Shown here in pieces: positions 1 to 64,000 of a stretch of 64,000 bases of DNA. The notes beneath the pieces were generated by a model that had not been told where the DNA came from, searched no databases, and worked only from the letters and a program-made list of their open reading frames with translations. Every line of letters starts with the position of its first letter. Position 1 is the first letter of the stretch. The position numbers were made by a program, and so were the translations under genes. This stretch comes from a virus, in the IMG/VR virus record IMGVR_UViG_3300045988_179268, positions 224,001-288,000 of that record. One strand, given 5' to 3'.

Positions 1-95
1 CCCCAGATTGTGTACAATAGATACATAATCTGGGGTACACTTATGTGACACCCCTACAGTTCACTTATTGCAACCGTACACAAAGGAGGAGTTTC

Positions 96-1277
96 ATGGA
101 AGCCACCGAAAACCAATTCCCTAAAACTGGCGATGTCATCTACAACTACCGCAAGCGAGATAAGCCTACTAATAACGGCTTTAACCTATATGACGATATT
201 CAAGTAATCTACGTCGAATCCGCTGACCCGGAAGGTCAAACAATCACCTACTTCGAGGAAGGTAGGTACTCTAACGAGTTTAGGACAGAAAAGCTTAACC
301 TCTCCACCTACGACGGTTTTAGCTTCTCCAACCGTCACTCTTACTACACTGAGCATTATGTCGTTGCAGGTCACGGCGTGGACGACTACGCTAAGTACAC
401 CAATCTTGCCACAAATGCAGGACTGATTACAGGCAGTAACTACTGGAATAACTCAGTGTATGGCTCTAGCGACTACATTGATGAGTATCGACCTGAGTTC
501 AACATTCTTGATAAGAGTCAGTATCAGTTCTGTATCTCGAACTTCTCGAAGAAAATCTCTTGGGCTCGCGAATCACTGAAGGCTCTCAAAGATACCTATG
601 AGAGTGAGTTCGTACCTTTCGTTAAGTCTCTTAGCTATGACCTGCCCAGGGTTTCAGAGCGTAAAGATTATCGAGCCAGGACATTTAATAAAATAGAGGT
701 TGGCGACGTGCTAGTACTGACAATTCGTGACTTGGGCAACCGACCAGACATGATTGTGCAGGTCAAGGCATTCAACAAGGATTCAGCATCCATTGAGACA
801 GTAGGTGGACTGGAAGGCGTATTGACGGAGTTAAAGCGTGGAGACAACGACTTCAAGGTTGAAATTGATGGTCTTACACTATATGCTGTGAGTGCCGAGG
901 TTACTTCGGCGGCTTCCGTTGAAGATGCTGTATATAACGAGGCAATTAAGAAGCAGTACCAAGCAGACCTGGAGAGTGCAAGCGACTTCTTTAAGAAGCT
1001 GTTTAATTCCAGCGATGCCGACCCGAATGTTAGTGCCCTCTATAGGACAGCCGTAAATCATGACAATAGCCGTTATGAGTGGTGGAGATTTGGACGTGGT
1101 GGAGACGGCGTTGGGCTGTTTAATTACGGCAAGGGGTATGTTCCTGTTGGTCAGCATATACTGCGCCACACCACACGAATGATTGCCAGTATCGAAGATA
1201 CTGTTACAACCATCATTAATGGTACTGAGCAGATGATTGACAAGATGAACGCCGTGTATGGGTACACCTCGGCGTGA
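96..1277 (+). CDS. hypothetical protein
   Basis: Track ORF 45..1277. I moved the start to ATG 96, which follows a GGAGGAG RBS. The stop is TGA (1275-1277), then TAT AGC TGA and an open in-frame continuation. Confidence 0.75.
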   Translation: MEATENQFPKTGDVIYNYRKRDKPTNNGFNLYDDIQVIYVESADPEGQTITYFEEGRYSNEFRTEKLNLSTYDGFSFSNRHSYYTEHYVVAGHGVDDYAKYTNLATNAGLITGSNYWNNSVYGSSDYIDEYRPEFNILDKSQYQFCISNFSKKISWARESLKALKDTYESEFVPFVKSLSYDLPRVSERKDYRARTFNKIEVGDVLVLTIRDLGNRPDMIVQVKAFNKDSASIETVGGLEGVLTELKRGDNDFKVEIDGLTLYAVSAEVTSAASVEDAVYNEAIKKQYQADLESASDFFKKLFNSSDADPNVSALYRTAVNHDNSRYEWWRFGRGGDGVGLFNYGKGYVPVGQHILRHTTRMIASIEDTVTTIINGTEQMIDKMNAVYGYTSA

Positions 1278-1340
1278 TATAGCTGAGTGTTTTTGTGGCG
1301 GGCAACCCCCTTTCTCGCGGTGGAGTTGCCCGCCACAACT

Positions 1341-2603
1341 ATGCACACAACATATGTGGTACAGTATAATTGTATCCATGTTGGAGAAATATTCAGAGAA
1401 ATTAGAGGCAGGAAATTGACCGAACACACCAAGTTCCATGCAGTAGAAGCCCACGAAGTTAAGCCAGGCGACATCCTCATTGAAGCACCTAGTGAAACAT
1501 GGTTGGGGAAGCATTTTCAAGCCGCCCACCTCGTCACCAAGATTACAGACGCTAACGAAATAGTGAGCATCAGCACCCATCAGCCACACGAACCCCTCAA
1601 CATTACAGAAACCCCTATAGCCATCATTAAGGAAGGCAGTGCCAACGGGAGCTGGGAACAGTACAGCAAAGCAGTTGGAGCAGTCGTTGAATATAGTGAA
1701 GAGTTATTCAATATTACTAGTAAGCTTGACTCACTCAAGAACCTCTTCCATGACATCAAATCATGGCGCGAGAAGTTCACCCCCAGTATCCCGCTAACCT
1801 ATGGTGAATACGAATCGCTGGTTGCAAGTCACACCCAGCTTCTAGACACCATAGAAACTGCCATCGAGTATGCCGACAAGCACTTCATTCCCACCATACA
1901 GCACCTATACTCAACTGAGCTTGACGGCATTTCAGAGCGCCAGCAGAAACAGTATACTCCGCCGGTAACTGTTGTGGGCGGAGGTATGACCAAGAACGAT
2001 AAGGTGGCTAAAGCTTTCGAGTCCCTAAAACATGGTAGCTACCTTGCCATCAAACTAGATAACACAGATGGAGAAACAGACTACTGTATTGCAAAATTTG
2101 AAGGCGTTAAGGGCAACATCCGAAAGTTTGCACACCTAAAGTTCCACAATGGAGAAATCGACGGCGACATAGCTTTTGGGCGCAAAAACCTCTACTCCTC
2201 ACGACGAACTCTACATGTAGACGGGCTAGAGAAGAAGGTGGGGGTAATTTTCCTTACTCCAACCAAATCCTACAAATCTGCGTTGGAATACGTGGAAGTC
2301 ATGGATGTACAAGTGAGACTTATGCATTCATTTGATAGCGCGATGCTCTTTTGCCCCAACTCTCTCTGGAAGGACTCTCTGAAAGCCGTAACGCACAACA
2401 AGGCACTCATGGAGCGAAAAGCACACGAAGATAACACTTATGATGGGTGGACATCTGACAGGTTCCTGTGCGCTATAACTGAGACATACGGTAAGCTAAC
2501 TGAAATTGCGGGCAAGCTACGAGCAGTAACACCCCTGCTAGAACAAATGAACCACGCAAACCACAAGTTGCAACCCGAACAGCGACAGCCAAGCATTGAG
2601 TAA
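1341..2603 (+). CDS. hypothetical protein
   Basis: Track ORF 1287..2603, in the same frame as the upstream ORF. The start is uncertain: ATG 1341, or TTG 1416 after GAGGCAGG and downstream of a promoter-like ATGTGGTACAGT at 1354-1365. Confidence 0.65.
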   Translation: MHTTYVVQYNCIHVGEIFREIRGRKLTEHTKFHAVEAHEVKPGDILIEAPSETWLGKHFQAAHLVTKITDANEIVSISTHQPHEPLNITETPIAIIKEGSANGSWEQYSKAVGAVVEYSEELFNITSKLDSLKNLFHDIKSWREKFTPSIPLTYGEYESLVASHTQLLDTIETAIEYADKHFIPTIQHLYSTELDGISERQQKQYTPPVTVVGGGMTKNDKVAKAFESLKHGSYLAIKLDNTDGETDYCIAKFEGVKGNIRKFAHLKFHNGEIDGDIAFGRKNLYSSRRTLHVDGLEKKVGVIFLTPTKSYKSALEYVEVMDVQVRLMHSFDSAMLFCPNSLWKDSLKAVTHNKALMERKAHEDNTYDGWTSDRFLCAITETYGKLTEIAGKLRAVTPLLEQMNHANHKLQPEQRQPSIE

Positions 2604-2772
2604 GGGGCAATGCTGTTGCATCCATCTACTCAGCCATTACCAGAGCGAGGGGTGGGTGTTTGTGAGGTTGCGTGTGTAATACTTCCTTTGCTTGGCGCGA
2701 AGCATTAAATGGGAAATGTGCTGAGGCGAAAGAATAAACTTCTTTTGCCTCAGCACATTTAAAATCGCATCA

Positions 2773-2786
2773 ATATGTGGTACACT
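2773..2786 (+). promoter_or_regulatory. extended -10 promoter motif ATATGTGGTACACT
   Basis: Consensus copy upstream of the RNA ligase gene, preceded by hairpin 2714-2760. Confidence 0.6.
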
Positions 2787-2858
2787 GTATATAGATTGTT
2801 AGTAAGTGGGTGAAACTCACGCCCCCACAACCAAACCAACAAAAAAGGAAGTTCAAGA

Positions 2859-4061
2859 ATGAACCTACTAGAGCATTACCGCGACAACTACAGCCATGTT
2901 GTTCGCCTCAATAAGCATGAGGCAACCGGGCTAACCTGCGTCAAGTACAAGCCTGACGTTTATGACTTTACTGACCCTTACGTCCGAATGGCGCGAGGTC
3001 TAGTCCTCAACGACCAGGGCGACATTATCCTGCGAGGATTCAATAAGTTCTTCAACTGGAAGCAGTACGACCTCAAGACCACGGTAGACCGTAAGTTCAA
3101 GGAAGAGTTTACCCACATGGGGTCATTTGCGCCTGACGAGAAGGTCACCTTCTATGAGAAGCTAGACGGAACCTGCATCATTGTTGGACTCTACGAAGGC
3201 GAATACCTGTTTGCTACTCCCGGCGCTGTTGAAACCCCTAAGTATCAGGAGCCGGTACATCGACTACTAAACGAAGCTCCGCAAGTTAAGGCATGGCTGG
3301 AAGAAAACCCGGACATGTGCCTCATCTTCGAGTACACTTCCCCCTACAACATCATTAACGTGCTGTACGAGGAGGAGAACCTTACTCTCATTGGTCTGGC
3401 AAGTAAGACTTACGGCGACCGTAGCCCCCTGGAAATGCTCGAAGTAGCCGAGAAGCTAAACCTCCCCGCACCGAAGGTCTACCACATGACCATTCCCGAA
3501 GTGTCACAGGTTCAGGAAGAAACCAAGGGCATTGAAGGATTCATTGCTGTAAACCAGTATGGGCACCTCTTGAAGTTCAAGACCGAGGACTGGTTCATGC
3601 ACAGCAACGACTTCCTCCACCCCTATGTGAACAAGTCGTCACGTCCCGCCGTCCGCCGAATCATCCAGGCAGTCGCAAACGGAACGATTGACGACATGCT
3701 GGCACGCCAGGCAACCCTATCCGAGAAGGATATTGAGGATAAGATTTCCGTTGTTGTTGAATGTGTTGAAGAGCTTCTAGCTGAGGGGCAGGAGAAGTAC
3801 CTCCAGCTCAAGCAGGCGCTTGACTCTGCGCCGACCGAGGAAGCTAAGTATGAGGCTCGTGTAAAGTTCTTCGACCCGAAGAGCAAGAGTGCAACGAACC
3901 CTCAGATGGCACTAGTGACCACTCACCTGCGAGGCAAGACGTTCTCCCAGCTTATCGAAGAACACCCGGCACGCCTCAAGTCCTTCACCCAGGACATCAT
4001 GGAGCGACTTATCGCCCGAGGGGTCAGCGTGACCATCGAAAAGCCGCGCCCCAAGCAGTAA
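2859..4061 (+). CDS. ATP-dependent RNA ligase, T4 Rnl1-like
   Basis: Has motif I KLDG (YEKLDGTCII), ARGLVL and FNKFFNW like T4 Rnl1 CRGIMF/MEKFFNL, motif IV EGFIAV and motif V LLKFKTEDW. RBS is AAAGGAAG and a promoter motif sits at 2773-2786. Confidence 0.8.
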   Translation: MNLLEHYRDNYSHVVRLNKHEATGLTCVKYKPDVYDFTDPYVRMARGLVLNDQGDIILRGFNKFFNWKQYDLKTTVDRKFKEEFTHMGSFAPDEKVTFYEKLDGTCIIVGLYEGEYLFATPGAVETPKYQEPVHRLLNEAPQVKAWLEENPDMCLIFEYTSPYNIINVLYEEENLTLIGLASKTYGDRSPLEMLEVAEKLNLPAPKVYHMTIPEVSQVQEETKGIEGFIAVNQYGHLLKFKTEDWFMHSNDFLHPYVNKSSRPAVRRIIQAVANGTIDDMLARQATLSEKDIEDKISVVVECVEELLAEGQEKYLQLKQALDSAPTEEAKYEARVKFFDPKSKSATNPQMALVTTHLRGKTFSQLIEEHPARLKSFTQDIMERLIARGVSVTIEKPRPKQ

Positions 4062-4241
4062 GTGACGCAATAGGGGTAGATAGGAAAGCCTGAAACATAC
4101 GATGAGTGGTTGGAACGGATGGAAGACCTTACCGGCGTAAACCCCGCCACATACCTACCTCTCTAATTTAGGTGCCCATCAAGTACCTCATTCGATATGG
4201 GAGATGTGATAAACTGACCTTGTAACGAGTGAGGTACTTTT

Positions 4242-5444
4242 ATGCCCACTGAAATTTCTGATTCCTACTTGGAGGGAATAATGGCTCTAGCTGACAGCAT
4301 TGGCATGGTTAAAGGAAGCAGGCGTAATGTGAGGGCTTCCTTACCTAAGCGCGTCTCTGACGCTGTGATTGCTAATACTTACGGTATTGACTCCCAGATT
4401 GCGATGTGTGCGGTTGCTACCCGTAAGGCGGAGACTCACATCATGGAGTTGGGCGGACGTTACGCCACGGTAGAAGAATACAACGAATGGCTTGAAACCT
4501 ACCTTAAGCTGGGTGGGACAATTGATGTCTACCATGATTACCCGATGCCACTGAACGCCTTTTTCTTCTTCGCTAACCCATCATGGCTAGACCTTCATAC
4601 AGCATTTGAGTATTCGTTACCTATTAATGTGCTTGCAAGCCCTAACTACAACCTTAAAAGCCACCCCTTCAAAGGCTCCAATAATATTGATTGCATGGTC
4701 AGCTTCTTCGGGTGGGCTCCCACTAGTGAAGGTGACCTCTCCCCGGCGATTAGCGGCAACAACACAGTGCATGTTTGGAGTGACACGGTGGATAGGGTTC
4801 TCATGCGTGAGGATGCCGAAGATGCCGCTCTGTCTGCCCGGCTGAGGACTATGTATGATGAGTGGCATGACGACTCTACCCTTGGGAATATTGATGGGCA
4901 GATGCGTGCCCATCACATGTCAGGGGCAGGCTCGCCGCTTGTGCAGGCGTTGCGTGAATCTGTTGGTACGGTATTTAGTGAACCTGCAACGAGTAGCGAT
5001 TATGCTGAGTGGTTGCAGGAGTATGTGAACTATCTGGACAGCACGGGTGGCAAGCCAAGTGACTCACAGTATGGGAATCTGGTACATTCTGAACCTTACG
5101 CCACCTTAGCGTATATGAACGGTTTCAATCTTGATGCGAGGGCTTTTGTTCGTGTTTACAAGTTTGCTTTGCCGTTCTCTGTGCTACCGTGGGCATACGA
5201 TACTGAATGCTTCCTCTTATTGGATAAGGGCATTGATGCTGTTGAGTATGCAGACAATATTGCCCGGATGCAGGCAAGGTATGGTTTTGACAACCCTCAC
5301 ATCGTTGTTTTTGGATGGAATGCCGAAGGTGTCCCTGTTGTAATTAACGGTATAGCCCCTATTTATCGTGAGTGTCTTGACGCCCCCTCTAGGGCTATTA
5401 TCATGACTGCTTTCGATAAGGATGTTTGGGCATCCTATAGCTAG
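4242..5444 (+). CDS. hypothetical protein with internal duplication
   Basis: Long ORF with RBS GAGG. Two related halves are visible (EEYNEWLETYLKLGGT vs SDYAEWLQEYVNYLDSTGG; EYSLPINVL vs KFALPFSVL). Confidence 0.75.
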   Translation: MPTEISDSYLEGIMALADSIGMVKGSRRNVRASLPKRVSDAVIANTYGIDSQIAMCAVATRKAETHIMELGGRYATVEEYNEWLETYLKLGGTIDVYHDYPMPLNAFFFFANPSWLDLHTAFEYSLPINVLASPNYNLKSHPFKGSNNIDCMVSFFGWAPTSEGDLSPAISGNNTVHVWSDTVDRVLMREDAEDAALSARLRTMYDEWHDDSTLGNIDGQMRAHHMSGAGSPLVQALRESVGTVFSEPATSSDYAEWLQEYVNYLDSTGGKPSDSQYGNLVHSEPYATLAYMNGFNLDARAFVRVYKFALPFSVLPWAYDTECFLLLDKGIDAVEYADNIARMQARYGFDNPHIVVFGWNAEGVPVVINGIAPIYRECLDAPSRAIIMTAFDKDVWASYS

Positions 5445-5592
5445 AGTGAAGTTTCCTCGTTTTTAGAAAGTTCCCCTTTGCGTGACTGCACATAAGGGGA
5501 ACTTTCTTCTTTGTATGGTGGGCATAGCCGGAGCCGCATGTCTTAGATTTGTTTCAATACGCAAATCTGTGGTACGCTTATCCTGTAAGGCA

Positions 5593-6087
5593 ATGACGAA
5601 AGGATTCGCAATGCAGAAAAAGAACCAACCCCTCAGTGGCGATGAAATCTTTTCATACGTGGCGTTGGCGTTTATGCTAACTCTCATGGTAGTAGGCATC
5701 GGGTATGCCGCATGGATTAACCGACCCACCCCTACCATTGACACTAACCACAACTTTCAGGTTACTCGCATCGAAACCCGGAACTTCAAAGAAGGTGAAT
5801 GGCATCGCTACAGCCACTTCGGAGATTGCCGAAACATCGACGGAAGCACTTACACCTGCATCGTAGATGACGACTACTGGGTAGGTGACACCTTTGAATG
5901 GCGCGAAGCTGACAAGTACGAAAACGCCGACGAAGGCTGGGTTAAGGTTGAAAGCGACGTAAAACCAACCGACACCGAATATGCATACCGCAAGGTATCC
6001 GACTGGGACGTTGTGCGAGATGCCCCCGGTGACAGCCGCAACGGTCAGGTAGTCAAGCATGTACACCTTGACGAGTTCTACCTCTAA
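5593..6087 (+). CDS. small membrane protein
   Basis: Track ORF 5482..6087. I moved the start downstream of the promoter-like ATCTGTGGTACGCT (5565-5578) to ATG 5593 (alternative ATG 5611 after AAAGGA). One hydrophobic helix, FSYVALAFMLTLMVVGIGYAAWI. Confidence 0.65.
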   Translation: MTKGFAMQKKNQPLSGDEIFSYVALAFMLTLMVVGIGYAAWINRPTPTIDTNHNFQVTRIETRNFKEGEWHRYSHFGDCRNIDGSTYTCIVDDDYWVGDTFEWREADKYENADEGWVKVESDVKPTDTEYAYRKVSDWDVVRDAPGDSRNGQVVKHVHLDEFYL

Positions 6088-6229
6088 AGCGCCCAAATAA
6101 GCGGCGGACTATGTGTTAATCCGCCGCTTATAGTAATATTTGGAATATGCAACGAACGTTCCTCGAAGAAGAACCTTCTTGCACAACAGAAACACCCATA
6201 ACCAGTAACAAGAAAGGGATAACTACAAC

Positions 6230-7384
6230 ATGCCGTCCAAGGAACTTCCTGTAAAGGTAGGCAAGCTTAAAGTCTACGTTCATCTCAAAGTAAATGACCG
6301 CAAGGTGCAAGACTCCATGCTGGAGTACTACAACGCATACATTAAAGTATGCAACCTAGCCAGCAAAGTCGCATACACCCTCAACACGGTAAGCGTGAAC
6401 CGAATCCACGCCCGCGTAAAGAGCGACGCGCGATTCTACGAAGAACAGCACCCTGGAGTACTAGACCGCGCCATTGACGCAGTAACCAAAGACTACGCAA
6501 ATCACGTGGCAGGCGTGAATAAATTCCCCGAAGCACGCACATACAGCGTCCACGACATCCCTGTATGTCAGGACACTGATTACGACTTCATTCCGCTGGG
6601 CAATAATCGACATGGCGTGGAACTCTACCTTGCTAACCGTAGTAGCGGATTCCCTATCACCGTACAGTTCTTGGCGGAATGGCTAAACCTACCCAATGGT
6701 CACGCATACTCCACAACCGCCTCTACCGCCGAACTGTCGTTCGACCACAAGCTAGGTTGGCTCCTTAAGTACGACATGTACACTGTACAGAATACCGTAG
6801 TGGGCATTGACCTGGGCACACGTTTCCTTGCCGTCACCTACGACGGTAAGGAAACTAAGTTCTATCGTGGCGGTGACACCCCCCTCCGGCATGAGATGGC
6901 GACGTATAGCCGCCGCCGCCTAAGTCTCAAGGAGAAGGGTACTCGTAGCGCCCGTAAGCGACTCAAAGCCCTCTCAGACGACTGGCATAAGCATCTGGAA
7001 GCAAATATTAAGAAGACTGTCAAGGAAATTCTTAAGGGTGCTGAGCCTCATACTGTGTTCGCTCTAGAAGATATTGCCGCATCTCCAGAATTGCGAGAGC
7101 GATTCGCCAAAGAAGACGTGGGTAAGCTACCGACCGTCATCTTTGACATGTTCATCCGAACCCTCCGAGATGAGGCGCAGAAACGTGGACATATTTTTAT
7201 TACCGTTTCTAAGGCAAAAACTAGCACAAGGTGCCCCGCATGTGGTATGATTATTAAAAGCAACAGGAAGCAGGGCAAACACATCTACGGATGCTCCTGT
7301 GGTTTCAGGTCTAACGACGACCGTGTAGCCGCAATTAATATCCGTGAACGTGGCATTGTTCGGCTAACTGAACGCCTAGCATAA
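6230..7384 (+). CDS. tnpB: TnpB-like RNA-guided RuvC nuclease (IS200/IS605 OrfB family)
   Basis: RuvC-I VVGIDLG, RuvC-II VFALEDI, zinc finger CPACG..GCSCG, RuvC-III NDDRVAAINI. Size (~384 aa) is typical of TnpB. No adjacent tnpA. Confidence 0.85.
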   Translation: MPSKELPVKVGKLKVYVHLKVNDRKVQDSMLEYYNAYIKVCNLASKVAYTLNTVSVNRIHARVKSDARFYEEQHPGVLDRAIDAVTKDYANHVAGVNKFPEARTYSVHDIPVCQDTDYDFIPLGNNRHGVELYLANRSSGFPITVQFLAEWLNLPNGHAYSTTASTAELSFDHKLGWLLKYDMYTVQNTVVGIDLGTRFLAVTYDGKETKFYRGGDTPLRHEMATYSRRRLSLKEKGTRSARKRLKALSDDWHKHLEANIKKTVKEILKGAEPHTVFALEDIAASPELRERFAKEDVGKLPTVIFDMFIRTLRDEAQKRGHIFITVSKAKTSTRCPACGMIIKSNRKQGKHIYGCSCGFRSNDDRVAAINIRERGIVRLTERLA

Positions 7385-7480
7385 GCGCCAGGGAACATGT
7401 TTCCTGACGTGGGGTGAGATGCTACCACCCCACCAGGCTTAGGGTAGTAGGTTAAGCGGTAAAACGCTTAACCTCAGCAA
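6230..7480 (+). mobile_element. possible TnpB-only IS200/IS605-like remnant
   Basis: The tnpB-like gene is followed immediately by three strong hairpins (7389-7406, 7408-7432, 7449-7474), as expected for a right-end/omega-RNA region. I did not identify the element ends. Confidence 0.3.
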
Positions 7481-8410
7481 ACACCCTTTAGGGCACATAA
7501 AACATAAGTGCATGATGATAGGTGACGGTAGTCAAGGGTCGAACCGCTTTTATCTGGTAGAGAGGCAAAACTCTCCAGAGCCACTTCTCGGAAGGGGGAT
7601 GCGGCGCGGGAGTCTTGAACGCTTAACTCTATCGGATTGTGTTTATGTTTTCGCCAGCCTGACGAAGTTCCACTCACGCGGGAACCTGATGACTCATGCT
7701 TGCTAGTATGACGAGGGTACCTGCGGCGCGTGTTTGTACACATAAGCGTATAGTAGAAGGGACAAGCTGACCCGCAACTAGCGCCACCGTTAGCTTCATT
7801 GATAGTGCAATAGGCTAATAGCGGCAAAAGGACGCAGGTCAATACAGCAGAATAGCGACATTCGCACAATGCATGTGCAGGGAACACACTTTATAACTTC
7901 CACATGTTCACAACCTGCCCTGTATTTAACGGATGTTAGAGACACCCCAACGGACGTTTGGGTAAGTGGACGGTAAAGCTGAATCAAAGCCCCAATAAGG
8001 CATGACGAAGCATTATCACACCAGAAGCGTGTCACTGTGCAACTATGTTGCCCGCCAGTAAATGAGCAAAGCTGGCATTATCGGGCACCGCCAATAGTTG
8101 CCGGCTGTTTGCCCAGCCACACAGTATTTCATGGGCACACTGGATGTGACAAAAATACCAGCCACTTACAAATGCTCAAACCAACGTCACCACCAGAAGG
8201 TTCAATATAACGAGCCTCACAGTGGTTTGAGGAACGACGACCTACCCCTCTTGCAGGAGGGTGAAGTCGGGCCAACAGTTGAACGCAACACAACGCAGGA
8301 AACTGATTCGTTACTTATCGTTGCGGGTGTCTCTCTTTTTATGTGCAAAAATAGCCTCTCACCTATGGGGGAAACCTCAAACAATTACATCGCAAAGACT
8401 CGCACGAATT
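7385..8410. ncRNA. candidate large non-coding region (omega-RNA plus unknown structured RNA?)
   Basis: About 1.1 kb with TAA/TAG in all plus-strand frames. Track ORFs here lack an RBS and look non-protein-like. It begins with three consecutive perfect hairpins. Confidence 0.3.
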
Positions 8411-8506
8411 AAAATTTGTGGTACAATTAAATTGAAATAAGATTCATGGAATATAGTTACGGTTCCATGCACAACTAACGCACCTACACGGAAAGGCAAA
8501 AACGCA

Positions 8507-9460
8507 ATGACCTGCAACTACTTCATCGAAGCCGGAGAACTACTAGTACTCCCTGCCGACCCCAATGAAAACCCCGGACGACTATACGACACCTACCTTT
8601 GCATCCGAGGTGAAGACGGAATGCCGGGACGTGTCGCATCCCTCAACCCAGAAGACATGGGGAAAGAATGGGACGTCACGAAAGACAAATTCAAGCTGGA
8701 GGAAAGCACGAAGCTCACGCTCTGGTGTACCAAACCTGGTCACGGCTTGTACGCTAACACGCTACACCCGCACAAGAAGGTCTACCCCTGCCGCCCCATG
8801 AGGTTCGATTACTACAAAGCATATGAATGGGTGGAAGCGGGCAATAAAGTTTATGACATGCTAACTAATAAGGATACCCAGCCTTACAATGCTGACCCCG
8901 AAATTAGCTTCTACTTCGACGCGCTTCGTAAACTCATCCTCCAGAACCATAAATATCGAGAGTTCGTTGGGTCTGTAGGCATGGAAAACGGGGCGGTTGA
9001 AACCCTCACCAGTTTCATTACCACTAGCATGAATAATGTGAAATCATTACTACGCGCAGATGCAGGTGCTCTGGAACGTGCCGCTATGAAAACCCAACAC
9101 GCCCTCACCTACGCCCATGATGAGGAAAAGAGTGAACGGGTCACAGATGCACTCAACACCCTCAAGTCAATCCGTAACAAGGGGGCGCTAAACACTTCCA
9201 TTAGCGCCGCCGCTATCGAGAAGGCTTTGGCTTGGGTGGAAGAAGCGGCAGAAATCCACAAGAACACCGACGCACTGTTCCCCAACGATTATATGCCTCT
9301 CACCCTTGCCACCAAGGAACTGCGAAAAGTAGGCACTTCACTTCTTGCACCTGTAGAAGAATGGCATAACACCATTAGCAAGCTCATCACCATTCAGAGC
9401 CCAGAGTACGACGAAGCACGCAAGAAGTACCTCAACAAGCCTTCCAATAGCATCTGGTAG
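8507..9460 (+). CDS. hypothetical protein
   Basis: Long ORF with a promoter motif at 8414-8427 and RBS GGAAAGG. Confidence 0.75.
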   Translation: MTCNYFIEAGELLVLPADPNENPGRLYDTYLCIRGEDGMPGRVASLNPEDMGKEWDVTKDKFKLEESTKLTLWCTKPGHGLYANTLHPHKKVYPCRPMRFDYYKAYEWVEAGNKVYDMLTNKDTQPYNADPEISFYFDALRKLILQNHKYREFVGSVGMENGAVETLTSFITTSMNNVKSLLRADAGALERAAMKTQHALTYAHDEEKSERVTDALNTLKSIRNKGALNTSISAAAIEKALAWVEEAAEIHKNTDALFPNDYMPLTLATKELRKVGTSLLAPVEEWHNTISKLITIQSPEYDEARKKYLNKPSNSIW

Positions 9461-10112
9461 CTAAACCTTGTAGTTTCGTTACACTGGGTGTCGCCAACCA
9501 AAAAAGAATAATCAACGCAAGTAACCCAAAGTCAGCTTCACTGCCAGGTAGCCACAATCATAACCAGCAGTGAACAAAGAAGAGGTGTAGTTGTAGCACA
9601 CTCGCTGTTAAAAACCAGTTGAAGTGTCGCAACTACACCTCAAACTATTTATCAACAAAACCGTTAAAGATAAAAGCCGACTATTGTCCACATCTGGGCG
9701 ATGAACATTCAACCAGAACATGAGTAAGCACTCAATGTGAGCAGTCTCTCACCATGAAAACCAATAAATGCATCCAATGCACTAACACAGCTGGGAAGCA
9801 CCTGTGATATACTTTTTGCAAGCGGGATGAACACGCCGCCTGCACCACGGCACCCAAACTATAGGGTGACTATGATATAGTGCGCAAACCTAACCTTAAC
9901 GGGTAGAAGTGTACCCAGAGAATGCCTACAAGCACCTCCGGTACATGGTGGCAGGCGACAAAACCGCATAATAGGCACACTAATGAGGCACCATTCCCCG
10001 GCAGACAACCCGCCAAACGCCAAACCCAGGCAACACGCCTAAAAAGGTGTGGGGAAGCCTCAATGAAAAGCCTGACAACAAACCATAACTAACATGGACA
10101 TAGGAGAGACAC

Positions 10113-11960
10113 TTGTCTACTACCCCCAACGAAACCCCAGCAACCTTCGCCAGCGCAAAGCGTAAGGTGGCAGGCGCAGTCATGCTGTCCGTTCTCACCC
10201 TTGGTGGTGGCTTCGGTGGCGCGGCAATGCTCAACGTAGCACACGCCGCCGAGGTAGCATCCGCTACCGCAACCACCCAGGCACGCACTGAAAGCACCGT
10301 AAACCTCACCACTAAGGATTTCACTGGCGAGGCACCCAAGGAAACTATTCAGAACTACGTGAACTGGGTTGTTAATCAGGATAAGGTTTCCCCTTTCTCC
10401 GCCGACAACACCACCACCTATAAGGTTAATGTGGCTGACCTTGTTGGCAAGGGGCTCACCATCAAGCCTGGTACACTACAGCTTGGCATTGGTGCTTACG
10501 GTGGTGCAGAGACTAGCTTCGACCTGCCCCTCTATGGCGAGCAGGATACTGCAATCCCCCGCGCTACCACCCTCCAGTATGGTTACGGTGACGGCGCGCC
10601 AATCACCGTAACTGCTAACGCTGATGGAACCATCAGCATCCCCCGCCCGGACGATGCAAAGATGGACATTAACGTCCTCTACTCCGTCGAGGTAGAAGGC
10701 GGTAAGACTGTCACGCAGATGATTACCATTAAGGCACCAAAACCTACTGTTGAGGCAGGTACATTTAGCGCCTCCACCACTCTTGGTGAGCTTGGCACAA
10801 CCAAGGACGCACCTACCGAAGTTAAGGCGAACGAGTCCGGTAAGGTAACTTTCACCTACACTAACAACTCGAAGCTGACTGCAACCACCGCAACGGGTAG
10901 CCCGAAGGATGACCAGAAGATTCATCTGACTATTGCGCGCGACGGTAACAACATTGAGCTTCCTGTAGTTGAGATTGCGCCCGGCGAAACGAAGACCTTC
11001 TCTGTCGAGAATATTGCCGCTTCCAGCAAGTCGGGCGAGGTGACGGGAGCTGACTTCAAGCTAACTGAGGCTTTGCCCCAGAACATTGAGTACATCTCCG
11101 CACGCCCCTGTGACCACCTTGCGGCTTCACCTATCATTGCTCCGTCCACAACAGCAGACTTCTTGAAGCTGTTCACCAGCGGCAATCATGAGCGAGTCGC
11201 ACCTATCCTCCCTGATGGTGCTACCGTGAACCTTCACGACGCTAAGGCTCCCGCAGACTATATCGGAACTTACAAGCTTGGTGGCGCATGTGGCGATGAC
11301 ACCTATGAGAGCTACATTAACCCTTATGATGGTCAAGTGGGCATTGGCTTCGGTGGCAGGGGCGCGTCCAACTACTACGGCTGGAACGACGTTAAGCAGA
11401 ACGTAACCGATTACAGCGTCTACGTTAAGCCTGTCGAGGTTGCAGAGCCTACTCCTGAGCCTACTCCTACGACAACCCCGACTCCTGAGGTAACCCCGGA
11501 ACCCACCCCGTCTGAGACTCCTATCGAGACTCCGGCACCTACTCCCAGCGAGTCTGCTACCCCGCCTGCTCCTACTGTAGAGCCTTCGCCGTCTACTCCG
11601 GCTGAGTCTCCTACCCCTGAGCCGGTTCCGACTAGCCCGACTGCCGTTCCTTCGGTAGACCCGACACCGACCGCTACCACTCCGGTCCCTTCGGCAAGCC
11701 CGTCTGAACCTGCTATTGAGAAGCCTTCGGAGCCTGGCGTGAAGCCGAGTGAGCCTGCTAAGCCTGTTGAGGCTAAAACTGGTCACGAGTTCGACTCTGC
11801 TAAGCCGGTTCTTGGCGGCATCCTTGGTGCCCTGGCTCTTGGCGCTGTAGCTGGTCTTTGGATTTTCGGCAGGAAGAAGAAGGGCGAGGCTGTGAAGCCT
11901 GAGGCTACCACTTCCGAGACTGATACTGAGGCTACTACTGAGGGAACTGACTCTAAGTAG
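10113..11960 (+). CDS. secreted/surface-anchored protein with Pro/Thr-rich stalk
   Basis: TTG start after AGGAGAG. Signal-peptide-like N-terminus (VMLSVLTLGGGFGGAAMLNVAHA), long PTPEPTP-type linker, C-terminal hydrophobic helix followed by GRKKKGE. Confidence 0.8.
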   Translation: MSTTPNETPATFASAKRKVAGAVMLSVLTLGGGFGGAAMLNVAHAAEVASATATTQARTESTVNLTTKDFTGEAPKETIQNYVNWVVNQDKVSPFSADNTTTYKVNVADLVGKGLTIKPGTLQLGIGAYGGAETSFDLPLYGEQDTAIPRATTLQYGYGDGAPITVTANADGTISIPRPDDAKMDINVLYSVEVEGGKTVTQMITIKAPKPTVEAGTFSASTTLGELGTTKDAPTEVKANESGKVTFTYTNNSKLTATTATGSPKDDQKIHLTIARDGNNIELPVVEIAPGETKTFSVENIAASSKSGEVTGADFKLTEALPQNIEYISARPCDHLAASPIIAPSTTADFLKLFTSGNHERVAPILPDGATVNLHDAKAPADYIGTYKLGGACGDDTYESYINPYDGQVGIGFGGRGASNYYGWNDVKQNVTDYSVYVKPVEVAEPTPEPTPTTTPTPEVTPEPTPSETPIETPAPTPSESATPPAPTVEPSPSTPAESPTPEPVPTSPTAVPSVDPTPTATTPVPSASPSEPAIEKPSEPGVKPSEPAKPVEAKTGHEFDSAKPVLGGILGALALGAVAGLWIFGRKKKGEAVKPEATTSETDTEATTEGTDSK

Positions 11961-12175
11961 TAAGTGAAGGGCGACCTTCATTTGTCCACCTGCTGTTGCC
12001 GGGTGGCGGTTAGGTTAGATTTCCGCCCAGTGTCGCGGCGCTAGTTCTGCCTGGTCGCCACCTGGCGTAGGTGGCGGGTGTTGCGGTCTACATTGTAGGT
12101 TGGCTTTAGTAACTTACCTACGTTGCGACGATTTGTGTAGACCGCATGTGCATAATTTCATAAGACACCGTTCAT

Positions 12176-12246
12176 AGGGGCTGAGTGTAATGTTAGGTTC
12201 TCACTGTTTATTGATTATCTAACACATACACTCAGCCCCTATTTTT
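12176..12246 (+). terminator. rho-independent terminator
   Basis: Long stem AGGGGCTGAGTGT..ACACTCAGCCCCT followed by ATTTTT, downstream of the surface protein gene. Confidence 0.75.
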
Positions 12247-12450
12247 GTGCGCACAATATATATCCAGGTGTATTAAACATGTGTGATAGAGATAACATGA
12301 CCGCACCTTCTAGATGGGTGTTTGTCCTGCATGGAGGGCGTATAATGAAAACGCCTGTGAGTATGCTGAAATTATGTATCTCCGCGCATTTTTGAGGTAC
12401 AATATACCTGGAACATCATTTATTTTCCGTCTATAGAAAGGAAGTGTCTT

Positions 12451-13437
12451 ATGGTGCGTAAGAAAAAGGAACAGTCGCAAGAAGATACCCTGCATGTTGA
12501 GCTTACCCCCGCCCGTAAGCTCAGGCAAGAAATCGCACAAAGCAACGCCTTACTGATTTATTCCCGACTAGGTTGGGGTGGTATTGGTCTACCCAAAAAC
12601 AATACGCCGCCTGTAGGTTCGCTAACCTTACAAAACGCCATCGTCCAGTACTACAACACTGTCACCAGTGCAACGACCTTAACGGACATAGAGCGAGCCT
12701 ACGCAGACCTACACCGTGAAACTGAGAACGCACTATATGAGCATTATCAGCACAGCGGCGTAACGAAAGAGGAACTGGCAAGCATCGCATCTGGAGAGAG
12801 GATTCTACAAATCATGACCGCTATCGACAAGAACGTAGGTTCTGACCCGACCATCAGTGAAGCTTTAGACACTGTTATTACCATGCGCAAAGCATTAGGT
12901 AACAGCGCCCTACCCATTATGGCGACCATCACTGACGCTAAACTCCTAGAAGCTGACATTAAGAACCTCAGTGACCGTATCGACTCCAACCTACGTGAAG
13001 AGAAGAGGCTCACCAATAAGGCGACGCTCAGTAACGAAGAGAAGAATCAGCTTGAGGTAATCCGCAAGACACTAACCCTTGACGCAATGCAAATCCGCGA
13101 TAAGGAACACCGCCTCAAGAACAACATCTCCATTCAAGACGGTTACCGTAACCTTATTGACGCGAAATCTGAACTCATCGACAAGGAAGAAGCCGCCCTC
13201 CTAAGCCTGCAAACCTATAAGCAGTACGAAAGCGACCAGGAACAGCTACAGCGAATCAGCCTCGCCCTGAACATGGGTGACAACACTGTAGACGGGCTAG
13301 ACTCGGCTGTGAACGCCGCAAGAGCAAGACTGCAAGCATGGGACGAGGTACGCAACAGCAGTATTGACGAAGCGAACAAAGAGTTTGCCATGATTGAAGC
13401 TGGTAACTACCTAGACGAACGCCGCCGCAACCTCTAA
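12451..13437 (+). CDS. hypothetical coiled-coil protein
   Basis: Long ORF with RBS GAAAGGAAG. Sequence is rich in heptad-like E/K/L/Q stretches. Confidence 0.75.
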   Translation: MVRKKKEQSQEDTLHVELTPARKLRQEIAQSNALLIYSRLGWGGIGLPKNNTPPVGSLTLQNAIVQYYNTVTSATTLTDIERAYADLHRETENALYEHYQHSGVTKEELASIASGERILQIMTAIDKNVGSDPTISEALDTVITMRKALGNSALPIMATITDAKLLEADIKNLSDRIDSNLREEKRLTNKATLSNEEKNQLEVIRKTLTLDAMQIRDKEHRLKNNISIQDGYRNLIDAKSELIDKEEAALLSLQTYKQYESDQEQLQRISLALNMGDNTVDGLDSAVNAARARLQAWDEVRNSSIDEANKEFAMIEAGNYLDERRRNL

Positions 13438-13525
13438 ACAACCAAACCTACTGGTGGGTGCCCGCACATACTTATATGATATGCGGGTGCCCACCACACA
13501 AACAGCCGCATGAAAGGTGGTGACA

Positions 13526-14287
13526 ATGACCAACGAAGAACCAAAAATTACCTTTGAAAGCATCCTGCAAAACTGGAACGCACATTATAACCCTATCGCT
13601 AAGGCGCAGACACAACAGCCCATTAAGGCATTAGAGTTAAGCGCCACCATGCGTAACCCCCAAACACCGGCAGGCACATACCCCGCGTTCGAAACCTACC
13701 TTGGTGTTGATGTACTCGAAAAGAAATGTCAGCTTAGACAAGAGAAGCGGCGAAAGCGTAAGGAAATCAGAGGGAAACTCTTTGACTTCCTGAAAGTTGT
13801 CATCACTATACTGCTTGTAGGTGGCGCAATCATCGGCGGTTTCATGTTCTTCAAGCCCAGCACCCCACAGAACACTAGCAATGGTGATATTCAAAACGTC
13901 CCTCAGGCGGCAGAAACCATTACAATAGCATCACCGACCACCACCACCTCGGCGGCACCCACCCCGACAGCGGTACCCGAAGGAACCGTAACGCCCACAG
14001 CGGACGCCACACCAGAACAGAAACACTGCCTTACCACCCCAACCAAATCTCCATTCTTGGACGGTAACGGTGCGTTACACTATGGAAAAGGCACTGGACA
14101 TGATTCATACTATGTTCCCGCCAATGAGGACTGTGGTGTGCGATACACGGCAGAGGACGGAAGTAGCTACCATGAAGAGGACGACAACTCAGTAGGTAAA
14201 GAGATTGCCAAAGCTATCCTCCTCATTGTGAGTGTAGCTATAGGCATGATTCTTCTCGTGATGTTCATTGCCATCCTCGCCATCTAG
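13526..14287 (+). CDS. membrane protein, paralog A
   Basis: ATG 13526 after AAAGGTGG. Shares RNPxTPxGTYPAFExxLGVxxLEKK, a TM helix, a T/P-rich linker and YYVPxNEDCGVRYT with the next gene. Has a second C-terminal TM helix. Confidence 0.75.
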   Translation: MTNEEPKITFESILQNWNAHYNPIAKAQTQQPIKALELSATMRNPQTPAGTYPAFETYLGVDVLEKKCQLRQEKRRKRKEIRGKLFDFLKVVITILLVGGAIIGGFMFFKPSTPQNTSNGDIQNVPQAAETITIASPTTTTSAAPTPTAVPEGTVTPTADATPEQKHCLTTPTKSPFLDGNGALHYGKGTGHDSYYVPANEDCGVRYTAEDGSSYHEEDDNSVGKEIAKAILLIVSVAIGMILLVMFIAILAI

Positions 14288-14395
14288 ACGACCTCCAAAA
14301 AGAAACCCATATTGCGACTGGGTGCCTAGCACTATAAGTAGTGCAGGTACCCAGTCGCAATAACCTACAAGAAAGAAAGGTAGGACAAGAAACCA

Positions 14396-15106
14396 ATGCC
14401 CAGTAAGAGCAATAAGCGACTAGCCGGTGATACCACTAAAAGCTGTATCAGCCACGGTAACACCAAATCGTTAAACGCCGCTACCCGCAACCCTGCAACT
14501 CCGACAGGAACATACCCAGCATTTGAGAGTCACCTCGGGGTTACTGCGCTTGAAAAGAAACATGAACACAAACAAGCTAAACAGCATAAGTGGGTAGCCC
14601 GCAAAGAAAGCATCTCACTACTCCTCAAAACCGTAGTGCCCGTATTCCTTGTAACCGGGGTACTACTTGGTGGCATTATGCTCTTCGCTGGCAACACTCC
14701 ACGAACCAACACTGATAATCAAGCCACTGTTAGTGCCCAGATGACCGCAACACCTCAACCTACCGCCACTCCCACCCCCGAAGCAACAGCAAAGCCAACC
14801 CCAACAAAAACATCTACCGCCTTTATTCAGAAATTGTGTTCCACCACCCCCACGGCAACCCCTTACAGGGACAGCAACGGAGTTATGCAACACCCGGCGG
14901 GTTCAGGAAGAGACGCATACTATGTTCCCTTCAACGAGGACTGTGGCGTGCGATATACGCAAGCGAAGACTGATAAGCCTGCCTCCTCATCAAGCCTGGG
15001 TGACTACCCTATCCTCTTCATCCCTCTCGTTATCGCAATAATGCTAATCGGTGGCGGCGGAATCGCCATAATGGTTGAGAAAACCATGCAAAATTTAACT
15101 AGCTAA
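14396..15106 (+). CDS. membrane protein, paralog B
   Basis: Same architecture and motifs as 13526..14287. RBS is AAAGGTAGGA. Confidence 0.75.
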   Translation: MPSKSNKRLAGDTTKSCISHGNTKSLNAATRNPATPTGTYPAFESHLGVTALEKKHEHKQAKQHKWVARKESISLLLKTVVPVFLVTGVLLGGIMLFAGNTPRTNTDNQATVSAQMTATPQPTATPTPEATAKPTPTKTSTAFIQKLCSTTPTATPYRDSNGVMQHPAGSGRDAYYVPFNEDCGVRYTQAKTDKPASSSSLGDYPILFIPLVIAIMLIGGGGIAIMVEKTMQNLTS

Positions 15107-15136
15107 CCCCACTCTTGAAGCAAAGGAGAAGTTACT

Positions 15137-15346
15137 ATGAACATGAACGACCTTAAAGAAAAGCTTCCCGATGGAATTTTAGGCAAGTTGCTGTGGCTTG
15201 CCACCATGCTTGTCATTGTCGTTATCGCTTTCCAGCTTGTAAAGGTATTGGCGTACATTCTGAGTATCGTGTTATTGGGTGCGTCTGCTTATCTTCTCTA
15301 CGATTCATGCCGCAAGCTCAAGAAAATGAACTCAGACAAGCATTAG
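15137..15346 (+). CDS. small two-helix membrane protein
   Basis: RBS AAGGAGAAG. Hydrophobic segments LLWLATMLVIVVIAFQLV and LAYILSIVLLGASAYLL. Confidence 0.65.
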   Translation: MNMNDLKEKLPDGILGKLLWLATMLVIVVIAFQLVKVLAYILSIVLLGASAYLLYDSCRKLKKMNSDKH

Positions 15347-15490
15347 CTTCCAATGGAGCCAGGTTAGCACCCATAATTGGGTGGCTAAGTGAAGAATCAA
15401 CATGGGAAAGACATACTCATTAAGGTTCTTTACTTAGTCACCCTTCTTAATACCTTATGCGGCATGTGTGACATGTCACAAAAACTAGGC

Positions 15491-15520
15491 TTGTGCAGTA
15501 GTAAAAATATGTGGTACACT
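15491..15520 (+). promoter_or_regulatory. promoter (TTGTGC -35, ATATGTGGTACACT)
   Basis: Consensus copy upstream of 15586..15996. Confidence 0.6.
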
Positions 15521-15585
15521 TTTTGTAGCAAGTGAAGGGAAAGCCTTCACAGAGAATCAATGCAATCTACCGAAAGGTGCCCACA

Positions 15586-15996
15586 ATGACCAAGCAGACC
15601 ACCGAAACCCCCAAGGTAATCAAGCTCACCGACGAATGGGGCGACCCTCTCATCGACGGAGACGGAAACCTCCTCGTACCCAAGGAAATTAAGGTAGGCG
15701 CAACCATCAAATTCGACACTTTCCGCAACGATGGTACCCGCGTAACCTCAACCCGCTTCATCACCGGCGGCAACAGTACCCGCCTCACCATTAAGGATTA
15801 CACCGGAAAGCCCGACGGCACCCTCAACGTAATCCAGTGCAACCGCGAATGCTTCACCTGCTGGGAAGACACTGACGACGAACTCCACAGCGAAGAAAAC
15901 TGCACCGGAGCCGTAACCTTCGACGGACTCGAATACATCAACGGTCAGGACATGAACTTCGGACAGGCACTCAATATCACTGTAACCAACCCCTAA
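15586..15996 (+). CDS. hypothetical protein
   Basis: Track ORF 15532..15996. I moved the start to ATG 15586 because the -10 of the promoter (15515-15520) lies only 12 nt before 15532. Confidence 0.7.
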   Translation: MTKQTTETPKVIKLTDEWGDPLIDGDGNLLVPKEIKVGATIKFDTFRNDGTRVTSTRFITGGNSTRLTIKDYTGKPDGTLNVIQCNRECFTCWEDTDDELHSEENCTGAVTFDGLEYINGQDMNFGQALNITVTNP

Positions 15997-16021
15997 ATAC
16001 AGGGACTTTGCTTACACGTAA

Positions 16022-16036
16022 GATGTGTGCTACACT
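16022..16036 (+). promoter_or_regulatory. extended -10 promoter variant (GATGTGTGCTACACT)
   Basis: Matches the window-wide motif TGnTACACT and lies about 10 nt upstream of scaffold copy S1. Confidence 0.55.
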
Positions 16037-16046
16037 AAAAATATCA

Positions 16047-16189
16047 CACCTCGCCTGTGAGAGACGGGAGAGGTGGATAATCTAAACGGATAGGTGGCAT
16101 CGGTTACCTGTCAAGACCAGGATAACTGGCATCAGACAGTTTGAGGGTCACCGTTAAGGAAAATCCTTAACTCATCTACCGAATGACTC
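16047..16189 (+). ncRNA. scaffold RNA module S1
   Basis: Full copy: hairpin 1 CACCTCGCC..GGGAGAGGTG, AATCTAAACGG, GTCAAGACCAGGA, TGAGGGTCACCGT, hairpin TAAGGA/TCCTTA, terminal ..GAATGACTC. Confidence 0.75.
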
Positions 16190-16232
16190 TGGGTAATACG
16201 GATTAGCGGGGTAATCACCCTTGCCAGGAAGC

Positions 16233-16333
16233 GTATTCTCCGTACACGCGGGGATGACTCCGGTTTCTGCCCCGTAAATGGGTTAGCCTCATGGCACGCC
16301 GCATCGTATTCTCCGTACACGCGGGGATGACTC
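16233..16333 (+). CRISPR. mini-array: two identical 28-nt type I-E-like repeats
   Basis: GTATTCTCCGTACACGCGGGGATGACTC at 16233-16260 and 16306-16333. It forms a 7-bp stem TCTCCGT/GCGGGGA with a 4-nt loop. The spacer between the two repeats is 45 nt; 43 nt separate the S1 end from the first repeat. Confidence 0.75.
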
Positions 16334-16447
16334 TATAAACGGGTGGGCAACATTCGTGTCGCACGTCAAGACCAGGAGAGTTAGGTAACTAGCTTGAGGG
16401 TCACCGCCTAGTGAAACACTAGACCCACCCCGCGCAGGGGATGGCTC
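16334..16447 (+). ncRNA. scaffold RNA module S2 (hairpin 1 replaced by a CRISPR repeat)
   Basis: Starts TATAAACGGG directly after repeat 16306-16333. Carries GTCAAGACCAGGA, TGAGGGTCACCG and CTAGTG/CACTAG, and ends GCGCAGGGGATGGCTC. Confidence 0.7.
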
Positions 16448-16485
16448 CCCGAGTCAGCAACAGGCAACCCAGACATCTTAACCGC

Positions 16486-16568
16486 GTTCCCTATATACGC
16501 GGGATGACTCACAGGCTCACCCTCACATACTCGCTGGGTGGATTCTCCAACATACGTAGGGCTGGCTC
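16486..16568 (+). CRISPR. two degenerate repeats after S2
   Basis: GTTCCCTATATACGCGGGATGACTC (16486-16510) and GATTCTCCAACATACGTAGGGCTGGCTC (16541-16568). Spacers are 38 and 30 nt. Confidence 0.55.
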
Positions 16569-16604
16569 ATACCAGGTGTGTGACACAGATAACACAAAAT
16601 CAGG

Positions 16605-16634
16605 TTGCGTACCATGAAAAACATGTGGTACACT
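16605..16634 (+). promoter_or_regulatory. promoter (TTGCGT -35, TGGTACACT extended -10)
   Basis: -35/-10 spacing is about 18 nt. Homologous promoters sit at 17288, 18203 and 19933. Confidence 0.65.
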
Positions 16635-16718
16635 TGATATATAAGGCGCGGGGGTTTGAGAAAGCCGCCAATGCAAAGCTCATTGATAACTATATAGGGT
16701 AAAAACTATTGAACATAA
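16635..16718 (+). ncRNA. conserved leader L1 upstream of tRNA-Tyr
   Basis: About 84 nt between the promoter and the tRNA, homologous to 18233-18314 (shared ..GCAAAAGCTCATTGA.AAC..TATAG.GTAAA..). Confidence 0.3.
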
Positions 16719-16802
16719 GCCGCAGTGCCTGAGTTTGGAAAAAGGGGCTGACTGTAAATTAGCTGTCGTTCGACTACGGGGGTTCAAATCCCTCCTGCGG
16801 CA
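16719..16802 (+). tRNA. tRNA-Tyr (GTA)
   Basis: Acceptor GCCGCAG/CTGCGGC, anticodon arm GCTGA-CTGTAAA-TTAGC, long variable arm, T arm GGGGG-TTCAAAT-CCCTC. No encoded CCA. Confidence 0.85.
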
Positions 16803-16833
16803 CGCAACACATCATTAAGATGTGTTCTATATA

Positions 16834-16970
16834 CCTCGCCTGTTGGTGAGATGGGAGAGGTAGTAAAAATAAACGGGTAGGCAACAGTGTTTGTCACGCC
16901 AAAACCTGAAAAGCAGGTTATAGCCACAGGGCAATCTGGGCGCTCCTTGACCGTGCAACAAGGGGTCACC
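16834..16970 (+). ncRNA. divergent scaffold-like module S3
   Basis: Keeps hairpin 1 (CCTCGCCTG..GGGAGAGG), AAATAAACGGG and GGGGTCACC, but the middle differs and no repeat follows. Confidence 0.45.
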
Positions 16971-17030
16971 AAAAATCAAAGCACGGGTATGTTCAACACG
17001 TCAGCATAATTGAGTGCTGTGACCTCGACC

Positions 17031-17174
17031 TGCGAGGGGCGGGGAGGTCGAAAAAATAAATGGGCAGGCGGCTACCAGCTATCCTGTCAAGACCAGGAAG
17101 GCTGACGACAGTCAGCTGGAGGGTTACCGTCTAGTGAAACGCTAGACCCAACTCATATAGAGGAAATCCGGCTC
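17031..17174 (+). ncRNA. scaffold RNA module S4
   Basis: Hairpin 1 GACCTC..GAGGTC, AAATAAATGGG, GTCAAGACCAGGA, GGCTGAC/GTCAGCT, GGAGGGTTACCGT, CTAGTG/CGCTAG. Ends ..CCGGCTC. Confidence 0.7.
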
Positions 17175-17190
17175 AGTATATATCAGGGGT

Positions 17191-17260
17191 CACTTTCCCA
17201 TACACGCGAGGATGGCTCCATAGCGGGATGGTTGAAACCTCCCTACATGCGGGATGGCTC
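17191..17260 (+). CRISPR. two degenerate repeats after S4
   Basis: CACTTTCCCATACACGCGAGGATGGCTC (17191-17218) and CCTCCCTACATGCGGGATGGCTC (17238-17260). Intervening segments are short (16 and 19 nt). Confidence 0.5.
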
Positions 17261-17287
17261 CCGCAACAAAATAATACGAAACCAGGC

Positions 17288-17316
17288 TTGCAAACCACAA
17301 AAACATGTGGTACACT
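17288..17316 (+). promoter_or_regulatory. promoter (TTGCAA-17 nt-TACACT with TGG extension)
   Basis: CTTGCAAACCACAAAAACATGTGGTACACT. The -10 hexamer ends 11 nt before the first base of tRNA(UCA). Confidence 0.7.
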
Positions 17317-17327
17317 GGTTTACATAG

Positions 17328-17398
17328 GCCCATCTAGCTTAATGTAAAGCAACAGTCTTCAAAACTGTGAGATGTCGGTTCAAGTCCGGCGGTGGGTG
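17328..17398 (+). tRNA. tRNA with anticodon TCA (UGA-decoding; suppressor or reassignment tRNA)
   Basis: Acceptor GCCCATC/GGTGGGT (two G-U pairs), D arm GCTT-AATGTA-AAGC (short loop with no GG), anticodon arm ACAGT-CTTCAAA-ACTGT, variable GAGAT, T arm GTCGG-TTCAAGT-CCGGC. 71 nt. Confidence 0.7.
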
Positions 17399-17447
17399 CT
17401 TGCAAGTAACAAAACCGGAGTTCTAGCCGAAAGTGGCGTAACTTGCG

Positions 17448-17529
17448 GCGTGTAATGACCACGAAGGCAAGTGGCGAGCCCAGTTAGAATGGGCACGTAA
17501 TAGTAGGGGTCGGTTCCCTTCTACACGCT
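17448..17529 (+). tRNA. non-canonical tRNA-like element (anticodon-like loop GTTAGAA)
   Basis: Perfect 7-bp acceptor GCGTGTA/TACACGC, hairpin GCCCA-GTTAGAA-TGGGC, T-like arm AGGG-GTCGGTT-CCCT. The D region and junctions do not fit a standard cloverleaf. Confidence 0.3.
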
Positions 17530-17534
17530 CTACA

Positions 17535-17674
17535 CTCCTCGTCTGCGAGAGATTGGGAGAGGAGGATAATAAAAACGGGCGCTAACCGCGTCAAGACCAG
17601 GAAAGCCAACGATAGTCAGCTTGAGGGTCACCGTCTAGTGAAACACTAGACCCAGCCCACGTAAGGGGCGGCTC
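17535..17674 (+). ncRNA. scaffold RNA module S5
   Basis: Full copy ending ACGTAAGGGGCGGCTC. It is fused directly to a 5'-truncated tRNA-like sequence. Confidence 0.7.
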
Positions 17675-17728
17675 AAGAGCAGTGCTTTTACACAGCAAAG
17701 GTCGTGGGTTCAAATCCCTCACGAACCA
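17671..17728 (+). pseudogene. 5'-truncated tRNA-like fragment (Val TAC-like)
   Basis: GCTC-AA-GAGC, then TGCT-TTTACAC-AGCA, then GGTCGTGGGTTCAAATCCCTCACGA. No 5' acceptor strand is present. Its D-stem GCTC is the last 4 nt of S5. Confidence 0.35.
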
Positions 17729-17756
17729 CACTTGGTACCCTTTTATAGGGCATCAA

Positions 17757-17829
17757 GTCTCTTTAGCTCAGATAGTAGAGCGCCCGCCTGAAGAGCGGGA
17801 GGTCGCCAGTGCAAGCCTGGCAGGAGACA
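17757..17829 (+). tRNA. tRNA-Phe (GAA)
   Basis: Acceptor GTCTCTT/AGGAGAC, D arm GCTC-AGATAGTA-GAGC, anticodon arm CCCGC-CTGAAGA-GCGGG, T arm GCCAG-TGCAAGC-CTGGC. Confidence 0.85.
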
Positions 17830-17862
17830 CGTAAGCCCACCTATTTTTTCGGTGGTGCATTA

Positions 17863-18004
17863 CCTCTCGCCTGTGAGAGACGGGAGAGAGTGAAAACGGA
17901 CGGGCGGCTTCGGTTGCCTGTCAAGACCAGGAGAATTAACTTCGGTTAATTTGAGGGTTACCGTCTAGTAAAATACTTAGACCCACCCATGTATGGGAAG
18001 GCTC
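17863..18004 (+). ncRNA. scaffold RNA module S6
   Basis: Full copy with hairpins ATTAAC/GTTAAT and CTAGTA/TACTTAG. Ends ATGTATGGGAAGGCTC. Confidence 0.7.
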
Positions 18005-18037
18005 ATCCAGTCTACAGCTAAGAAAGCGCGCGGTGCA

Positions 18038-18064
18038 GTATTTCTTATATACACGGGATGGCTC
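18038..18064 (+). CRISPR. single degenerate repeat, 33 nt after S6
   Basis: GTATTTCTTATATACACGGGATGGCTC. The spacer 18005-18037 is exactly 33 nt. Confidence 0.55.
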
Positions 18065-18202
18065 TCTTACAGTCTGGTTCCTTTTTTGCGCCCATGTGGG
18101 CTGACTGGGAATTACTTATATGAAGAAAGAAGAGATGTGGCATCACTAACATGCACTGCTTTATCTCTGTTTTTTCAGTGACACAGATAACACAAAATCG
18201 AG

Positions 18203-18232
18203 TTGCAAACCACGAAAAACATGTGGTACACT
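18203..18232 (+). promoter_or_regulatory. promoter (TTGCAA -35, TGGTACACT)
   Basis: GTTGCAAACCACGAAAAACATGTGGTACACT, a paralog of 17288-17316. Confidence 0.7.
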
Positions 18233-18314
18233 TTATATATGAGACGTGAGGGCTTGAAAGAGTCCCCGACGCAAAAGCTCATTGAAAACCTTATAGAGTA
18301 AACTATTTAATCAA
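18233..18314 (+). ncRNA. conserved leader L2 upstream of tRNA-Tyr
   Basis: Homologous to L1 (16635-16718). Confidence 0.3.
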
Positions 18315-18398
18315 GCCGTTGTATCCAAGTGGTCAAAGGAAACTGTCTGTAAAACAGTCGCTATCGAAGCTTCGTGGGTTCGACTCCCTCCGGCGGCA
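18315..18398 (+). tRNA. tRNA-Tyr (GTA)
   Basis: Acceptor GCCGTTG/CGGCGGC (G-U pairs), anticodon arm ACTGT-CTGTAAA-ACAGT, long variable arm, T-loop TTCGACT. Confidence 0.8.
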
Positions 18399-18469
18399 CG
18401 AGACACATTACTAGAATGTGTTTAGCTACATCATCTATACGTGCTATAGTTGTTGCAGTAAATATTTTT

Positions 18470-18540
18470 GGCGTACTAGTTTAGTGGTAAAACCTCAGTC
18501 TTCCAAACTGATGATACGGGTTCGATTCCCGTGTACGCCT
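18470..18540 (+). tRNA. tRNA-Trp (CCA)
   Basis: Acceptor GGCGTAC/GTACGCC, D arm GTTT-AGTGGTA-AAAC, anticodon arm TCAGT-CTTCCAA-ACTGA, T arm ACGGG-TTCGATT-CCCGT. Confidence 0.85.
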
Positions 18541-18544
18541 CTAT

Positions 18545-18683
18545 GCTCCTCGCCTGTGAGAGACGGGAGAGGAGCTAAATCTAAACGGACACTCACGTGT
18601 CAAGACCAGGAGAGTTGGGCAACCTACTCAAGGGTTACCGTCAAAGTAAAGCTTTGGCACGCTCCGCATAAGGTCGATGACTT
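18545..18683 (+). ncRNA. scaffold RNA module S7
   Basis: Begins 5 nt after tRNA-Trp. Short hairpin 2 ACAC/GTGT and hairpin CAAAGT/GCTTTG. Ends GCATAAGGTCGATGACTT. Confidence 0.7.
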
Positions 18684-18751
18684 AGAGTAAGTATCTACAT
18701 GTTCTAAGTCATCGTGCGGGATTCGCGTCTCACTAAATCCTGCGTGTCTAA

Positions 18752-18777
18752 GGATTCTCCTTCTCATTAGAGAGACT
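18752..18777 (+). CRISPR. single highly degenerate repeat
   Basis: GGATTCTCCTTCTCATTAGAGAGACT keeps ATTCTCC and a TCTC/GAGA stem. Confidence 0.35.
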
Positions 18778-18818
18778 ATAGATGCGTTTTACATAATCTG
18801 AAATAACTAACACTTTAA

Positions 18819-18900
18819 GCGCTTGTGGCGGAATTGGCAGACGCGGCAGACTTAGAATCTGTTGTCAGCAGACGTGTGGGTTCGAGTCCCACCAGGCGCA
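18819..18900 (+). tRNA. tRNA-Leu (TAG)
   Basis: Acceptor GCGCTTG/CAGGCGC, anticodon arm GCAGA-CTTAGAA-TCTGT, long variable arm, T arm GTGGG-TTCGAGT-CCCAC. Confidence 0.85.
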
Positions 18901-18930
18901 CTTGGTGTCCACAAGTGCATGTGGGTGCCC

Positions 18931-19052
18931 GCTTCCGTATCCAAGCTAGGTTAAGGGGAGCGTCTTTCATGAGCCTTCTGCACATAACGGCTATGGGAGC
19001 GCTTGCGGTGCATGAGAGTGCCCGCGCGCCGGTTCAAATCCGGTCGGAAGCA
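18931..19052 (+). tRNA. atypical 122-nt tRNA-like RNA
   Basis: Perfect acceptor GCTTCCG/CGGAAGC, T arm GCCGG-TTCAAAT-CCGGT, D-like TCCAAGCTAGGTTAAGGGGA. The interior has two long hairpins and I found no standard 7-nt anticodon loop. Confidence 0.35.
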
Positions 19053-19083
19053 CGTAACGCCACCTACTATGGTGGCTTGTTAC

Positions 19084-19227
19084 TCACCTCGCCTATGAGA
19101 GATGGGAGAGGTGAATAATCTAAACGGACACTAACCATGTCAAGACCAGGAGAACTAGCTTACGCTGGTTAGAGGGTCACCGTCTAACAAAATGTTTAGA
19201 CCCGCCTCGTATTTATGGGGTAGGCTT
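19084..19227 (+). ncRNA. scaffold RNA module S8
   Basis: Full copy with hairpins AACTAGC/GCTGGTT and CTAACA/TGTTTAG. Ends TATGGGGTAGGCTT. No repeat follows. Confidence 0.7.
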
Positions 19228-19327
19228 TCAGCCTCATTAGGTAACCTATTGAGGCACCCTTATTGCAATAGGGGAGCCTTCGGGCTTCTGGCTTTTATCA
19301 CTCATTCTTTTGCGAGATTGAGTGTTG

Positions 19328-19339
19328 GTGTGGTATACT
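19328..19339 (+). promoter_or_regulatory. promoter-like extended -10 (GTGTGGTATACT)
   Basis: Variant of the motif, about 20 nt upstream of tRNA-Leu(TAA). Confidence 0.45.
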
Positions 19340-19358
19340 TATCATGCTTACTCTTTAG

Positions 19359-19438
19359 GCGCTTGTGGCGGAACTGGCAGACGCGGCGGACTTAAAATCC
19401 GCTTCTTCGGAGTGTGGGTTCGAGTCCCACCTGGCGCA
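19359..19438 (+). tRNA. tRNA-Leu (TAA)
   Basis: Acceptor GCGCTTG/CTGGCGC (one T-T mismatch), anticodon arm GCGGA-CTTAAAA-TCCGC, variable arm, T arm GTGGG-TTCGAGT-CCCAC. Confidence 0.8.
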
Positions 19439-19468
19439 CGCAACCACCCTTAACTGGGAGGTTTATAT

Positions 19469-19542
19469 TCCCTTGTAGCTCAATTGGCAGATGCGCCCGA
19501 CTGTTAATCGGGAGGTTACTGGTTCGAGTCCAGTCTGGGGAG
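19469..19542 (+). tRNA. tRNA-Asn (GTT)
   Basis: Acceptor TCCCTTG/CTGGGGA (one mismatch), anticodon arm CCCGA-CTGTTAA-TCGGG, T arm ACTGG-TTCGAGT-CCAGT. Confidence 0.8.
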
Positions 19543-19594
19543 CTTACGTCACTTATGCGTGGCGTTGATACCTTAGCTTTTTTGTTAAGGTTCT

Positions 19595-19670
19595 GGTCTG
19601 TTAGCTCAGTGTTGGTTAGAGCACCGCCCTGTCACGGCGGAGGCCGCGGGTTCGAGCCCCGTACAGACCG
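19595..19670 (+). tRNA. tRNA-Asp (GTC)
   Basis: Acceptor GGTCTGT/ACAGACC, anticodon arm CCGCC-CTGTCAC-GGCGG, T arm GCGGG-TTCGAGC-CCCGT. Confidence 0.9.
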
Positions 19671-19691
19671 CGTATAGTTTTTTTGGCTATG

Positions 19692-19831
19692 CCTCTCGCC
19701 TGTGAGAGACGGGAGAGAGTAAAAACGGACAGGTAGCTTCGGTTACCTGTCAAGACCAGGATAGCGGGGTAACCTGCTTGAGGGTCACCGTCTGACAAAA
19801 TGTTAGACCCAGCCCACGTAGGGGATGGCTC
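19692..19831 (+). ncRNA. scaffold RNA module S9
   Basis: Full copy with hairpins AGCGGG/CCTGCT and CTGACA/TGTTAG. Ends CCCACGTAGGGGATGGCTC. Confidence 0.75.
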
Positions 19832-19864
19832 CTTGGACTCGAAGTTTTGACGAATAGGGAGTCC

Positions 19865-19892
19865 GTTTTCCCAGCACACGCGGGAGTGGCTC
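19865..19892 (+). CRISPR. single repeat, 33 nt after S9
   Basis: GTTTTCCCAGCACACGCGGGAGTGGCTC (28 nt). The spacer 19832-19864 is exactly 33 nt. Confidence 0.65.
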
Positions 19893-19932
19893 ACCGTGAC
19901 CTCCTGTGTGATACAGGTAACATAAAAACGGC

Positions 19933-19962
19933 TTGCATACCATAGAAACTATATGGTACACT
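19933..19962 (+). promoter_or_regulatory. promoter (TTGCAT -35, TGGTACACT)
   Basis: GCTTGCATACCATAGAAACTATATGGTACACT upstream of the Thr-Ala-Lys tRNA block. Confidence 0.65.
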
Positions 19963-20029
19963 TGCTATATATGGTTCGGGGAAACCTGAAAGACCGATAC
20001 GCTATTTCTTAATTGAATGAATTTTTTTT

Positions 20030-20103
20030 GCCTCCTTAGCTCAGTTGGTTAGAGCATCTGTCTTGTAAACAGAGGGTCGCCGGTTCGACTCCGGCAGGAG
20101 GCT
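20030..20103 (+). tRNA. tRNA-Thr (TGT)
   Basis: Acceptor GCCTCCT/AGGAGGC, anticodon arm TCTGT-CTTGTAA-ACAGA, T arm GCCGG-TTCGACT-CCGGC. Confidence 0.9.
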
Positions 20104-20139
20104 CGCTAAAGTAGATAGTTTTACTGTTTGCTTTTATGA

Positions 20140-20212
<73 letters not shown>

Positions 20213-20242
20213 CTCACACGCCTGTTGCAGGTTGTGTGTTAA

Positions 20243-20315
20243 GCGCCTTTAGCTCAGTCGGTAGAGCAGTGGACTTTTAATCCTCGGGTCGCGGGTTCGA
20301 GCCCCGCAGGGCGCA
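20243..20315 (+). tRNA. tRNA-Lys (TTT)
   Basis: Acceptor GCGCCTT/AGGGCGC, anticodon arm GTGGA-CTTTTAA-TCCTC (one mismatch), T arm GCGGG-TTCGAGC-CCCGC. Confidence 0.8.
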
Positions 20316-20552
20316 CGTAGCATGAAGGGATGTAGCTAATCCTTTCGTAATACACCGGATAAACACTATTCAGAAGGTCGTAGGTTAAAATCCTGCCACG
20401 TGCCACATTGCACGTGTAGCTCGGTGTTATAAGAGCGTCTGGACGGTGCCGGTTTAAGCCATACACAGGGGAAGTGACCTACACACTTCCATAGGGGTAG
20501 CGCCCCGGCTGTCTTGTAGGATAAGGGTACCTCTTAGCGGGGGTGCTCTCAT

Positions 20553-20628
20553 GGTCTGTTAGCTCAGTGTTGGTTAGAGCACCGCCCTGTCACGGCGGAG
20601 GTCGCGGGTTCAAGTCCCGTACAGACCG
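20553..20628 (+). tRNA. tRNA-Asp (GTC), second copy
   Basis: Near-identical to 19595-19670. T-loop is TTCAAGT. Confidence 0.9.
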
Positions 20629-20666
20629 CTTATATGGCGCACTGACCGCCTAAATAGTCAGTCTAA

Positions 20667-20740
20667 GCCCTTGTAACTCAGCTGGTTAGAGTGCCGCTCT
20701 GATAAGGCGGATGCCGGTGGTTCAAGTCCACCCAAGGGCA
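20667..20740 (+). tRNA. tRNA-Ile (GAT)
   Basis: Acceptor GCCCTTG/CAAGGGC, anticodon arm CCGCT-CTGATAA-GGCGG, T arm GGTGG-TTCAAGT-CCACC. Confidence 0.9.
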
Positions 20741-20742
20741 CT

Positions 20743-20814
20743 GTGTGTGAAGCCGGATAGCGAGGCGCTTGCTTGTGGCGCAAGTAGTAGCGGGTGCGAT
20801 TCCCGTCACACACC
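20743..20814 (+). tRNA. tRNA-His (GTG)
   Basis: Acceptor GTGTGTG/CACACAC with discriminator C, anticodon arm CTTGC-TTGTGGC-GCAAG, T arm GCGGG-TGCGATT-CCCGT. Confidence 0.8.
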
Positions 20815-20816
20815 CC

Positions 20817-20891
20817 GCTCCCCTAGTTCAGTCTGGATAGAACGCCGTGCTACGAACGCGGAGGTGGCAGGTTCAAATCCTGCGGGGAGCA
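20817..20891 (+). tRNA. tRNA-Arg (ACG)
   Basis: Acceptor GCTCCCC/GGGGAGC, anticodon arm CCGTG-CTACGAA-CGCGG, T arm GCAGG-TTCAAAT-CCTGC. Lies 2 nt after tRNA-His. Confidence 0.9.
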
Positions 20892-20924
20892 CGTAACAGC
20901 ACCTATTATGGTAGTGTGTTATAT

Positions 20925-21080
20925 ACCTCGCCTGTGAGAGACGGGAGAGGTGGTAAATCTAAACGGATAGGTGGCATCGGCTACCTGTCAAGACCAGGAT
21001 GGCGGGGCAACCTGCTTGAGGGTCACCGTCTAGTGAAACACTCAGACCCAACCCACATAAGGGAAAACGTAAGGTGAATC
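20925..21080 (+). ncRNA. scaffold RNA module S10
   Basis: Full copy nearly identical to S1 in its 5' half. The terminal part is extended (..CACATAAGGGAAAACGTAAGGTGAATC). Confidence 0.7.
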
Positions 21081-21121
21081 TATTTTGCGGCTTGACCCGG
21101 TATTAAGCCTAGTCAGGAAGA

Positions 21122-21205
21122 TTTTTCCCTACGCATGTGAGGCTGGCTCTACTCAGCCTAACATGCGTAGGCGACGTTTTCTCCGTACACGCGAGGGGAT
21201 GGCTC
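21122..21205 (+). CRISPR. two repeats after S10
   Basis: TTTTTCCCTACGCATGTGAGGCTGGCTC (21122-21149) and GTTTTCTCCGTACACGCGAGGGGATGGCTC (21176-21205). The 26-nt spacer is largely the reverse complement of the first repeat. Confidence 0.55.
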
Positions 21206-21288
21206 CGGCTAGGATACGCCCTTCAAGGCGGCGCTACTTTCTTTACATACATAGAAAGTCAGCTTTTATCAATATGCTCACAACATAT

Positions 21289-21361
21289 GCCCCCATCGTC
21301 TAGATGGTTAGGATACTACCCTTTCAAGGTAGAGATGCGGGTTCGAGTCCCGTTGGGGGTA
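21289..21361 (+). tRNA. tRNA-Glu (TTC)
   Basis: Acceptor GCCCCCA/TGGGGGT, anticodon arm CTACC-CTTTCAA-GGTAG, T arm GCGGG-TTCGAGT-CCCGT. Confidence 0.85.
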
Positions 21362-21496
21362 CGCAAGCTTCAAGAGTTATATTTGTAGCTTTTGGAAGCT
21401 GGCATGGGGTCATGCTGTTTTTATAGTTATGGTCACAATTTAACCTTTCGTTACATCGAGTAGCGGCTCGCCGTCTTGTTGGTTGCCGCTATTCTT

Positions 21497-21570
21497 ATCC
21501 CAGTAGCTCAGTGGATAGAGCGCCCGCCTCCTAAGCGGGGTCGTCACAGGTTCGACTCCTGTCTGGGATA
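21497..21570 (+). tRNA. tRNA-Arg (CCT)
   Basis: Acceptor ATCCCAG/CTGGGAT, anticodon arm CCCGC-CTCCTAA-GCGGG, T arm ACAGG-TTCGACT-CCTGT. Confidence 0.8.
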
Positions 21571-21604
21571 CTTTTAGGTAAACCTGTTTTTTAGGTTTAC
21601 CGTT

Positions 21605-21677
21605 GCCTCCTTAGCTCAGCGGATAGAGTACCCGATTCCGAGTCGGGTGGTCACAGGTTCGATTCCTGTAGGAGGCG
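21605..21677 (+). tRNA. tRNA-Arg (CCG)
   Basis: Acceptor GCCTCCT/AGGAGGC, anticodon arm CCCGA-TTCCGAG-TCGGG, T arm ACAGG-TTCGATT-CCTGT. Confidence 0.85.
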
Positions 21678-21678
21678 C

Positions 21679-21750
21679 GTCCCCGTGGTCTAATCGGGAG
21701 GATGCCGCTCTCTCAAGGCGGCGATGCGGGTTCGAGTCCCGTCGGGGGTA
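21679..21750 (+). tRNA. tRNA-Glu (CTC)
   Basis: Acceptor GTCCCCG/CGGGGGT, anticodon arm CCGCT-CTCTCAA-GGCGG, T arm GCGGG-TTCGAGT-CCCGT. Lies 1 nt after tRNA-Arg. Confidence 0.8.
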
Positions 21751-21874
21751 CGCTCATGCGCGGCTTTTTGTTGCGTGTGTTGTGGTGACTTTCGGTAGTT
21801 ACCTTTTTTGTACGGCTTGGGCTGGGTTTGGTTTTTCCTCACTTTTGCCTTACTCAGGTTTCTGGTCGTGTTTC

Positions 21875-21947
21875 GCGCTTTTAGCTCAGTTGGTAGAGCA
21901 AGGGACTCTTAATCCCTGGGTCGCGGGTTCGAGCCCCGCAGGGCGCA
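21875..21947 (+). tRNA. tRNA-Lys (CTT)
   Basis: Acceptor GCGCTTT/AGGGCGC, anticodon arm AGGGA-CTCTTAA-TCCCT, T arm GCGGG-TTCGAGC-CCCGC. Confidence 0.9.
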
Positions 21948-21976
21948 CGTAGCACATTCCTTTTGGGTGTGTTTAC

Positions 21977-22128
21977 TCACCTCGCCTGTGAGGGACTGGG
22001 AGAGGTGGCTAATCTAAACGGATGGGTAGCTTTGATTGCCTGTCAAGACCAGGAGAATCTGCCTTTGGTGGGTTTGAGGGTCACCGTCTAATAAAATATT
22101 AGACCCAACCCTGTGCAGGGGATGGCTC
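21977..22128 (+). ncRNA. scaffold RNA module S11
   Basis: Full copy (hairpin 1 variant ..TGTGAGGGACTGGGAGAGG, hairpin CTAATA/TATTAG). Ends TGTGCAGGGGATGGCTC. Confidence 0.75.
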
Positions 22129-22147
22129 GACAAAAAAGTCAGGCGGT

Positions 22148-22175
22148 GTTTTCCCTGTATACGCGGGGATGACTC
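22148..22175 (+). CRISPR. single repeat after S11
   Basis: GTTTTCCCTGTATACGCGGGGATGACTC. It is 19 nt after the S11 end, and 31 nt separate it from the 5' end of tRNA-Arg(TCT). Confidence 0.65.
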
Positions 22176-22206
22176 ACCGCTAATATGTACAATTCCATAC
22201 CTTTTT

Positions 22207-22279
22207 GCCCTAGTAGCTCAGGGGATAGAGCAGTCGCCTTCTAAGCGATTGGTCGCAGGTTCGAATCCTGCCTGGGGCA
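22207..22279 (+). tRNA. tRNA-Arg (TCT)
   Basis: Acceptor GCCCTAG/CTGGGGC, anticodon arm GTCGC-CTTCTAA-GCGAT, T arm GCAGG-TTCGAAT-CCTGC. Confidence 0.85.
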
Positions 22280-22306
22280 CGCTATATGCCTCAAGGTGTG
22301 TCGCAA

Positions 22307-22456
22307 CACCTCGCCTGTGAGGGACTGGGAGAGGTGGTTAATCTAAACGGGTGGGTGGCTTTGGTTGCCTGCCAAGACCAGGAAAGCTGGCTTCGGTCAG
22401 TTTGAGGGTCACCGTCAAAGTAAAACTTTGGCTCATCTACCGCATAAAGTGAATGG
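22307..22456 (+). ncRNA. scaffold RNA module S12
   Basis: Full copy with hairpins AGCTGGC/GTCAGTT and CAAAGT/ACTTTG. The terminal part is S1-like (CTCATCTACCGCATAAAGTGAATGG). Confidence 0.7.
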
Positions 22457-22496
22457 GAAATGTGGGTTGGCGAGGTGTTTATCCTTGTCAATAAGG

Positions 22497-22638
22497 ATTT
22501 TCCCCGTACACGCGGGGATGGCTCCTGGACCCTCAAACTTGCTAGAGTAGAGCACGTATTTTCCCCGTACACGCGGGGATGGCTCTAACGTCAAGCCTAT
22601 TAGCGTTTACGTTTTCCCTTGTATGCGTGGGGTGACTC
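22497..22638 (+). CRISPR. three-repeat mini-array after S12
   Basis: ATTTTCCCCGTACACGCGGGGATGGCTC twice (22497-22524, 22558-22585) with a 33-nt spacer, then GTTTTCCCTTGTATGCGTGGGGTGACTC (22611-22638) after 25 nt. 31 nt separate the last repeat from tRNA-Glu. Confidence 0.75.
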
Positions 22639-22669
22639 ACAATAACCCTTTTATATATTCACAACATAT

Positions 22670-22743
22670 GCCCCCGTGGTCTAATTGGTCAGGATGCCAC
22701 TTTCTCAAGGTGGGTGGTACGGGTTCGAGTCCCGTCGGGGGTA
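22670..22743 (+). tRNA. tRNA-Glu (CTC), second copy
   Basis: Acceptor GCCCCCG/CGGGGGT, anticodon arm CCACT-TTCTCAA-GGTGG, T arm ACGGG-TTCGAGT-CCCGT. Confidence 0.8.
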
Positions 22744-22775
22744 CGTTCATGCGCGGTTTTTGTTGCGTGTGTTTT

Positions 22776-22848
22776 GCGCTTTTAGCTCAGTTGGTAGAGC
22801 AACGGACTCTTAATCCGTGGGTCGCCGGTTCGAGTCCGGCAGGGCGCA
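22776..22848 (+). tRNA. tRNA-Lys (CTT), second copy
   Basis: Acceptor GCGCTTT/AGGGCGC, anticodon arm ACGGA-CTCTTAA-TCCGT, T arm GCCGG-TTCGAGT-CCGGC. Confidence 0.9.
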
Positions 22849-22877
22849 CGTAGCACATTCCTTTTGGGTGTGTTTAC

Positions 22878-23029
22878 TCACCTCGCCTGTGAGGGACTGG
22901 GAGAGGTGGCTAATCTAAACGGATGGGTAGCCTTTGGGTTGCCTGTCAAGACCAGGAAAATTAGCTTAGGCTGATTCGAGGGTCACCGTCTGGCAAAATG
23001 GCAGACCCACCCTTTGTAGGGGGCGGCTC
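22878..23029 (+). ncRNA. scaffold RNA module S13
   Basis: Near-duplicate of S11 in its 5' half. Hairpins AATTAGC/GCTGATT and CTGGCA/TGGCAG. Ends TTGTAGGGGGCGGCTC. Confidence 0.75.
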
Positions 23030-23062
23030 AGTGTTTGAGAATGAGGGTTGCGCCCTCAGCGA

Positions 23063-23076
23063 GTATTTCCCGTAAA
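23063..23076 (+). CRISPR. truncated repeat, 33 nt after S13
   Basis: GTATTTCCCGTAAA matches only the repeat 5' half. The spacer 23030-23062 is exactly 33 nt. Confidence 0.4.
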
Positions 23077-23098
23077 TATAATTACTATTTCACATTGT

Positions 23099-23172
23099 TC
23101 CCTTGTAGCTCAATTGGCAGATGCGCCCGACTGTTAATCGGGAGGTTGTAGGTTCGAGTCCTTCCGGGGGAG
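23099..23172 (+). tRNA. tRNA-Asn (GTT), second copy
   Basis: Acceptor TCCCTTG/CGGGGGA, anticodon arm CCCGA-CTGTTAA-TCGGG, T-loop TTCGAGT. Confidence 0.8.
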
Positions 23173-23188
23173 CTTTTAATATTGTGTT

Positions 23189-23224
23189 ACGCCCTTGCTG
23201 GTTTTTGCCGGTGAGGGCGTTTTT
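23189..23224 (+). terminator. rho-independent terminator closing the tRNA/scaffold region
   Basis: ACGCCCT..AGGGCGT stem followed by TTTT. Confidence 0.65.
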
Positions 23225-23274
23225 GTTGTATAATTGGTGTACCACATATTTTTTAGTTGAAAGGTTTTCATAGA

Positions 23275-24309
23275 ATGTTTGTTTGCGAGGATGTGTCCCC
23301 TGTTGGTTCTGGCAAGGTTCAGTCTATTTCTTTGGGGGAGTCATTTTTGCCTGGTGACGTGATGGATGTATTGAATCCGTCTATTCCGAGTGCGGCGGCG
23401 CGTATGGTATTGATTTATAAGCGTGATGTTGTCTCTGCTGGTGCGCAGTTGGTGGGCGTTTTCACTGTTTCTGCCGACCCTGCTACTTTTGCGGGTGGTG
23501 TTGATGGTCAGGGTATTATTCCAGGTGTTGCCTCTGGTTCGCTTGTTGAGCGTGTCGTTGAGAGTGTTCCTGTGCAGGGTGGTGATTACGCCTCACATGC
23601 GTTGAAGGTTGCGTCCTGGTTGTCTAATTCTGGTGTGCCGCTGGGTTATGGTGGTGATTTGCGCAATGGTTTTGCTTTTACTGCGTTTGAATCTGCTGAG
23701 GGCGCATGTGCTGTGCCTGATGCGTTTGAGTTTTTGGATGCGGCGGGTGTGTCTGTCCCTTGGTATAACGAGGGTAACTATTTCGGGTACACTGTTTCTG
23801 GTGTTAGTAAGATTAGTTCCCTTAAGGGTGTGGGTTCTGTGTTGGGCGACCTTGGTGACGTTGGTGTGGACTCCCGCGCGCTGAGTCAGGGGGTTGATGG
23901 TGCTGGCGACAATGCTTATGTCGCGTGGTTGCTGTGGGGTGTTGATGATGGTGGTCGTGTTGGGGATGTGCATCTTGTGGCTGGTGACCCGACGCTAAAT
24001 GGGTTCCCGACTGTGGGGTTGCCGTTTATTAAGGGCGCTCCTCAGCTTGTGGGTGTCCCGGTTGAGGAGTATGGTTATCGTTTGGTGACGAAAATGTTCA
24101 CTAATTTCACTTCTGTTTTTGTCACTATTAAGTCCCCTTTGTTTAATGCTAATCGTGTTTGTTATGATGCTGGTAAGGGTTTGTATTCTTTGCCTGTTGT
24201 GGTGACTTTGGGGTCTGAGTCGCCATTGTGGGTGCCTGGCGATTTGGGGGCGCGTATGCGCTATGTTAAGGCTGTTTTGGGGCGCGATGGGGCTTTAAAT
24301 ATCTTGTAA
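23275..24309 (+). CDS. G/V-rich hypothetical protein, paralog 1
   Basis: ATG 23275 after GAAAGG (track 23257..24309). The C-terminal motif NxxRxxYDxxxGLYSLPVVV is shared with the next two ORFs. The coding strand is strongly G+T rich, so stop codons are rare in every frame and the ORF length itself is weak evidence. Confidence 0.55.
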   Translation: MFVCEDVSPVGSGKVQSISLGESFLPGDVMDVLNPSIPSAAARMVLIYKRDVVSAGAQLVGVFTVSADPATFAGGVDGQGIIPGVASGSLVERVVESVPVQGGDYASHALKVASWLSNSGVPLGYGGDLRNGFAFTAFESAEGACAVPDAFEFLDAAGVSVPWYNEGNYFGYTVSGVSKISSLKGVGSVLGDLGDVGVDSRALSQGVDGAGDNAYVAWLLWGVDDGGRVGDVHLVAGDPTLNGFPTVGLPFIKGAPQLVGVPVEEYGYRLVTKMFTNFTSVFVTIKSPLFNANRVCYDAGKGLYSLPVVVTLGSESPLWVPGDLGARMRYVKAVLGRDGALNIL

Positions 24310-24474
24310 ATAGCCTTTTTGGGGAGCTTGTCATACTTTTGTGTGGCAGGCTCCTTTTTGTGTGTTTTCCGGGTTTTGGGCGGGTTGGTGTGGTAGACTG
24401 GTGGTGGGGTTGCGTCGGGTCTTGACGTTGCCCCCTTTTTTCTATCTTTTTCTACTATTTTTTTGGAGGTTGTT

Positions 24475-25455
24475 GTGGCTTTTGATTGGTTGAGGGGCAT
24501 TTTTGGTGGTTCTGGTGATGGTGAGCCTGTTGAGGGTGGTGCTTTTAGGGAGTCGGGGGTTTCTGATGCTGATGTGATTGCTGAGTTGGAGGCTTCGTTG
24601 GGTGCGCCGTCTGGTGGTGTTGATGTTTCGCGTCTGGTTAGTTGTGAGTTTGGGTTGCCGGGGCATGTGTTGTTTTTGTTTAAGCCTGTGGGTGGTGGGT
24701 TTGTTTTGGATGGTGTGGTGTGTGTTGGTGTGAGTGGTCGTGGTGTTGGTGGTGTTGGTAATGGTCGTGGGGTGGTTTGTTTTGGGCAGGAGCCTGTGTT
24801 GGAGGTGTTGGGTGGTTCTAGGGTTTATTCTGTGGAGGATAATTTTAGTGAGGTTGGGCGTGGGTTGTATGGTGAGGTTTTGAGTGAGGGGTGTTTGTTT
24901 GTTGGGGTTGGTGAGTCTGGTGGTTTGGATTTGTTGAGGGTTGTTGAGTCGGATGGTGTTGATTTTATTTTGGGTGACCCGTCGTTGGTGGGTTTGGAGG
25001 TGGAGTCTTTTGATGGGGGTGAGTTTGTGTGTGTGATTGCGCATAATGTGCGTGTTGATTTGTCTGCTTCGGTTTCTGTTGGTGAGGCTGTTGGTTCTGT
25101 GGGTGATGTGGGTTCTGTGGCGCGTGAGTATGTTGGTGTTGAGGGTGCTATGGTCGGTTGGTTCTGTTGGTGGGCTTCGGCGGCTGGCGTTGAGTGGGGG
25201 TATGTTTTGGGTGACCCGCGTGGGGGTGGTTCGCCGGTGATGGATGTTCCGCTTGGCGGTATTTCGGGGTTGTTTAGTGGGCTTATTGCTGGTGTTGGCA
25301 GTATTGAGGATGTTGGTGTTAGGGTTGCTGGTTCGTTTAGGAATACTCGTTTCGGTAATGTTGAGTGGGTTGCTCCTTTGTATGATGATGGTCGTGCTTA
25401 TTATGATGAGGCGGCGCAGTTGTATGCGATGCCGGTGGTGACTGTTCTGCATTAG
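24475..25455 (+). CDS. G/V-rich hypothetical protein, paralog 2
   Basis: GTG 24475, 5 nt after GGAGG (track 24463..25455). Ends LYDDGRAYYDEAAQLYAMPVVTV like its neighbours. Extreme G+T composition. Confidence 0.5.
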   Translation: MAFDWLRGIFGGSGDGEPVEGGAFRESGVSDADVIAELEASLGAPSGGVDVSRLVSCEFGLPGHVLFLFKPVGGGFVLDGVVCVGVSGRGVGGVGNGRGVVCFGQEPVLEVLGGSRVYSVEDNFSEVGRGLYGEVLSEGCLFVGVGESGGLDLLRVVESDGVDFILGDPSLVGLEVESFDGGEFVCVIAHNVRVDLSASVSVGEAVGSVGDVGSVAREYVGVEGAMVGWFCWWASAAGVEWGYVLGDPRGGGSPVMDVPLGGISGLFSGLIAGVGSIEDVGVRVAGSFRNTRFGNVEWVAPLYDDGRAYYDEAAQLYAMPVVTVLH

Positions 25456-25577
25456 CGCCTTTACCCGCTTTCGGGGGTATGGGTTTTGCGCTGTGGGGTG
25501 TTAGAATAAGGTGTGTTGCTTGTCCCCTTTTTGGGGTTCGGTGATGCACCTTATTCTTTTTTGTTTTTGGGAGGTTT

Positions 25578-26585
25578 TTGTTGTCTTCGTCGTTCATGAA
25601 GGACCCGAATGTTGCTAGTTCGCCTGTTGATGGTCAGGTGTACAATATTGTTCCTTTGGAGGATTTGAATGAGTTTGACCGGGTGGATACGAGTCATTTC
25701 GTGTCTGAGCCTACGTTGGATTCGTTGGATGGGTTGGCTAATTTTGCGTTAGGTTCATCGTCTGAGTTCCTGTTCTTGTTTGAGGATTTGGACGGGGTTC
25801 CGGTTCTTTCTGGGATTGTGTTTGCGGTGACTACGCCTAACGGTGTTGGTCGAGCTATCTTGCCTGCGCATGACCGTATTGTGTCTAGCGTGTGGGATGA
25901 GGTTTGTAAGCGTTCCTCTTCAACTTCGCGTGAGCGTCTGTCTGTGGCGTGTGCCGAGGTACTGGTTGAGCGTGGCACAGCGTTCATGTCTGCTTATACT
26001 GATGCGTTGCCTATTGGTGTTGCTAGGAAGTTGCGTGGTAAGAATAATGGGCGTGAGGTGACAGCCCAGTATGTGTTGGATAACTATGGTTTGATGCCTC
26101 AAGATGCTGTGAAAGCACATGCTGTTGGGGTGTCTGCTGACTTCATGGTTTCGGATGCGGTGAAGGTTCTTTATCGGAAGGATTCTGAGGCTATTAACCC
26201 GGTGTCTGCGGGTCGTCCTGGGTGGGCGCATGTGGGTTGGTTGCAGTGGCGTATGAGTCCGACTACAGGTCTTGAGTTAGGATTGGGCTTTGGTGCTCCT
26301 TTTGGGGAGGCTGATTCTTTGCCTTACGTGCCGCTGGTTCCCGTCTTTAAAGACACCTTTAAGCGTATGGTTATGGCGTATTCTCCTTCTGAGGGTGCCG
26401 TCGGTGCTACATTTATGTCCATCATTCAGGATGGCACGTTTAAGGGTAACGGTGACGAGTTCACTATTGGTGGCGCACTTTATAATGACGGCAGGTACGC
26501 TTATGATTCCGCTTCGGGGGTTTATGCTATGCCTATTATTATTGAACAGCCGCGCGCCACGGCTAAGGTGTTCATGGTGAACTAG
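25578..26585 (+). CDS. hypothetical protein, paralog 3
   Basis: TTG start after GGGAGG. More ordinary composition. Ends LYNDGRYAYDSASGVYAMPIIIE. Confidence 0.65.
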   Translation: MLSSSFMKDPNVASSPVDGQVYNIVPLEDLNEFDRVDTSHFVSEPTLDSLDGLANFALGSSSEFLFLFEDLDGVPVLSGIVFAVTTPNGVGRAILPAHDRIVSSVWDEVCKRSSSTSRERLSVACAEVLVERGTAFMSAYTDALPIGVARKLRGKNNGREVTAQYVLDNYGLMPQDAVKAHAVGVSADFMVSDAVKVLYRKDSEAINPVSAGRPGWAHVGWLQWRMSPTTGLELGLGFGAPFGEADSLPYVPLVPVFKDTFKRMVMAYSPSEGAVGATFMSIIQDGTFKGNGDEFTIGGALYNDGRYAYDSASGVYAMPIIIEQPRATAKVFMVN

Positions 26586-26813
26586 TAGAAGTGCCAGTTA
26601 AGTGATATGTTTCACACTGGAAATGGTTGTTTTGAAGTGAAATAGCCTTTTGAGTGTGCTAGACTAGTGTTATCCACAAGTGGTGCGAGGATAAACGCCC
26701 TTCGTGCCACTGCTTAGGTGGTAAAAATTATTCATTTTAACCTACTATTTATGCATTGTGGATGACTGTATGCTGGGGAGGCTTTATAGTGCTCTTTTAA
26801 AGCCTCCCCTCTA

Positions 26814-26894
26814 GCGCTTGTGGCGGAATTGGCAGACGCGCCTGGCTCAAAATCAGGTTCCTTTGGAGTGTGGGTTCGAGTCCCACCTGGCGCA
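26814..26894 (+). tRNA. tRNA-Leu (CAA)
   Basis: Acceptor GCGCTTG/CTGGCGC, anticodon arm CCTGG-CTCAAAA-TCAGG, variable arm, T arm GTGGG-TTCGAGT-CCCAC. Isolated from the main cluster. Confidence 0.8.
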
Positions 26895-27013
26895 CTCCTG
26901 TAACGGCGTAAAACCGTGTCCCAAGTCTTTCTGGGATGTGGGTATCAGAAGGGGTTTTTAAAGGTTTCACTCTTCTGTAAACAACATTCATGATTGATGA
27001 ATGCCTTTCTGTT

Positions 27014-27055
27014 GCATGACCCTCTTACCTTCGGGTGAGAGGGTCATGCTGTTTC
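27014..27055 (+). terminator. rho-independent terminator
   Basis: GCATGACCCTC..GAGGGTCATGC stem followed by TGTTT. Confidence 0.7.
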
Positions 27056-27058
27056 CAT

Positions 27059-27088
27059 TTTGCAAGCCTGCTAGATATGTGGTACACT
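27059..27088 (+). promoter_or_regulatory. promoter (TTGCAA -35, ATATGTGGTACACT)
   Basis: Consensus motif upstream of 27142..27648. Confidence 0.65.
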
Positions 27089-27141
27089 TGAGTTAATAGC
27101 TTATTTTGTTTATTAATCTACAAGAAGGAATTACAAACCTT

Positions 27142-27648
27142 ATGCGCCCCTACGCCCGTACCTCTTCCCCTCGCACTCAGCTCCAGTCTCTTAAGGCACC
27201 TGTGTATCGAGAGATGAATAAGGTTAAGAATCGTATTGCTACTGAGAATACCCGCAATAACAATATTCTCATTAATACTCTTACCCCCTTGCTGTTTAAT
27301 TACCCTGAGTCTGAGGAGCGAACTCAGAAGACTCGCCTTCTGTTGGATGCGTCCGGCATTCATACTGCTAATATTGCTGTTCTGAGTAAGAAGAATGAGA
27401 AGTTGATGACTCTCTATGGGCAGTTGGTGACTGCTGAGCATCGAGCTTTGGTTACTCAGGTTTTTGTGGATGGACTCAATGATGAGTTTCAGAAGATTTT
27501 GAAGATGGATGGTGATTTGCGTTCGCCGTCTGCTGAGCTTCGTCGGTCGGTTGAGGATGTGCGCGCGCTAGTTTCTCCCGCTAAGACCAAGTTTAACCTG
27601 CCGCCCGTTCGGGCTTATGTATTGCCGCGTGAGTCTGTTGCGGCGTAA
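27142..27648 (+). CDS. hypothetical protein
   Basis: Track 27106..27648. I moved the start to ATG 27142 after AAGAAGGAA. Confidence 0.7.
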   Translation: MRPYARTSSPRTQLQSLKAPVYREMNKVKNRIATENTRNNNILINTLTPLLFNYPESEERTQKTRLLLDASGIHTANIAVLSKKNEKLMTLYGQLVTAEHRALVTQVFVDGLNDEFQKILKMDGDLRSPSAELRRSVEDVRALVSPAKTKFNLPPVRAYVLPRESVAA

Positions 27649-27765
27649 GGGCTTTACAGTACGCAAAATATGTGATATACTATAAATAAATTTATTCTAC
27701 TAGGCTGACTACATTCCGCATATAGGGTACTGAGTCAGCCCGCCAAAACAAGGAGATATTAAAAT

Positions 27766-28986
27766 ATGGAAACCACTGTTAAGCGAACTCTCGAAACTCC
27801 GCTGGATGCAACCGTCCGAGGTAATATTATTGCCGCCCGTAAGAATCAGGAAACCGGCACCGAATTTTACAACCTGTCTGCATATTACAAGGAACTGCTT
27901 GGGTTCCCTTATGCTTTTTCTACCCCGTCGCCACAGCATGTCGTTATTGACGAGAATCATTACCGCACTACAACTCTTAGCCCCCTAGATAGTGCGACTG
28001 TAGAGCATCTGACCCTGACTGCTTCCGAGAAGACCCCTGTCATTATCGAGGGCGTAGCTATCACTGGTCAGTATGTTGTAGGTTCAACTGGTGCTGTTCA
28101 CAGTCTGGTTGATTTGGGTAGTGTGGATGAGAACTACCTTATTGGCACTGGTCGTAGCATCTTCTATGCGCCGGTTAAGACCAAGGTCTTCTATTCGGTT
28201 GGTAACCTTGCGGCGAAGTATGGTCACCTGGGGGGCGTTGCAATGATTAACACTCTTGTGACGATGTACCGCGACTCCCACCCTGGCTATAAGAACGCTA
28301 TTGAGAAGGGTGAGTTGGAGGATTTTATTAAGTTTGCGGAGGCTCAGCCTAAGGGTGCCCGCGCTTTGGCTCTAAATGCTCCTAAGAGTGATGAGCCGCC
28401 TGCCGATTTCACTCTAGTCCCTTCCCTTGATGGCGCTGTTGTTGATAACCCTGCCGTGGTTTACAGTAATGAGCTTCTTTGTCGCTCCCTGTACCTTTCT
28501 CCTGAGCGTCACCGCGCCCTGGGTGGTACTGGTAAGCTCCCCGTATTCCTTGCCGCTGATGTCCGCCCTCGCGTAGAGGTGCTATTGAAGGCGGCGGGCC
28601 GTTCGCTGACTTATGATTTTGCGTGGCGTAAGGGTGTGCCGACTTCTCCGCTGTACACGGCAGAGCAGTACACTATGATTCGCTCTTGGATTCGCGCTGA
28701 GGGCGACAAGAAAAAGCCGTCTGATGAGTGGGTTGAACAGGCACGCGAGGTTTTCCCTGCCACTAAGCCGACCACCATGTATGCTTTGAGCCGACCCTTG
28801 CGCACTATTGTCGTGAATCAGGGTGAGGATATTGTGGTTGATGCCATTAAGAAGCATAAGGCTGAGATGGTGAAGATTGTCCGATTCAATAGTAAGGGCG
28901 TGGAGCCTATTAAGCTCCCTAGCTTGCTGTACACCAAGGAAACCGCTGATGCTCTTATGGGGGAGCTGACAGGTAAGGGTATCTAG
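27766..28986 (+). CDS. hypothetical protein
   Basis: Long ORF with RBS AAGGAGA. Promoter variant AATATGTGATATACT at 27668-27681. Confidence 0.8.
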   Translation: METTVKRTLETPLDATVRGNIIAARKNQETGTEFYNLSAYYKELLGFPYAFSTPSPQHVVIDENHYRTTTLSPLDSATVEHLTLTASEKTPVIIEGVAITGQYVVGSTGAVHSLVDLGSVDENYLIGTGRSIFYAPVKTKVFYSVGNLAAKYGHLGGVAMINTLVTMYRDSHPGYKNAIEKGELEDFIKFAEAQPKGARALALNAPKSDEPPADFTLVPSLDGAVVDNPAVVYSNELLCRSLYLSPERHRALGGTGKLPVFLAADVRPRVEVLLKAAGRSLTYDFAWRKGVPTSPLYTAEQYTMIRSWIRAEGDKKKPSDEWVEQAREVFPATKPTTMYALSRPLRTIVVNQGEDIVVDAIKKHKAEMVKIVRFNSKGVEPIKLPSLLYTKETADALMGELTGKGI

Positions 28987-29135
28987 ATAGATTAAGTGGG
29001 GGTGTTAGGCGTATTACCTAACACCCCCACTTGTATCCCATTGCAATATGTGGTACACTTTAATTAATATGCAAGAAAGTTGGAGGCAATGAATACAGCC
29101 TTCCAGTAAAATAACTAACTTAAAGGAGAAACCTT

Positions 29136-29738
29136 ATGACCCCCACCCCGCTTATTATGGCAAAGACTGCGCCTAAGCCGCGCCCGCCAAAGAGTCGCCC
29201 TCAGTACGCGAATAAGACTTCTAAGAAGGAGCCTCGTGAACTGGGCGTAGAGGCAACCCTGGCATACCCTGACTGGTATGCAGGGCACAATATGCGTGAG
29301 TATTTCCGAGCCGTAGAAGCAACCCTCAAGGGAATTAAGGAAAAGGGTATTAAGGTAACCTATACGGCGGCATATAACGCATACAGTAACCGTTACACCA
29401 TTAGCTTGCGCCTTAAGAACAAGCGAAACAGCCTACTGACCACCAATGTACGGGGCGCATCATACCCGATTAAGTTCACCACCAACCCCTACACTGCTGT
29501 TGCCGACCACGGGCGCGAAGCACCTTACGAACTTTCCGCCTTTGCGGGTGTCCTAGATAAGGTTGCTCTAGCGAACCGAACCGAAGTGTCTCGCATTGAA
29601 ACACCTATTACCAGCAACAACCCTAGCGACAAGGCTCTTACTAACGGCGTGTACCGTCTGCACCTCAAGCTTCACCCTAAAAGTGGGGCTCAGCGTCGGG
29701 TAGAAAAGCTTAAGCGTGACGCACGTGAACAGGGGTAG
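29136..29738 (+). CDS. hypothetical basic protein
   Basis: RBS AAAGGAGAA and promoter motif at 29046-29059. Lys/Arg/Pro-rich N-terminus. Confidence 0.75.
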   Translation: MTPTPLIMAKTAPKPRPPKSRPQYANKTSKKEPRELGVEATLAYPDWYAGHNMREYFRAVEATLKGIKEKGIKVTYTAAYNAYSNRYTISLRLKNKRNSLLTTNVRGASYPIKFTTNPYTAVADHGREAPYELSAFAGVLDKVALANRTEVSRIETPITSNNPSDKALTNGVYRLHLKLHPKSGAQRRVEKLKRDAREQG

Positions 29739-30637
29739 TGGGCACGATGCTAGATTGGCTTAACAGTAATGGCACAACAACTGTTGTCAATACTGCGTTC
29801 ACTATCGTCCTCCTACTGATATTTCTTTTTCTTCTTATTCTGCACCTGCTAAGTAAGCGTGATAATGAAGGGGCGCTAGGTGCGCCTATCGACTTGACTG
29901 AGGTAGAGGAGGAAAGCGACCACGATTACGGAAGCTGGCTAGACCTCACCCCCGAGGAACCCATACTCGACACCGATGACACTAAAGACATCCCCCTTGA
30001 TTGGTCATACACTCCGATTCGTCGTGATGCAAGCGATTGGGCAAAGGAACTCGACTTAACTTTAGGTAGGCGCGCCACAACGTTCCGTACAGCCGGTTCA
30101 CAGCGGCGAACCTACACGAAGTACAACCCTCGTTCTGCACGACCGCAAGGCATTATTTATGCGCGAACTGAACAGGTCAGTGAGGCACGAAATATCAACC
30201 TGTATGTAGGCGTGGATACCTCAGCGTCTATGAATGAGTATGCACAGTCGCGTCGTGCCGCGCAAGCGCTTGATGAGATTATCCGTAAGGACAACTACCA
30301 CACGCTAGTGACATGCGTAGATACCGTTTTTAAGGGGTGGCAGAGCGGCAGTAAGGTTGAAGAGATTTTCGTATCCGGTGGCGGCGGAACCTACATGACT
30401 TCCTTCTTTGAAGAACTCGACAAGATTCGCTGTAACCCTAGCGAGAAACTTACCACCCCTGACGCGGCAGTACTGATTACCGACGGCGAGCTGAATGACT
30501 GCGACTGGGAGAACATTATTGGGCACACACAAACTTTCAGTAGGCAAGAAATGCCCGTATTCATTATCATCACTAACCCGAAGATTAATCCGCCGGAACC
30601 TTTAAAGAACTTCGCCTACGTTTACCACGCTGAATAA
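29738..30637 (+). CDS. von Willebrand factor A (vWA) domain protein with N-terminal TM helix
   Basis: MIDAS-like VGVDTSASM and downstream GGGGTYM. The start overlaps the upstream stop (alternative ATG 29747). Confidence 0.75.
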   Translation: MGTMLDWLNSNGTTTVVNTAFTIVLLLIFLFLLILHLLSKRDNEGALGAPIDLTEVEEESDHDYGSWLDLTPEEPILDTDDTKDIPLDWSYTPIRRDASDWAKELDLTLGRRATTFRTAGSQRRTYTKYNPRSARPQGIIYARTEQVSEARNINLYVGVDTSASMNEYAQSRRAAQALDEIIRKDNYHTLVTCVDTVFKGWQSGSKVEEIFVSGGGGTYMTSFFEELDKIRCNPSEKLTTPDAAVLITDGELNDCDWENIIGHTQTFSRQEMPVFIIITNPKINPPEPLKNFAYVYHAE

Positions 30638-30664
30638 CTAGCTAACCAGAAAGAGTTAAACCTT

Positions 30665-32125
30665 ATGCTTGAAGTGCAGGATGTAAACCTTGCCGATGCA
30701 ATTGACATCATTGAAGATACCGCGTTTCCACAGTACGACGAAATCACTGGGGAATTTGTGGCACCTGGAGAGAACGTCTTCCTTATCGGTCCCGCCGGTG
30801 TAGGTAAGACACAGGCTATCAATGCCCTTGCCGAGAAGATGGGGTACGAACTTATCACCCTTATTACCTCACAGATGAACGCTGAACAATTCCAAGGCAT
30901 CCCGTCTGTAGGGTCTATCACCGCCACGAACAGTAAGGGTGAGAGCGTAAAGTACCCGTCGGTCGAGTACCTGCTTGACGCATGGCAGGCGAAAACATTC
31001 ACTCTAGCAGACAGCGGCAAGCCGGTCGTACTATTTTTTGACGAATTGCGTAACGCGCCACTGGATGTACTTGCCGCATCTCTTAACATCCTGGCAGACC
31101 GCAAGGTGAACGGCATTGACCTCCCCAAGGAAACGGTTATCATTGCCGCATCAAACTCTGGTAAGGATTCTGTGAATCCGTCTAGGTTTAGCACGCCCAT
31201 TCAGGGGCGCTTTACCTGGTATGCGGTTCGCCAGACTGTCGAAGATTGGTGTGCGGGCGCTGAAACTAATTGGGGCAAGCGACTCACCTATAAAGAAAGT
31301 ATTATCCGTACAGCAATTGTGGACGCGATTCGTGACGGCAAGGCTACGCTTATGGAGCCTACCGGAAACGGTGGTGCTCCCGCAAACCTAAGTGTTGGAG
31401 GCTCCAGCGTTGAGGCTCGTGAGGTGGCTGAGTTTGCGTGGCGTTCCCCACGAAGCTGGAACAGGCTTATTTCTCAGCTGAGCGCTATTCGCACTAAGGG
31501 TCGTTCAGCGGCTGTCTGGTCGCAACGTGCAACTACTGTTACTACTGGAACTGTTGGACTTTTGGGTTTTCGGGAGATTGAAGGCATCCTTAAGTCGCTT
31601 TCTGCTTCTGTGTGCGATATTCAGAAGCAGGTTGCTTCGGCTCAGGGACAGCGTGACTTAGCTAAGACGTTCGGTCAGAGAATCTATAATGAAGGTCGCT
31701 GTACCGCAACTTTAAGGAGCATGTTCCGTGAGTACAAGGGACTTCTTGGCTCATGGACGGCATTGCAGGACTTAACTGGTGCTGTTTCATCAGGTTTCCT
31801 GGAGCGTGTTAATGAGCGCTTGACTGACATGAATCTAAGCGATAATGACCATGCTAAGAAGCAGGTGGCTGATGAAATTTGGCGGGCTGTTTCTATCCTT
31901 AAGAATTTCCATGAAGACCTTGCATCTGAAAGTGAAAATAACTTTGATATTGACTTGATGGTTACTTCCGACATTACCACTAAGCTTGTTGAAGATTGGA
32001 ATGCGTTCTGGCACGCAAGCTTGGGGCTGGAGTTCTCTGGGTCGGGAACAGATTTTTCTCCCAATAATTTGAAGGATTCCGCAATGAATATGTTGAAGAA
32101 TGTGCGTAAAACTTTAGCTTCCTAG
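30665..32125 (+). CDS. AAA+ ATPase, MoxR/CobS-like
   Basis: Walker A GPAGVGKT, Walker B VVLFFDE. AWRSPRSWNRLI is shared with the 43940..45490 paralog. Confidence 0.8.
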   Translation: MLEVQDVNLADAIDIIEDTAFPQYDEITGEFVAPGENVFLIGPAGVGKTQAINALAEKMGYELITLITSQMNAEQFQGIPSVGSITATNSKGESVKYPSVEYLLDAWQAKTFTLADSGKPVVLFFDELRNAPLDVLAASLNILADRKVNGIDLPKETVIIAASNSGKDSVNPSRFSTPIQGRFTWYAVRQTVEDWCAGAETNWGKRLTYKESIIRTAIVDAIRDGKATLMEPTGNGGAPANLSVGGSSVEAREVAEFAWRSPRSWNRLISQLSAIRTKGRSAAVWSQRATTVTTGTVGLLGFREIEGILKSLSASVCDIQKQVASAQGQRDLAKTFGQRIYNEGRCTATLRSMFREYKGLLGSWTALQDLTGAVSSGFLERVNERLTDMNLSDNDHAKKQVADEIWRAVSILKNFHEDLASESENNFDIDLMVTSDITTKLVEDWNAFWHASLGLEFSGSGTDFSPNNLKDSAMNMLKNVRKTLAS

Positions 32126-32291
32126 ATTAAGTGCCTGGCATCCCATGCAAATGTGTCGGGGCACCAAACCCATGTTTACCTGTGGGGTTTAATTCATTCA
32201 TTAACCCCCACAGGTAAACGGTTGCATATGCCATACAATATGTGATATACTATCTTTGTAATATATTTTTTTGAAATGTTATAGAAGGAAC

Positions 32292-32927
32292 ATGCAGACT
32301 ATCCCTATCGCCACCCGTGAACAGGTGGACATTCCCGCAGGTAGCTACCTAGCCATCCATTCGGAGAATACCAACCCAAAGGTGCCGCCGCATATCGCAG
32401 ACTTGTTCGCGCACTTCATTACCCACCCTGGACAGGAACACTACCCCGCACTCCTACACACCCCTGACGGTCAGACCATTAAGAACATCGACACTGGTGA
32501 AGCAGTAGGAATCATTAAGCCCCGGAAAGAGAAGAATGGTAACTACCTTCTAGTTTTTCATACGGATGCCCCAAAGACAGAAACCGTGCTTCTCACCGTG
32601 CTCATCTTCGATGTTGAGTCAAAACATGATGCCCAGAAGCTATTGGAGGAGCATTTTTCCAATCTGGTAGCCGAAAATCGCGTCAAGGTTTGGGAAAGCT
32701 ACGCGCGCACTCTCGTTGAGAAGGGCGTGAGTACTGAACGTGTCCAGCAGATTAGCGACCTTATCCGTAAGTCTATTCGGGAGGGCAACACTGCTGAGGG
32801 CCTTGCCGCCGCTGAAACTGCACTGCAAGAGGCAGTGATTGAGGCTTCAAAGGTCTTGCAAGCGCAGGCTGATGCGGCAATGGAAGCACACCATAAGATT
32901 CAGGAGGAAGAGAACTATGGCAACTAA
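32292..32927 (+). CDS. hypothetical protein
   Basis: Track 32271..32927. ATG 32292 follows GAAGGAA. Promoter at 32222-32251. Confidence 0.7.
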   Translation: MQTIPIATREQVDIPAGSYLAIHSENTNPKVPPHIADLFAHFITHPGQEHYPALLHTPDGQTIKNIDTGEAVGIIKPRKEKNGNYLLVFHTDAPKTETVLLTVLIFDVESKHDAQKLLEEHFSNLVAENRVKVWESYARTLVEKGVSTERVQQISDLIRKSIREGNTAEGLAAAETALQEAVIEASKVLQAQADAAMEAHHKIQEEENYGN

Positions 32928-33294
32928 CGACATTAATTTCATTAACTATGTTGTCGCTGAATGTGTGATTGCTGATTATGGGCACATTATGAGCGCCCGC
33001 TTCGAGGAATGCACGCCAACCCCCGGCGTGACAAAGAAACTTCCTCGTGAAGTTTACGCCGCCGCTTACGGCGCGTTTAAGGGAACGTGGTCTGTTGGTA
33101 GTGAAATTCATACCTGGCAGTTTGAGTACGACATGTTAAATCCTCTCATTGAGGCTTTCAGTATTAAGACTAACGGTAAGTATAAGATGACTGCCGTTAT
33201 TCACGACAGGATTACGCTCAAAAAGGGCGCATCACACCACCGTATCCTTTTTGAAGTTGCCGCTGTTCCTGAGATGGGAGACACTGATGAGTAG
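32917..33294 (+). CDS. hypothetical protein
   Basis: ATG 32917 after AGGAGGAAG. Overlaps the upstream stop by 11 nt, suggesting translational coupling. Confidence 0.7.
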   Translation: MATNDINFINYVVAECVIADYGHIMSARFEECTPTPGVTKKLPREVYAAAYGAFKGTWSVGSEIHTWQFEYDMLNPLIEAFSIKTNGKYKMTAVIHDRITLKKGASHHRILFEVAAVPEMGDTDE

Positions 33295-33544
33295 CACAGA
33301 TAATGTAACTCTCGCTTTGAACGCCATTAAGCGGCGCTACCGCTACAGCCTTAAACTTACTGAGGCGGCACCACTATTGGCAAGAGAGCTTAAGGGCATT
33401 ACCCTCAATAAGCCTGTCGAGTACGAAATTTGGGCGGCTCATAAGAAAATGGAAGAACTGCTTATTGAACGTGCAGGTGACGGGCACGAAACCCTTACTG
33501 AGTGGTGCTTCGCCCCTGTTAATAAAACCCACACCAAGAACTAG
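33287..33544 (+). CDS. hypothetical protein
   Basis: ATG 33287 overlaps the upstream stop (ATGAGTAG). RBS GGGAG. Confidence 0.65.
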   Translation: MSSTDNVTLALNAIKRRYRYSLKLTEAAPLLARELKGITLNKPVEYEIWAAHKKMEELLIERAGDGHETLTEWCFAPVNKTHTKN

Positions 33545-33560
33545 CCAGAGGAGAGAAATT

Positions 33561-34220
33561 ATGGGTTTCCTTGATGAAAATGTAACTACCCCCGCAAACC
33601 GCAAACGCCCAGCAGACCGCGATAAAATTGCCGCCCTGCCGAAGATGTATAATGCGAAGGCTGTGATGGCGCGCATTCAGGATAGTCGCGAAGACCTTAA
33701 TGGCGATGGTACACTTACCCCTGATGCTATCACGAGCCTGTACCGACCTGACGCGGTAACCCTACGCATGAGCAAAGGCGCTAAACGAACTATGCCGCCT
33801 ATGCTATGGTCGGAAGACACTGTAAACGCCATCATTGACGCATACCCCAACCCTCTGCCGAAGTCTGAGAAAGAGTTAGAGGTTTTAGTTGTTCCCACTG
33901 CGTTAAGTAATAATTATGTGTCTTATCCACCAAACGATTCCACTAATAATTATCGCTCTAGAATGTGGGAAGCGCTGAATCTGCATCCTGTGTACAGTAA
34001 GATTGGTTCGCAGGGCATCGCAGGCTCCCTATACCGTGTTGCTGATGTCATTGAGGGCGTCTCTGACAGTGGCAAGGCGAGGGCAGAAATGGGTCTTGAA
34101 CCTATCTATAAGTTCCATAAGGATTGGGAAAAGGCTCTGTCTATCACTAATGGGCTAGTAGAGTCCATGAATACCCATTTTGATACTTTGGATAAGGAGC
34201 GAATCAATGACGGCAAATAA
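33561..34220 (+). CDS. hypothetical protein
   Basis: ATG 33561 after GAGGAGAG. Confidence 0.7.
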   Translation: MGFLDENVTTPANRKRPADRDKIAALPKMYNAKAVMARIQDSREDLNGDGTLTPDAITSLYRPDAVTLRMSKGAKRTMPPMLWSEDTVNAIIDAYPNPLPKSEKELEVLVVPTALSNNYVSYPPNDSTNNYRSRMWEALNLHPVYSKIGSQGIAGSLYRVADVIEGVSDSGKARAEMGLEPIYKFHKDWEKALSITNGLVESMNTHFDTLDKERINDGK

Positions 34221-35001
34221 GTACGCAGAAGTGTCGAATATCTCTGCTGAGGTGGCGGCGGTACTAACCGTTCTCACACCTGTCGGTGGAGGCGAGTACG
34301 CTGTTAAGAGGCATCTACTTGCCCTCCCTGATGTCTCAGATAGCCAGGCTTCACTTCTTGCCAACATTCCCCAGAACGGTAGCAAGAAGGGTTTCGGTGA
34401 GGTGACGGGTGCTAATCTGAATGATAAGGTGTATCACCTGGTGAAGGGCATCATGTTTTCAAACCCTGGAATCATTCATTCAGGCACCTCGACTATCGCC
34501 CGCATTGTAGGTCTGCATGGCTCACGCCAGGTAGACACAGATGGAACGGTTACTCTCAATGAGAAGTTCTACAGCGAAGGCGACCTGGTGTTCGTCACTC
34601 CTGTCAAGGTGGCGACTGTGCCATACGTGCGTAAAGATGCACTATCTATCTCCGGCTGGGTCGTGTGTGACACAAAGCAGAAGGACACTCACAACACTTT
34701 TGTGGTATTAGGTAAGCCTCCGCTGACTATTGACGATATGCCTCGCGGTCACGCCCCTATCATGCGTCTCACCAAGAGCCTACCCCATAACGCTCTTTTC
34801 GAAGCAGATGGCTCTCTGCGCATTGCATCACATGCGAAGGGGATTGCTGACGCTAAGGGTAGCTACCCGTTTACTAGGGTTGATAGCAAGTTCAGCACCA
34901 TTTCTGCGATTACTGACCCCGAGTTTGAGGTATTGCAGGATGATGACGGCATGATTGCTTACCCGGTATGGGTGACTCTTACTGACCGTGTTAATAATTA
35001 A
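34207..35001 (+). CDS. hypothetical protein
   Basis: ATG 34207 after AAGGAG. Overlaps the upstream gene end. Confidence 0.7.
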   Translation: MTANKYAEVSNISAEVAAVLTVLTPVGGGEYAVKRHLLALPDVSDSQASLLANIPQNGSKKGFGEVTGANLNDKVYHLVKGIMFSNPGIIHSGTSTIARIVGLHGSRQVDTDGTVTLNEKFYSEGDLVFVTPVKVATVPYVRKDALSISGWVVCDTKQKDTHNTFVVLGKPPLTIDDMPRGHAPIMRLTKSLPHNALFEADGSLRIASHAKGIADAKGSYPFTRVDSKFSTISAITDPEFEVLQDDDGMIAYPVWVTLTDRVNN

Positions 35002-35097
35002 ATTCTTTTACTTGTAGAGAAGTAGTGCGTTGCTGGCTCCAAATTATGCCCGTAGCGCGCTACTTCTCTAATGCTGTCCTATAGTATAATTTCTGGC

Positions 35098-36087
35098 ATG
35101 ACTGACAATATTTCCGAAGAACTTGCCAGGACTGGCACACGATACGCACCGCTGTTTGTCAGCTTCGCAAGCCTGCTACAGCATTGGGAGTGGCTTGACA
35201 TGGCGTGGCAAGCCCAAGTGAACGACTGGGAGGGTAACCCTACTGATGAGTCTGCTAAAGCATTTTGGGACTCTAGATACAAGTTACCTAACCAGTATCT
35301 TGACCTGGATTCGCTAAATAAAATTGATTCTTCTAGTGCGACAGTTGAGCTTCGCCTCGCGCGACATAATTGTTCTAAAGATGACTGTGACTCGTGCCTC
35401 CTACTGCATAAAGGATATGCTCATCTTATTGTAGAATCACCACAGCTGGACGTGCCCGCTTACTTAATGGAGCGTGCCCCATCACATAAAAGCATTGAGG
35501 TTGATGGTGATTTTTGGGAATTTAAGCCACGCGAATATCCACCTTTGAAGCTTACACCTGCGACAGGCGACGGATTTGATGTCCCTAAATCTATTTCTCG
35601 CGCCAATTACTCAAAGATGGATAAGGTTAGCGAAGCCCTGCAAATAACAGGATACTTTGTCATTCAAGATTCCGTATCGAAAGCTACTCCAACGATTTTA
35701 ACGGGTGATGATGACCCTCACCTTGTCATTACTGTCCCTTATCGCTCATACGTGCCTCGCGAAAGGGAAATTATGGTCGCATACATGGACAATTTGCCTA
35801 TACCTTATGCAAGACTTGATGGTGGCGAAGAGAAGCCGGTGGAAGTGTATTCCCCGGAGTCGCAGGTTGCACCTTACGGCACATACCCTCATTGGGAGCG
35901 GTGGTTCTGGGATTTGGAAGAGCGTCAGATTGCGCAGATACGTGCCGAGGCGGAGAAATCAAAAAGGCAGACTAAAGAAGAGTTGCCCACTAATGAAGAG
36001 GTAGCAGTTAATAATACCCAAGAAGTTGCCGAAGGGGAGAAGCTGTCATTTGGGCAGAAGTTCTTTAAGTTCATGTTCAATATTTAA
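35098..36087 (+). CDS. hypothetical protein (possibly leaderless)
   Basis: Track 35071..36087. No RBS precedes either ATG. A TATAAT at 35085-35090 places a start site at or near ATG 35098. Confidence 0.6.
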   Translation: MTDNISEELARTGTRYAPLFVSFASLLQHWEWLDMAWQAQVNDWEGNPTDESAKAFWDSRYKLPNQYLDLDSLNKIDSSSATVELRLARHNCSKDDCDSCLLLHKGYAHLIVESPQLDVPAYLMERAPSHKSIEVDGDFWEFKPREYPPLKLTPATGDGFDVPKSISRANYSKMDKVSEALQITGYFVIQDSVSKATPTILTGDDDPHLVITVPYRSYVPREREIMVAYMDNLPIPYARLDGGEEKPVEVYSPESQVAPYGTYPHWERWFWDLEERQIAQIRAEAEKSKRQTKEELPTNEEVAVNNTQEVAEGEKLSFGQKFFKFMFNI

Positions 36088-36092
36088 TAGAT

Positions 36093-36146
36093 AAATATTT
36101 CAGGCGAGACGCTAACTTTCTATTTAGCGTCTCGCCTGAAATATTT
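36093..36146. terminator. bidirectional hairpin terminator between convergent genes
   Basis: AAATATTTCAGGCGAGACGCTAA..TTAGCGTCTCGCCTGAAATATTT. Confidence 0.8.
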
Positions 36147-36148
36147 GT

Positions 36149-36535
36149 TTAGAAGCCGCCTACGCCTCTGTGAGAGGTTTTTAGGTGCGTAACGGGTTCT
36201 CCGTGCGCCTCGACACCCAGTAGTTCTATAATAGCCGCTTTCACTGTCTTTAACGTGCTGGCGGCTTTACGCCAGATAATGAGTGTGGAGTCCCTTACGA
36301 CAAGCGCGGCAACAAGCATCACGGCGGCGATACCTTCGCCAATAAACCATGCTGTCGCTAACATGATAAGGTGAACCTCTTGACCATTAGGGGCTGTGAA
36401 TAGGTATAAGTCCTCTGGAACGACTCTAAGGGCATGACTATAGATAAGCCAGGCAACAAATAGCAGTCCCGGCATATTTAACCCCACGAAGGTGGCGACT
36501 TTCTGAATGAGTGATAGTTCTTGGAGTTTCTGCAT
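36149..36535 (-). CDS. small multi-pass membrane protein
   Basis: Track ORF trimmed to ATG (36535) after GAAAGGA. Three hydrophobic helices. It is the only minus-strand gene in this stretch. Confidence 0.7.
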   Translation of the reverse strand: MQKLQELSLIQKVATFVGLNMPGLLFVAWLIYSHALRVVPEDLYLFTAPNGQEVHLIMLATAWFIGEGIAAVMLVAALVVRDSTLIIWRKAASTLKTVKAAIIELLGVEAHGEPVTHLKTSHRGVGGF

Positions 36536-36688
36536 AGTTCCTTTCAGTATTTTTAGATGATTTGCAGTATTGAGTGTATCACATATGTTGGCTGGTGGTC
36601 GAGGAGCCGTTTTCAGATGTGGTACACTCGACTTACTAGGCGTGCAGGTGGCGCACCAATAAATGAAATCTCTCAAGAAGGACAATTT

Positions 36689-37216
36689 GTGACCTACAAA
36701 TTCAATAAGCACCGCAAGTATGTGATGACTGACATCACTAAAGAGTTTATGCACCCCCGCTGGCATAACAAGCTGGTTACCGTACACCGGATTAGGGCAA
36801 CGCGAGACATTCCCGAGCGACATGTTGTAGCAGGACAGCTGGGAGGGTGGATTGAGTCGGAGCATAACCTCACGCAGGGTAATAACTCGTGGGTTGCCGA
36901 AGACGGCATGGTTTTCGATAACGCTGTGTGCATGGTAAATGCTCTAGTGTCGGGTAATGCGATGCTGTATGAGGATGCCGTACATCGCGGGATGTCGCTA
37001 CTTACTGACAATGCTCAGCAGTACGGATATAGTCAGACAGGTGGGGCTAGTGCGCTAGGTGGCAATATGACCGTTTCAGGTGGAGCCACGGTCACTGGAA
37101 CCTATAAGGATGTGCGTGACGCGACAATTTCAATGGGAACATACCATCACAATCCTTTATATGAACCTCACCTCATGCTTGAAGAGGAAAACATCTCCCC
37201 TGTATTCAGCTGGTAG
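36689..37216 (+). CDS. beta-helix repeat protein
   Basis: GTG 36689 after AAGAAGGA, downstream of promoter 36615-36628. Has left-handed beta-helix / bactofilin-like repeats (VSGNAMLYEDAV.., GGNMTVSGGATVTG). Confidence 0.6.
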   Translation: MTYKFNKHRKYVMTDITKEFMHPRWHNKLVTVHRIRATRDIPERHVVAGQLGGWIESEHNLTQGNNSWVAEDGMVFDNAVCMVNALVSGNAMLYEDAVHRGMSLLTDNAQQYGYSQTGGASALGGNMTVSGGATVTGTYKDVRDATISMGTYHHNPLYEPHLMLEEENISPVFSW

Positions 37217-37224
37217 TCGTTATC

Positions 37225-37254
37225 TTGCATGTAGCAGTATTTTTGTGCTACACT
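37225..37254 (+). promoter_or_regulatory. promoter (TTGCAT -35, TGTGCTACACT)
   Basis: Upstream of the isolated tRNA-Met. Confidence 0.55.
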
Positions 37255-37288
37255 TTAGGTTGTGGCGCTCTTTGAGAGTGACCACTTT

Positions 37289-37362
37289 GCGCCGTTAGCT
37301 CAGCAGGTTAGAGCAAGGGACTCATAATCCCTGGGTCGCGGGTTCAAGCCCCGCACGGCGTA
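37289..37362 (+). tRNA. tRNA-Met or Ile2 (CAT)
   Basis: Acceptor GCGCCGT/ACGGCGT, anticodon arm AGGGA-CTCATAA-TCCCT, T arm GCGGG-TTCAAGC-CCCGC. It lacks initiator features. Confidence 0.85.
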
Positions 37363-37410
37363 CTCCATGCAAGCAATACATAAACAAACTATCAGAAATC
37401 TGGAGGGGAC

Positions 37411-37545
37411 ATGCTTAATAACAGATACACGCGCGAAGAACCGCACACAGACAGCGGCAGTCACAAGCATCACCACTATATTGCACTCATCATTATTGCC
37501 GCACTAGCACTACTAGGCGTGGCAGAGTACCACGACTGGAATTAA
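37411..37545 (+). CDS. small membrane peptide (44 aa)
   Basis: Not in the track (<60 aa). ATG follows GGAGGGGA. His-rich N-terminus followed by IALIIIAALALLGV. Confidence 0.45.
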   Translation: MLNNRYTREEPHTDSGSHKHHHYIALIIIAALALLGVAEYHDWN

Positions 37546-37563
37546 CTAATTCAAGGACAAGAT

Positions 37564-38748
37564 ATGAGCTTCATTGTTAAAGGTAACAACTATAAGTACA
37601 CGGTAGCTACCCCGCGCTACATCACCAGTACTTACGCTATCCCCGAAGGTATCCAGCCAGCCCTATATAAGCTGACTGAGCAGGACGTTCCGCTTACTTA
37701 CGTTACGCGCAAGACGCATAACGCCGCAACCCGTAAGCCTGAGGAACGTATGCACCCTGTACTGTACAGCAACCCTGAGTCTCAGGCACCCTGGATGGTA
37801 TTGGGTGAAGAAGACCCTTACCTCATTAAGAAGGAGGGGCAGATTCGTCGTGGACCCGTTACGGTAGATATTGCCCCTGATGCTTTCACCAACCAGCCTG
37901 CACCTCTAGCCGTAGTTCTTGACGATACTGTTATCGAAAGCCCCTCGTCGTTAGGCTTTTCTCTCCCCAATGAACTTGGCTTCCTCTCAAGCTTTACATA
38001 CGCGACAGAGCCGTATGTGCTTCGTGGAGACACCTATGTTGGAGAAGAAGCGTTCCTCAATGGTGGCGTGTCTACTAAGGGGAAGGTTACTATCGGCAAT
38101 GCTTACATTGAAGCATCCTCACTCAAGGGCGGGAACATTAAAGTTGGCGGCGGCGCATACGTTGCCAAAAGCCGCATCAAGGGGAATGTGACCATCAACG
38201 GTATTGTCTTGGAAAACTCAACGCTAGACGGAAATATCAACTTCACCGTTCCAGGCAAGACATTCGACTACCAGAATGGAAACCGCCCAGACATGGATAA
38301 GGAACCCGTCATCGAAGGTTCCCGATACGTGTCTGACTTCATCAACCATAAGAAGGCACAGACGTTCTTCCAGCCGGAAACAGTCGAAGCACTATTCACA
38401 GTAAGCCGTGAAATTGTAGACAGCAACCAGCGACAAGCTACTTTCTGCCTCGATTCTGCAAACCACCGCAGTTTTTGTCGTTGTGCCATCTACTTGCCGC
38501 TGTACATTATGGCGCGTCCGGCGGCTATCCAGTACAACGCAATCATGAGTGGTGAGAGCAGTGTGAGTAAGCTCCCCGCCTGTCACCCCTACGAGTTTAT
38601 GACCGTAAACAGCCTCGAACCTCTACTGGACGCTGAAATTATGGCTAACTATAGTTCTAGTGCTATTGCTAAAGCTACCCCTGCTGATGCGACTGCATGG
38701 CGTAAGGCAGTTAAGAAGGTTACTGGCATCAAGCCGGTATGTGCGTAA
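37564..38748 (+). CDS. beta-helix + CHCC-motif family protein (paralog 1 of 8)
   Basis: Repeats GKVTIGNAYIEASSLKGGNIKVGGGAYVAKSRIKGNVTINGIV, then TFCLDSANHRSFCRCAIYLPLYIM. Confidence 0.8.
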   Translation: MSFIVKGNNYKYTVATPRYITSTYAIPEGIQPALYKLTEQDVPLTYVTRKTHNAATRKPEERMHPVLYSNPESQAPWMVLGEEDPYLIKKEGQIRRGPVTVDIAPDAFTNQPAPLAVVLDDTVIESPSSLGFSLPNELGFLSSFTYATEPYVLRGDTYVGEEAFLNGGVSTKGKVTIGNAYIEASSLKGGNIKVGGGAYVAKSRIKGNVTINGIVLENSTLDGNINFTVPGKTFDYQNGNRPDMDKEPVIEGSRYVSDFINHKKAQTFFQPETVEALFTVSREIVDSNQRQATFCLDSANHRSFCRCAIYLPLYIMARPAAIQYNAIMSGESSVSKLPACHPYEFMTVNSLEPLLDAEIMANYSSSAIAKATPADATAWRKAVKKVTGIKPVCA

Positions 38749-38755
38749 GGCGAAA

Positions 38756-39220
38756 ATGCGAGTAAACAGCATGGATAACCTCAATTGGACACCTGTTAAA
38801 ACGCATCGCCTAACACGTCACCGACTGCCTGTGAGCATTCAAACATCTCAACACGACATGCACCACACAGAGCCGATGCTGGAGCCATTCATCGGGGCAA
38901 CCACTATGGAGGCACTGTGTGTAGCATTGGGGGATGGTAAACCTTCAAGGTTTACTATCCTTCCCGTGACAGGCGATAACGAGTTCGGCACGATTACATT
39001 GCTTCCATCTGAGAATGTTTTAGCTGAACTAAACGATAACAATTTGTCGCTTCTAGTTCGGGTTGGCTCTACAGCTACCAAGTTTGTACACGAAGCTCAA
39101 ACTCGTGACGGCATGTCTCTAGTTATGTTTGCATCCCTTATTGCCCCTAAACAGGGTGGGGAGACATATGTGTTAGAGGCGTACAATATTATCGCAACTG
39201 GAGGCAACGGTCGCCGCTAA
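38756..39220 (+). CDS. hypothetical protein
   Basis: Track 38660..39220. I moved the start to ATG 38756, beyond the upstream stop. Confidence 0.65.
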   Translation: MRVNSMDNLNWTPVKTHRLTRHRLPVSIQTSQHDMHHTEPMLEPFIGATTMEALCVALGDGKPSRFTILPVTGDNEFGTITLLPSENVLAELNDNNLSLLVRVGSTATKFVHEAQTRDGMSLVMFASLIAPKQGGETYVLEAYNIIATGGNGRR

Positions 39221-39256
39221 AGATACTTACAATGGACATGTAGAGAGGAGGAGTAT

Positions 39257-39616
39257 GTGGGCACGATGAAAGCGTCAGATGTAGACCATCTACGCCATGC
39301 AGGTACACCGTGGCAACCAATCGCAACGAACTACAGCAGTAAAACAGTGCTTGTCCCCACTAATAACCCAAAAATCTACACAGTTTTCGATACAACAGAA
39401 GAACCCCATAAGCCCCTCGCTCACATTACTCGAAGATATACCAAAACAAAGGAAACTTGGATAGTTTATCCTGCCCCGGAAGTGGTAAAATATGAGAGTA
39501 TGCGGCATCGAATATCCCAAGGTATCCCTAACACCGAAAGTGTTAGTCTTGGAGTGGCGTATGCTAAATACTGTGGGTACCTAGAGTACATCCGTAACTC
39601 ACCCACCTTAAAGTAA
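39257..39616 (+). CDS. hypothetical protein
   Basis: RBS GAGAGGAGGAG. GTG 39257 or ATG 39266. Confidence 0.7.
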   Translation: MGTMKASDVDHLRHAGTPWQPIATNYSSKTVLVPTNNPKIYTVFDTTEEPHKPLAHITRRYTKTKETWIVYPAPEVVKYESMRHRISQGIPNTESVSLGVAYAKYCGYLEYIRNSPTLK

Positions 39617-39627
39617 GGAGTGATGTC

Positions 39628-39924
39628 ATGTCACGTTTCGGTTATTCTGCCCTTAAGAAGAACTCTCGCGTCTCTGGCGCATCGGCGGCAACCCGCCGTA
39701 ATTCCATCCGCCGCACATCTTCATCTGGTAGCTCTTCTAGTAGCTACTACTCAGGTGGCAATGACTGGTACGACGATAGCTACTCTAGTTATGATGATTC
39801 TTCTTCCAGCTACAGCTCTTCGAGTAGTTCATCTAGTGATTACTGCTCTTCCTCTGACTCATCTTGGAGTTCCAGCTCATCTTACGATTCTGGCTCCTCT
39901 GACTGTGGCTCTTGGAGTGACTAG
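39628..39924 (+). CDS. Ser/Asp/Tyr-rich low-complexity acidic protein
   Basis: ATG 7 nt after AAGGAG. About two thirds of the sequence is S, D, Y or W. An overlapping frame (39620..39928) is also open but lacks this RBS spacing. Confidence 0.6.
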   Translation: MSRFGYSALKKNSRVSGASAATRRNSIRRTSSSGSSSSSYYSGGNDWYDDSYSSYDDSSSSYSSSSSSSSDYCSSSDSSWSSSSSYDSGSSDCGSWSD

Positions 39925-39943
39925 CTAGACAACATATAATAGT

Positions 39944-39996
39944 TCGCCTGCAAACATGCTCTCTTTAGTTATACGGCATGTTTGCAGGCGAGTTTC
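39944..39996 (+). terminator. hairpin terminator
   Basis: TCGCCTGCAAACATGC..GCATGTTTGCAGGCGA followed by GTTTC. Confidence 0.65.
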
Positions 39997-40109
39997 ATCT
40001 CTAGAAAGGTTAGCTGACTGTCGCCAACTTTATTGATATTGCACCCATGCTTTAATATTGGTAATATTAGATACATTAGCAGTATTTTACGGATACCAGA
40101 TAGGAGGGC

Positions 40110-41711
40110 GTGTTGGCAAAAAATCAGACGTATAAAGCTTTCACTGTGCGCCCATCCTACATCCTAGACTTGAATGGCGAACTACTGGATAGCGCGCCTA
40201 CCATGTCTCGGCTTGTCTCTGAGGTTCGGGGCATCTCGACGTATGCAACCTATACGGTTCGTAATGATACTCAGCTTGCGGCTGACCTGGCTCAGGTTAC
40301 TGTTTCTCAGCCTGCGGTTGCTGGTCGTCGGGCTGGCGTTACTATTCCCCCTGAACTGGTAGTGAAGGGCAAGGTGTACAAAAACAAGGCGGGTAAGCTT
40401 GTAGAGGAAAAGGTTTTTGGTAGGTCGCGTAAGGAGTTGCTGTTTAGGCATCGCGTGGTCACTGAGCATCGTTCCTGGAAGGAGCGCGTTAAAGCCGCTA
40501 AGGGCACTTCTTCTAAGTATGTTTCGCAGGGCTGGAAGCGCACGGTGGATGCATCTGCCCCGTCGTATGGTGACGGTGATTTCATCAACTTAGGGGCTGT
40601 TGATAAGCAGTACGCGGTCATCGAGAACAACCCGGTTGTGGATGGTGAGATTGTTCTCAGGATGGTCATTCAGGGTCAGTGGTATCGACTAATTTTCACC
40701 TTCGACAACAAGCGGTTCCCTGAGGGAAAAGTCACTCTGCCTGTGGTAAAAGTAGAAAACAATCAGCCTGTTTTCATTTTCACCGTCGTGACCGATAATC
40801 CTATTGTCCAGTTTTCCGGCGACTACACTATCGGCGTAGACGTGGGTATCAACGATTACGCTACTGTCGTGGTTCGCAACACCAAGACTGGATGTATAGT
40901 CAAGGAAACCACCCTCTCACAGCGAGTCCACTCGCTCTGGAATAGTGTTCGTGCGTCTGAGAAGCAGGTAAAACAGCTCAACAAGAAAGCGGATAAGCTT
41001 CTTTATGACCGTCAGGCTCATATGTGTGCGTTTGATGAGGCGCAGTTGCACCGTGAAGCCGCATCTCGCAAGAAAAGGGAGCTGGCGATTCTTGCCGCAC
41101 AGGAAATCGCCTACTTGTCGCATCAGTACGACAACGCTGTTGTGGCTGTGGAAGACCTTGGTTGGGTTAGCAATACCATGCAGAACGGACGCTGGAATCG
41201 CGGCGCGTTCACCCAGTGGCTCAACCACTACGTCACTCAGAATGGCGGCTGGGTCGTTGCCGTAAACTCTGCAAACACGTCACAGTTGTGTCATATTTGC
41301 AATGAAAAAGTGACGCACCCTACTCATAGGGTTTCCCTCTGTCCTAAACATGGCGAGATGGATAGGGATGTTAATGCCGCCGCGAATATTGCCGCCCACG
41401 CCGCACCCAAGGTGGGGAAGGCGCGCAAGACTCGCGCGAAAAACCGCAAACTACAGGGCAAGGCACCGCTTAAAACCCCTGTCATCAGGGAAACCCTAAA
41501 GTATCCTGGGCGGGACAGGACTAAGAACTGCCCTACCCCAAAGAGAAAGAAACGCACTTCTAAGGGGGTGAATCTTCCCATTAGCCCCGCTAGAGTCGTT
41601 GTGACTACCGTACTAGCGGACTGGGATGCGTTCGGCATCTTGGAGACCGATATGGCGGCTATCAATCGCGGTAACGTAACTTACAAATGTAGGCTATGTA
41701 ACCTAAATTGA
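40110..41711 (+). CDS. large TnpB/Cas12-like RuvC nuclease
   Basis: RuvC-I TIGVDVGIND, RuvC-II VVAVEDLG, zinc finger CHICN..CPKHG, RuvC-III DRDVNAAANIA, and a Lys/Arg-rich C-terminal tail. The stop is TGA, followed by an open in-frame ORF. Confidence 0.8.
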   Translation: MLAKNQTYKAFTVRPSYILDLNGELLDSAPTMSRLVSEVRGISTYATYTVRNDTQLAADLAQVTVSQPAVAGRRAGVTIPPELVVKGKVYKNKAGKLVEEKVFGRSRKELLFRHRVVTEHRSWKERVKAAKGTSSKYVSQGWKRTVDASAPSYGDGDFINLGAVDKQYAVIENNPVVDGEIVLRMVIQGQWYRLIFTFDNKRFPEGKVTLPVVKVENNQPVFIFTVVTDNPIVQFSGDYTIGVDVGINDYATVVVRNTKTGCIVKETTLSQRVHSLWNSVRASEKQVKQLNKKADKLLYDRQAHMCAFDEAQLHREAASRKKRELAILAAQEIAYLSHQYDNAVVAVEDLGWVSNTMQNGRWNRGAFTQWLNHYVTQNGGWVVAVNSANTSQLCHICNEKVTHPTHRVSLCPKHGEMDRDVNAAANIAAHAAPKVGKARKTRAKNRKLQGKAPLKTPVIRETLKYPGRDRTKNCPTPKRKKRTSKGVNLPISPARVVVTTVLADWDAFGILETDMAAINRGNVTYKCRLCNLN

Positions 41712-41729
41712 TACGGTGCAGATTTCTGT

Positions 41730-41960
41730 ATGGATAACAACAATAATTTCCCGGTGTACGAGTCGGATAAGTACCCACGCCCAGCAGTAACCCCGGAAGA
41801 AGCTCTCGCCGTTGTGGAAGCTGGTATGGGTCTTGCGGGATACACATGCACCGACCCATACCTCAAGGAGCTACTGAGGCAGAGCGCGTATGGCGAAATT
41901 ACATTTGAGGAATACAGTGAGGCGTGTACTAAGTACATCCTTGGTGATGACCGCGCCTAA
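41730..41960 (+). CDS. small protein, possible VbhA-like antitoxin fold
   Basis: LAVVEAGMGLAGYTCTDPYLKELLRQSAYGEITFEEY resembles the VbhA pattern ..S.RLEG.ep.p......vvGEls.ed, but it lacks the inhibitory Glu. It is in the same frame as 40110..41711, with no stop after the TGA. Confidence 0.5.
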   Translation: MDNNNNFPVYESDKYPRPAVTPEEALAVVEAGMGLAGYTCTDPYLKELLRQSAYGEITFEEYSEACTKYILGDDRA

Positions 41961-42018
41961 ATAATTCCGCATATAGACGCTATTAGCGAGAGGGCATTTA
42001 CATATCTACCGCCAAAAA

Positions 42019-42054
42019 GCCTGGTGTGAGTGATAGAACTCACGCCAGGCTTTT
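42019..42054 (+). terminator. rho-independent terminator
   Basis: GCCTGGTGTGAG..CTCACGCCAGGC followed by TTTT. Confidence 0.8.
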
Positions 42055-42120
42055 AACATGGAATTTCACAACCATCTAAAAATGTGGTACAGTATAAGTA
42101 TTGGAAAGGAGGGTAACGGA

Positions 42121-43887
42121 TTGCCCACTCAGATTATTATGGCACCCCCGCCGGGTGCTCCCGCAGTAAACAGCATTACAGGTCAGCCCATCAATGGCGA
42201 AAAGCCTGAAAAGCCGCCTATTAAGGTGCGCAAGCTAACCCCTAAAGAGCTTGAGAGGTATATTCACTATATCCAGGAGCTTGTTAAGATTACCCCATAC
42301 TTCGCACCTATCCTTCGACAGTTGCGCCCCGCAATTATCAACACGGACAAGGCGTATATTGATAAGCATTGGCGAATCGCGCTCCCTGAGGGCTCCCTAG
42401 ATGACTATCTGGATTTTGAGACGTTTACGAAGATAATGCGTGAAGCGTTGCGTATCGTTATTATTCAGCGAGAACGCGCCGCCCGCGCAGGATACCGTGA
42501 CGACGAAACCGCCCGCGCATCGTTTGACCTGGAAATTAACCAGCGCCTTAGTGGTCTTGGTGGACGAATCAAGCTCGACCCTGAGAATGACTTTGTTCCT
42601 GCCGACTACGACCTCCCCCCGTTCGGTGTCGCGGAGGAGTTCTACGACACCATTCTCCAGTATTTCGAAGAGGAGGAACCCCCTTCGGGTGGCAACTCTT
42701 CTAATTCTAATAATGGTCAGCAGGGCGGGAAGTCTACCAACGGTAGCGGCAACGGAACCCCTACCTCTTCTAACGGGAATAAGGGCTCTGGTACCGCTTC
42801 TAAGGGCGGTTCAAGCTCCAACCAAGAAGAAGGTGGCGACAACCAGGAAGACCCCAACCAGGAAAACACTGGCGATAACGATACTAGCGATTCTGGTAAT
42901 GGCAACGGTGACGTTGAAGATAGCCAGGGTGATGAGAGTCAGGATTCTGGCAACGGGGCACCGCCTGACACTTCCGACGAGGAAGGTGGTGACGGCGGCG
43001 GCGGTAGTGACACAGGAGAAGATGGTGAAGAAGACGGAAGCGGTGGGATTACCGACGAGTTCGTGACCAACCACAACCTCCAGGCACTAATGGACGGCGC
43101 AGGCATCCAGGCGGCAAGCGAAATGGTCAAGCGTGAATCTCGTAAGGACATGCTCGCCAAGGTTCGCCAGGAACAGGCTAAAAAGAGCCGAGGCAAGGGT
43201 CACAACGAAAGCATCCTTGATTGGGTTACGAAGACCGAAGCAGGAAACACTGTTCACTGGACTGCATTGCTCAAGCGAACCCTGGCGACGGCTTCTAGCC
43301 AGCGAACCGCCGGTGAGACTTACCGAACATTCCGCAAGTACAACCGTCTAAACGTCATCATGCCGGATAACCGAGTCATGTTCCCTACCTACTATGACAC
43401 GAAGCCTCATGTTTACGTGGGTGTGGACACGTCAGGCTCCATGCTGAACGAAGTAGACTCCGGTCGCGCATTGGGTAATATCGACCGCATCTTGAATGAT
43501 TTTAGGAATCGCGCTGAAATGCGAATCTGCGCCATTGACACAAAAATGGGCGAGTTCCAGAATGTGAGGGACATCTCCGAAATTAATTTCGTTGGTGGTG
43601 GTGGCACTGAAATGGCTCCCTTCGTCAAGGCTCTCAATGAGTATGACAAGGGTACTGACAGCAAGCACCCGCCCGCCGCGCTAGGAATCCTTATTACGGA
43701 CGGATACATCGACTGGAAGGCTGTAGCTAGGGAACTTGGTCAGCGCCACAATTACAAGCTGGCTATCGTCCTCACCTCAGACCACAACAGAAACTCTGTG
43801 GTGGAGATGAACAACTACTTTTCCCACCTGCCGCTTAACGCACGACCTACCATCATTAAGATTGAGCGCCCGCGAAGCAACTTCTAA
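42121..43887 (+). CDS. vWA-domain protein with acidic low-complexity linker (CobT-like architecture)
   Basis: TTG 42121, 8 nt after AAGGAGGG and downstream of promoter 42080-42093. G/S/N/D/E-rich middle region. C-terminal MIDAS VGVDTSGSM and GGGGTEM. Confidence 0.75.
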   Translation: MPTQIIMAPPPGAPAVNSITGQPINGEKPEKPPIKVRKLTPKELERYIHYIQELVKITPYFAPILRQLRPAIINTDKAYIDKHWRIALPEGSLDDYLDFETFTKIMREALRIVIIQRERAARAGYRDDETARASFDLEINQRLSGLGGRIKLDPENDFVPADYDLPPFGVAEEFYDTILQYFEEEEPPSGGNSSNSNNGQQGGKSTNGSGNGTPTSSNGNKGSGTASKGGSSSNQEEGGDNQEDPNQENTGDNDTSDSGNGNGDVEDSQGDESQDSGNGAPPDTSDEEGGDGGGGSDTGEDGEEDGSGGITDEFVTNHNLQALMDGAGIQAASEMVKRESRKDMLAKVRQEQAKKSRGKGHNESILDWVTKTEAGNTVHWTALLKRTLATASSQRTAGETYRTFRKYNRLNVIMPDNRVMFPTYYDTKPHVYVGVDTSGSMLNEVDSGRALGNIDRILNDFRNRAEMRICAIDTKMGEFQNVRDISEINFVGGGGTEMAPFVKALNEYDKGTDSKHPPAALGILITDGYIDWKAVARELGQRHNYKLAIVLTSDHNRNSVVEMNNYFSHLPLNARPTIIKIERPRSNF

Positions 43888-43939
43888 CGCATCAATCCCC
43901 AATACCACTTAACCCACCTACAGATAGGAAATAATCACT

Positions 43940-45490
43940 ATGTCTGCAACCTCTAACAAGGCGACTGGAAACATCTCTGTCGCACCCCTGCCCCTCAAGA
44001 AGGCAATGAATTTCGTGAAGACCCTTGCCTTCCCGAAGAGCAACACTGACGGCTCCCTGCGCCCCGGCTTGTCCGTAGCGCTGATTGGCGAACCCGGTAT
44101 CGGTAAGACTGCCGCTATTCACGCTCTCAAGGATGAAATGAACTATGAAGGCGTTGAGGTACTTATCGGTTCTCAGCTGTCCCCTGAAATGATTGGTGGC
44201 ATCCCATCGGTGGGTGAAACCACTGTCACTAATGCTGACGGTGTTGTAGAACACATCCCTTCTACCGCATACCTAAACGAGCCGTTCCAGGTTCGTATCC
44301 GCGAGAAGAAGAAGGTTATTCTACTGCTGGATGAGTACAGCAACTCTGGTCCTAACGTCCAGGCGGCTATGCTGTACATCTTTAATGAGCGCCGCTTCCC
44401 GGATGGCACTGAAATTCCCGCAGAAACCGTTATCCTTTTGGCGACGAACTCTGCTAACTCTTCGGTGAACCCGAACCCCATTGCTCCGCCTACTCAGAAC
44501 CGTGTCGCATGGCTTCCTGTGACGCAGGATAAGGACGGCTGGGTTGAAGGCGCTATTGATAACTGGGGTAAGCCTATGCTTGAGCATGAGCCTGCTATCC
44601 GTAAGATGGTAGTCAAGTACATGTCTGACCGTGACGGCGCACTGCATGAGGACGACCGCGATTCCCGCCTTGACCGCTTTGCGTCGGATATGGATAACAA
44701 CTGCCGCGATGCCGCTACTTACGCATGGCGTTCACCTCGAAGCTGGGATAACCTCATTCACGCACTGGCTTTGGCACCTCATGACGACAAGGACACGTTT
44801 ATTGATTATGCGGAGACTGTTGCGACTGCCATTATTGGTTTTGACGGTTACAATGCGTTCAGGGGCGCACTTAGCCGCTACGCAGAGTCGCTGAATAGTG
44901 ATAATTCTGTCGCCATGATGACCATTGAAGAGATGTTCGCAGACCCCGGCAAGCTGTCTAAGGGCGTTAAGGAGAACGACCAGAACCTTGCATCTGATGT
45001 TGCTGAGCGTCTGGCTGATTACATTCAGGATAAGATTGACGGCGTGCCTAAGTCTGGCGCTTCCAAGAAGCAGAAGGATGCCCTGGGTGAGGATATTGCG
45101 AAGGCATGTAGCTTCATCTACACCCTTGTGGATGCTTCGTCTCCGTTGAACAATGTTGCATTCCGCGCACCTCTGCATGTGACGCTTACCAAGATTATTG
45201 ATGCACTCGGTAAGCGAATGGACATCTTGGGTATTGACCCGGCTAAGCCTGGTCTTCACGTCCCGCACTCCGCACTCTCTGACATGTACTCTAAGTACCT
45301 GCTGAATAACCTGCCGCTGGCTTCTATGGGCCTTCCTGCTGACACGAATGTGAATCCTCAGAGTGCCAAGGAGGAGAAGGAGCTTAAGAAGAAGCTAGAA
45401 AAGGTGATGTGGCACCCGCTGTCTATCCCTACCACTTTGATGGCTCAGGCATACTCTAGCCTGCATGATGTAGATAACAATAAGCGTTAA
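43940..45490 (+). CDS. AAA+ ATPase, MoxR/CobS-like
   Basis: Walker A GEPGIGKT, Walker B ILLLDEY, AWRSPRSWDNLI. Paralog of 30665..32125. Confidence 0.8.
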   Translation: MSATSNKATGNISVAPLPLKKAMNFVKTLAFPKSNTDGSLRPGLSVALIGEPGIGKTAAIHALKDEMNYEGVEVLIGSQLSPEMIGGIPSVGETTVTNADGVVEHIPSTAYLNEPFQVRIREKKKVILLLDEYSNSGPNVQAAMLYIFNERRFPDGTEIPAETVILLATNSANSSVNPNPIAPPTQNRVAWLPVTQDKDGWVEGAIDNWGKPMLEHEPAIRKMVVKYMSDRDGALHEDDRDSRLDRFASDMDNNCRDAATYAWRSPRSWDNLIHALALAPHDDKDTFIDYAETVATAIIGFDGYNAFRGALSRYAESLNSDNSVAMMTIEEMFADPGKLSKGVKENDQNLASDVAERLADYIQDKIDGVPKSGASKKQKDALGEDIAKACSFIYTLVDASSPLNNVAFRAPLHVTLTKIIDALGKRMDILGIDPAKPGLHVPHSALSDMYSKYLLNNLPLASMGLPADTNVNPQSAKEEKELKKKLEKVMWHPLSIPTTLMAQAYSSLHDVDNNKR

Positions 45491-45510
45491 GGTGTAGTTT
45501 GACACGAAAA

Positions 45511-45572
45511 GCCGTACCAATTTAAGTAAATCCACGGGGTTAATACTTAAATTGGTACGGCTTTCGTCTTTT
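45511..45572 (+). terminator. rho-independent terminator
   Basis: GCCGTACCAATTTAAGTA..TACTTAAATTGGTACGGC followed by TTTCGTCTTTT. Confidence 0.8.
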
Positions 45573-45678
45573 CCCTTAATAATTAGTGCATTGATAGCGG
45601 CTTGCAAAATATGTGGTACAATATCTATATACAGTTTTTCGTTTACTCACTAGAGAATCCACAGAGAGGTAACTGGCA

Positions 45679-46596
45679 ATGAGCCTCACAGACCCGCGCA
45701 ATCAAGAAACCACTGGCAAGCTTTGCGCCGCCTCCCCAAGCATTTCTGACAACGCAAAAGTCACGGGTGAATCCACCTTCACCGGAAACCCTAGCTCCCT
45801 ATCGGGAAACGCACATGCCCACAACGTAAACCTTACGGCGTGTACCCTGTCTGGCAATGCAGAGGTTGCCAACGGTATCCACATGGGGCTTACCGCAACC
45901 GGTAATGCATCTCTTCACGGGTGTACAACAATGCTTAAAAGCGCCATTTCGGGGAATGTGAAGGTTCGCGGGAACATTCTTGTATGTGGCGGAAAGCTTA
46001 GCGGCAACGTTGAAATTAACGACTTTGGAGCCGCCGGTGACCCGTGCCCCGTCTTCCCCTGCAACAACGGAGACAGACTATATGACATCGCCCACCTTGC
46101 AAGCACTACGGCGGCTTCCGGCAAAGCCGTCATTAAAGAGCTAGCCTATAGTTCTTTGGCAATAATCAACGCTAATGGCGACTACAGTAGCCTGCGTATC
46201 TGCCTCAACGGTGAAGCTCACACGGAAAACAATCCTCGATGCCACTGCCTCCTCTGGCTCCCCCTCCTACTTGTATGCGACCCTATCGCTACGCACTATT
46301 TCCTCCGCGTAGGTGGTAAGCTACAGCCTATGGGTGAAGGTCATAAGAGCGTGTATGCCGAAGATAGTATCCGCAACCCCTATAATGCATTTAGCTACAC
46401 CAGCCTTGAAACGCTCATGCGGAAGTCTCTGGAAGAGCTACCGGATAAATCCTCTGATGATATTTGTAGCCTACTGCTAACGAACATTGAGGCACACAAT
46501 ATGGGCGACAGCATCCCCGATGAATACCCTGAGAGCCTATTAAGTCAGTGGGCAGACATCATCAAGGTAGCAACCGGAACCAATATCTTCGATTAA
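45679..46596 (+). CDS. beta-helix + CHCC-motif family protein (paralog 2)
   Basis: GN-type repeats (SGNAHAHNV, SGNAEVANG, TGNASLHG, SGNVKVRGN, SGNVEIN), then RICLNGEAHTENNPRCHCLLWLPLLLV. Promoter at 45609-45622. Confidence 0.8.
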   Translation: MSLTDPRNQETTGKLCAASPSISDNAKVTGESTFTGNPSSLSGNAHAHNVNLTACTLSGNAEVANGIHMGLTATGNASLHGCTTMLKSAISGNVKVRGNILVCGGKLSGNVEINDFGAAGDPCPVFPCNNGDRLYDIAHLASTTAASGKAVIKELAYSSLAIINANGDYSSLRICLNGEAHTENNPRCHCLLWLPLLLVCDPIATHYFLRVGGKLQPMGEGHKSVYAEDSIRNPYNAFSYTSLETLMRKSLEELPDKSSDDICSLLLTNIEAHNMGDSIPDEYPESLLSQWADIIKVATGTNIFD

Positions 46597-46617
46597 GAGC
46601 TAAGGAAAGAACCACCT

Positions 46618-47865
46618 ATGCCTGAACAGACCGTCGTTGAGCCTTATGCTCACGTTTACACTGTCCTTGATTACTCCAAGGCAGATACCGAGAAAATCAC
46701 CACACCCACAGGTAAAGCACCAGCAGTTATTACCAAGGTTCAGAAAGCTGGCGGTAAGCTTATTGCCATCAATGAACGCCGGTGTGAAAATGTTGCTAAG
46801 GGTGCGCAATTTGTCGTGGAATCTCCCGCCAATATGCCGGATGTGAATTTTGGCAATACTGATGAAATTGCCCCTACTGAGTTTTGGGCACCCACCAACG
46901 GAGAGGTTCGCCACCCGGCACGCATGGGCTGGCTTTACGCCACCAGCCCTAAAACTATTGTGGCTGTGGTTGATGAGGCTGTACTGGAGGGGCGCTCTAG
47001 CTTTGATGGCGTGAACGTCGTTAAGGGGCGTGCTGTCGTGAAGGATGCCCGCCTGGAAGGAAAATGCTCCGTAGAAGATGACGCAACCATTAATGGCGGC
47101 TGTCATACATTCCTCAAGATGTTCAATAAATCAGCAATTACTGGTAATGTAGTCACTGACTGCGTAAAGCTTACAGGCAATGCCCGGATTATGGGTAATG
47201 TCAGTGTCCACAATCTACATTTATCTGGCAATACCCTGATTGACGCACGTGGCTGTGTCCCCGAAGGAGAGCATGTTAATGTTGGTCCTTGGTTTGGCAG
47301 GCTCATTAATGACCTTACCGAGTTTGACACGTTGCAACTTTTTGGATACTCAGACGAGATGAGCCTTAAGAACTTGTGTCGCATTGCAGAAGCGGTGGGT
47401 GGCAATCTTATGCCACCTGATTCACGTGGAGAGAACCCTTGGCTGAGGGAGGTGACGTTCTGCCTCGACCCGGAGGTTCATGCCCAACATATTGACCGTT
47501 GCCGTTGTGCCCTATGGAACCCCTTGGCGCTCCTTGGCAACGCCGCCGCGATTCATTATATTGTTCGAGCTGAGGGTCTTCTTAAGCCCCCTGGTGAAGC
47601 CGTAACACCGTATCTGGACAGTTCAATGAGTAACCCTTTTAGCTCATTTTCAATTCTCCAGCTGGAAGACTTAATGAGTGAAGTGTATTCTGGCATGTAT
47701 GTTGCAGACCGTTATTACGGCAGTAGCTTCGAGAAAGATAGGGTTACGGAGATGTACATTGAGAACTACGATGCATTCGGAGTGGATATTCCTAGTGAGG
47801 ATGTTATTACTTCTGAATGTCTCCAACAGTTACGGAGCATCATCTTAGGCAAGCCCTGGCTGTAG
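46618..47865 (+). CDS. beta-helix + CHCC-motif family protein (paralog 3)
   Basis: ITGNVVTDCVKLTGNARIMGNVSVHNLHLSGNTLI, then TFCLDPEVHAQHIDRCRCALWNPLALL. RBS AAGGAAAG. Confidence 0.8.
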   Translation: MPEQTVVEPYAHVYTVLDYSKADTEKITTPTGKAPAVITKVQKAGGKLIAINERRCENVAKGAQFVVESPANMPDVNFGNTDEIAPTEFWAPTNGEVRHPARMGWLYATSPKTIVAVVDEAVLEGRSSFDGVNVVKGRAVVKDARLEGKCSVEDDATINGGCHTFLKMFNKSAITGNVVTDCVKLTGNARIMGNVSVHNLHLSGNTLIDARGCVPEGEHVNVGPWFGRLINDLTEFDTLQLFGYSDEMSLKNLCRIAEAVGGNLMPPDSRGENPWLREVTFCLDPEVHAQHIDRCRCALWNPLALLGNAAAIHYIVRAEGLLKPPGEAVTPYLDSSMSNPFSSFSILQLEDLMSEVYSGMYVADRYYGSSFEKDRVTEMYIENYDAFGVDIPSEDVITSECLQQLRSIILGKPWL

Positions 47866-47981
47866 GTGCTGGGTGTAGTGGCATATATCTCCCGATATGT
47901 GCCACTACTTTTATGAGTTCCATACATATCCAAGCAATATGTGGTACACTATTTGTAGTTAATTATTTTTTAGGAGGAAGA

Positions 47982-49193
47982 ATGAGTGACACTCAGATTA
48001 CTATCACCTGCGAAACTGTAGCTCCGAGTGAGGGGCGTAACCCAAAGGAGGATACGCTCGTCATTGGTGCTACTAAGGTAAAGGCGCTAAATCAGCTCAT
48101 CGAATCGGATAAGAGCCTGATTTACGCATATGCGCCCGGCAATACGCCTGAAAACAACTATCCCGTAATCGTAGCCACCAGTGAAGGTAATCTCCCTGAC
48201 GTGGACTTCGATAACCCCACAGGGGTAGACGGCAATGAGTATCCTGCCACCAGTAAGTTCATGCGTGCCAACAGCTACTCTGACTACACTTCGCTAGTCA
48301 TTGACAACGCGCGCGTATTTGGCGATGTAACTTTCAATGAAACATCTCTCATTGAAAACAATGCCACCGTTCGCGACACTACCCTAAACAATGTGACCGC
48401 ATCCGGCAACTCCAGTATTACTGGCGGCTCCCACGATAGGCTGACCATCAAGAATAAGGCGACCATTAATGGCGTGACGACCGAGAAGTGCACCATCAAG
48501 AACAACGCCTATATTAGTGGAAACATCAGGTTTAGCAATGTGACGCTTGAGGGAGATATTAAGATTGACATCCCCCATTCAGACACCGCACTTAATCTCG
48601 CAGAGAACACCGAGAAGCTTCTTTATAACATTAAGGAAACTAAACCTAACCGTAAGACTAGGCAATTCTACAACGCGGGAAAGTCTTTCGATAGGAAGAG
48701 TCTGCTAAACATGCTGTACATCACGAAGACGGTACTTGAAGACTCGAACGCCCTAAGTGGCGTATGGTGTATCGACCACGCCACACACAAGGAAAACATG
48801 GGACTCTGCCACTGCATGTTGTGGTACCCGCTGTACCTTATGGGTAACGGAATCGCAATGCAGTACTTCTTCCGCGCAGACGGCATCCTACAGCCTGCCG
48901 GTCATGCCCTAAGTGTAAATGTGGAAGACTCTATCCGCAACCCTTACAGCGCGTTCACAAACGTAATGATGGAAGACCGTATGCGCCTCGTCATTGATGA
49001 AATCCTTCAAAGCGACGCTCACCCTACCGCATCTTACGGAACTGAGACTGAAACATCTAAGCGATGGAAGGAAGCGGTTACCACATATATTCCTGAAACG
49101 AAGAACTTTCCTGTAGTGCTAAGCCGCACAAAGTGGTGGAACTACAGGTGTGACATCATTGGCGCATCTGAGCTTCGGTTTGGAACACTCTAA
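47982..49193 (+). CDS. beta-helix + CHCC-motif family protein (paralog 4)
   Basis: ATG 47982 after AGGAGGAAG, downstream of promoter 47937-47950. ASGNSSITGG, ISGNIRFSNVTLEGDI, then VWCIDHATHKENMGLCHCMLWYPLYLM. Confidence 0.8.
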   Translation: MSDTQITITCETVAPSEGRNPKEDTLVIGATKVKALNQLIESDKSLIYAYAPGNTPENNYPVIVATSEGNLPDVDFDNPTGVDGNEYPATSKFMRANSYSDYTSLVIDNARVFGDVTFNETSLIENNATVRDTTLNNVTASGNSSITGGSHDRLTIKNKATINGVTTEKCTIKNNAYISGNIRFSNVTLEGDIKIDIPHSDTALNLAENTEKLLYNIKETKPNRKTRQFYNAGKSFDRKSLLNMLYITKTVLEDSNALSGVWCIDHATHKENMGLCHCMLWYPLYLMGNGIAMQYFFRADGILQPAGHALSVNVEDSIRNPYSAFTNVMMEDRMRLVIDEILQSDAHPTASYGTETETSKRWKEAVTTYIPETKNFPVVLSRTKWWNYRCDIIGASELRFGTL

Positions 49194-49287
49194 AGACGAG
49201 TCATAACCAGGTTGGGGGTGCTAAAGTTTTTTATTAAATTTTGGCACCCCTAACATAACTACCTTATAGAAGTAAGGAGCCTCAGCT

Positions 49288-50292
49288 GTGAATCACGGAA
49301 CCGTAAGCACTGTTTCTGTAAGCGGCGTGACAACGAACGGCACCTGTTCCTTTAGAGGTAACGCTCAAGTGTCGGGCGGAACACACACGAATCTAGTTGC
49401 TAATGATGACACAAAAATTCTTGGCAATGTCAGTACTTATAGAGTGACTGCAACAGGTAAAACCACCATCTCAGGGAACATTCACGTGTACAAAGCGCAG
49501 ATTGGTGGGGATACCGTTATTGAGGTTCCTGACGATTTGCCTGAGCCTGCTATTCTTGCGGCTAAAAACAGCGCTAATGGAGTATCTGAGTATAACCAAC
49601 TGCGTTATGACTTCAAAGACATTACACCACACCCTACACGCCAGGGTACGGTGTGGGATAGCTCGTATCTAGCTCCAGCCGCCGGTATCTTACGCGGATT
49701 AACCGCAACATACGGACTATTGAAAAGCGCCTCATGGAGAGAGTTCACTATGTGCCTCAAAGCATCTAAGCATAAGGCACATAATTTACACTGTCGTTGC
49801 CTCATGTGGTATCCGCTCATCATGGCTGGCGACCCACTGGCGTTACAGTATTTGTTCCGGGTAGAAGGTTTGTGTGTTCCGTCAGTCGAGAATGTGGGTT
49901 ATCCATCCCTTGATGGCACTATCAGGAACCCGCTTAGCGCACTTAGCTTCTCAGCTTTAGAAAACCTCTTGTCAGAAACAATATCCAGCATCATGGAAGA
50001 TTGCCTACAAGATGACGTGGACACTACCGATGCAGACCTATACCCGTGGGGCGTATATGTTGCAGAGGACGAACTAGAGAGTGCAGATGCGCAAAGAGTG
50101 ATGAATAACATCTATTTGAATTTATGTCGAAACATTCAACCTATCTATCACCCTGTTACAGTGAGCCAGCATCAAATAAAGTCAAATTTTAATACCGAGT
50201 ACCACACCACCTGGTATAAATATGTTAGACAGTTGCCAGAAAGCTGGCTAACACACTACAGGAATATTGCTGGTACATCCCCCACCATTTAA
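49288..50292 (+). CDS. beta-helix + CHCC-motif family protein (paralog 5)
   Basis: GTG start after AAGGAG. RGNAQVSGG, LGNVSTYRV, ISGNIHVY, then TMCLKASKHKAHNLHCRCLMWYPLIM. Confidence 0.75.
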   Translation: MNHGTVSTVSVSGVTTNGTCSFRGNAQVSGGTHTNLVANDDTKILGNVSTYRVTATGKTTISGNIHVYKAQIGGDTVIEVPDDLPEPAILAAKNSANGVSEYNQLRYDFKDITPHPTRQGTVWDSSYLAPAAGILRGLTATYGLLKSASWREFTMCLKASKHKAHNLHCRCLMWYPLIMAGDPLALQYLFRVEGLCVPSVENVGYPSLDGTIRNPLSALSFSALENLLSETISSIMEDCLQDDVDTTDADLYPWGVYVAEDELESADAQRVMNNIYLNLCRNIQPIYHPVTVSQHQIKSNFNTEYHTTWYKYVRQLPESWLTHYRNIAGTSPTI

Positions 50293-50294
50293 AG

Positions 50295-51392
50295 ATGAAG
50301 AAGGAGACAATGGAAGAGTTTATTGCGCCTTTCACAGTGAGCTACACTGACCGCCGCCGCAACCCCAAGAAGCACACCTTATATATTTCGACAACAGAGG
50401 AGAATGCTCCTACCGGCGAAGGATTCAATATTTCGCCAGATGCCCAATTGGGCACTATTAAGCATCTAACTCTTAATCACTGCTCCGTTGATAGTGGTGC
50501 TGTGGTGCTTAGTGGCAAGCATAGGGATTCATCTTTTGATAGCGGTACTTATATTGATGGCAACGTTGATAGTGTTGGAGTAAGCTTTCAGCCGTCACAT
50601 GAGGGACGTATCTATATCGAGGGTGACATTACTATTGTGGGGCGTAATATTTGCGGGGATTTCACTCTCAAGGCAACCACTAGTGGCGAAACAAAAATTT
50701 CGTTCGGTCAGCCGCGACTGCTTTATTTTCAAAATAAAGGAGACGGCGACTTACTTTACCATCTGCCATCCCTCCTTGCTGTTGAAGGTGAAGATTATGA
50801 AGTTGGTATCATTCGCCCGCACACCACTGATTTAAGCAGGGGAGACGCACAGAAAAAGCTAAGCGCACTTGAGAAGAACACTGAAAACCTCTCTCAAAGT
50901 GGTGTGACAGTGAAAACTTTCTGTGTCGCTTCTAAAATTCACAACTCTGATAGTTGCCGCTGTGGAATGTACTACCCGCTATTGCTGTTGCGCCACCCAC
51001 TTGCAATTACATATTTCATCAAAGCTGTTGATGGGCTGGAGCAGTATATCCCCGAGGCGTACAGTAACCTCACCTGGGCACAGCTCACTCAGATGCTTAA
51101 TGATGTTAATGAACGTAATGATTATCTGATTGATAAAATTGCGGATGAGTTGGGAACTAATATTGGCGAGGACAGTTTGAGTGTCAAGCTTTACGAAACT
51201 CTCAAGCGTGACTATGGGCTACACGACCTGACATTATTGTTTGGTGAGTTAAAGCCTGCGATGAAGGCAGATATTACGCGGGCGCTTACTATTGATAGCG
51301 ACCGTGGCGTGTATTTCATGCATAGTGTCGCGGGTAGTGACAAGTTACATAAACGTTCCTATCGGAAGATTCTAGAAGGAGAGGTCTTCTAG
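50295..51392 (+). CDS. beta-helix + CHCC-motif family protein (paralog 6)
   Basis: ATG 50295, or ATG 50313 after GAAGGAGA. Weaker repeats. TFCVASKIHNSDSCRCGMYYPLLLL. Confidence 0.75.
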   Translation: MKKETMEEFIAPFTVSYTDRRRNPKKHTLYISTTEENAPTGEGFNISPDAQLGTIKHLTLNHCSVDSGAVVLSGKHRDSSFDSGTYIDGNVDSVGVSFQPSHEGRIYIEGDITIVGRNICGDFTLKATTSGETKISFGQPRLLYFQNKGDGDLLYHLPSLLAVEGEDYEVGIIRPHTTDLSRGDAQKKLSALEKNTENLSQSGVTVKTFCVASKIHNSDSCRCGMYYPLLLLRHPLAITYFIKAVDGLEQYIPEAYSNLTWAQLTQMLNDVNERNDYLIDKIADELGTNIGEDSLSVKLYETLKRDYGLHDLTLLFGELKPAMKADITRALTIDSDRGVYFMHSVAGSDKLHKRSYRKILEGEVF

Positions 51393-51532
51393 CGGTAGGA
51401 TAGGTATTGAAGTGTCCCCTTGCGATTTATTATCTCAAGGGGACACTTTGCGTCACGCCGCTACTGGACAACAATTTAAATATGTGGTACACTTTTAGTG
51501 AAATTACTTATCTACTACCATAAGGAAGCATT

Positions 51533-53134
51533 GTGACCACCCAGCACACCACTAAGGCACTGCTGAAATACAGCCCCGGTTGGACACCCATCACGAACAC
51601 AACCAGCCTCCCCATCTGGCAACATGGTGGTTCTAACGTCATCCCTAAGAAGAAGCAACGAACCATCCAGGAACCTGATGGTGTTTGGCGTATCCCTCTT
51701 AGTGAAACCTTAAAAGACGGACGCGGAACCCTGCACACCCCTTTCACGAACGTTTGGAGCGAAGTAGACAGAAAGGTTCGCCCTGAGAATTGGCAGTACC
51801 TATCCGTTCTCTACAGTACTGCCGGAAAATACAATAAGGATAGTGGCGCAATGGAGCCAAATCCTGACGCACCCCTACCGACCGTAATTCGTGACCCTAA
51901 CGTCAATATTCCCGCCGTTTTTAGTGATGCAGAACAGGTTCTCTACAAGTATGATAATGTGTATTCACTGCCCGGATGTGTTGAAAACCTTCTAGGTGGC
52001 AACTATATCTACGGTCGAGCTACCGTAAACCCATATGAGGTTGATATGCGCAATGCAGGTTGTCGAATCTCGGGGGATGCCACTATTGAAAGCGGTGTAA
52101 TTACTAAAAACTCTATGCCACATGGAGTGTTTGACGGTCTGCCGCTAACGTCATATTCCAGCAACTCGAAGCTGTTCATTAAAGGTAAAACTGTCGTTCG
52201 CAACAGTGCCATCTACCGTGACTGCGCATTGACAGGAAATACTCTTATTGAAGACAGTTTGCTAGAGAGCGTCCACGTGACCAGTGATAATATCGACCTA
52301 CATCTCAGCGATGTAAAAATTCTGGGTGCTGATTTTGCAAGTGAAGGCAATATCGGCATCTCTGGAGCTAAGGTTAAGGGTCTTCATGCCAGGCGAGACG
52401 CAAACCTCAGCCTGTCTGGTCAGGCAAACATTGAACATGTCTGGCTTGAAGGCGGAAATGCTCACATTGAAGGAAATATTGGCTTCATGCTTAGCGCTTT
52501 TGGTGGTTCCTTCAAGCTTCGAGCAACAGCCCCCAAGGATGGTCGTGGTAGTGACTACCTTTTTGACCGCGTGAACGGATACTACATCCTGCCTCTCATG
52601 TTGTCTCAGCGCGACTTTGAATCCTGTATCCACTGGGATGATGGCTGGACTTCGCCAGAGACAGTTTTCTCTATTAATGTGCTGGGGACGCTTAACCTGA
52701 GCACTCAATTGCTACGGAAGCCGCATAATATTGAGCAGTTCTGTTGTCTGCCGGACACTCACTTGAACGACCAGTGCCGTTGCGCATTGTACTACCCGCT
52801 GTTTCTGATGTGTCACCCGATGGCTGTTACATACTTCCTTAAGACGGGCGGCTTGGATAATTCGGTTCCTGTACAGTATCAGAGCTTGTCTATTGCCCAG
52901 CTTGAAAGCAGTATGGATAACCTTATTGTTGAGGTGGGAGAGAATCTGGATATGCGCCAGTCTGTCATTCATTTTATTGGACTCATGAACGGATATGTGC
53001 CCGATATTGGAAGTGTGCAAGAGATGAAAGATACTATTTGTAAAATTTACGGTGTAGACGTTGCTGATATTGTGCGGGACAAGTGTGATTATCGACTGCC
53101 ATTGGGTCGTAACACGCGGTTTTTCCGCCGTTAG
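51533..53134 (+). CDS. beta-helix + CHCC-motif family protein (paralog 7)
   Basis: GTG after AAGGAAG and promoter at 51480-51493. Long repeat region (LTGNTLIEDS.., SGQANIEHVWLEGGNAHIEGNIGF), then QFCCLPDTHLNDQCRCALYYPLFLM. Confidence 0.8.
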   Translation: MTTQHTTKALLKYSPGWTPITNTTSLPIWQHGGSNVIPKKKQRTIQEPDGVWRIPLSETLKDGRGTLHTPFTNVWSEVDRKVRPENWQYLSVLYSTAGKYNKDSGAMEPNPDAPLPTVIRDPNVNIPAVFSDAEQVLYKYDNVYSLPGCVENLLGGNYIYGRATVNPYEVDMRNAGCRISGDATIESGVITKNSMPHGVFDGLPLTSYSSNSKLFIKGKTVVRNSAIYRDCALTGNTLIEDSLLESVHVTSDNIDLHLSDVKILGADFASEGNIGISGAKVKGLHARRDANLSLSGQANIEHVWLEGGNAHIEGNIGFMLSAFGGSFKLRATAPKDGRGSDYLFDRVNGYYILPLMLSQRDFESCIHWDDGWTSPETVFSINVLGTLNLSTQLLRKPHNIEQFCCLPDTHLNDQCRCALYYPLFLMCHPMAVTYFLKTGGLDNSVPVQYQSLSIAQLESSMDNLIVEVGENLDMRQSVIHFIGLMNGYVPDIGSVQEMKDTICKIYGVDVADIVRDKCDYRLPLGRNTRFFRR

Positions 53135-53295
53135 TAATCATGCCTGACAGTGGCATTGAATGGGGGTGTACTTGGCGACATAAATCGCCAAGTACACCCC
53201 CATTCTTAAGTATCTACCCAATCTTGCAACACTTCTAATTTGTGGTACAATAAACTTGATAAGCTATTTTTGCATTAACAAAAAGGAGAATACTA

Positions 53296-55002
53296 ATGAC
53301 TTCCACTTCAATGGACTGCCGCCACCTTATCAAGTATGCGCGAAACCTTAGCAAGAATACTCGATTCCCTGTTTTTCAGCACGCTTACCCTCAAGTAACT
53401 AAAGACATTCAGCCCTTTACCTTCGAGTCAGTCCCTAAGGAGCTTGTCTTGTCCGTTAAGGGTGATGACCTGGCTCCTAGAACTGGCCCCTACTATTATA
53501 CGGGGGAATGGTATGAGTCTAATCAGGCGCACCCATACTTTCACTACGTACTCTACGACACCCTGTTTTGGGGTAGTAGAGTTTATAATGAAGACTACTC
53601 TTACCCCTCAGTCTTTGAAGATATTGAGAAGAACCTTCCAAGCCTTCATAAGCACCTCACCATTGCTGGACGAAAGGGACGCAACACCTACTCCCTTCCG
53701 CCGGAAGTCTCTAGGAATATCATTGGCGGCAATAAGATTTACGAAGATGCGAAGGTAGACCCTTTCACCGTAAACATGCGCAATGCTAGGGCGACAATTA
53801 GGGGAAAAGCATCTATTGTAAATACTACTATTAGCAATGAATCCTCTGAGGACGACTTCGAGATTCCTCGCGGCAGAACCTCTTCCGACTATAGAATCAA
53901 TATCGGTGGAGACGTTGAAATTAAGGACTCCGCTATTTATCATGGTACACAGATTGAAGCCTCTGGAATTATTGCCGGTAGCACCATTGATTCCTTTTGG
54001 CACTATGACAAATACGAGGAATACCCTAAGCTTACATTAGATGTAGCCAATAGCACCTTAAAGGGTATTGTTGCTAATAATTATGATGAAGATAATTTCC
54101 CAAACCAATCCATTAAAGTCATTGCAAAGGATGCAACTATTGATGGGGGCTCTATTAAGGGTTCTTCTTTCCTCAGCATTGAGGGCGCTAGTTGCACTGG
54201 CATAGAGGTGTGGAACAGTTCTGTATCAATCCTTACCCCTGGTGTAGCACTAAGCTCAACTTCCTTCTATGATGGGAGTAGCTTCACTCTGAGTGGCAAT
54301 TTTTCATCATTCTGTACGTCATTCTATGGTGCTGGAGTTATTGATATTGAGAGCGACGACCACTGGCTACCTGGAGATAATGCATGGGGGGAGGGTCGCA
54401 AGATGGCAACCTTCAACCTGTTATACTCCGTCCCCTATCTCGCTTCCGCTATTTTTAACCAACCCATTGAAGAGATTGAGAGGCGGTTTCATGTAAATGG
54501 CGAGCTGGATACATATAACTACTCTAAGGTTTTGGAGAAGTCTATCTCGGGAACATTGCGTGCCGCACGTTCAGTTATTCAAACCGGCGCTACTATCAAT
54601 AGGTTCTGTGTTGCCCCCGATGCACACGTCTACGATGACTGCAAATGTGCGCTGTACTACCCACTTCTCCTTGAAGGTGATACAGCCGGGATTCTCTACT
54701 TCCTTAAGGTGTCAAACTTAGAGGAACATATTCCGCTCCCGTACAAGTATTTGTCGTTTGCACAGCTACGAGACATGATGACCAGCATTGTGAATGAGCG
54801 AACAGATGCGTCTTGGGATGGAAACTGGTGGGAATTGTCCTCAGAGTATTCTAAGAAAATTTCAATGCAGACTCTTAATGACACTATCCGTACACCACAG
54901 GATGTTCGCGATGCCGTGACTGGATTTTGTGGACTAACTGATTTCAGTAAACTTGTTGGACATGCAACGGATGGTTTCAACTTCTCCAATCTTACTGAGT
55001 GA
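53296..55002 (+). CDS. beta-helix + CHCC-motif family protein (paralog 8)
   Basis: RBS AAAGGAGAA and promoter at 53224-53251. Repeats, then RFCVAPDAHVYDDCKCALYYPLLLE. The stop is TGA, with TAA four codons later. Confidence 0.8.
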   Translation: MTSTSMDCRHLIKYARNLSKNTRFPVFQHAYPQVTKDIQPFTFESVPKELVLSVKGDDLAPRTGPYYYTGEWYESNQAHPYFHYVLYDTLFWGSRVYNEDYSYPSVFEDIEKNLPSLHKHLTIAGRKGRNTYSLPPEVSRNIIGGNKIYEDAKVDPFTVNMRNARATIRGKASIVNTTISNESSEDDFEIPRGRTSSDYRINIGGDVEIKDSAIYHGTQIEASGIIAGSTIDSFWHYDKYEEYPKLTLDVANSTLKGIVANNYDEDNFPNQSIKVIAKDATIDGGSIKGSSFLSIEGASCTGIEVWNSSVSILTPGVALSSTSFYDGSSFTLSGNFSSFCTSFYGAGVIDIESDDHWLPGDNAWGEGRKMATFNLLYSVPYLASAIFNQPIEEIERRFHVNGELDTYNYSKVLEKSISGTLRAARSVIQTGATINRFCVAPDAHVYDDCKCALYYPLLLEGDTAGILYFLKVSNLEEHIPLPYKYLSFAQLRDMMTSIVNERTDASWDGNWWELSSEYSKKISMQTLNDTIRTPQDVRDAVTGFCGLTDFSKLVGHATDGFNFSNLTE

Positions 55003-55017
55003 TATGTGAGACAATAA

Positions 55018-55060
55018 CGTAAACCCGCCCATATTTTTTGGGTGGGTTTACGTTTGTTTA
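55018..55060 (+). terminator. rho-independent terminator
   Basis: GTAAACCCGCCCA..TGGGTGGGTTTAC followed by GTTTGTTT. Confidence 0.75.
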
Positions 55061-55150
55061 CCCAAAAAAATATGGGGTTGCGCAAGTTTCCTAATCTGTG
55101 GTACACTATCCATATAGCAAGCGTTGAAGTACCACAGAGAGGAAGAACCG

Positions 55151-55471
55151 ATGACCGCAAAGGACTTCACCCCCGCAATTGAAGCAGACCTCAACAACGA
55201 GGTAGCCAAAGAGGAAAGCCTGCTCCAAATCGCTACTTCCTGGGCAAACTACTGGGCTGAGAAGCTTGAAGATGCCAAGACTGCCTACGACCGCGCCCTA
55301 GAAGCAATCCAGACCGTCGGCGTACAGGCACTTGCCATTGCCCGCAAAACCTACGAGAAAGCAACCAAAAAGTTTAAGGAAGCCAAGAGCCGTGTTGAAG
55401 AGCATGTAGAAGCACTCAAAGCTCTCTACGTCCTCTATTACGAGTTCGTAACCCCTTACACCGCAAAGTAG
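55151..55471 (+). CDS. hypothetical helical protein
   Basis: ATG 55151 after GAGAGGAAG. Promoter at 55095-55107. Confidence 0.7.
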   Translation: MTAKDFTPAIEADLNNEVAKEESLLQIATSWANYWAEKLEDAKTAYDRALEAIQTVGVQALAIARKTYEKATKKFKEAKSRVEEHVEALKALYVLYYEFVTPYTAK

Positions 55472-55477
55472 CCCACA

Positions 55478-55666
55478 ATGAACTACTTCACCGCATTGTC
55501 AAACAAGCTTGACGAGGCGTACACCCTAAAGCCCGGCGAAACCTACCACGTCGAATCCGCCACTAACGCGGTCATCGCACACCTCGCCAAGGCTCAAAAG
55601 ACCTACAACCAGCTCACCCACACAGAACTAACCACCATCATTCAACGCCACATCAGCAACAGCTAA
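55478..55666 (+). CDS. hypothetical small protein
   Basis: ORF tightly packed after the previous stop. Confidence 0.55.
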   Translation: MNYFTALSNKLDEAYTLKPGETYHVESATNAVIAHLAKAQKTYNQLTHTELTTIIQRHISNS

Positions 55667-55687
55667 GACACCTACAGGAGGCACAAA

Positions 55688-55942
55688 ATGAAGATTAGTG
55701 GATACGCCATTGAACGCATTCACAAGAACATGTACCGCATTATCAACGCAGATGGTCAGCAGGTAGGCATTATCGAACGAAACAAGCAGGCATCTATCCG
55801 CCCTGGCACTGGGCGCTGGCACGCACGCGGAACCTCAAAGATTACCAGCTACAAGGGACTCACCGCACAGGGCAACAACCTTCGTGAAACACTCACCATC
55901 TTCATTGAGTGCCCTTGCCGAACCTACATCATTAGCGCCTAA
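55688..55942 (+). CDS. hypothetical small protein
   Basis: ATG after AGGAGGCACAAA. Confidence 0.65.
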   Translation: MKISGYAIERIHKNMYRIINADGQQVGIIERNKQASIRPGTGRWHARGTSKITSYKGLTAQGNNLRETLTIFIECPCRTYIISA

Positions 55943-56108
55943 TCGAGCCAATGTTGCGCCTAGTGGGAGGAACCTCACAGCCTCCCCACTAGGCGCAACT
56001 CATTAAAGATTGATATACTGGGTGATGCCTCAAGAGTAAGGCAAAACCTTTGAAGTTAAAAACGGTGACTTCGCTAGGTTCATTCACTCTAACACGAAAG
56101 GAAACAGT

Positions 56109-56717
56109 ATGTCTCATGGCTCACGTTTCATCTACACCGTAACCCAGACCAGCCCAGCTAACGAAGACAATGCGGTCGCGTCTGTTACTGTCCTCGTGAC
56201 CGACAAGCCGCATATCGGCAAGGATGGTAATGTTTCAGAGAATCAGAACCACACCGCATTACATGGAACTGCGTTCACTTTCAAGCCGCGTTCGTTCGCC
56301 GTCACGAACACATACTCTTACACCCCTAATGGTCGTAAGTACACCTTCACTCTCTTTAAGAGTGAGCCTGGCAATCGCATCGGTGGCGCAGACGGTCTGC
56401 TAGACGGCGGTATGCACAGTGGTACCGCCGCGAGTCGCTGGATTACTAACAGCACTGCCGTGCTCGAATTTGTTCGTGACTTTGTTGAAGTAAATCAGTT
56501 TGAGCTGAATACACTTATCTTGAGTAGCCGCGCTTGGGGTAAGGACAATGAGGAGTTGCTTAATGAGGCGCACACCGTGACGGGCATTTCAGTGCTTTCT
56601 GAAAATGTTCAGACGGCGTTCCTTGCAAGCCTGGAGGTTCAGTCGAATCTTGCGAACAGTCTTGTAACGAAGTATGTTGCCACGGCGCGACCTGAACTTA
56701 ATAACTCCAACGACTAA
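56109..56717 (+). CDS. hypothetical protein
   Basis: RBS GAAAGGAAA. Promoter variant TTGATATACT ending at 56019. Confidence 0.75.
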   Translation: MSHGSRFIYTVTQTSPANEDNAVASVTVLVTDKPHIGKDGNVSENQNHTALHGTAFTFKPRSFAVTNTYSYTPNGRKYTFTLFKSEPGNRIGGADGLLDGGMHSGTAASRWITNSTAVLEFVRDFVEVNQFELNTLILSSRAWGKDNEELLNEAHTVTGISVLSENVQTAFLASLEVQSNLANSLVTKYVATARPELNNSND

Positions 56718-56732
56718 AAATAGGTGCAAAGA

Positions 56733-56772
56733 AAAGGTGGAATCCCCAAATGATTTAAGGGGTTCCACCTTT
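56733..56772. terminator. bidirectional terminator between convergent genes
   Basis: AAAGGTGGAATCCCC..GGGGTTCCACCTTT flanked by A and T runs. Confidence 0.8.
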
Positions 56773-56784
56773 TCTTTTCCCTAC

Positions 56785-57408
56785 CTAAACATGTCCTTTA
56801 TTGACCCAGGTGCACATCTCCATCATATCTGGAACATGGTTGTGTGTTGCTTTGACACAGGGCTTCCCATCTAGACCTGGGCACTCCACGGAATTTGTTG
56901 CCGCCGGGCTAACTAAGCCGTGAATCTCTTTCACTAAATCTACCCACAGTGAAGGGTTGATAGTTTCCCTGTTTGCCGCATTGTTTAGGATGGCGCAGGC
57001 GGCATCATGCGGGGTAATCCCCGCTGGGAACGTGTAGGCACCCTTTACAGCATACGCATTCGCGGGGTTAGCGTCATGGTAGAGAGATAGCAGGCGCTTG
57101 TCGTCATTAGGTACACGGTCAAATACGGCTTCCAGATAACCTTGCAGATGTTCGTCATGAACAACTCTGGTGATGACTCGCGCCGTAATATTTACATCTT
57201 CACCAGCCGCCGTATGCGTGCTCAAATGGATACTTTGAGACGAAGTGACTGGCAAGTCTGTAGGTTTCAAATCTTTTGGCGCTTCACTGAGTGTCATGAC
57301 TCGGTAAAACCTTACAGGTTTACCTTCCACTTCCCGATTTTGCGGGTATGGTATAATGGTAGCCTCAATGAAAGTTGTGATGGTCATGTTGCCTGACAGT
57401 TCTTCCAT
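56785..57408 (-). CDS. hypothetical protein
   Basis: Minus-strand ORF with RBS GAAGGAG. Minus-strand promoter motif ATGCGGTACAAT at 57450-57461. Confidence 0.75.
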   Translation of the reverse strand: MEELSGNMTITTFIEATIIPYPQNREVEGKPVRFYRVMTLSEAPKDLKPTDLPVTSSQSIHLSTHTAAGEDVNITARVITRVVHDEHLQGYLEAVFDRVPNDDKRLLSLYHDANPANAYAVKGAYTFPAGITPHDAACAILNNAANRETINPSLWVDLVKEIHGLVSPAATNSVECPGLDGKPCVKATHNHVPDMMEMCTWVNKGHV

Positions 57409-57488
57409 ACCAAACTCCTTCTCTGTAGGTATTTAGGGGCTTCCCCCTTATTGTACCGCATGTAGGGAGTGCGCAACAGCAACCCTTC

Positions 57489-57606
57489 TTGCATTAATCA
57501 GCAATCTGTGTTACACTTTAGGTATGATTAACCTTTAATTCAACTCGTGCAAATTTGTATGTTTCTGTCATCTATTGTTGCAAAATTTGACGGCTTGTGT
57601 CATACT
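57489..57606 (+). promoter_or_regulatory. two tandem plus-strand promoters
   Basis: TTGCAT-17 nt-TGTGTTACACT (57489-57517) and TTGCAA-17 nt-CATACT preceded by TGTGT (57578-57606). They diverge from the minus-strand promoter at 57450-57461. Confidence 0.55.
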
Positions 57607-58089
57607 ATAAGTACGGGCTCAGAATAACCCGACGTAGTTATACGCTGTGTTATTCTGAGCCATAATCGAATCAGTGTTAAGTGTAGTTGTTGCTACCTGA
57701 GTTCTGTGGGACAGTTAAATCCATCCACCGTCCAGGTTACGGTATATCCGTGACCGCCCCATATTTTTGACGAGATGCAGATTTAGCCCATCTTCACAAG
57801 GGCACAAAAATTGGAAGTAAGGATTATTACCTTGGCTACTTGGTTCGTTTACACGTAACCCTAAGCGTTATGCGAGGGGCTAGAGGTATCGTAGGGTGCC
57901 TATAACAGATGTAAATCTGTTATAAATTAAATGCAACGGATAGTTGTTTTTGCAACAATTCGATACACCATTTAAACCTATGCGTCCTTGTAAGGTGAAA
58001 CTGAGGCACATGACCCACCCCTTACATTGAGGCACACTTAATAACTAACTTATCACAAATATACTTTTGGAAAGGATTTTTTCTTTCTC

Positions 58090-58857
58090 ATGACTGACAA
58101 CGCCAACGTCCCCCGCATTGCCCTGCACACGGAAATTCCTGCTGACGCACCACAGTCGTTCATCGACTCCATGAAGCAGATGCGTGAACTTGACGGCGCA
58201 TCCAAGGAAGCCGCCCTCAAGACCCTCGAACGCAACGGTATCACAGCACAGGAAATTGCCGCACACCTGGGCATGAGCGAAGAAGAGCTTCTGAGTGATA
58301 ATTTTGACTTCCCGCTAGATGTTTACCCTGAGCATATTGAGTCTGCTATCCGCAAGGTTCACACTCAGTATATTGGTGCAGGTACTTATAGTACCCGCAT
58401 TGGTGGTCATACTTACACTGTTGGCGGCAAGGTAACTCTCAAGGTGTTCCCGCGCAATGACCCGCATTGGCATGAAATTGACGACTGGGAAACTACTCTG
58501 GAAGCTGTCGTGTATCAGATTCGTGGTGGCGAGGTTCAGCTGATGCCCGTCATCACCTATGAGCCGGGCACTCTGGAGCTTATGGATTTTGAAGAGTGGC
58601 AGGCGCGTCAGGCTGGTTTCAGTGGCTCGCCGGTAGTCATTAAATCCGAAGCCGCGTTCAACCGTTTCGGTACCCGTAACATCGCTGTTGTTCGCTCTGA
58701 ACAGCCTCGTGAGCAGGATAAGCCGACCGTTGATGAGTTCCGCAATGCCGATTTCACGTGCCTTTTCAATATGGAAGATACTGTTTCTCCTATGGATTGG
58801 CGACGTATGCACGCTCTCAATGGGTGGATTTCCACTCAGGGTACTTATACTGAGTAG
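58090..58857 (+). CDS. hypothetical protein
   Basis: Long ORF with RBS GGAAAGGA about 20 nt upstream, preceded by a leader of about 480 nt. Confidence 0.75.
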   Translation: MTDNANVPRIALHTEIPADAPQSFIDSMKQMRELDGASKEAALKTLERNGITAQEIAAHLGMSEEELLSDNFDFPLDVYPEHIESAIRKVHTQYIGAGTYSTRIGGHTYTVGGKVTLKVFPRNDPHWHEIDDWETTLEAVVYQIRGGEVQLMPVITYEPGTLELMDFEEWQARQAGFSGSPVVIKSEAAFNRFGTRNIAVVRSEQPREQDKPTVDEFRNADFTCLFNMEDTVSPMDWRRMHALNGWISTQGTYTE

Positions 58858-58973
58858 CGGCAGAAGTTGCGCCTTTGCGCTATAAGTTTAGGGAGGCTAT
58901 CGGGCTGGATGTAATGTTTAGCTTGGTAGCCTCCCTAAACTTTTTATATGCCTCGAAAGGGTCTTTACTAACC

Positions 58974-59495
58974 ATGTCTGTAAATCCTGCTGAATATGAC
59001 GCTGAATACGCGATTGATGATGCTTATGAGACGTTGCCGTTCTCTGAGCTTGAGCTTCGCGTTGCGATGATGAGTGCCCCGTCCTACCTGTATGGAACGA
59101 TTGATTTACCTGAGCCTTTACCGTTCCCGCTGGAAGCTAACACGCTTGTACGCCCGCTACTGAATATCTCCAGCGTCAACGAAGAAATTTCGGCAGACGG
59201 TTCATACTCCATGAAATGCGACGTTACAGACATTAACACTGGTGAGGGTTTAGAAGACCTCAACGGGCATCTGCATACCCGCAATGTCGCTGACATTATT
59301 CCTCGCGCTGTAGCCCACAGTATTAACGCGCACACTAGCGAAATCCCAGGTCATTCATGGATTTACGAAAATCCCTACTGGGCACTCTACCAGCCGGAAC
59401 TTAATCGCATCCAGTTCGCTTACCCCCTTGCAGGTACTCAGACTGACCTGGACATCCCCACTTTGGAAGACTTAAACGCCGGATACGAAAGCTAA
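58974..59495 (+). CDS. hypothetical acidic protein
   Basis: Track 58875..59495. I moved the start to ATG 58974. Confidence 0.65.
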   Translation: MSVNPAEYDAEYAIDDAYETLPFSELELRVAMMSAPSYLYGTIDLPEPLPFPLEANTLVRPLLNISSVNEEISADGSYSMKCDVTDINTGEGLEDLNGHLHTRNVADIIPRAVAHSINAHTSEIPGHSWIYENPYWALYQPELNRIQFAYPLAGTQTDLDIPTLEDLNAGYES

Positions 59496-59504
59496 AGCGT
59501 CCTT

Positions 59505-59546
59505 CACACATGGAAAAGCCCCTAGAAACACCTCTCATTGAGGCTC
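59505..59546. terminator. bidirectional terminator between convergent genes
   Basis: AAAAGCCCCTAG..CTAGGGGCTTTT. Confidence 0.8.
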
Positions 59547-59580
59547 TAGGGGCTTTTCTGTGCCCTTATACAGCTTCTAC

Positions 59581-60381
59581 CTAAAACAGTGCCATGTCGG
59601 TAAAATGCTTCGTTTCAGAAGCTTCCACTGCCACATAGCCTGGGAGGGCTTCACGGACAGCAATAGGGGCATCTAGGGTATCCCACTCTTCGGCAGGATG
59701 AGTGAGGAACCAGCCAATGCGGGCAATTGACTCAGGCATCGCCATCATATCCGCCAAAGTTGAGTCCATCACATCGAACGCCTCAGTGAGAATGCGACCA
59801 AGCGGCGAGTCCGCCACCTGAGAAGGCTTGAGAGGCACAAGCGACTCAACACCCTCAGAGTCAATAAGGCGCGACAAGTCAGCATAGCCGTAACCATCAA
59901 TAAACTCAATTGCAGGCAAGAAACCTAGCATCGCATCAATACCGACAGCTGAAATTAGTTTCTTCATATGCGGGCTGACTAACAGATTCAACGTTGCCTG
60001 CTGTTCGGCTGTGAACTTACGGACACCATGCGTGAACAGTGGCGCTAGTGGGTGCGCATGGGCAGATGCGGAGATGCGCTTCAAGTCTTCAAGTCCAGTA
60101 TTCGCATTGAAAGCTTCTGCAACACCTAACGCCTCCAAAGCAAGACTGTAAGAACCGGCAGATAGTGCCGCCTTATGCCACATCCCAGGCGACATGCCGT
60201 AGTTGTCAAAGCGGCTAGTGGGCGCAGGCGGAATTTCTAGCCCATCAGGAAGCCCTAGCGTGCGGTAGACACGTCGCATATAAGAATCCCAGGGGGTAGA
60301 AGCGCAGTCCTTCAAGATGTATCGAGCGAACTGCTGGAAGTTAGGTGCTGACAACTGCATGACTTCGGGTTTTTCAGACAT
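59581..60381 (-). CDS. hypothetical protein
   Basis: Minus-strand ORF with RBS AAGGAAGGA. Confidence 0.75.
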   Translation of the reverse strand: MSEKPEVMQLSAPNFQQFARYILKDCASTPWDSYMRRVYRTLGLPDGLEIPPAPTSRFDNYGMSPGMWHKAALSAGSYSLALEALGVAEAFNANTGLEDLKRISASAHAHPLAPLFTHGVRKFTAEQQATLNLLVSPHMKKLISAVGIDAMLGFLPAIEFIDGYGYADLSRLIDSEGVESLVPLKPSQVADSPLGRILTEAFDVMDSTLADMMAMPESIARIGWFLTHPAEEWDTLDAPIAVREALPGYVAVEASETKHFTDMALF

Positions 60382-60445
60382 TTCTGTAACATCCTTCCTT
60401 AATTCTTAGTGGATTATGTTGAAGTGTTAAGTGAGATAGGCTGGT

Positions 60446-61210
60446 TTACCGGAAGAACGAAGAGCTAGTCTTGGCTTTGCCGCCAATTTCGGTTGGTAAA
60501 TTAAGGCTGGACAGGTTGTAGCGTGAGCCAGCTGTATTAGCGACTTTCTTCGCACGTTCTTGGCGACGCTTTTCTTTACGGTTCGGGACACTGACCGGGC
60601 GTGACATGTTAGCGCGGATAGCCATCTCACGCATTTCTTCCGGGGTATAATTCACAGAGCGACAACACGAGGTGAACAGCGCCACCAACATATCCGGCGG
60701 GATGGTAAGCGTAATGTCTTCCCCATCTGTAGTAAATGTGAAGTCTACCAGCCCAGGGACACCCTTCCGAGGCTTAGATGTTAGCATGTCACCATAGGTG
60801 TCCCCGATGCGGCATGTCCTATCCTTGGGTGGTGATGGTGGGTCAATCTTAATATGAGCCGTCCCGCCGCTAGACTTTAACCTCGCCTGAGTACCTTCCA
60901 CGTCTGCCACAAGCCCGCTATCAAAAGCTAAATCTCGCAACTGCCGTTCATTATACCCAGTCATGGGGATAGTTGCGGTGAAGAACGCAATAATCTGCTT
61001 CGGGTCAAGAATTACCTGCGCCGTCCTATATCTTTCTTCACCGCTATCTGTAGATGGCAGTACTTCTACGACCTCTAGAAACGCGCCGTGAATATCCCCA
61101 CCAGCCGGGGACACTAAAATCATATTTCCATTAGTGAAGGTGAACTCGATAGGTTCTCCTGCCTTGAATGGTTTACGGGCATGAATAGCCATGTGAGCCT
61201 TTCCAAACAT
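60446..61210 (-). CDS. hypothetical protein with internal domain duplication and basic tail
   Basis: Two related modules (PIEFTFTNGNMILVSP..IIAFFTA..YNERQLRDLA vs LVDFTFTTDGEDITLTIP..LVALFTS..YTPEEMREMA). C-terminus RKEKRRQERAKK. Confidence 0.75.
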   Translation of the reverse strand: MFGKAHMAIHARKPFKAGEPIEFTFTNGNMILVSPAGGDIHGAFLEVVEVLPSTDSGEERYRTAQVILDPKQIIAFFTATIPMTGYNERQLRDLAFDSGLVADVEGTQARLKSSGGTAHIKIDPPSPPKDRTCRIGDTYGDMLTSKPRKGVPGLVDFTFTTDGEDITLTIPPDMLVALFTSCCRSVNYTPEEMREMAIRANMSRPVSVPNRKEKRRQERAKKVANTAGSRYNLSSLNLPTEIGGKAKTSSSFFR

Positions 61211-61303
61211 AACAACTGTTACATAAAATTATAACAGGCCCAGGGGACAAAAACGGCGGTACGCCTGCTTTATACAGGGCGTACCGCCGTAAATATTGAG
61301 GGC

Positions 61304-61636
61304 TTACTTGGAGCCGTTAGCCTCAGCAATCTCATCCTTAGTCAGCTTAATAGCGCCGACCACCTTATTAACACTCTTCGACACCTTAGCAGTGACAGTC
61401 TTATGAGCGGGCTTAGTGATGACCTCGCCGTTTCGCGGGTTCTTGTGGTCACGCTCACCACGCAGAGCAATATCAAAGTTCACAAAGCCAAGAATCTGGA
61501 GGGGCTTACCCTCTGCCAGATGCGACTTAATGCCCTCAATCAGCTCCTTAGCGAACTTACGACCAGCGGTTAGCGAAATGCCAGCCTTCTCTGCCGCGTC
61601 ATCAACAATGGTCTGCCAAGCGTTCTTCTCAGCCAT
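61304..61636 (-). CDS. HU/IHF-family DNA-binding protein
   Basis: Start at MAEKN after GAGG. LQILGFVNFDIALRGERDHKNPRNGEVITKPAHKTV matches the HU beta-arm (R-N-P-x-x-G-E). Confidence 0.8.
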   Translation of the reverse strand: MAEKNAWQTIVDDAAEKAGISLTAGRKFAKELIEGIKSHLAEGKPLQILGFVNFDIALRGERDHKNPRNGEVITKPAHKTVTAKVSKSVNKVVGAIKLTKDEIAEANGSK

Positions 61637-61973
61637 AAGAGTTACCTCAATCATATAGAGTTATTATTTACAGGTGCATTGCAGTGCCAGGGCAACATCT
61701 AGGACGCTACCTTTATATGGCATGTTCATGCACCGCGACAGTGGAAAATCCGCCTGTCATGGCAAGATATAGCGCGTTACGCATCTTGACCAGTAGAACC
61801 TAGATGCTTAGGAGTATCCTTGAGGCACCCAAGACGCGAAAGATAAATCTCAGCGCCGAAACAGGTTCGATACCTCAAGTTTAGCATAACCACTCGCCAA
61901 AACTTGGTTTTTCAAAAGATTTAACAGTGAAACACCTCACACAAAAAAATAATATAAATCCGGTATAATGGGC

Positions 61974-62001
61974 TTGCAACCCACCTGGACTGTGCTATAC
62001 T
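61974..62001 (+). promoter_or_regulatory. promoter (TTGCAA-16 nt-TATACT with TGTGC extension)
   Basis: GCTTGCAACCCACCTGGACTGTGCTATACT. Confidence 0.55.
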
Positions 62002-62007
62002 TGTGTT

Positions 62008-62240
62008 ACGGGGCGACTTAACCCGCCGCTCCCTAACATAACCCTTGCAGGTCTAACCCGCCTGCATCCCATTGCTTAGAAACTCTCCTGCACTACCTGA
62101 ATCCATCACCAACAGGTAAGAGAGTATCATCTAAGTAAGTAGGGGCACGCCTAACACCACCATAACCACCCGGCGTGCCCCTACATCACCCCAAGTGGAG
62201 TCGCATAAACAAACCCCGTTTATGTGACTCCACTTTTTTG
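62008..62240 (+). ncRNA. candidate small RNA or attenuating leader
   Basis: Lies between promoter 61974-62001 and two hairpins, AGGGGCACGCC..GGCGTGCCCCT (62142-62183) and GTGGAGTCGCATAAAC..GTTTATGTGACTCCAC followed by TTTTTT (62195-62240). No ORF. Confidence 0.4.
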
Positions 62241-62309
62241 CTATGTACGCAATATGCCTACCATTAAACTGTAGGACACACATAAATAGAAGAAGAAAGA
62301 CCTAAAAAC

Positions 62310-63545
62310 ATGACAACACAAACAACAGGGACAGATTCTCCTCCGAAATACCATCTCAACAACGATAACGACTTCGGTAAATGTGACGCGAAAGAAGCAG
62401 AGAGGTGCCCTTACCGAGATAATCCGCATGGGTCACTGAACCACGTCTGCACCATTGCTGAACAGATGTCCAATGATAAGTTTGCCCCAAAGTATGCTCG
62501 CGAAAAAGCAAGACGTGAAGCATATGAAGCGAAACGTGCGCAAAAGATGGCATCGGAAAAGGCAGACGCGAAAAAAGTTGGTTCAGACACCACTCCAGCC
62601 ACTCAACCAAATGCTGACGCTAAGCCCAAACCATCAGCCACCAAGCCGCCATCTCCTAAGCCTGGCATCCCTAAACCAGGTAGTATGCCGCACCCAACGC
62701 CACCCAACGCCAGTAAGCCACGCACATTACCTAACGCTAAGTCGATAGCTGATACGCCTCTCCAGCCTGGCGACATAAAAGTTTCAGGTCTTAATGGGCG
62801 CACTTATATTCTTCCTTCACCGAAAGAGCGAACACCTCAGACGGAAGAAGAGTACTTAGTTGAACTGGAAAAGCAACGCATCTACCTAGATAGGGCAAGG
62901 TACATCACTGACCGTGATGCAAAGATGCGTGACCCTAAGACTCCGGCGCGGGAGGTTCGTAGATTACAGCGTGAACTTGACCGGGAGAAGTCTAAGGCTG
63001 AGGAAAATGGTGTGCCGTGGGATGTTCCTCAGATTCTTTCATTGTGGGCTTTTAAACAGAGAACTGCCCGTAAAAAGGGTACTCGCGCGCATTGGCCCCG
63101 TCTCACGAAGGGTCAAAGGCAAATCACTTATCAGCAGATGGATGAGGCAAGCATCGAAAGGTTCCATCAGCATGTGAAAGCCATCAACCCGGTCACACTT
63201 GATTTCAGTCAGCATGTGTATGAGAAACTAGCCACGGGGAAACTGGCAGGGCTGACGGCGGAAGATGTATACTTCACGCTTCAATCGTATAACCCTGGCA
63301 CATATTCCATCACAGAATACGACGATAAACGTAAATCTGGGCGGTCTATCAGTATTCGTTCAAAGGAGTATAGTCGTGTTATCGCCCCTGAGAAGGGTGC
63401 ACCGCCGGAAGAGTGCAACCTCATCCTAGTTATCAGTATCGACCCGCCACATCAGCAGGTAGTTACCGCGTATTGGAAGCCTGTGAATCAGTTCCCGAAA
63501 GAGTCCGGTATTCGATTTAAAGACCGTTGGCTCAAGGTCACATAA
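62310..63545 (+). CDS. hypothetical protein with Lys/Pro-rich linker
   Basis: Long ORF. N-terminal Cys/His cluster (CDAKEAERCPYRDNPHG), then a basic P/K-rich region. Confidence 0.75.
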   Translation: MTTQTTGTDSPPKYHLNNDNDFGKCDAKEAERCPYRDNPHGSLNHVCTIAEQMSNDKFAPKYAREKARREAYEAKRAQKMASEKADAKKVGSDTTPATQPNADAKPKPSATKPPSPKPGIPKPGSMPHPTPPNASKPRTLPNAKSIADTPLQPGDIKVSGLNGRTYILPSPKERTPQTEEEYLVELEKQRIYLDRARYITDRDAKMRDPKTPAREVRRLQRELDREKSKAEENGVPWDVPQILSLWAFKQRTARKKGTRAHWPRLTKGQRQITYQQMDEASIERFHQHVKAINPVTLDFSQHVYEKLATGKLAGLTAEDVYFTLQSYNPGTYSITEYDDKRKSGRSISIRSKEYSRVIAPEKGAPPEECNLILVISIDPPHQQVVTAYWKPVNQFPKESGIRFKDRWLKVT

Positions 63546-63602
63546 CAATGATAGCTATATGTTATGCAACACGAACTTAATGTGAAGGAATAATTACGAA
63601 AA

Positions 63603-64000
63603 ATGGCACGCCCCCAATACCCAGTCATCACGCTTACTTACGAGAATAGGCGAACAGGCACATATCGAGTTATCATCGCTCCCGGTGTAACTGTTCAATC
63701 GGAAACGGGCGACATTCCCTTAGAGGATGTAGCGGCGAAAGCACGCATCACATTCAAAATGAGGGAAAGACTCACCAGTGACAGGGATAGCCTCTACAAA
63801 ACGTTAGAAGACGTTTGTACAAACCCGAACATTCGCAGTAAGCCCGAGTTGTGGCGCATTATCGTACTTAGCGACGATGACCTAGAAACTGTATCCGACT
63901 TGTGTACAAGTGAGAACGTCGAAGTTGCGGAGATGACGCTTCGTGAAATTGGTCAGCGGGCTAAACAGGTGTATGATGGTTCCTTGGAACCTGTTAGAAA
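63603..64000 (+). CDS. hypothetical protein (3' end beyond the window)
   Basis: ATG 63603 (MARPQYPVITL..). The frame stays open to the window end. Not in the track because it is incomplete. Confidence 0.55.
   Translation, partial: MARPQYPVITLTYENRRTGTYRVIIAPGVTVQSETGDIPLEDVAAKARITFKMRERLTSDRDSLYKTLEDVCTNPNIRSKPELWRIIVLSDDDLETVSDLCTSENVEVAEMTLREIGQRAKQVYDGSLEPVR

Follow-up and report, generated by a model that had tools for sequence, protein, structure and literature searches.

The window analysed here is the whole stretch of 64,000 nucleotides at positions 224,001 to 288,000 of the IMG/VR record IMGVR_UViG_3300045988_179268. It carries a tRNA array whose second gene has the anticodon UCA; this gene is called tRNA(UCA) below, and the phage that carries it the UCA strain. 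The features needed to describe the locus are as follows.

16719..23173, + strand: tRNA array of 25 tRNA genes, with tRNA(UCA) as the second (ARAGORN, Rfam)
17288..17316, + strand: promoter-like site TTGCAA-N11-ATGTGGTACACT, a -35 box and an extended -10 box (recurrence of the 12-mer, conservation)
17328..17398, + strand: tRNA with anticodon UCA, derived from tRNA-Trp (ARAGORN, Rfam, fold, orthology)
17670..17731 (approximate ends), + strand: 5'-truncated tRNA-Val(UAC) pseudogene adjoining tRNA(UCA) (partial RF00005 match)
2859..4061, + strand: T4 Rnl1-type RNA ligase gene, of an RNA-repair module near the tRNA array (Pfam PF09511, 4.2e-13)

The element at 17328-17398 is a canonical elongator tRNA and is structurally intact. 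Its minimum free energy fold is the cloverleaf (-23.2 kcal/mol, z = -3.05), with acceptor, D, anticodon and T stems of 7, 4, 5 and 5 bp and a variable loop of 5 nt. The Rfam family RF00005 scores 60.6 bits over it (cutoff 29), and this is the sole family found at these positions, both at the gathering threshold and at an E-value of at most 1. The anticodon loop is CUUCAAA, with the anticodon at 17359-17361 and nucleotide 34 being the T at 17359; the discriminator is G73, the 1-72 pair is G.U, and the 3' CCA is not encoded. When the family is aligned on the cloverleaf, 100% of the cells are paired, and two pairs of the anticodon stem are compensatory. ARAGORN accepts the fold and gives the anticodon as tca, at 17328-17399. 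The printed label of that call is 'SeC', because the anticodon alone is UCA. Thus the three methods agree with what the original prediction had read from the letters, an intact 71-nt cloverleaf with UCA in the loop CTTCAAA. It had also held the element to be too short for tRNA-Sec and without the long variable arm, and this is right. Although tRNA-Sec (selC) shares the anticodon UCA, it is ruled out here by the length of 71 nt, the 7/5 branch and the 5-nt variable loop; the long variable arm, the extended acceptor/T branch and the 6-bp D stem of tRNA-Sec are all missing.

Promoter, tRNA array and phage family

Does tRNA(UCA) have a promoter of its own? The promoter-like site, which also reads as TTGCAA-N17-TACACT, ends 11 nt 5' of the tRNA gene. 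Its 12-mer core ATGTGGTACACT has 17 copies in the window with at most one mismatch, against 0.38 expected; nearly all of them are on the coding strand, mostly just upstream of genes or tRNAs, and the full motif recurs upstream of the genes at 2758, 27060 and 29031. The site is also kept upstream of the same tRNA slot in eight lineages, seven of which carry the anticodon CCA there (L022, L039, L041-L045). The promoter is therefore real, and, being conserved in the CCA-carrying lineages, it is older than the anticodon change discussed below. On the other hand, no terminator-like site is found between tRNA(UCA) and the following tRNA-Phe, so the promoter is probably not exclusive to tRNA(UCA) and is shared beyond it. 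A dedicated promoter had been proposed; the promoter itself stands with its conservation, but its exclusivity does not.

In total ARAGORN reports 27 tRNA genes in the window, two of them outside the array at 26814 (Leu) and 37289 (Met). The array holds multi-copy Lys, Arg, Glu, Tyr, Asn and Asp tRNAs, and the order Tyr-Trp-(Val)-Phe-Tyr-Gly-Leu is kept in relatives. The 81 kb of the UCA strain that were inspected contain no tRNA-Trp(CCA). The tRNA-Val pseudogene matches RF00005 at 17670-17720 with 28.9 bits, over model positions 9-63, and compared with the intact tRNA-Val of a relative (L022) its first ~22 nt are gone. The part of the array around tRNA(UCA) is thus undergoing remodelling.

The array spacers hold an element of a different kind. 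It is conserved, ~150 nt long, and present in 12 same-strand copies with the core GTCAAGACCAGGA ... GAGGGTCACCG. A multi-helix structure is predicted for it, with compensatory double changes in 16 of its 32 pairs. All array-bearing loci of the family contain the core; the 13 loci that lack it do not span the body of a tRNA array. It matches no Rfam family, and may be more novel than the finding on tRNA(UCA).

The 81 kb inspected, out of a genome of 319 kb, contain 65 genes, none recognisable as structural or lysis genes. With its tRNAs, RNA ligase, AAA ATPases and TnpB, the window resembles a region of early or auxiliary genes; just upstream of it lies a gene for a kinase (AAA_33) and metallophosphatase protein. 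By exact-protein look-ups, related contigs of 145-375 kb are found in many metagenome assemblies. A conserved protein of 411 aa delimits a family of ~90 protein clusters, nearly all of which lie on contigs of 260-375 kb. Its members are uncultured jumbo phages of ~260-375 kb with the standard genetic code. The GC content of the family is 48-53%, and most of the encoded proteins belong to no Pfam or PHROG family. In a search for cultured relatives, megablast hits were confined to short stretches of tRNA, and two large proteins gave nothing useful by tblastn. Viral contigs scanned for an exact 39-mer gave no match, and neither TnpB nor the tRNA pattern has relatives among 185,579 reference genomes. 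Blastn of the tRNA against phage records returned mixed isotype labels, which are uninformative for its identity. Hints about the host are the SD motifs, the sigma-70-like promoters and distant TnpB homologs in Bacillota (33-37% identity); paralogs of TnpB on the contig of the window were looked for and not found.

Orthologs of tRNA(UCA)

Where does a tRNA with this anticodon come from? In 22 related loci, identified by sequence and synteny, the slot between tRNA-Tyr and tRNA-Phe holds a tRNA-Trp(CCA). For example, the array of an IMG/VR relative (L012) reads Lys-Tyr-Trp(CCA)-Val-Phe-Leu, and that of the window reads Tyr-UCA-Phe-Tyr-Gly-Leu. The two tRNAs align throughout, and their anticodon loops differ at nucleotide 34 only. 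Between them, the D stems are identical and the acceptor stems nearly so, with a single U.G/U-A switch; two stem pairs of the T arm are changed on one side, and two pairs of the anticodon stem are compensatory.

A pattern of the tRNA with nucleotide 34 left free was then scanned against the metagenome collection, IMG/VR and the 185,579 reference genomes. It matched 15 metagenomic loci and two IMG/VR contigs, all with CCA, and had no match in the reference genomes. One of the CCA tRNAs (L022) equals the window tRNA at 70 of 71 positions, the sole difference being C for T at nucleotide 34; another (L016) differs at nucleotide 34 and at one T-loop base. An identical 69-aa neighbouring protein led to six more lineages, all with Trp(CCA) in the Tyr-Trp-Phe slot. 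Among the six is CHEN22-1 (L036/L042), with 94.4% nucleotide identity to the window over 16 kb. The closest relatives, at 90-94% nucleotide identity, carry CCA. The UCA allele itself is found in one strain, in two assemblies: the JGI contig Ga0557493_018680 (IMG 3300053491, 319,371 bp) and the Logan contig ERR589699_17286, the latter 100% identical to the window over 16 kb. A further dataset, SRR31358989, contains the strain-specific neighbouring protein.

By position and sequence, tRNA(UCA) is thus the ortholog of the phage tRNA-Trp(CCA). Since all other sampled orthologs have CCA, parsimony suggests that UCA is the derived state, produced by a recent C-to-T transition in a functional tRNA-Trp gene. 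The gene belongs to tRNA-Trp by descent, with UCA in place of the CCA that this class requires, and by its predicted decoding it would be an opal-suppressor or code-4-type Trp tRNA.

TGA stops and the genetic code

The codon-usage-scored gene call of the window gives 50 CDS, of which 28 end in TAA, 19 in TAG and three in TGA (at 1275, 41709 and 55000). The original prediction, with its ~57 CDS, had named TGA stops at the same three coordinates. Among the off-frame stop trinucleotides inside genes, 48% are TGA, and on the coding strand no stop trinucleotide is more frequent; against this background three TGA stops in 50 have p = 1e-10, and against an assumed share of 30% they have p = 3e-5. The depletion of TGA stops is not compositional, and the earlier claim of a strong depletion at balanced GC is borne out.

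Is the depletion then related to the anticodon UCA? After de-duplication, the UCA strain has TGA at three of 65 stops over 81 kb and the other members have it at 20 of 263 (Fisher p = 0.59). On contigs proven to carry CCA it is 12 of 140, and in two distant members with ~50% protein identity and 50-53% GC (L034, L035) it is 2 of 23 and 2 of 16. Family-wide, TGA makes up about 5-9% of stops and TAG 38-41%. Because TGA is equally rare in CCA loci and in members with ~50% identity, the TGA-poor, TAG-rich pattern is an old trait of the family that predates the UCA anticodon. The tRNA and the depletion had been presented as belonging together, and this link is lost: TGA stops are just as rare where the ortholog reads CCA.

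Comparison of single genes gives the same picture of the stops. There are 41 genes whose orthologs have at least 80% identity and align as far as the C terminus. Just two of them have TGA on one side of the comparison only, and in opposite directions: gene 53296-55002 ends with TGA in the UCA strain but with TAA in four relatives, and gene 60446-61210 with TAA in the UCA strain but with TGA in three relatives. In the 81 kb inspected, no reshuffling of stop codons has followed the anticodon change. No nearer backup stops are found behind TGA, the median being 10 codons for all three stop codons. A T follows TGA in 8 of 19 cases and other stops in 51 of 249, a weak excess (p = 0.034, uncorrected).

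Reassignment of UGA had also been suggested. When TGA is taken as a sense codon, ORF coverage of the window rises from 73.6% to 76.4%, less than in the controls with TAG (81.7%) or TAA (80.1%) as sense; in the flanks and in the relatives the gain for TGA is likewise the smallest. An in-frame TGA is absent from all 65 genes over the 81 kb, none of them is split by TGA, and coding-like sequence lying upstream in the same frame across a TGA is limited to two genes. No gene for RF1, RF2 or TrpRS is found in the 81 kb, and the 58 scanned proteins give no RF1 or TrpRS Pfam match, though these factors are optional for recoded phages. What the 81 kb share with recoded phages is the suppressor tRNA, but not in-frame TGA or a rise in coding density. 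The results therefore speak against UGA reassignment in the DNA inspected. A code-4 or code-25 host was considered as well and is rejected, as TGA is a conserved terminator in several genes and there are no TGA sense codons.

The surroundings of the three TGA stops are as follows.

1275..1286, + strand: stop of gene 45-1277, reading TGA-TAT-AGC-TGA, with two TGAs two codons apart
1295..1336, + strand: GC-rich 12-bp hairpin GTGGCGGGCAAC...GTTGCCCGCCAC between genes 45-1277 and 1341-2603
41709..41711, + strand: TGA stop of the TnpB gene 40110-41711 (Pfam Cas12f1-like_TNB, phrog_506)
55000..55002, + strand: TGA stop of gene 53296-55002, with TAA four codons downstream

Two of these TGAs had been described as followed by open in-frame ORFs. 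This is so at 41709, where an in-frame stretch of 82 codons is open and contains the ORF 41730-41960, a separate ORF of 76 aa with its own ATG in the TnpB frame. At 1275 it holds only if a second TGA, at 1284-1286, is also read through, after which the in-frame ORF 1287-2603 begins. CHEN22-1 (L036) has the same TGA-TAT-AGC-TGA arrangement, while another relative (L037) has TAA at the 1275 position and TGG replacing the second TGA. The hairpin stem is conserved in both of them with a different loop, and the promoter core ATGTGGTACACT then follows there. With a hairpin and, in relatives, a promoter core between them, genes 45-1277 and 1341-2603 form two transcription units. The TGA of the TnpB gene is conserved in orthologs from two CCA genomes (L018, L027). 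At 55000 the TAA four codons later is present as claimed, and the TGA aligns with TAA in four relatives of 92-94% identity (L002-L005). Judged from these alignments, all three TGAs are terminators. The suggestion of a regulated C-terminal extension is not supported, because the TGAs align with TAA or with conserved TGA stops in relatives.

Origin and consequences of the anticodon change

Why would a phage that hardly uses TGA carry a tRNA for it? We consider it probable that a recent C34U change made an opal-suppressor tRNA-Trp in a standard-code jumbo phage that was already poor in TGA. The first anticodon base of the resident phage tRNA-Trp would have mutated from C to T, turning CCA into UCA, in one strain. 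UGA pairs with the anticodon UCA, as does UGG through U.G wobble, and the mutated tRNA would decode both codons and act as an opal suppressor in infected cells. The host TrpRS would presumably still charge it with tryptophan, considering that G73, the weak 1-72 pair and A36-A37-A38 are kept; the last of these is the context for modification of A37. In E. coli, TrpRS uses C34 as an identity element, so charging of tRNA(UCA) may be reduced. The E. coli trpT opal suppressors carry the same anticodon change to UCA and insert Trp at UGA; compared with those laboratory suppressors, the present one is a natural phage allele and its suppression is predicted. Bacterial TrpRS is known to accept a tRNA-Trp with a UCA anticodon in code-4 bacteria (PMC13462651), and tryptophanylation of TGA suppressor tRNAs in E. 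coli is among the findings cited in Borges et al. (bioRxiv 10.1101/2021.08.26.457843, later in Nat Microbiol).

During infection, Trp would then be inserted at UGA, and in host genes with a TGA stop translation would run on past it. The cost to the phage itself would be small, as its own genes hardly ever depend on TGA. Read-through there might give a tail of five residues at 55000, would require two successive events at 1275/1284, and might give a TnpB fusion at 41709; as a side effect of tRNA(UCA), such read-through is plausible. Is the allele an adaptation? The remodelling seen in the tRNA-Val pseudogene makes a merely tolerated mutation a serious possibility, and we lean towards an allele that is tolerated and recent rather than adaptive. 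Some counter-points should be noticed. The TGA at 55000, where four relatives have TAA, is unexpected if an active suppressor imposes strong selection against TGA, and the tRNA-Val pseudogene beside tRNA(UCA) possibly reflects local relaxed selection. There is also another scenario, which we regard as unlikely, that a very early UGA-to-Trp change is under way: TGA would be avoided by the family on account of chronically leaky UGA termination, and the first TGA sense codons would lie in the other three quarters of the genome. A possible cause of such leakiness is the family tRNA-Trp on its own conserved promoter. If this scenario is true, the unmutated ancestral state still circulates.

Several other explanations have to be weighed against a recent suppressor mutation. 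The strain might be partly recoded in a code 4-like manner, with TGA sense codons in late genes of the other 238 kb read by tRNA(UCA). In recoded phages the in-frame stops do cluster in late genes (Borges et al.), the window looks early or auxiliary, and TGA stops are nearly absent. However, 0 of 65 genes over 81 kb have an in-frame TGA, taking TGA as sense gives the smallest gain in coverage, and no RF1 or TrpRS gene is found in the 81 kb. TGA still terminates, with one stop being TGA here and TAA in close relatives, and the CCA of the closest relatives (90-94% nucleotide identity) means that little time has elapsed. We hold partial recoding to be quite unlikely. The tRNA might instead serve regulated extensions or fusions, joining 45-1277 with 1287-2603 and TnpB with 41730-41960. 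That two of the three TGA-terminated genes precede in-frame coding-like ORFs would agree with such a role, but two of three in frame is expected by chance at ~26%. The same TGAs also occur in carriers of tRNA-Trp(CCA), which cannot read TGA through: the TnpB stop in L018 and L027, and TGA-TAT-AGC-TGA in CHEN22-1. L037 has TAA at the 1275 position, the GC hairpin and the promoter core part the first gene pair, and the 1275/1284 case requires two successive read-throughs. This role is therefore very unlikely.

Could the change have been selected for something other than UGA? C34U might be an escape from, or a decoy for, an anticodon nuclease directed against the CCA anticodon of tRNA-Trp; UGG would still be read by wobble, and UGA suppression would be incidental. 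An RNA ligase together with a kinase/phosphatase is the classic toolkit against anticodon nucleases, as with T4 Pnkp/Rnl1 against PrrC, and here an Rnl1-type ligase gene and a kinase/phosphatase gene are near an array rich in multi-copy tRNAs. But the change is confined to one strain, and the anticodon-loop escape mutations described in phage tRNAs usually keep the decoding identity, so that nuclease escape is decidedly unlikely as the origin. Finally, since only a single base is concerned, the T at nucleotide 34 might be a sequencing or assembly artefact, or a minor variant chosen by the assembler. This is extremely unlikely, as the JGI contig and the Logan assembly of ERR589699 come from different pipelines and have the same base within 16 kb of 100% identity, and the strain-specific neighbouring protein occurs in a third dataset (SRR31358989).

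The preferred reading, a recent suppressor mutation on a TGA-poor background, can be compared with the recoded phages of Borges et al. Their model runs from loss of a stop codon, through acquisition of a suppressor tRNA, to in-frame stops in late genes, and in recoded phages the early and replication genes remain in the standard code; in the standard-code relatives of TGA-recoded phages, 4 of 146 stops are TGA. Except for its balanced GC, the UCA strain corresponds to the pre-recoding stage of that model, a rare stop first and a suppressor second. It resembles the standard-code relatives of the TGA-recoded 'Agate' phages of the same study in its standard code, its few-percent share of TGA stops, its tRNA(UCA), its origin in a gut metagenome and the predicted Trp identity. 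It differs from the phages of that study in several ways. It is a jumbo phage of ~320 kb, and no TGA-recoded relative was seen in the 14-21 kb read of each of ~25 sampled contigs. Its suppressor would have arisen by one C-to-T change in a resident, syntenic tRNA-Trp and not by acquisition. Neither low GC nor a strong preference for TAA over both TAG and TGA is found, the GC content being ~49% (range 47-52%) and TAG being abundant, and low GC thus cannot explain the depletion of TGA here.

These differences give the locus its interest. It suggests that one transition in a tRNA gene already present is enough to give a phage its suppressor, with no need of horizontal transfer, and that a stop codon can become depleted before the suppressor appears even when GC is not low, for which the current phage model has no explanation. 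It also offers a natural near-isogenic pair, tRNA-Trp with CCA or with UCA in genomes 90-94% identical and on a TGA-avoiding background. Such a pair is the configuration for testing how stop reassignment starts, by codon capture or through an ambiguous intermediate. For annotation there is a caution, that a 'Sup/SeC(tca)' call together with TGA depletion does not imply code 4.

[quoted passage not shown] 2026, PMC13462651), in which tRNA-Trp(UCA) is the canonical marker of UGA-to-Trp decoding. As in these bacteria, the backbone is that of tRNA-Trp and UCA would come from CCA. But code-4 bacteria no longer have RF2, use in-frame TGA abundantly and in most cases retain a CCA copy, whereas in the 81 kb of the UCA strain there are no TGA sense codons and no duplicate of the single copy, which would have been converted, and termination depends on the host. 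UGA can also be read by tRNAs that retain CCA. Examples are the D-arm suppressor of Hirsh and, as cited in PMC13462651, the tRNA-Trp(CCA) with a 4-bp anticodon stem of Blastocrithidia and of Fastidiosibacteraceae XS4. The CCA tRNAs of the present family have a regular 5-bp anticodon stem, and the change in the UCA strain is in the anticodon itself.

Stop codons across the phage family

When the window is taken together with L002-L046, the related loci from the same phage family, TAG makes up 38-41% of stop codons and TGA 5-9%, at about 50% GC. This TAG-rich, TGA-poor pattern spans family members that have diverged to about 50% protein identity, and low GC does not explain it. The family sequence inspected contained no release-factor gene. 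The pattern suggests that termination is unusual, whether in infected cells or in the host itself.

Repeated elements, and tRNA-like sequences in the array

Twelve copies of a conserved element of about 150 nt, all on the same strand, are located in the inter-tRNA spacers at window 16046-23050 (+), and an element usually starts 20-35 nt downstream of the 3' end of a tRNA. The core motif positions are given below.

16110, 16365, 17086, 17590, 17920, 18599, 19139, 19749, 20987, 22042, 22371, 22945 (+): core motif of the spacer element

The layout of each element is CCTCGCCTGTGAGAGACGGGAGAGG...TAATCTAAACGG-hairpin-GTCAAGACCAGGA-hairpin-GAGGGTCACCG-hairpin-CCCA..., and the fold predicted by RNAalifold has 32 pairs, 16 of which show compensatory double changes. 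The core is found in all array-bearing loci of the family; among the 13 family loci without it, none covers the body of the tRNA array. A search of Rfam gave no match, at the gathering threshold or at E<=1. The element is a candidate for an undescribed structured RNA; it could be a ribozyme or mobile element, or could act as a processing signal.

Two tRNA-like sequences in the array are degenerate or uncalled.

~17670-17731 (+): tRNA-Val(UAC) pseudogene
18931-19052 (+): tRNA-like sequence of 122 nt

The pseudogene lacks the 5' ~22 nt of its counterpart in the related locus L022, and a spacer element occupies their place. The 122-nt sequence matches the full RF00005 (Rfam tRNA) model at 35.7 bits, above the gathering score, and ARAGORN, the tRNA caller used, calls no tRNA there. 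Possible readings are a tRNA interrupted by an insertion or intron and a degenerate tRNA copy.

A phage promoter with the consensus TTGCAA-N11-ATGTGGTACACT, an extended -10 type, is also repeated, with 17 occurrences in the window against 0.38 expected.

2775, 15509, 16623, 17305, 18221, 27077, 29048, 36617, 47939, 51482, plus near-matches (+): promoter motif

Inside the array the motif precedes tRNA-Tyr (twice), the Trp slot of the Tyr-Trp-Phe array position and tRNA-Thr; thus the array has several internal promoters.

Gene modules and paralogs around the array

An RNA-repair-type module, composed of an RNA ligase and a kinase/phosphatase protein, lies 13 kb from the array, which carries multiple Lys, Arg, Glu, Tyr, Asn and Asp tRNAs. 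We take such a module near a multi-copy tRNA array to be what a phage would be expected to carry against host defences that cleave tRNAs. There are also two TnpB (IS605 OrfB / Cas12f-like) genes in the window.

L006 1-1123 (just upstream of the window): kinase (AAA_33) and calcineurin-like phosphatase protein
2859-4061 (+): T4 Rnl1-family RNA ligase
6230-7384 (+): TnpB
40110-41711 (+): TnpB

No TnpA was seen near either TnpB gene. The close relatives L036, L039 and L041-L046 have a third TnpB (521-523 aa, about locus 11150-13790), inserted between a 136-aa gene and the head of the tRNA array, where the window strain has none.

Four paralogous genes of about 360-400 aa each stand in tandem at L006 2453-7113, just upstream of the window, with weak mutual similarity (19-25% identity). 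They are followed by two similar-sized genes, at window 45-1277 and 1341-2603, which have no detectable similarity to that run.

Another tandem run, at window 23257-26585 (+), consists of three Gly/Val-rich paralogs of 350, 330 and 335 aa; each has a TTG start, and they share the C-terminal motif Y-D-x-A-x-G-x-Y-x-x-P. These paralogs give rise to a strong local skew (GC skew +0.29, AT skew -0.35) and, on the opposite strand, leave an ORF of 336 aa open. They were matched by no family, and the related locus L016 keeps their orthologs.

Follow-up and report, generated by a model that had tools for sequence, protein, structure and literature searches.

Type I-E-family repeats and a structured RNA, S, between the tRNA genes of a huge-phage operon: candidate orphan mini-arrays for phage–phage conflict

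A tRNA operon with repeats and a structured RNA

The window, i.e., the whole stretch of DNA that was analysed, is 64 kb out of a genome of ~330 kb. Its segment from 16.0 to 23.2 kb is a non-coding operon on a single strand, made up of tRNA genes, copies of a 28-nt repeat and copies of a structured RNA called S. The layout is as follows.

16049..23029, + strand: the entire tRNA, S and repeat region (25 tRNAs, 13 S copies, 14 repeats)
16049, 16311, 16834, 17023, 17537, 17865, 18548, 19087, 19694, 20926, 21980, 22309, 22881: S copies (n = 13)
16233, 16306, 16483, 16541, 17191, 17233, 18037, 19865, 21122, 21178, 22148, 22497, 22558, 22611, + strand: repeats (n = 14)
19933..19962, + strand: promoter-like site read from the sequence, TTGCAT, an 18-nt spacer and TACACT, the latter preceded by TGG
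23189..23220, + strand: strong hairpin of terminator type (14 pairs, then a T run), shortly past the last tRNA (Asn, 23099–23173)

Transcription of the unit with the two 31-nt junctions described below probably begins at 19933..19962, if the promoter-like sequence there reflects promoter activity. Related copies of the promoter-like motif ACATGTGGTACAC lie at ~15507, 16023, 16621, 17303, 18219 and 19949. A terminator was found only past the last tRNA, and this predicted hairpin marks the end of the operon. Guide units are flanked directly by same-strand tRNAs within one predicted transcription unit, and in 115 S-bearing related loci, pooled for comparison, 523 of 527 tRNAs lie on the S strand. 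We infer that the operon is transcribed as a polycistron. The first-pass annotation had stated that no tRNA encodes CCA, and this holds for all 27 tRNAs: each ends in a discriminator plus C, followed by a non-C base. A trailer of CGTAAC or CGTAGC, as it described, or else of CGCAAC or CGTAAG, and then a small hairpin, follow about 9 of the 27. A megablast search of the region against GenBank phages returned tRNA fragments only. Rfam, at gathering and E-value thresholds, returned tRNAs only, plus weak YrlA-like and plastid-UTR matches on tRNA-like sequence.

S is a structured RNA of ~125 nt and a truly new element of the locus, with no match in Rfam. The family comprises about 200 unique copies and displays strong covariation. 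The copies nearest the 31-nt junctions are these.

21980..22128, + strand: S10, core 21980–22106 (structure and covariation; 119.9 bits, E = 1.8e-27 with covariance model R1), ending in pseudo-repeat hairpin CCCTGTGCAGGGG and the 7-nt handle ATGGCTC
22129..22147, + strand: 19-nt segment from the S10 pseudo-repeat to the next repeat, conserved in related locus L302
22309..22496, + strand: S11, core 22309–22434 (R1, 126.1 bits), with a leader-like linker up to the array
22881..23029, + strand: S12, with a pseudo-repeat and handle CGGCTC

Of 199 unique S copies, 102 (51%) start 6–36 nt (about 30 nt) past the 3′ end of a tRNA, and a copy of S is found upstream of 87% of arrays. The distance from the S pseudo-repeat to the first repeat is 33 nt in 11 of 26 cases and clusters at 33 and at 19–24 nt. 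S is absent from 100 bacterial type I-E loci; therefore, the system is not a simple copy of a host array and its leader. The segment 21949–23097 is an insertion relative to locus L068, and the L068 locus as fetched contains no S.

The repeats, which lie between 16233 and 22638 and are all on the + strand, are by their sequence features members of the type I-E family: these features are the stem-loop, a 61-nt period, a 33-nt spacer mode and a 5′ AA motif next to the targets. The consensus folds into a 7-bp stem with a tetraloop (−14.5 kcal/mol), and a 7-nt handle follows. With ≤3 mismatches allowed, the consensus has five matches in the window and none in shuffles. Among the matches listed, the core pattern occurs in >120 bacterial loci, mostly arrays of 61-nt period, and the best bacterial repeats are identical at 24–26 of 28 positions. 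In a Streptococcus genome, an array with such repeats (L140) adjoins Cas2-DnaQ, Cas1, Cas6e (PF08798) and Cas5. In none of the bacterial arrays listed was ATGGCTC itself found as the handle, the usual forms being ATGAACC, ATGATCC and ATGGACC. The bacterial repeat matches are too widespread to point to a host.

The two 31-nt repeat-to-tRNA junctions

The first-pass annotation had drawn attention to two terminal repeats at an equal distance from a tRNA and had proposed a tRNA-processed guide polycistron, in which RNase P would release a repeat handle plus a guide of ~31 nt. The spacing is exact. Between repeat 22148–22175 (GTTTTCCCTGTATACGCGGGGATGACTC) and the start of tRNA-Arg(tct) at 22207 lie 31 nt, and another 31 nt separate repeat 22611–22638 (GTTTTCCCTTGTATGCGTGGGGTGACTC) from tRNA-Glu(ctc) at 22670. 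The elements in and around the junctions are listed here.

21875..21948, + strand: tRNA-Lys(ctt), followed by a CGTAGC trailer and hairpin, 31 nt upstream of S10
22148..22175, + strand: degenerate type I-E-family repeat, 3 mismatches to the consensus, hairpin kept (−12.8 kcal/mol)
22176..22206, + strand: first 31-nt segment, read as the conserved 5′ leader of tRNA-Arg(tct)
22207..22280, + strand: tRNA-Arg(tct)
22497..22638, + strand: mini-CRISPR array with repeats 22497–22524, 22558–22585 and degenerate terminal 22611–22638
22525..22557 and 22586..22610, + strand: the spacers of this array, 33 nt and 25 nt
22639..22669, + strand: second 31-nt segment, read as a 10-nt insert (ACAATAACCC) plus a 21-nt tRNA-Glu leader, TTTTATATATTCACAACATAT
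22670..22744, + strand: tRNA-Glu(ctc), which with tRNA-Lys(ctt) at 22776–22849 is a duplicate of 21679–21948 (repeat family D11)

The annotation's own caution that the equal length could be coincidental proved apt, as the coincidence is not above chance: ~8% of pairs in the short class (13–47 nt) are equal anyway. The window has eight terminal repeat or pseudo-repeat ends, and their distances to the following tRNA are ~150, 67, 250, 137, 83, 31, 31 and 69 nt. Of the 86 terminal repeats in the 115 loci pooled for comparison, 21 stand 13–47 nt before a tRNA, and these distances do not peak at 31. In relatives, the orthologous tRNA-Glu junction is 21 nt long and that of tRNA-Arg(tct) 28, 31, 41 or ~54 nt.

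The proposal that the two 31-nt segments are guides is not supported by comparison with relatives: the segments are not spacer-like, they are homologous to tRNA leaders, and the 31-nt distance varies. Judged by this homology, both are probably tRNA 5′ leader sequences. The tRNA-Arg segment has homologs in the native leaders of tRNA-Arg(tct) in loci L068 and L071, where the tRNA arrays, as fetched, show a degenerate R-like stretch but no canonical R repeat. L235 (2 mismatches) and L302 have the segment almost unchanged, and variants of 28 and 41 nt occur elsewhere. The 21-nt tRNA-Glu leader directly abuts a repeat in L288, L267 and L211. In addition, CACAACATAT, part of the second 31-mer, is also present upstream of tRNA-Glu(ttc), at 21279–21288, as had been pointed out. 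A search of 2.2 Mb of DNA from related phages found no protospacer for either 31-mer.

Nor is the postulated product, a handle plus 31 nt, supported, given that the repeats belong to the type I-E family and that both flanking repeats are degenerate terminal copies. The one at 22611–22638 barely folds (−7.0 versus −14.5 kcal/mol for the consensus). A mature type I-E crRNA retains the downstream repeat hairpin, bound by Cas6e; thus, a handle plus 31 nt lacking the hairpin would not be a normal type I-E product. What stands is the general part of the proposal, that is, a one-strand polycistron with repeats and guide-like segments between tRNAs, in which half of the S copies start shortly past a tRNA 3′ end and about a quarter of arrays end 13–47 nt before a tRNA. 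Given this arrangement, RNase P and 3′ tRNA processing must define many RNA ends. On the best reading, the array ends are trimmed by tRNA processing because the arrays are co-transcribed with the tRNAs. Modules of repeat, leader and tRNA recur across phages, and the junction in them could have a function.

Mini-arrays, their targets and the Cas-type genes

In the array at 22497..22638, the first two repeats are 61 nt apart start to start, which is the type I-E period. The mode of repeat-to-repeat spacer length in the 115 pooled loci is likewise 33 nt (39 of 69), with a minority of 19–25 nt. Spacers of 19–25 nt are unusual for type I-E. In the same loci, the strand of S carries 221 repeats and the other strand a single one. 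The arrays are tiny: of 109 unique arrays, 67 have one repeat, 24 have two, 12 have three, 5 have four and 1 has five.

Nine internal spacers have protospacers outside arrays in related phages, and in eight of the nine the protospacer has AA at positions −2 and −1 (p ~8e-10 against an AA background frequency of 0.056; these spacers are all from related phages, none from the window). A spacer of L003 agrees with the other IMG/VR huge phage at 31 of 32 positions, and a further spacer agrees at 29 of 31 with the tRNA-Asp region of L068. The window's own spacers, searched against the 2.2 Mb of related loci, found array homologs only and no protospacer, so targeting is shown for relatives only. BLAST of spacers against GenBank phages gave no match, and 1762 bacterial type I-E spacers had no convincing match in these phages. 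Apparent spacers that match window positions 23376–23408 and a tRNA-Val fragment were set aside. In these, the handle is fused to contiguous genome sequence, which indicates rearrangement and not targeting.

Pfam scans of the 43 window ORFs revealed no cas genes, the sole Cas-type domains being those of two TnpB-like ORFs. Likewise, blastp of ORFs from bacterial CRISPR loci against the 2.2 Mb of phage loci found no cas genes, and a Cas6e profile scan of IMG/VR gave no match on S-bearing contigs; the sensitivity and genome coverage of this cas search are limited, the window being 64 kb of ~330 kb, and an effector encoded by the phage could lie elsewhere in its genome. The arrays are considered orphans because an adjacent cas operon (cas3-cse1-cse2-cas7-cas5-cas6e-cas1-cas2) was not found.

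The two TnpB/Cas12f-like ORFs, ORF A (6230–7384) and ORF B (40110–41711), have an intact RuvC D-E-D triad and a zinc finger. S was at first read, as the main model, as the omega-RNA of ORF A, because S and close ORF A homologs share contigs (in IMG/VR exactly the same two contigs) and because in L071 S starts 20 nt past the stop codon of the ORF A homolog. It was given up as the main model. Of the 13 S copies in the window (16049–23008), none comes within 8.6 kb of ORF A or 17 kb of ORF B. L071 is the only case of S–TnpB adjacency, and it looks like the product of a derived deletion of ~4.3 kb. Model R1 has no match at E < 0.8 in the omega-RNA regions of the nearest ordinary TnpBs (L076, L077, L079). 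Furthermore, ORF A has its own conserved downstream non-coding region, the end of which, GGGACAAGC, a hairpin and TTGAC/TTGATAG, resembles those of ordinary TnpB omega-RNAs, and the repeats are of type I-E. ORF B was dismissed as a partner as well: it is multi-copy in >30 contigs without S or repeats, and ~59 loci with ORF B but without ORF A lack S as well as any clear R repeat, the sole candidate in either set being a doubtful match in L059 with 4 mismatches.

A proposed role in phage conflict and its alternatives

The reading that we favor, with a probability of about 0.6, is that the tRNA operon has been colonised by orphan type I-E-family mini-arrays that borrow the host's type I-E system for phage-versus-phage conflict. 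It builds on what was observed: the anatomy of the operon, the repeat family, the spacer length, the PAM-flanked protospacers of relatives and the resemblance by homology between the 31-mers and tRNA leaders. Which nucleases act, that host Cas proteins are borrowed and whatever part S plays are inferred. The operon would be transcribed from repeated sigma-70-like promoters into long precursors. RNase P and tRNA 3′ processing would cut out the tRNAs, freeing S-plus-array RNAs. A Cas6e-type nuclease, presumably that of the host given that the searches revealed no cas gene in the phage, would then cut after the repeat hairpin, and the resulting crRNA would consist of the 7-nt handle (ATGGCTC), a ~33-nt spacer and a 21-nt hairpin. 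Loaded into the host's Cascade, such crRNAs would guide Cas3 to related huge phages that infect the same cell, at targets with a 5′ AA PAM. The 31-nt segments would be tRNA 5′ leaders abutting degenerate terminal repeats, and any handle-plus-31-nt RNA with its end at the RNase P site would count as a processing by-product, not a designed guide.

In canonical type I-E arrays, such as those of E. coli and S. thermophilus CRISPR4, the repeat is likewise 28 nt long with a 7-bp stem, a tetraloop and a 7-nt handle, the period is 61 nt, the spacers are 33 nt and the PAM is a 5′ AA. The likeness to S. thermophilus CRISPR4 lies in the repeat sequence and the AA PAM. Unlike the canonical arrays, those found here have no cas operon that could be found, carry the handle ATGGCTC instead of ATGAACC or ATGATCC, are tiny and scattered with some spacers of 19–25 nt, and have S in place of a leader. 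Mini-arrays carried by viruses have been described as a strategy (PMC6858448, Medvedeva et al. 2019; review PMC11656645); they hold few spacers, directed at close relatives, and come without cas genes. The arrays of the phage operon and its relatives resemble them in having 1–5 repeats, no cas genes found and, in the relatives, spacers against related viruses, often near the array region, features that are consistent with interviral conflict through host Cas proteins. They differ in belonging to the type I-E family, in residing in a huge bacteriophage with dozens of arrays per genome, and in lying between the tRNA genes of one operon with the phage-specific S in place of a host-like leader. 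Moreover, virus-borne mini-arrays are characterised by repeats and a leader identical or nearly identical to those of the host CRISPR; here, the best bacterial repeats among the matches listed agree at 24–26 of 28 positions and have other handles. If the favored reading is true, huge phages wage CRISPR-guided war among themselves through many orphan type I-E mini-arrays, and the mini-array concept extends from small archaeal viruses to megaphages. The locus would also offer a direct route from metagenomes to host CRISPR type and to phage–phage competition networks.

Other readings start from the Cas-type ORFs. The repeat could be a 5′ handle of the type V or TnpB-like kind, in which the guide is 3′ of the repeat, with RNase P at the tRNA 5′ end setting a guide of ~31 nt and ORF A or ORF B as the effector; we regard this as very unlikely. 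The presence of two TnpB/Cas12f-like ORFs in the window, the occurrence of S and ORF A homologs on the same contigs, and the recurrence of repeat, short leader and tRNA in relatives (at 21, 28, 31 and 41 nt) argue for it, and variable spacers, including those of 19–25 nt, fit type V logic. The 31-mers, however, are conserved tRNA leaders that occur without a canonical repeat and have no targets, and the distance is not conserved; the repeats are type I-E family with a 33-nt spacer mode and AA PAM; ORF A has its omega-RNA-like tail; neither S nor the repeats lie beside ORF A or ORF B; and the ~59 loci with ORF B only lack S and a clear R repeat. It is similarly unlikely that the locus is an intermediate between transposon and CRISPR, used by ORF A, in which S would be an omega-RNA-like scaffold, possibly mobile like an IS200/605 right end, the guide would be the 3′ flanking DNA, and the repeats would be split-off 3′ hairpins. 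TnpB omega-RNA and TranC-type systems do share with the locus a structured scaffold followed by a variable, guide-like segment, and TnpB-like genes are in the same genome; S itself is a multi-helix scaffold preceding such a segment. Further points for this reading are these: S copy number varies from 0 to >17 among close relatives, S4 is fused into a truncated tRNA-Val, an S handle in L232 is fused to a gene at a site reading GTTGAT in intact alleles, the end of S9 is 85% complementary to a repeat (inverted repeat I1), and the L071 copy abuts an ORF A homolog. Yet the S4 junction is a microhomology (GGTC vs GGCTC) and not a transposon-adjacent target motif (TAM), and the L071 adjacency looks derived. 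S is not beside the TnpB-like genes and is unmatched in related omega-RNA regions, ORF A brings its own omega-RNA-like tail, and the type I-E repeat, the spacers measured to 33 nt and the AA PAM speak for Cas1-Cas2 and Cascade.

Two further proposals concern what the type I-E-like elements do. We tentatively suggest, while thinking it improbable in full, that S, as a new class of non-coding RNA in phages, and the mini-arrays form a functional unit, and that tRNA, S and array make up a natural self-processing cassette. tRNA processing would set its 5′ end, S and its pseudo-repeat would recruit or prime host Cas6e and Cascade or an unseen phage factor, the phage crRNAs would out-compete those of the host, and RNase P would finish the last unit at the repeat-leader-tRNA junctions. 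In the engineered polycistronic tRNA-gRNA arrays attributed to Xie et al. in 2015, tRNA-flanked guide units are said to be freed by RNase P and RNase Z. The phage arrays, wired into a tRNA operon, would be a natural counterpart of such multiplexing. The likeness consists of tRNA-flanked guide-RNA units with predicted release by tRNA processing; the differences are that the phage system is natural, that its tRNAs flank whole S-plus-array modules, and that its guides would still need Cas6e-type cleavage. If the cassette does work in this manner, it would be the first natural tRNA-punctuated system of CRISPR guide expression and an RNA-level viral hijack of host CRISPR. The partner and role of S, once found, may bring to light a further step in how crRNAs are made or in how viruses take over host Cas complexes.

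Lastly, the solitary and degenerate repeats, the two terminal ones among them, together with the S pseudo-repeats, may be highly expressed Racr-like RNA anti-CRISPR decoys that sequester host Cas6e and Cas7 and blunt type I-E immunity, which seems unlikely to us. Solitary repeat units, i.e., virus-encoded repeat mimics without cas genes, are a described anti-CRISPR strategy with type I-E examples (Camara-Wilpert et al. 2023, PMC10651486), and the phage operon likewise has viral repeat mimics, no cas genes and many single repeats. Indeed, single repeats make up 67 of the 109 unique arrays, the copy number is high within a tRNA operon held to be strongly transcribed, and the handle ATGGCTC is unlike typical bacterial handles. 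On the other hand, unlike RNA anti-CRISPRs, most repeats here flank 33-nt spacers with PAM-adjacent targets, and the 33-nt mode and PAM-flanked protospacers in rival phages indicate a real guide function. Most single repeats are preceded by an S pseudo-repeat and a 33-nt spacer and are therefore one-spacer arrays. Decoy and guide functions are not mutually exclusive.

Layout of the tRNA–repeat region

Between 16.0 and 23.2 kb the window has no long ORF and contains 25 tRNAs, S elements (structured RNAs of ~125 nt) and 14 R, copies of a 28-nt repeat, all on the + strand and spanning 16233–22638. The repeat family described in the first-pass annotation is real: at ≤3 mismatches the R consensus has 5 matches in the window versus 0 in shuffles. 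A promoter-like motif, TTGCAnACC..TGTGGTACACT, recurs across the region; in the form TTGCAA, ~17 nt, then TGTGGTACACT, it precedes tRNA/S units and several genes.

Promoter-like and terminator-like features
~15507, 16023, 16621, 17303, 18219, 19949; also 8410, 42075: promoter-like motif
23189–23220: strong terminator-like hairpin after the last tRNA of the region

No close relative was found among the GenBank phages searched with the region. Related DNA sits on metagenomic contigs of 160–360 kb, which are therefore huge phages. Relative to one related locus, L068, block 21949–23097 is an insertion, with the order S10-R-tRNA-Arg-S11-RRR-tRNA-Glu-tRNA-Lys-S12 and a duplicated Glu-Lys pair within; S is absent from L068's fetched locus.

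S elements and type I-E repeats

The layout of S is CCTCGCCTGTGAGAGACGGGAGAGG..AATCTAAACGG-hairpin-GTCAAGACCAGGA-hairpin-GAGGGTCACCGT-hairpin-GACCC. Aligned, 24 copies drawn from the window and related contigs fold with 4 or 5 helices and display compensatory changes in 21 of 34 base pairs. Paired cells reach 95.6%, versus 82.6% after shuffling (0/500 shuffles attain the observed level), and sliding the pair partners lowers them to 33–44%. R1, the covariance model derived from this alignment, detects 13 copies within the window; each is on the + strand at 16049–23008, with none elsewhere. Nothing in Rfam matches S, and S was not found in 100 bacterial I-E loci. S is phage-specific, and its copy number ranges from 0 to more than 17 in close relatives.

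Loci with S from the window, IMG/VR and metagenomes were pooled, 115 in all, with 253 S cores. In these loci 221 R share the strand of S and 1 is opposite; 523/527 tRNAs are likewise on the S strand. An S core lies 63–201 nt upstream in 95 of the 109 unique arrays; S is an almost obligatory upstream partner. Its 3′ end is often a pseudo-repeat, i.e., a repeat-like hairpin, carrying the handle ATGGCTC for the first spacer. S also occurs outside tRNA arrays in loci L001, L002, L004 and L006, and single copies are seen in intergenic regions of IMG/VR relatives, distant from the tRNA operon and with no repeats nearby.

Lone S elements in IMG/VR relatives (locus:position)
L001:625–754
L001:10427–10568
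L002:3991–4131
L004:3841–3982
L006:1741–1866

The R fold is a 7-bp stem, a tetraloop and then a 7-nt tail. Its core pattern is present in more than 120 bacterial loci among the matches listed, mostly in arrays of 61-nt period, and among those matches the best full-length identity of bacterial repeats to R is 24–26/28. A Streptococcus genome has one of these arrays beside Cas2-DnaQ, Cas1, Cas6e (PF08798) and Cas5. In the pooled loci successive R show a sharp spacing peak of 33 nt (39/69), and the same holds for the interval from the terminal pseudo-repeat of S to the first R (11/26). Protospacers for nine internal spacers were located, outside arrays, in related huge-phage loci other than their own; spacer L003:1474 agrees with the IMG/VR phage locus L007 at 31/32 positions, and spacer L003:4879 with the L068 tRNA-Asp region at 29/31. 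AA occupies protospacer positions −2,−1 in 8/9 cases (background AA 0.056; p about 8e-10). I-E systems of the S. thermophilus type are characterised by a repeat of 28 nt, spacers of 33 nt and an AA PAM, and the phage R arrays share all three. The R repeats thus belong to the type I-E family. No cas gene was found by Pfam scans of 43 window ORFs, nor when ORFs of the bacterial CRISPR loci were compared by blastp with related phage loci totalling 2.2 Mb; in IMG/VR, the S-bearing contigs gave no match to a Cas6e profile. The arrays, of 1–5 repeats, are therefore orphan mini-arrays.

A minor alternative is that a TnpB-like protein is the partner of S and R; the window encodes two.

TnpB-like genes of the window
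6230–7384: ORF A, 384 aa, Cas12f1-like TNB domain, intact RuvC residues
40110–41711: ORF B, 533 aa, Cas12f1-like TNB domain, intact RuvC residues

Close ORF A homologs and S do share contigs, and in locus L071 S begins 20 nt past the stop codon of an ORF A homolog, although this adjacency has the appearance of a derived deletion. Downstream of ORF A there is normally a separate conserved non-coding tail, 0.4–1.1 kb long (window 7385–~7870), that ends in a GGGACAAGC-hairpin-TTGAC-like motif common to ordinary TnpB loci (GGGACAAGC-hairpin-..TTGATAG for ORF A); R1 finds nothing in those loci. This tail end is similar to the 3′ ends of omega-RNAs at ordinary TnpB loci, and ORF A has the look of a domesticated TnpB whose guide RNA is unusually long. 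Many contigs with neither S nor R, one doubtful 4-mismatch R match aside, carry ORF B as a multi-copy element. The features of R, moreover, are those of type I-E.

The invariant RuvC residues of ORF A are D194, E280 and D364, with a CxxC..CxC zinc finger; its homologs (49–96% identity) are on huge-phage contigs only. ORF B homologs (66–78% identity) occur in several copies per contig (L007–L067), with at least 6 on IMGVR_UViG_3300006259_000192, and ORF B has the behaviour of a mobile element that is actively spreading among huge phages.

The 31-nt segments and tRNA punctuation

It had been proposed that RNase P, cutting at tRNA 5′ ends, releases guides of ~31 nt from two terminal R. The underlying coordinates are exact: R 22148–22175 precedes tRNA-Arg(tct) at 22207, and R 22611–22638 precedes tRNA-Glu(ctc) at 22670, each by 31 nt.

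Segments between terminal R and tRNA
22176–22206, + strand: first 31-nt segment, ACCGCTAATATGTACAATTCCATACCTTTTT
22639–22669: second 31-nt segment, a 10-nt insert and the 21-nt leader TTTTATATATTCACAACATAT

The first segment is homologous to the native tRNA-Arg(tct) leader, GCCGCTAGATATTACAAAACCCTATAC, of L071 and L068, whose tRNA arrays have no canonical R within the fetched loci. It is identical in L302 and has 2 mismatches in L235; in other phages the R-to-tRNA-Arg(tct) junction is 28, 41 or about 54 nt. The leader in the second segment also stands before tRNA-Glu(ttc) at 21289, as had been noted for part of the segment, and abuts a repeat in L288, L267 and L211, giving a distance of 21 nt. 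Terminal repeats lie 13–47 nt ahead of a tRNA in 21/86 pooled cases, with no peak at 31. The equal lengths are thus a coincidence, as the first-pass annotation had allowed. For both segments, 2.2 Mb of related phage DNA was searched and no protospacer was found; both follow degenerate terminal repeats, that at 22611–22638 folding at only −7.0 kcal/mol. We conclude from these comparisons that the segments are probably tRNA leaders rather than designed guides. The proposed release of a 31-nt guide by RNase P is not supported.

The broader proposal of a tRNA-punctuated guide polycistron is partly supported. S starts 6–36 nt past a tRNA 3′ end (mode 29–34) in 102/199 unique copies, and in many cases an array ends directly ahead of a tRNA; the architecture is tRNA-punctuated. 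As also reported earlier, 0/27 tRNAs encode CCA. About nine of the 27 have CGTAAC, CGTAGC or CGCAAC and then a small hairpin behind them. With such an architecture, tRNA processing should release S-plus-array RNAs; within these, crRNA production would fall to a Cas6e-type enzyme.

Junctions and other features

At several junctions a handle is fused to contiguous genome. The S4 handle is fused to tRNA-Val, with GGTC/GGCTC microhomology; at 17675–17726 the 3′ two-thirds of tRNA-Val(tac) is joined directly to it. The window has no intact tRNA-Val, and relatives have one at this position. In L216 and L235, R is fused directly to ORF 23257–24309 at a site, 23376–23408, that follows GAA in the window, and L232 has an S handle joined to this ORF at a more internal position. 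These fusions are array-to-gene deletion junctions. The junctions point to frequent recombination, which may take place between spacers and their protospacers.

Segment 18065–18100, after repeat 18037–18064, reads antisense to a tRNA-Tyr 5′ half, differing from phage tRNA-Tyr genes at 3–4 positions. It is conserved in L271 and may be a guide aimed at tRNA-Tyr genes or else a leftover of a rearrangement. A spacer beside an S element in L260 matches 20336–20368 with 3 mismatches, adjoining GAA. The surrounding segment, 20317–20552, between tRNA-Lys and tRNA-Asp, is structured; it has a T-arm-like motif and matches YrlA (Y RNA-like) weakly, at 28 bits.

A tRNA with anticodon TCA at 17328–17399 (ARAGORN: 'SeC') occupies the tRNA-Trp(CCA) slot of the syntenic L068 and L071 arrays. 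It may be a UGA-reading suppressor, which, if true, would hint at stop-codon recoding. At 18931–19052 the Rfam tRNA model is matched over its full length by 122 nt (35.7 bits; no ARAGORN call), marking a tRNA-like gene with a long insertion, with CGTAAC and then S7 downstream. ORF 2859–4061 is a T4 Rnl1-type RNA ligase (PF09511, E=4e-13); such ligases typically serve tRNA repair, which suits a phage whose tRNA set is large. Two paralogous pairs, at 29738–32125 and 42058–45490, each place a VWA-like DUF2201 protein beside an AAA_5 (MoxR/dynein-type) ATPase.

Follow-up and report, generated by a model that had tools for sequence, protein, structure and literature searches.

The window, that is, the whole 64 kb stretch of DNA analysed here, belongs to a human-oral, jumbo-phage-like element of ~300 kb and ~50% GC. 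We rejected its assignment to the Inocles, which have 24–32% GC, and a search of GTDB genomes with a CRISPR-like repeat to find a host returned only single chance matches. Behind an array of tRNA genes, the window carries three tandem paralogs, here called P1, P2 and P3, followed by tRNA-Leu(CAA), a small gene and a 406-aa gene (table 1). An Rfam scan of 15.5–29.5 kb found tRNAs only.

Table 1. Genes, tRNAs and transcription signals of the G+T-rich locus (window coordinates).
Feature	Coordinates	Strand	G/T at codon positions	Remarks
C-wobble tRNA cluster: Arg(CCT), Arg(CCG), Glu(CTC) x2, Lys(CTT) x2	21497–22849	+		directly upstream of the block
Terminator after tRNA-Asn (23189–23220), overlapping sigma-70-like P1 promoter TTGCCG-18-TATAAT (23205–23234)	23189–23234	+
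P1, first paralog, 344 aa	23275–24309	+	0.72/0.53/0.84 (1/2/3)
Intrinsic terminator after P1 (24321–24356), then extended -10 motif TGTGGTAGACT (24389–24399) before P2	24321–24399	+
P2, second paralog, 326 aa	24475–25455	+	0.82/0.64/0.97 (1/2/3)	GTG start after GGAGG
Intrinsic terminator after P2	25503–25570	+		18-bp stem, then T-run; -31.8 kcal/mol, z -6.6
P3, third paralog, 334–335 aa	25578–26585	+	0.65/0.47/0.82 (1/2/3)
tRNA-Leu(CAA)	26814–26895	+		between skewed genes, itself unskewed; position kept in all clades
Terminator after tRNA-Leu (27014–27049), then promoter TTGCAA...TGTGGTACACT (27060–27088) of the next skewed gene	27014–27088	+
Small gene, 162–180 aa	27160–27648	+	0.79 (3)	positions 1 and 2 normal; unrelated to the P family
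406-aa gene	27766–28986	+	0.69 (3)	0.86–0.87 in clades B and C; unrelated to the P family

The interval 23250–25460 had been described as a block of ~90% G+T over ~2.2 kb. We measured 75.1%, and only P2 approaches the higher figure, with 81% overall and near-complete bias at third positions. Recounting gave 55 G/T out of 60 at 24721–24780 and 39 A/C out of 60 at 15601–15660, as reported. The highest G+T in any 500 nt is 0.84 (core 24500–25000) against a window mean of 0.497 (sd 0.074), and outside 23–26.5 kb no sliding window exceeds 0.62; this peak is by far the strongest in the window. GC content is that of the surroundings. Bias is strongest at third codon positions, where the skewed zone proves wider than first noted, reaching 28986; the following gene is at ~0.5 (0.46–0.53 including relatives). 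Every skewed gene lies on the plus strand and is G/T-rich in the sense direction. A is lost more than C, the A3/G3 ratio being reduced 8- to more than 90-fold and the C3/T3 ratio 4- to 20-fold. The described fading through P3 and the skew of a linker (21752–21874, 74% G+T) were both seen.

Along the sequence the profile is step-like by gene, flat within genes and jumping at gene ends. This bears on a replication origin or single-stranded initiation zone, to the right of which the plus strand would be the leading strand and to the left the lagging one, a pattern known from bacterial and mitochondrial skews. Third-position G/T does average ~0.43 in genes left of the tRNA array and ~0.55 to its right, and cumulative GC skew climbs steeply across 18–27 kb, although the left/right shift is inseparable from gene content because all genes lie on one strand. 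We found no gradient with distance and no change with position independent of gene boundaries; instead, the skew drops abruptly at gene ends, and non-coding RNA genes and spacers within the zone are unskewed. An origin is therefore a very improbable cause.

The bias is most extreme in P2. None of its 326 codons ends in A and nine end in C; glutamate is encoded 24 times by GAG and never by GAA, lysine once by AAG and never by AAA, and TTG is used 23 times. T prevails over C in the two-fold boxes (TTT 15:2, GAT 18:2, TAT 8:0). The protein contains 19.6% Gly and 17.5% Val, with K at 0.3%, T and Q at 0.6% each, N at 1.5% and I at 2.1%. The G/V-rich, K/N/Q/T/I-poor composition earlier ascribed to the products of the block is thus confirmed for P2 but not for P1 and P3, whose proteins are only moderately shifted. 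Opposite P2, in the codon-aligned frame, the previously noted minus-strand ORF of 336 codons is present (24442–25452). It is open because P2 has no sense TTA, CTA or TCA codons, which antisense stops need, and we rejected it as a real gene, since no conserved long ORF lies opposite P1 or P3.

We looked for a sequence or structural target that might account for this composition. No k-mers were enriched in the block beyond position-specific composition. G-quadruplexes were discarded (6 two-tetrad motifs against 7.3 in shuffles), as were Chi-like sites (E. coli Chi is not enriched) and palindrome avoidance (palindrome density is near normal in P1 and P3). An unstructured mRNA was rejected as well: averaged over P2, the MFE is -30 kcal/mol per 150 nt (window -39 ± 9), and the mRNAs of P1 and P3 are more structured than the average. 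With no odd lack of structure in the P2 mRNA and no motif beyond composition, these two simple functional readings are unsupported. As regards a diversity-generating retroelement, no P-gene segment is repeated in 15900–27200, and no reverse transcriptase was found among the 30 ORFs of the window that were scanned.

P1, P2 and P3 are true, as proposed, but distant tandem paralogs, with 27–31% identity and BLASTP E-values of 1e-7 to 2e-9 over the C-terminal 100–160 residues. P3 is the ancestral copy, and its skew in this clade is now decaying. A profile search of 1.8 billion representatives yielded only 10 members of the P family; all P2 homologues found have at least 93% identity. Searches of INPHARED (nucleotide and protein), IMG/VR, Pfam, PHROGs, NCBIfam and PDB sequences gave no match to the P genes, and the AlphaFold model of P3 is poor (pLDDT 47.6).

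The bias is not confined to this family. Comparison of the three skewed gene families led us to reject homology among them. The 406-aa gene has a normal amino-acid composition, and in this gene and its 406–411-aa orthologues the skew is restricted to third positions (0.52 and 0.45 at positions 1 and 2). The UTRs of the small gene, the 406-aa gene and their orthologues, which may be functionally constrained, are unskewed (G+T 0.45–0.57), and the 5'UTR of the 406–411-aa gene is A-rich. Spacers of the tRNA array likewise lack skew (0.46–0.57). Within the P1–P3 cluster, in contrast, non-coding spacers are 69–85% G+T and evolve chiefly through G↔T changes; the P1–P2 spacer, which holds a terminator and the extended -10 motif, is at 76%. 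A promoter-type motif, TGTGNTANACT, occurs 23 times against 0.65 expected, and precedes both skewed genes and strongly unskewed ones such as 15532–15996 (third-position G/T 0.23). As to tRNAs, the C34 species of the upstream cluster read G-ending codons only, tRNA-Leu(CAA) decodes TTG, the block's dominant Leu codon, and clades B and C encode a tRNA-Ala(AGC) at the corresponding place. An Rnl1-type RNA ligase is encoded nearby.

We compared the locus with related contigs, namely the close relatives L001, L009 and L010, clade B (L004, L006, L011–L014) and clade C (L015). The same skew was found in three diverged clades of 290–333 kb elements, assembled independently from saliva and other metagenomes. 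Many saliva metagenomes contain such elements, and the clusters to which the proteins belong comprise 150–220 sequences. In each clade, third-position G/T is 0.84–1.0 in the P-family gene or genes after the tRNA array and in the 406–411-aa gene after tRNA-Leu(CAA). P3 orthologues of clade B, at 59% identity, have third-position G/T of 0.84–0.87. The P genes of clades B and C escape the skew over their final ~60 codons, and in L006 codon usage changes abruptly inside the gene ~60 codons before the stop. All skewed genes have intact ORFs and are under purifying selection (dN/dS 0.07–0.56; 0.35 for P1 against its L009 orthologue, 0.47–0.56 for P2, where dS is reduced). These comparisons show that the bias is inherited and gene-specific and has been kept while silent sites turned over many times.

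Composition alone would fit a recent burst of enzymatic hypermutation (APOBEC- or ADAR-like), a foreign insert, or a sequencing or assembly artefact. However, assemblies made independently (ENA, JGI, Logan and, from Nanopore plus Illumina reads, NCBI) contain identical or near-identical sequences, and the block sits at the same place in all three clades with GC unchanged and no mobile-element boundaries around it. Recent clustered transitions and damaged ORFs, the footprint of hypermutation, were not seen; silent differences are mostly G↔T, and the skew is common to orthologues with saturated silent sites. The preliminary description had offered strand-specific hypermutation and foreign or inverted acquisition as explanations, and an inversion would not produce G/T richness of the sense strand. 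As the skew affects the same gene families at the same place in three clades under purifying selection, we consider artefact, insert, inversion and recent burst excluded for practical purposes.

A more serious contender is a mutation or repair bias linked to transcription. The plus, non-template strand would be single-stranded in the transcription bubble or in R-loops and have its A and C deaminated, or the template strand would be preferentially repaired; silent and non-coding sites would drift to G/T, and proteins would follow where tolerated. Transcription is known to cause a coding-strand G+T excess in bacteria, T7 and mammals, and here the excess lies on the non-template strand of all skewed genes. 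This skew runs exactly in the direction of deamination chemistry (A>G and C>T on that strand), which counts against selective constraint, and the spacers inside the P cluster are skewed too. Several features of the locus fit this explanation poorly. The excess does not span whole transcription units including UTRs, and the 406–411-aa gene keeps its A-rich 5'UTR. Array spacers and the terminal ~60 codons of the clade B and C P genes are without skew, and the same promoter motif precedes genes that are unskewed or even oppositely skewed. Furthermore, A is depleted beyond C, the reverse of the kinetics of spontaneous deamination. To our knowledge, no transcription-associated skew of such size has been described.

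Mutation bias and selection lead to the same equilibrium; what separates them is the rate of turnover alone, for which our measurements are weak. The preliminary description had proposed to polarise substitutions by aligning the three paralogs; at 27–31% identity they are useless for this, so orthologues from related contigs were used instead. In clade A, the W and L001 branches were polarised with L009; the comparison covers four to six taxa with evident recombination, and polarised counts are small. An excess of A>G and C>T was found on recent branches of neither P2, where only three sites are available for the rate, nor P3, where these changes are not raised per site (5/54 against 21/280) and transition rates from A/C to G/T and back are equal. 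P2 accumulated G↔T changes at 0.025 per site, similar to its neighbours (0.02–0.03). Its G>A/T>C changes stand at 0.012 per site, compared with 0.075 in P3 and 0.09–0.21 in flanking genes, and changes creating A or C are 6–15 times rarer than in neighbours. Silent differences in P2 between relatives are nearly all G↔T. We initially took pairwise transition depletion in P2 as decisive for selection and dropped this argument in favour of the polarised counts, because at an equilibrium of 97% G/T both models let A/G and C/T differences level off at low values.

Under mutation bias alone, A>G and C>T in P2 would have to be raised ~75- to 200-fold while remaining at baseline in P3, 120 bp downstream. 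Silent Cs in P2 are retained across lineages at codons 8, 85 and 293 and fixed at 168 and 247, a misfit with the reversion, ~80-fold faster, that mutation bias alone would require. By our calculation, this model also predicts 15 or more private A/C variants in P2, where 4–6 were seen. Young variants run mostly from G/T to A/C (36 versus 13 in clade B, 34 versus 6 in clade-A P3). Other counts are in keeping with mutation bias. C>T per C site exceeds the flanks ~3.5-fold in the 409-aa gene of clade B (11/43 against 31/429), with G>A and T>C at the flank rate, which fits mutation bias as well as selection; pooled with the clade-B P3 orthologue (P3o), the A>G plus C>T rate is ~3-fold up (13/66 against 49/672). 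G↔T polymorphism at four-fold sites is raised 1.8-fold in clade A (P2) and 4.6-fold in clade B (p = 0.003), as predicted by mutation bias through two-step paths (T>A>G, G>C>T), and this too speaks against constraint. Strand-specific mutation pressure, as initially suggested, is thus right in direction and poor in its details, and we regard it as possible, although unlikely, ranking second.

Translational selection on codons is another candidate. In this scenario NNG and NNU codons would be tuned to the element's own C34, A34 and G34 tRNAs, perhaps as host anticodon nucleases eliminate U34 tRNAs in the infected cell. The signal is indeed strongest and most conserved at third positions, with P2 avoiding A-ending codons altogether; C34 tRNAs for Lys, Glu, Arg (two) and Leu adjoin the genes, clades B and C add tRNA-Ala(AGC), and the RNA ligase is close by. 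Codon choice leaves unexplained, however, why T is preferred over C in two-fold boxes, where one G34 tRNA reads both, and why positions 1 and 2 shift. The G/T-rich non-coding spacers of the P cluster are a place where a purely codon-level explanation fails. As the sole cause, codon selection appears improbable.

We therefore favour, tentatively and ahead of mutation or repair bias, the view that a lasting constraint keeps A and C out of the sense strand or mRNA of particular genes. Among the options raised at the outset, selection for G/U-rich RNA is the one that best fits the data. The small, conserved set of skewed genes, located where the tRNA array ends on its 3' side, would be transcribed independently and have a sense strand nearly free of the amino bases A and C. 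Weak selection, acting on each position of the sense strand or mRNA, would maintain the bias; we estimate its scaled coefficient at ~3 for P2 and 1.5–2 for the other skewed genes. A heavy influx of A>G and C>T mutations is probably not what maintains it. The ~7-fold drop in G>A/T>C changes in P2 matches the mutation-selection-drift prediction for the observed ~3% A/C. Protein composition would follow the nucleotide constraint where tolerated, which would make P2 rich in Gly and Val, and the adjacent C34 and A34 tRNAs would serve the G- and T-ending codons.

What such a constraint would protect against is a matter of speculation. An mRNA free of A and C may be a poor substrate for attack that depends on these bases. 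Candidate attackers could include Rho, sequence-specific endoribonuclease toxins and enzymes aimed at the exocyclic amino group of A or C, and, further, decoding that relies on U34 tRNAs, which anticodon nucleases remove; the skewed genes might then still be expressed in a cell with triggered defences. Rho needs C-rich, G-poor RNA. We know of no system that requires avoidance of A and C together. The boldest version, which we hold to be rather doubtful, is that a few early genes are deliberately kept in a near two-letter (G/U) code, their mRNAs or sense DNA being inert to host factors that require A or C (Rho, A/C-specific endoribonuclease toxins, amino-group-directed deaminases or ADP-ribosyltransferases, U34-tRNA decoding), and are translated by dedicated C34/A34 tRNAs. 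If true, this would be a compositional anti-defence strategy without prior description.

Biases of strand or codon use are usually slight and extend over the whole genome. The few genes described here reach 84–100% G/T at silent sites in an otherwise balanced genome of 50% GC, and they have retained this property while three clades diverged and genes were duplicated. If selection is responsible, it acts on every A and C of particular transcripts; a mobile element would then have a novel means of shielding its important messages, and such genes could be found by a simple signature in their sequence. If mutation is responsible, no stronger local asymmetry of mutation between transcription strands would be known from any DNA genome, and some oral bacterium would be expected to have a process of deamination or repair that is targeted.

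Known systems share some of these features. In vertebrate mitochondrial DNA, whose H strand is G+T-rich through deamination while single-stranded, one strand loses amino bases and gains keto bases, silent sites are hit most and amino-acid composition is dragged along, as here. The mitochondrial skew is, however, genome-wide, graded by single-stranded time and ~75–80% in size, whereas that described here covers ~5 kb, is step-like per gene and reaches 97%, with A lost more than C and apparently slow silent A/C turnover. Transcription-associated asymmetry, known as C>T on the non-transcribed strand from E. coli and T7 and as an excess of G+T from mammalian transcripts, also enriches the sense strand in G+T, although by a few per cent where the effect here is near-complete; at this locus, adjacent units that share the promoter motif show no skew, and neither do the tRNA spacers. 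Codon bias under mutation-selection-drift, as formulated by Akashi, resembles our case in being strongest at silent sites, in having tRNA genes that match the codons, and in that unfavoured changes arise as young variants without accumulating. It differs in that the favoured set here follows G/T chemistry in every box, including T over C with one tRNA, and that the skew extends to non-coding spacers and to first and second positions. Finally, immunoglobulin class-switch regions and other R-loop-forming strands likewise present kilobases of G-rich non-template strand in a transcribed unit. Class-switch regions are non-coding repeats targeted by AID, whereas the genes described here are conserved, protein-coding and free of a repeat unit, show no excess of G-quadruplexes beyond composition, and are enriched in T as much as in G.

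Across 500-nt windows of the 64-kb window, G+T averaged 0.497 (sd 0.074) and departed strongly from this value only once, at ~23.0-26.5 kb, where a peak of 0.84 (24501-25000) stood out in the sliding-window check that the preliminary description had proposed. That description gave ~90% G+T for a 2.2-kb block at 23250-25460; we measured 75%, and its two 60-nt examples were exact (55/60 G/T and 39/60 A/C). GC content was ~50%, with extremes of +0.78 for GC skew and -0.68 for AT skew. The three tandem genes here, P1-P3, are by sequence comparison true but distant paralogs (identity 27-31%, E 1e-7 to 2e-9), and their C-terminal end, '...LY.DGR..YD...LY.MPVV', is conserved. In P2, none of the 326 codons ends in A and nine end in C, and glycine and valine make up 37% of the protein. 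The 336-codon antisense ORF reported earlier does exist, as a by-product of this codon usage: aligned-frame antisense stops require sense TTA, CTA or TCA, and P2 has none. A was more depleted than C throughout the genes with a high fraction of codons ending in G or T (third-position G/T). The spacers of the P1-P3 cluster were likewise 69-85% G+T, and those of the tRNA array were unskewed (0.46-0.57) save a few short T-rich ones. Third-position G/T fell to ~0.5 beyond 28986. Strong intrinsic terminators lie 3' of tRNA-Asn, P1 and P2, and each P gene is a separate transcription unit; P1 has the promoter TTGCCG-18-TATAAT and P2 an extended -10 of type TGTGNTANACT.

Features of the window and of related contigs (L numbers), with G/T fractions where available
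Feature	Position	Strand	G/T at codon positions 1/2/3	Remarks
P1	23275-24309	+	0.72/0.53/0.84	
P2	24475-25455	+	0.82/0.64/0.97	
P3	25578-26585	+	0.65/0.47/0.82	
Unrelated gene past tRNA-Leu(CAA)	27160-27648		third, 0.79	
Unrelated 406-aa gene past tRNA-Leu(CAA)	27766-28986		third, 0.69	
Nonamer GGTGACCCG	23980-23990; 24964-24974, 25201-25211			encodes G-D-P; once in P1, twice in P2
Silent T>C cluster	25150-25300			P2 codons 227-275; five changes within 50 codons, private to window genome
TGTGNTANACT (examples)	2776, 15510, 16624, 17306, 18222, 27078, 29049, 36618, 47940, 51483, 55097			
tRNA, anticodon TCA	17328-17399			'SeC' per ARAGORN
tRNA-Ala(AGC)	L004 9344-9421; L006 9346-9423; L015 5228-5306			A at wobble position
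~150-nt element (examples)	16049-16184, 17863-17994, 19692-19811, 20926-21061, 21985-22116, 22314-22445, 22860-23014			~13 copies among tRNA genes, 16050-23010
Repeats TTTTCCCCGTACACGCGGGGATGGCTC	16232-16260, 16305-16333, 17190, 19864, 21175, 22147, 22496-22524, 22557-22585; L006 9650-9840			CRISPR-like, 28-29 nt, inside tRNA array; resemble type I-E
RNA ligase 1 match, T4-type	2859-4061			PF09511, E 4e-13; phrog_562, E 3e-34
TnpB/Cas12f-like ORFs/fragments	6230-7384, 15532-15996, 40110-41711; L001 1-1314			OrfB_IS605, TNB domain
615-aa protein	10113-11960			predicted secreted or anchored
Spurious antisense ORF	11127-11981			

Neither an annotated phage collection nor IMG/VR yielded a match, and protein searches recovered the P family solely from metagenomic contigs 290-333 kb long. 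BNJU01003487, one of the relatives, stems from a saliva long-read study (Yahara et al. 2021, PMC7782811). Assignment of the element to the 'Inocles' was rejected on their GC content of 24-32% (PMC12340149). Clade A (the window, L001, L002, L003, L009 and L010) carries P1-P3, with only a P1 remnant in L001; clade B (L004, L006 and L011-L014) has one P gene, a P3 ortholog of 59% identity, and clade C (L015 and L016) likewise has one, the P1-like P0021. A P3 protein identical to that of the window was present on four independent contigs. In all clades, third-position G/T was 0.84-1.0 in the post-array P gene(s) and in the 406-411-aa gene after tRNA-Leu(CAA), and 0.46-0.53 in the following gene (~200 aa). 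Because the same genes are skewed in every clade, the bias is real, inherited and old. The recurrence in three clades excludes the fresh hypermutation event that had been offered as an explanation, the skew of the same P and 406-411-aa genes in every clade excludes foreign or inverted acquisition, and an assembly or sequencing artefact was rejected on the same recurrence; we consider recent hypermutation, foreign DNA or an artefact barely credible.

The skewed genes are functional. Their dN/dS was 0.11-0.16 (P3), 0.35 (P1), 0.07-0.08 (406-aa gene) and 0.47-0.56 (P2), the last being higher mainly because dS is low. Searches of Pfam, PHROG, NCBIfam and PDB gave no match for any of them. Third-position G/T is level within each gene and steps at gene ends, except in the P genes of clades B and C, where it drops to 0.35-0.65 over the final ~60 codons. 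In L006, G/T-ending codons give way abruptly to C-ending ones near position 10845. The 406-411-aa gene is biased at the third position alone, with positions 1 and 2 normal, and its UTRs are conserved, structured and unskewed. An origin-of-replication signature is a very unlikely source of a bias with this gene-by-gene shape. Plus-strand genes also differ across the tRNA array in third-position G/T (~0.43 at 1-16000, ~0.55 at 29000-64000), possibly the mark of a replication landmark or of a gene-module boundary.

We then compared substitution patterns. Between the window and L009, third positions of P2 showed 0 A/G, 6 C/T and 38 G/T differences, against 17-37, 35-65 and 3-12 in flanking genes; these counts were rejected as proof of selection because at 97% G/T equilibrium transition differences saturate low under either model. 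Using L009 as outgroup, we polarised the changes on the branches leading to the window and to L001; these counts are more informative. P2 had 0.025 G<->T changes per keto site (neighbours, 0.02-0.03), so its clock is normal. Its G>A/T>C rate was only 0.012 per site; P3 reached 0.075 and the flanking genes 0.09-0.21. The internal branch between the two subclades carried 27 G/T, 2 C/T and 0 A/G differences in P2, and 7 G/T and 25 transition differences in P3, where the skew is decaying in clade A. The ~7-fold deficit of A/C-creating changes in P2 fits a calculated mutation-selection-drift balance at ~3% A/C with scaled selection of ~3. Young variants ran mostly from G/T to A/C (36 vs 13 in clade B, 34 vs 6 in clade-A P3), as expected if they arise freely and are lost later.

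A mutation or repair bias specific to the transcription strand is our second choice, possible but less probable. It is consistent with the clade-B singletons, in which C>T was raised ~3.5-fold and G>A and T>C occurred at the flank rate per site, and with a transition polymorphism density at four-fold sites close to that of the flanks (0.104 vs 0.116). The raised G<->T polymorphism (4.6-fold in clade B, p = 0.003; 1.8-fold in clade-A P2) would likewise follow from two-step paths, T>A>G and G>C>T. However, such a bias acting alone would need A>G and C>T rates raised ~75- to 200-fold in P2, with rapid reversion. P2 also held only 4-6 private A/C variants against at least 15 expected, and among its silent C's, those at codons 8, 85 and 293 were shared consistently with the phylogeny and those at codons 168 and 247 were fixed. 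Both fixed sites lie inside GGTGACCCG, whose synonymous C (GAC) is fixed in 4/4 clade-A genomes and provides the only fixed silent C's of P2. In the proposed polarisation, clade-A P3, which lies 120 bp downstream of P2, showed no raised A/C>G/T rate (5/54 vs 21/280), a result that a pure mutation bias does not readily explain. Since the polarised and polymorphism counts rest on small taxon samples, and disagreement between gene trees indicates recombination, selection and mutation bias are not cleanly separated. The T>C cluster in P2 may reflect recombination over a small patch, or else relaxation confined to this stretch.

The block is the most extreme case within a conserved gene set in which A and C are all but kept out of the sense strand. 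Our tentative preference is for a lasting constraint, specific to these genes, that acts on their mRNA or sense strand, which retains the earlier suggestion of selection for G/U-rich RNA in this form, with mutation bias ranked behind it. P2 mRNA structure was not unusually low, and no motif, G-quadruplex or Chi-like enrichment above composition was found. Rho, most sequence-specific endoribonuclease toxins and enzymes that act on exocyclic amino groups would find a transcript lacking A and C a poor substrate, and such a transcript would avoid codons needing U34 tRNAs; these purposes are only inferred. Translational codon selection alone is improbable as an explanation. The tRNAs nearest the block have wobble C (Arg-CCT, Arg-CCG, Glu-CTC x2, Lys-CTT x2 and Leu-CAA), clades B and C have an additional tRNA-Ala(AGC), and these match G- and T-ending codons. 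Among phages and bacteria, tRNA-Ala(AGC), with its A wobble, is unusual; clade B has it as the final tRNA ahead of the G/T-rich gene.

Of 27 tRNA genes in the window, 25 form the array (16.7-23.2 kb). Together with the Rnl1-type RNA ligase, which may repair tRNAs against anticodon nucleases, the array suggests that tRNAs and translation are contested in this element. At the position of the TCA-anticodon tRNA, L001, L009 and clades B and C have tRNA-Trp(CCA) instead; the window's Trp tRNA appears to have changed its anticodon so as to read UGA and would be opal-suppressor-like. The ~150-nt element (CCTCGCCTGTGAGAGACGGGAGAGG...AAACGG...GTCAAGACCAGGA...GAGGGTCACCGTC) also borders skewed genes in clades B and C; it had no match in Rfam and could be a structured or TnpB-associated RNA. 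The CRISPR-like repeats occur singly or in mini-arrays of two to three with ~32-nt spacers, matched no array in GTDB genomes, and could serve as RNA anti-CRISPR decoys or form a mini-array. TnpB genes border the tRNA array in several relatives, and some TnpB/Cas12f-like ORFs are oppositely biased (third-position G/T 0.15-0.25, C3 up to 0.56).

The window has 23 copies of TGTGNTANACT where 0.65 would be expected; 22 lie on the plus strand, and TTGCAA is often found ~17 nt upstream. The motif is probably the main promoter class of the element, and it suggests a host RNA polymerase using TRTG-type extended -10 promoters. It precedes skewed and unskewed genes alike (e.g. 15532-15996, third-position G/T 0.23). 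The 615-aa protein has a hydrophobic segment at its N terminus, a membrane anchor at its C terminus and a long linker rich in Pro, Thr and Glu; third-position G/T of 0.70-0.78 in the linker accounts for the spurious antisense ORF.

Neither strand asymmetry nor codon bias is new as a kind of feature. Our literature search found no local, gene-specific, clade-conserved silent-site G/T bias of 84-100% in a compositionally balanced genome, and we know of no precedent. As a variant of the known strand and codon biases, the bias described here is of substantial interest.
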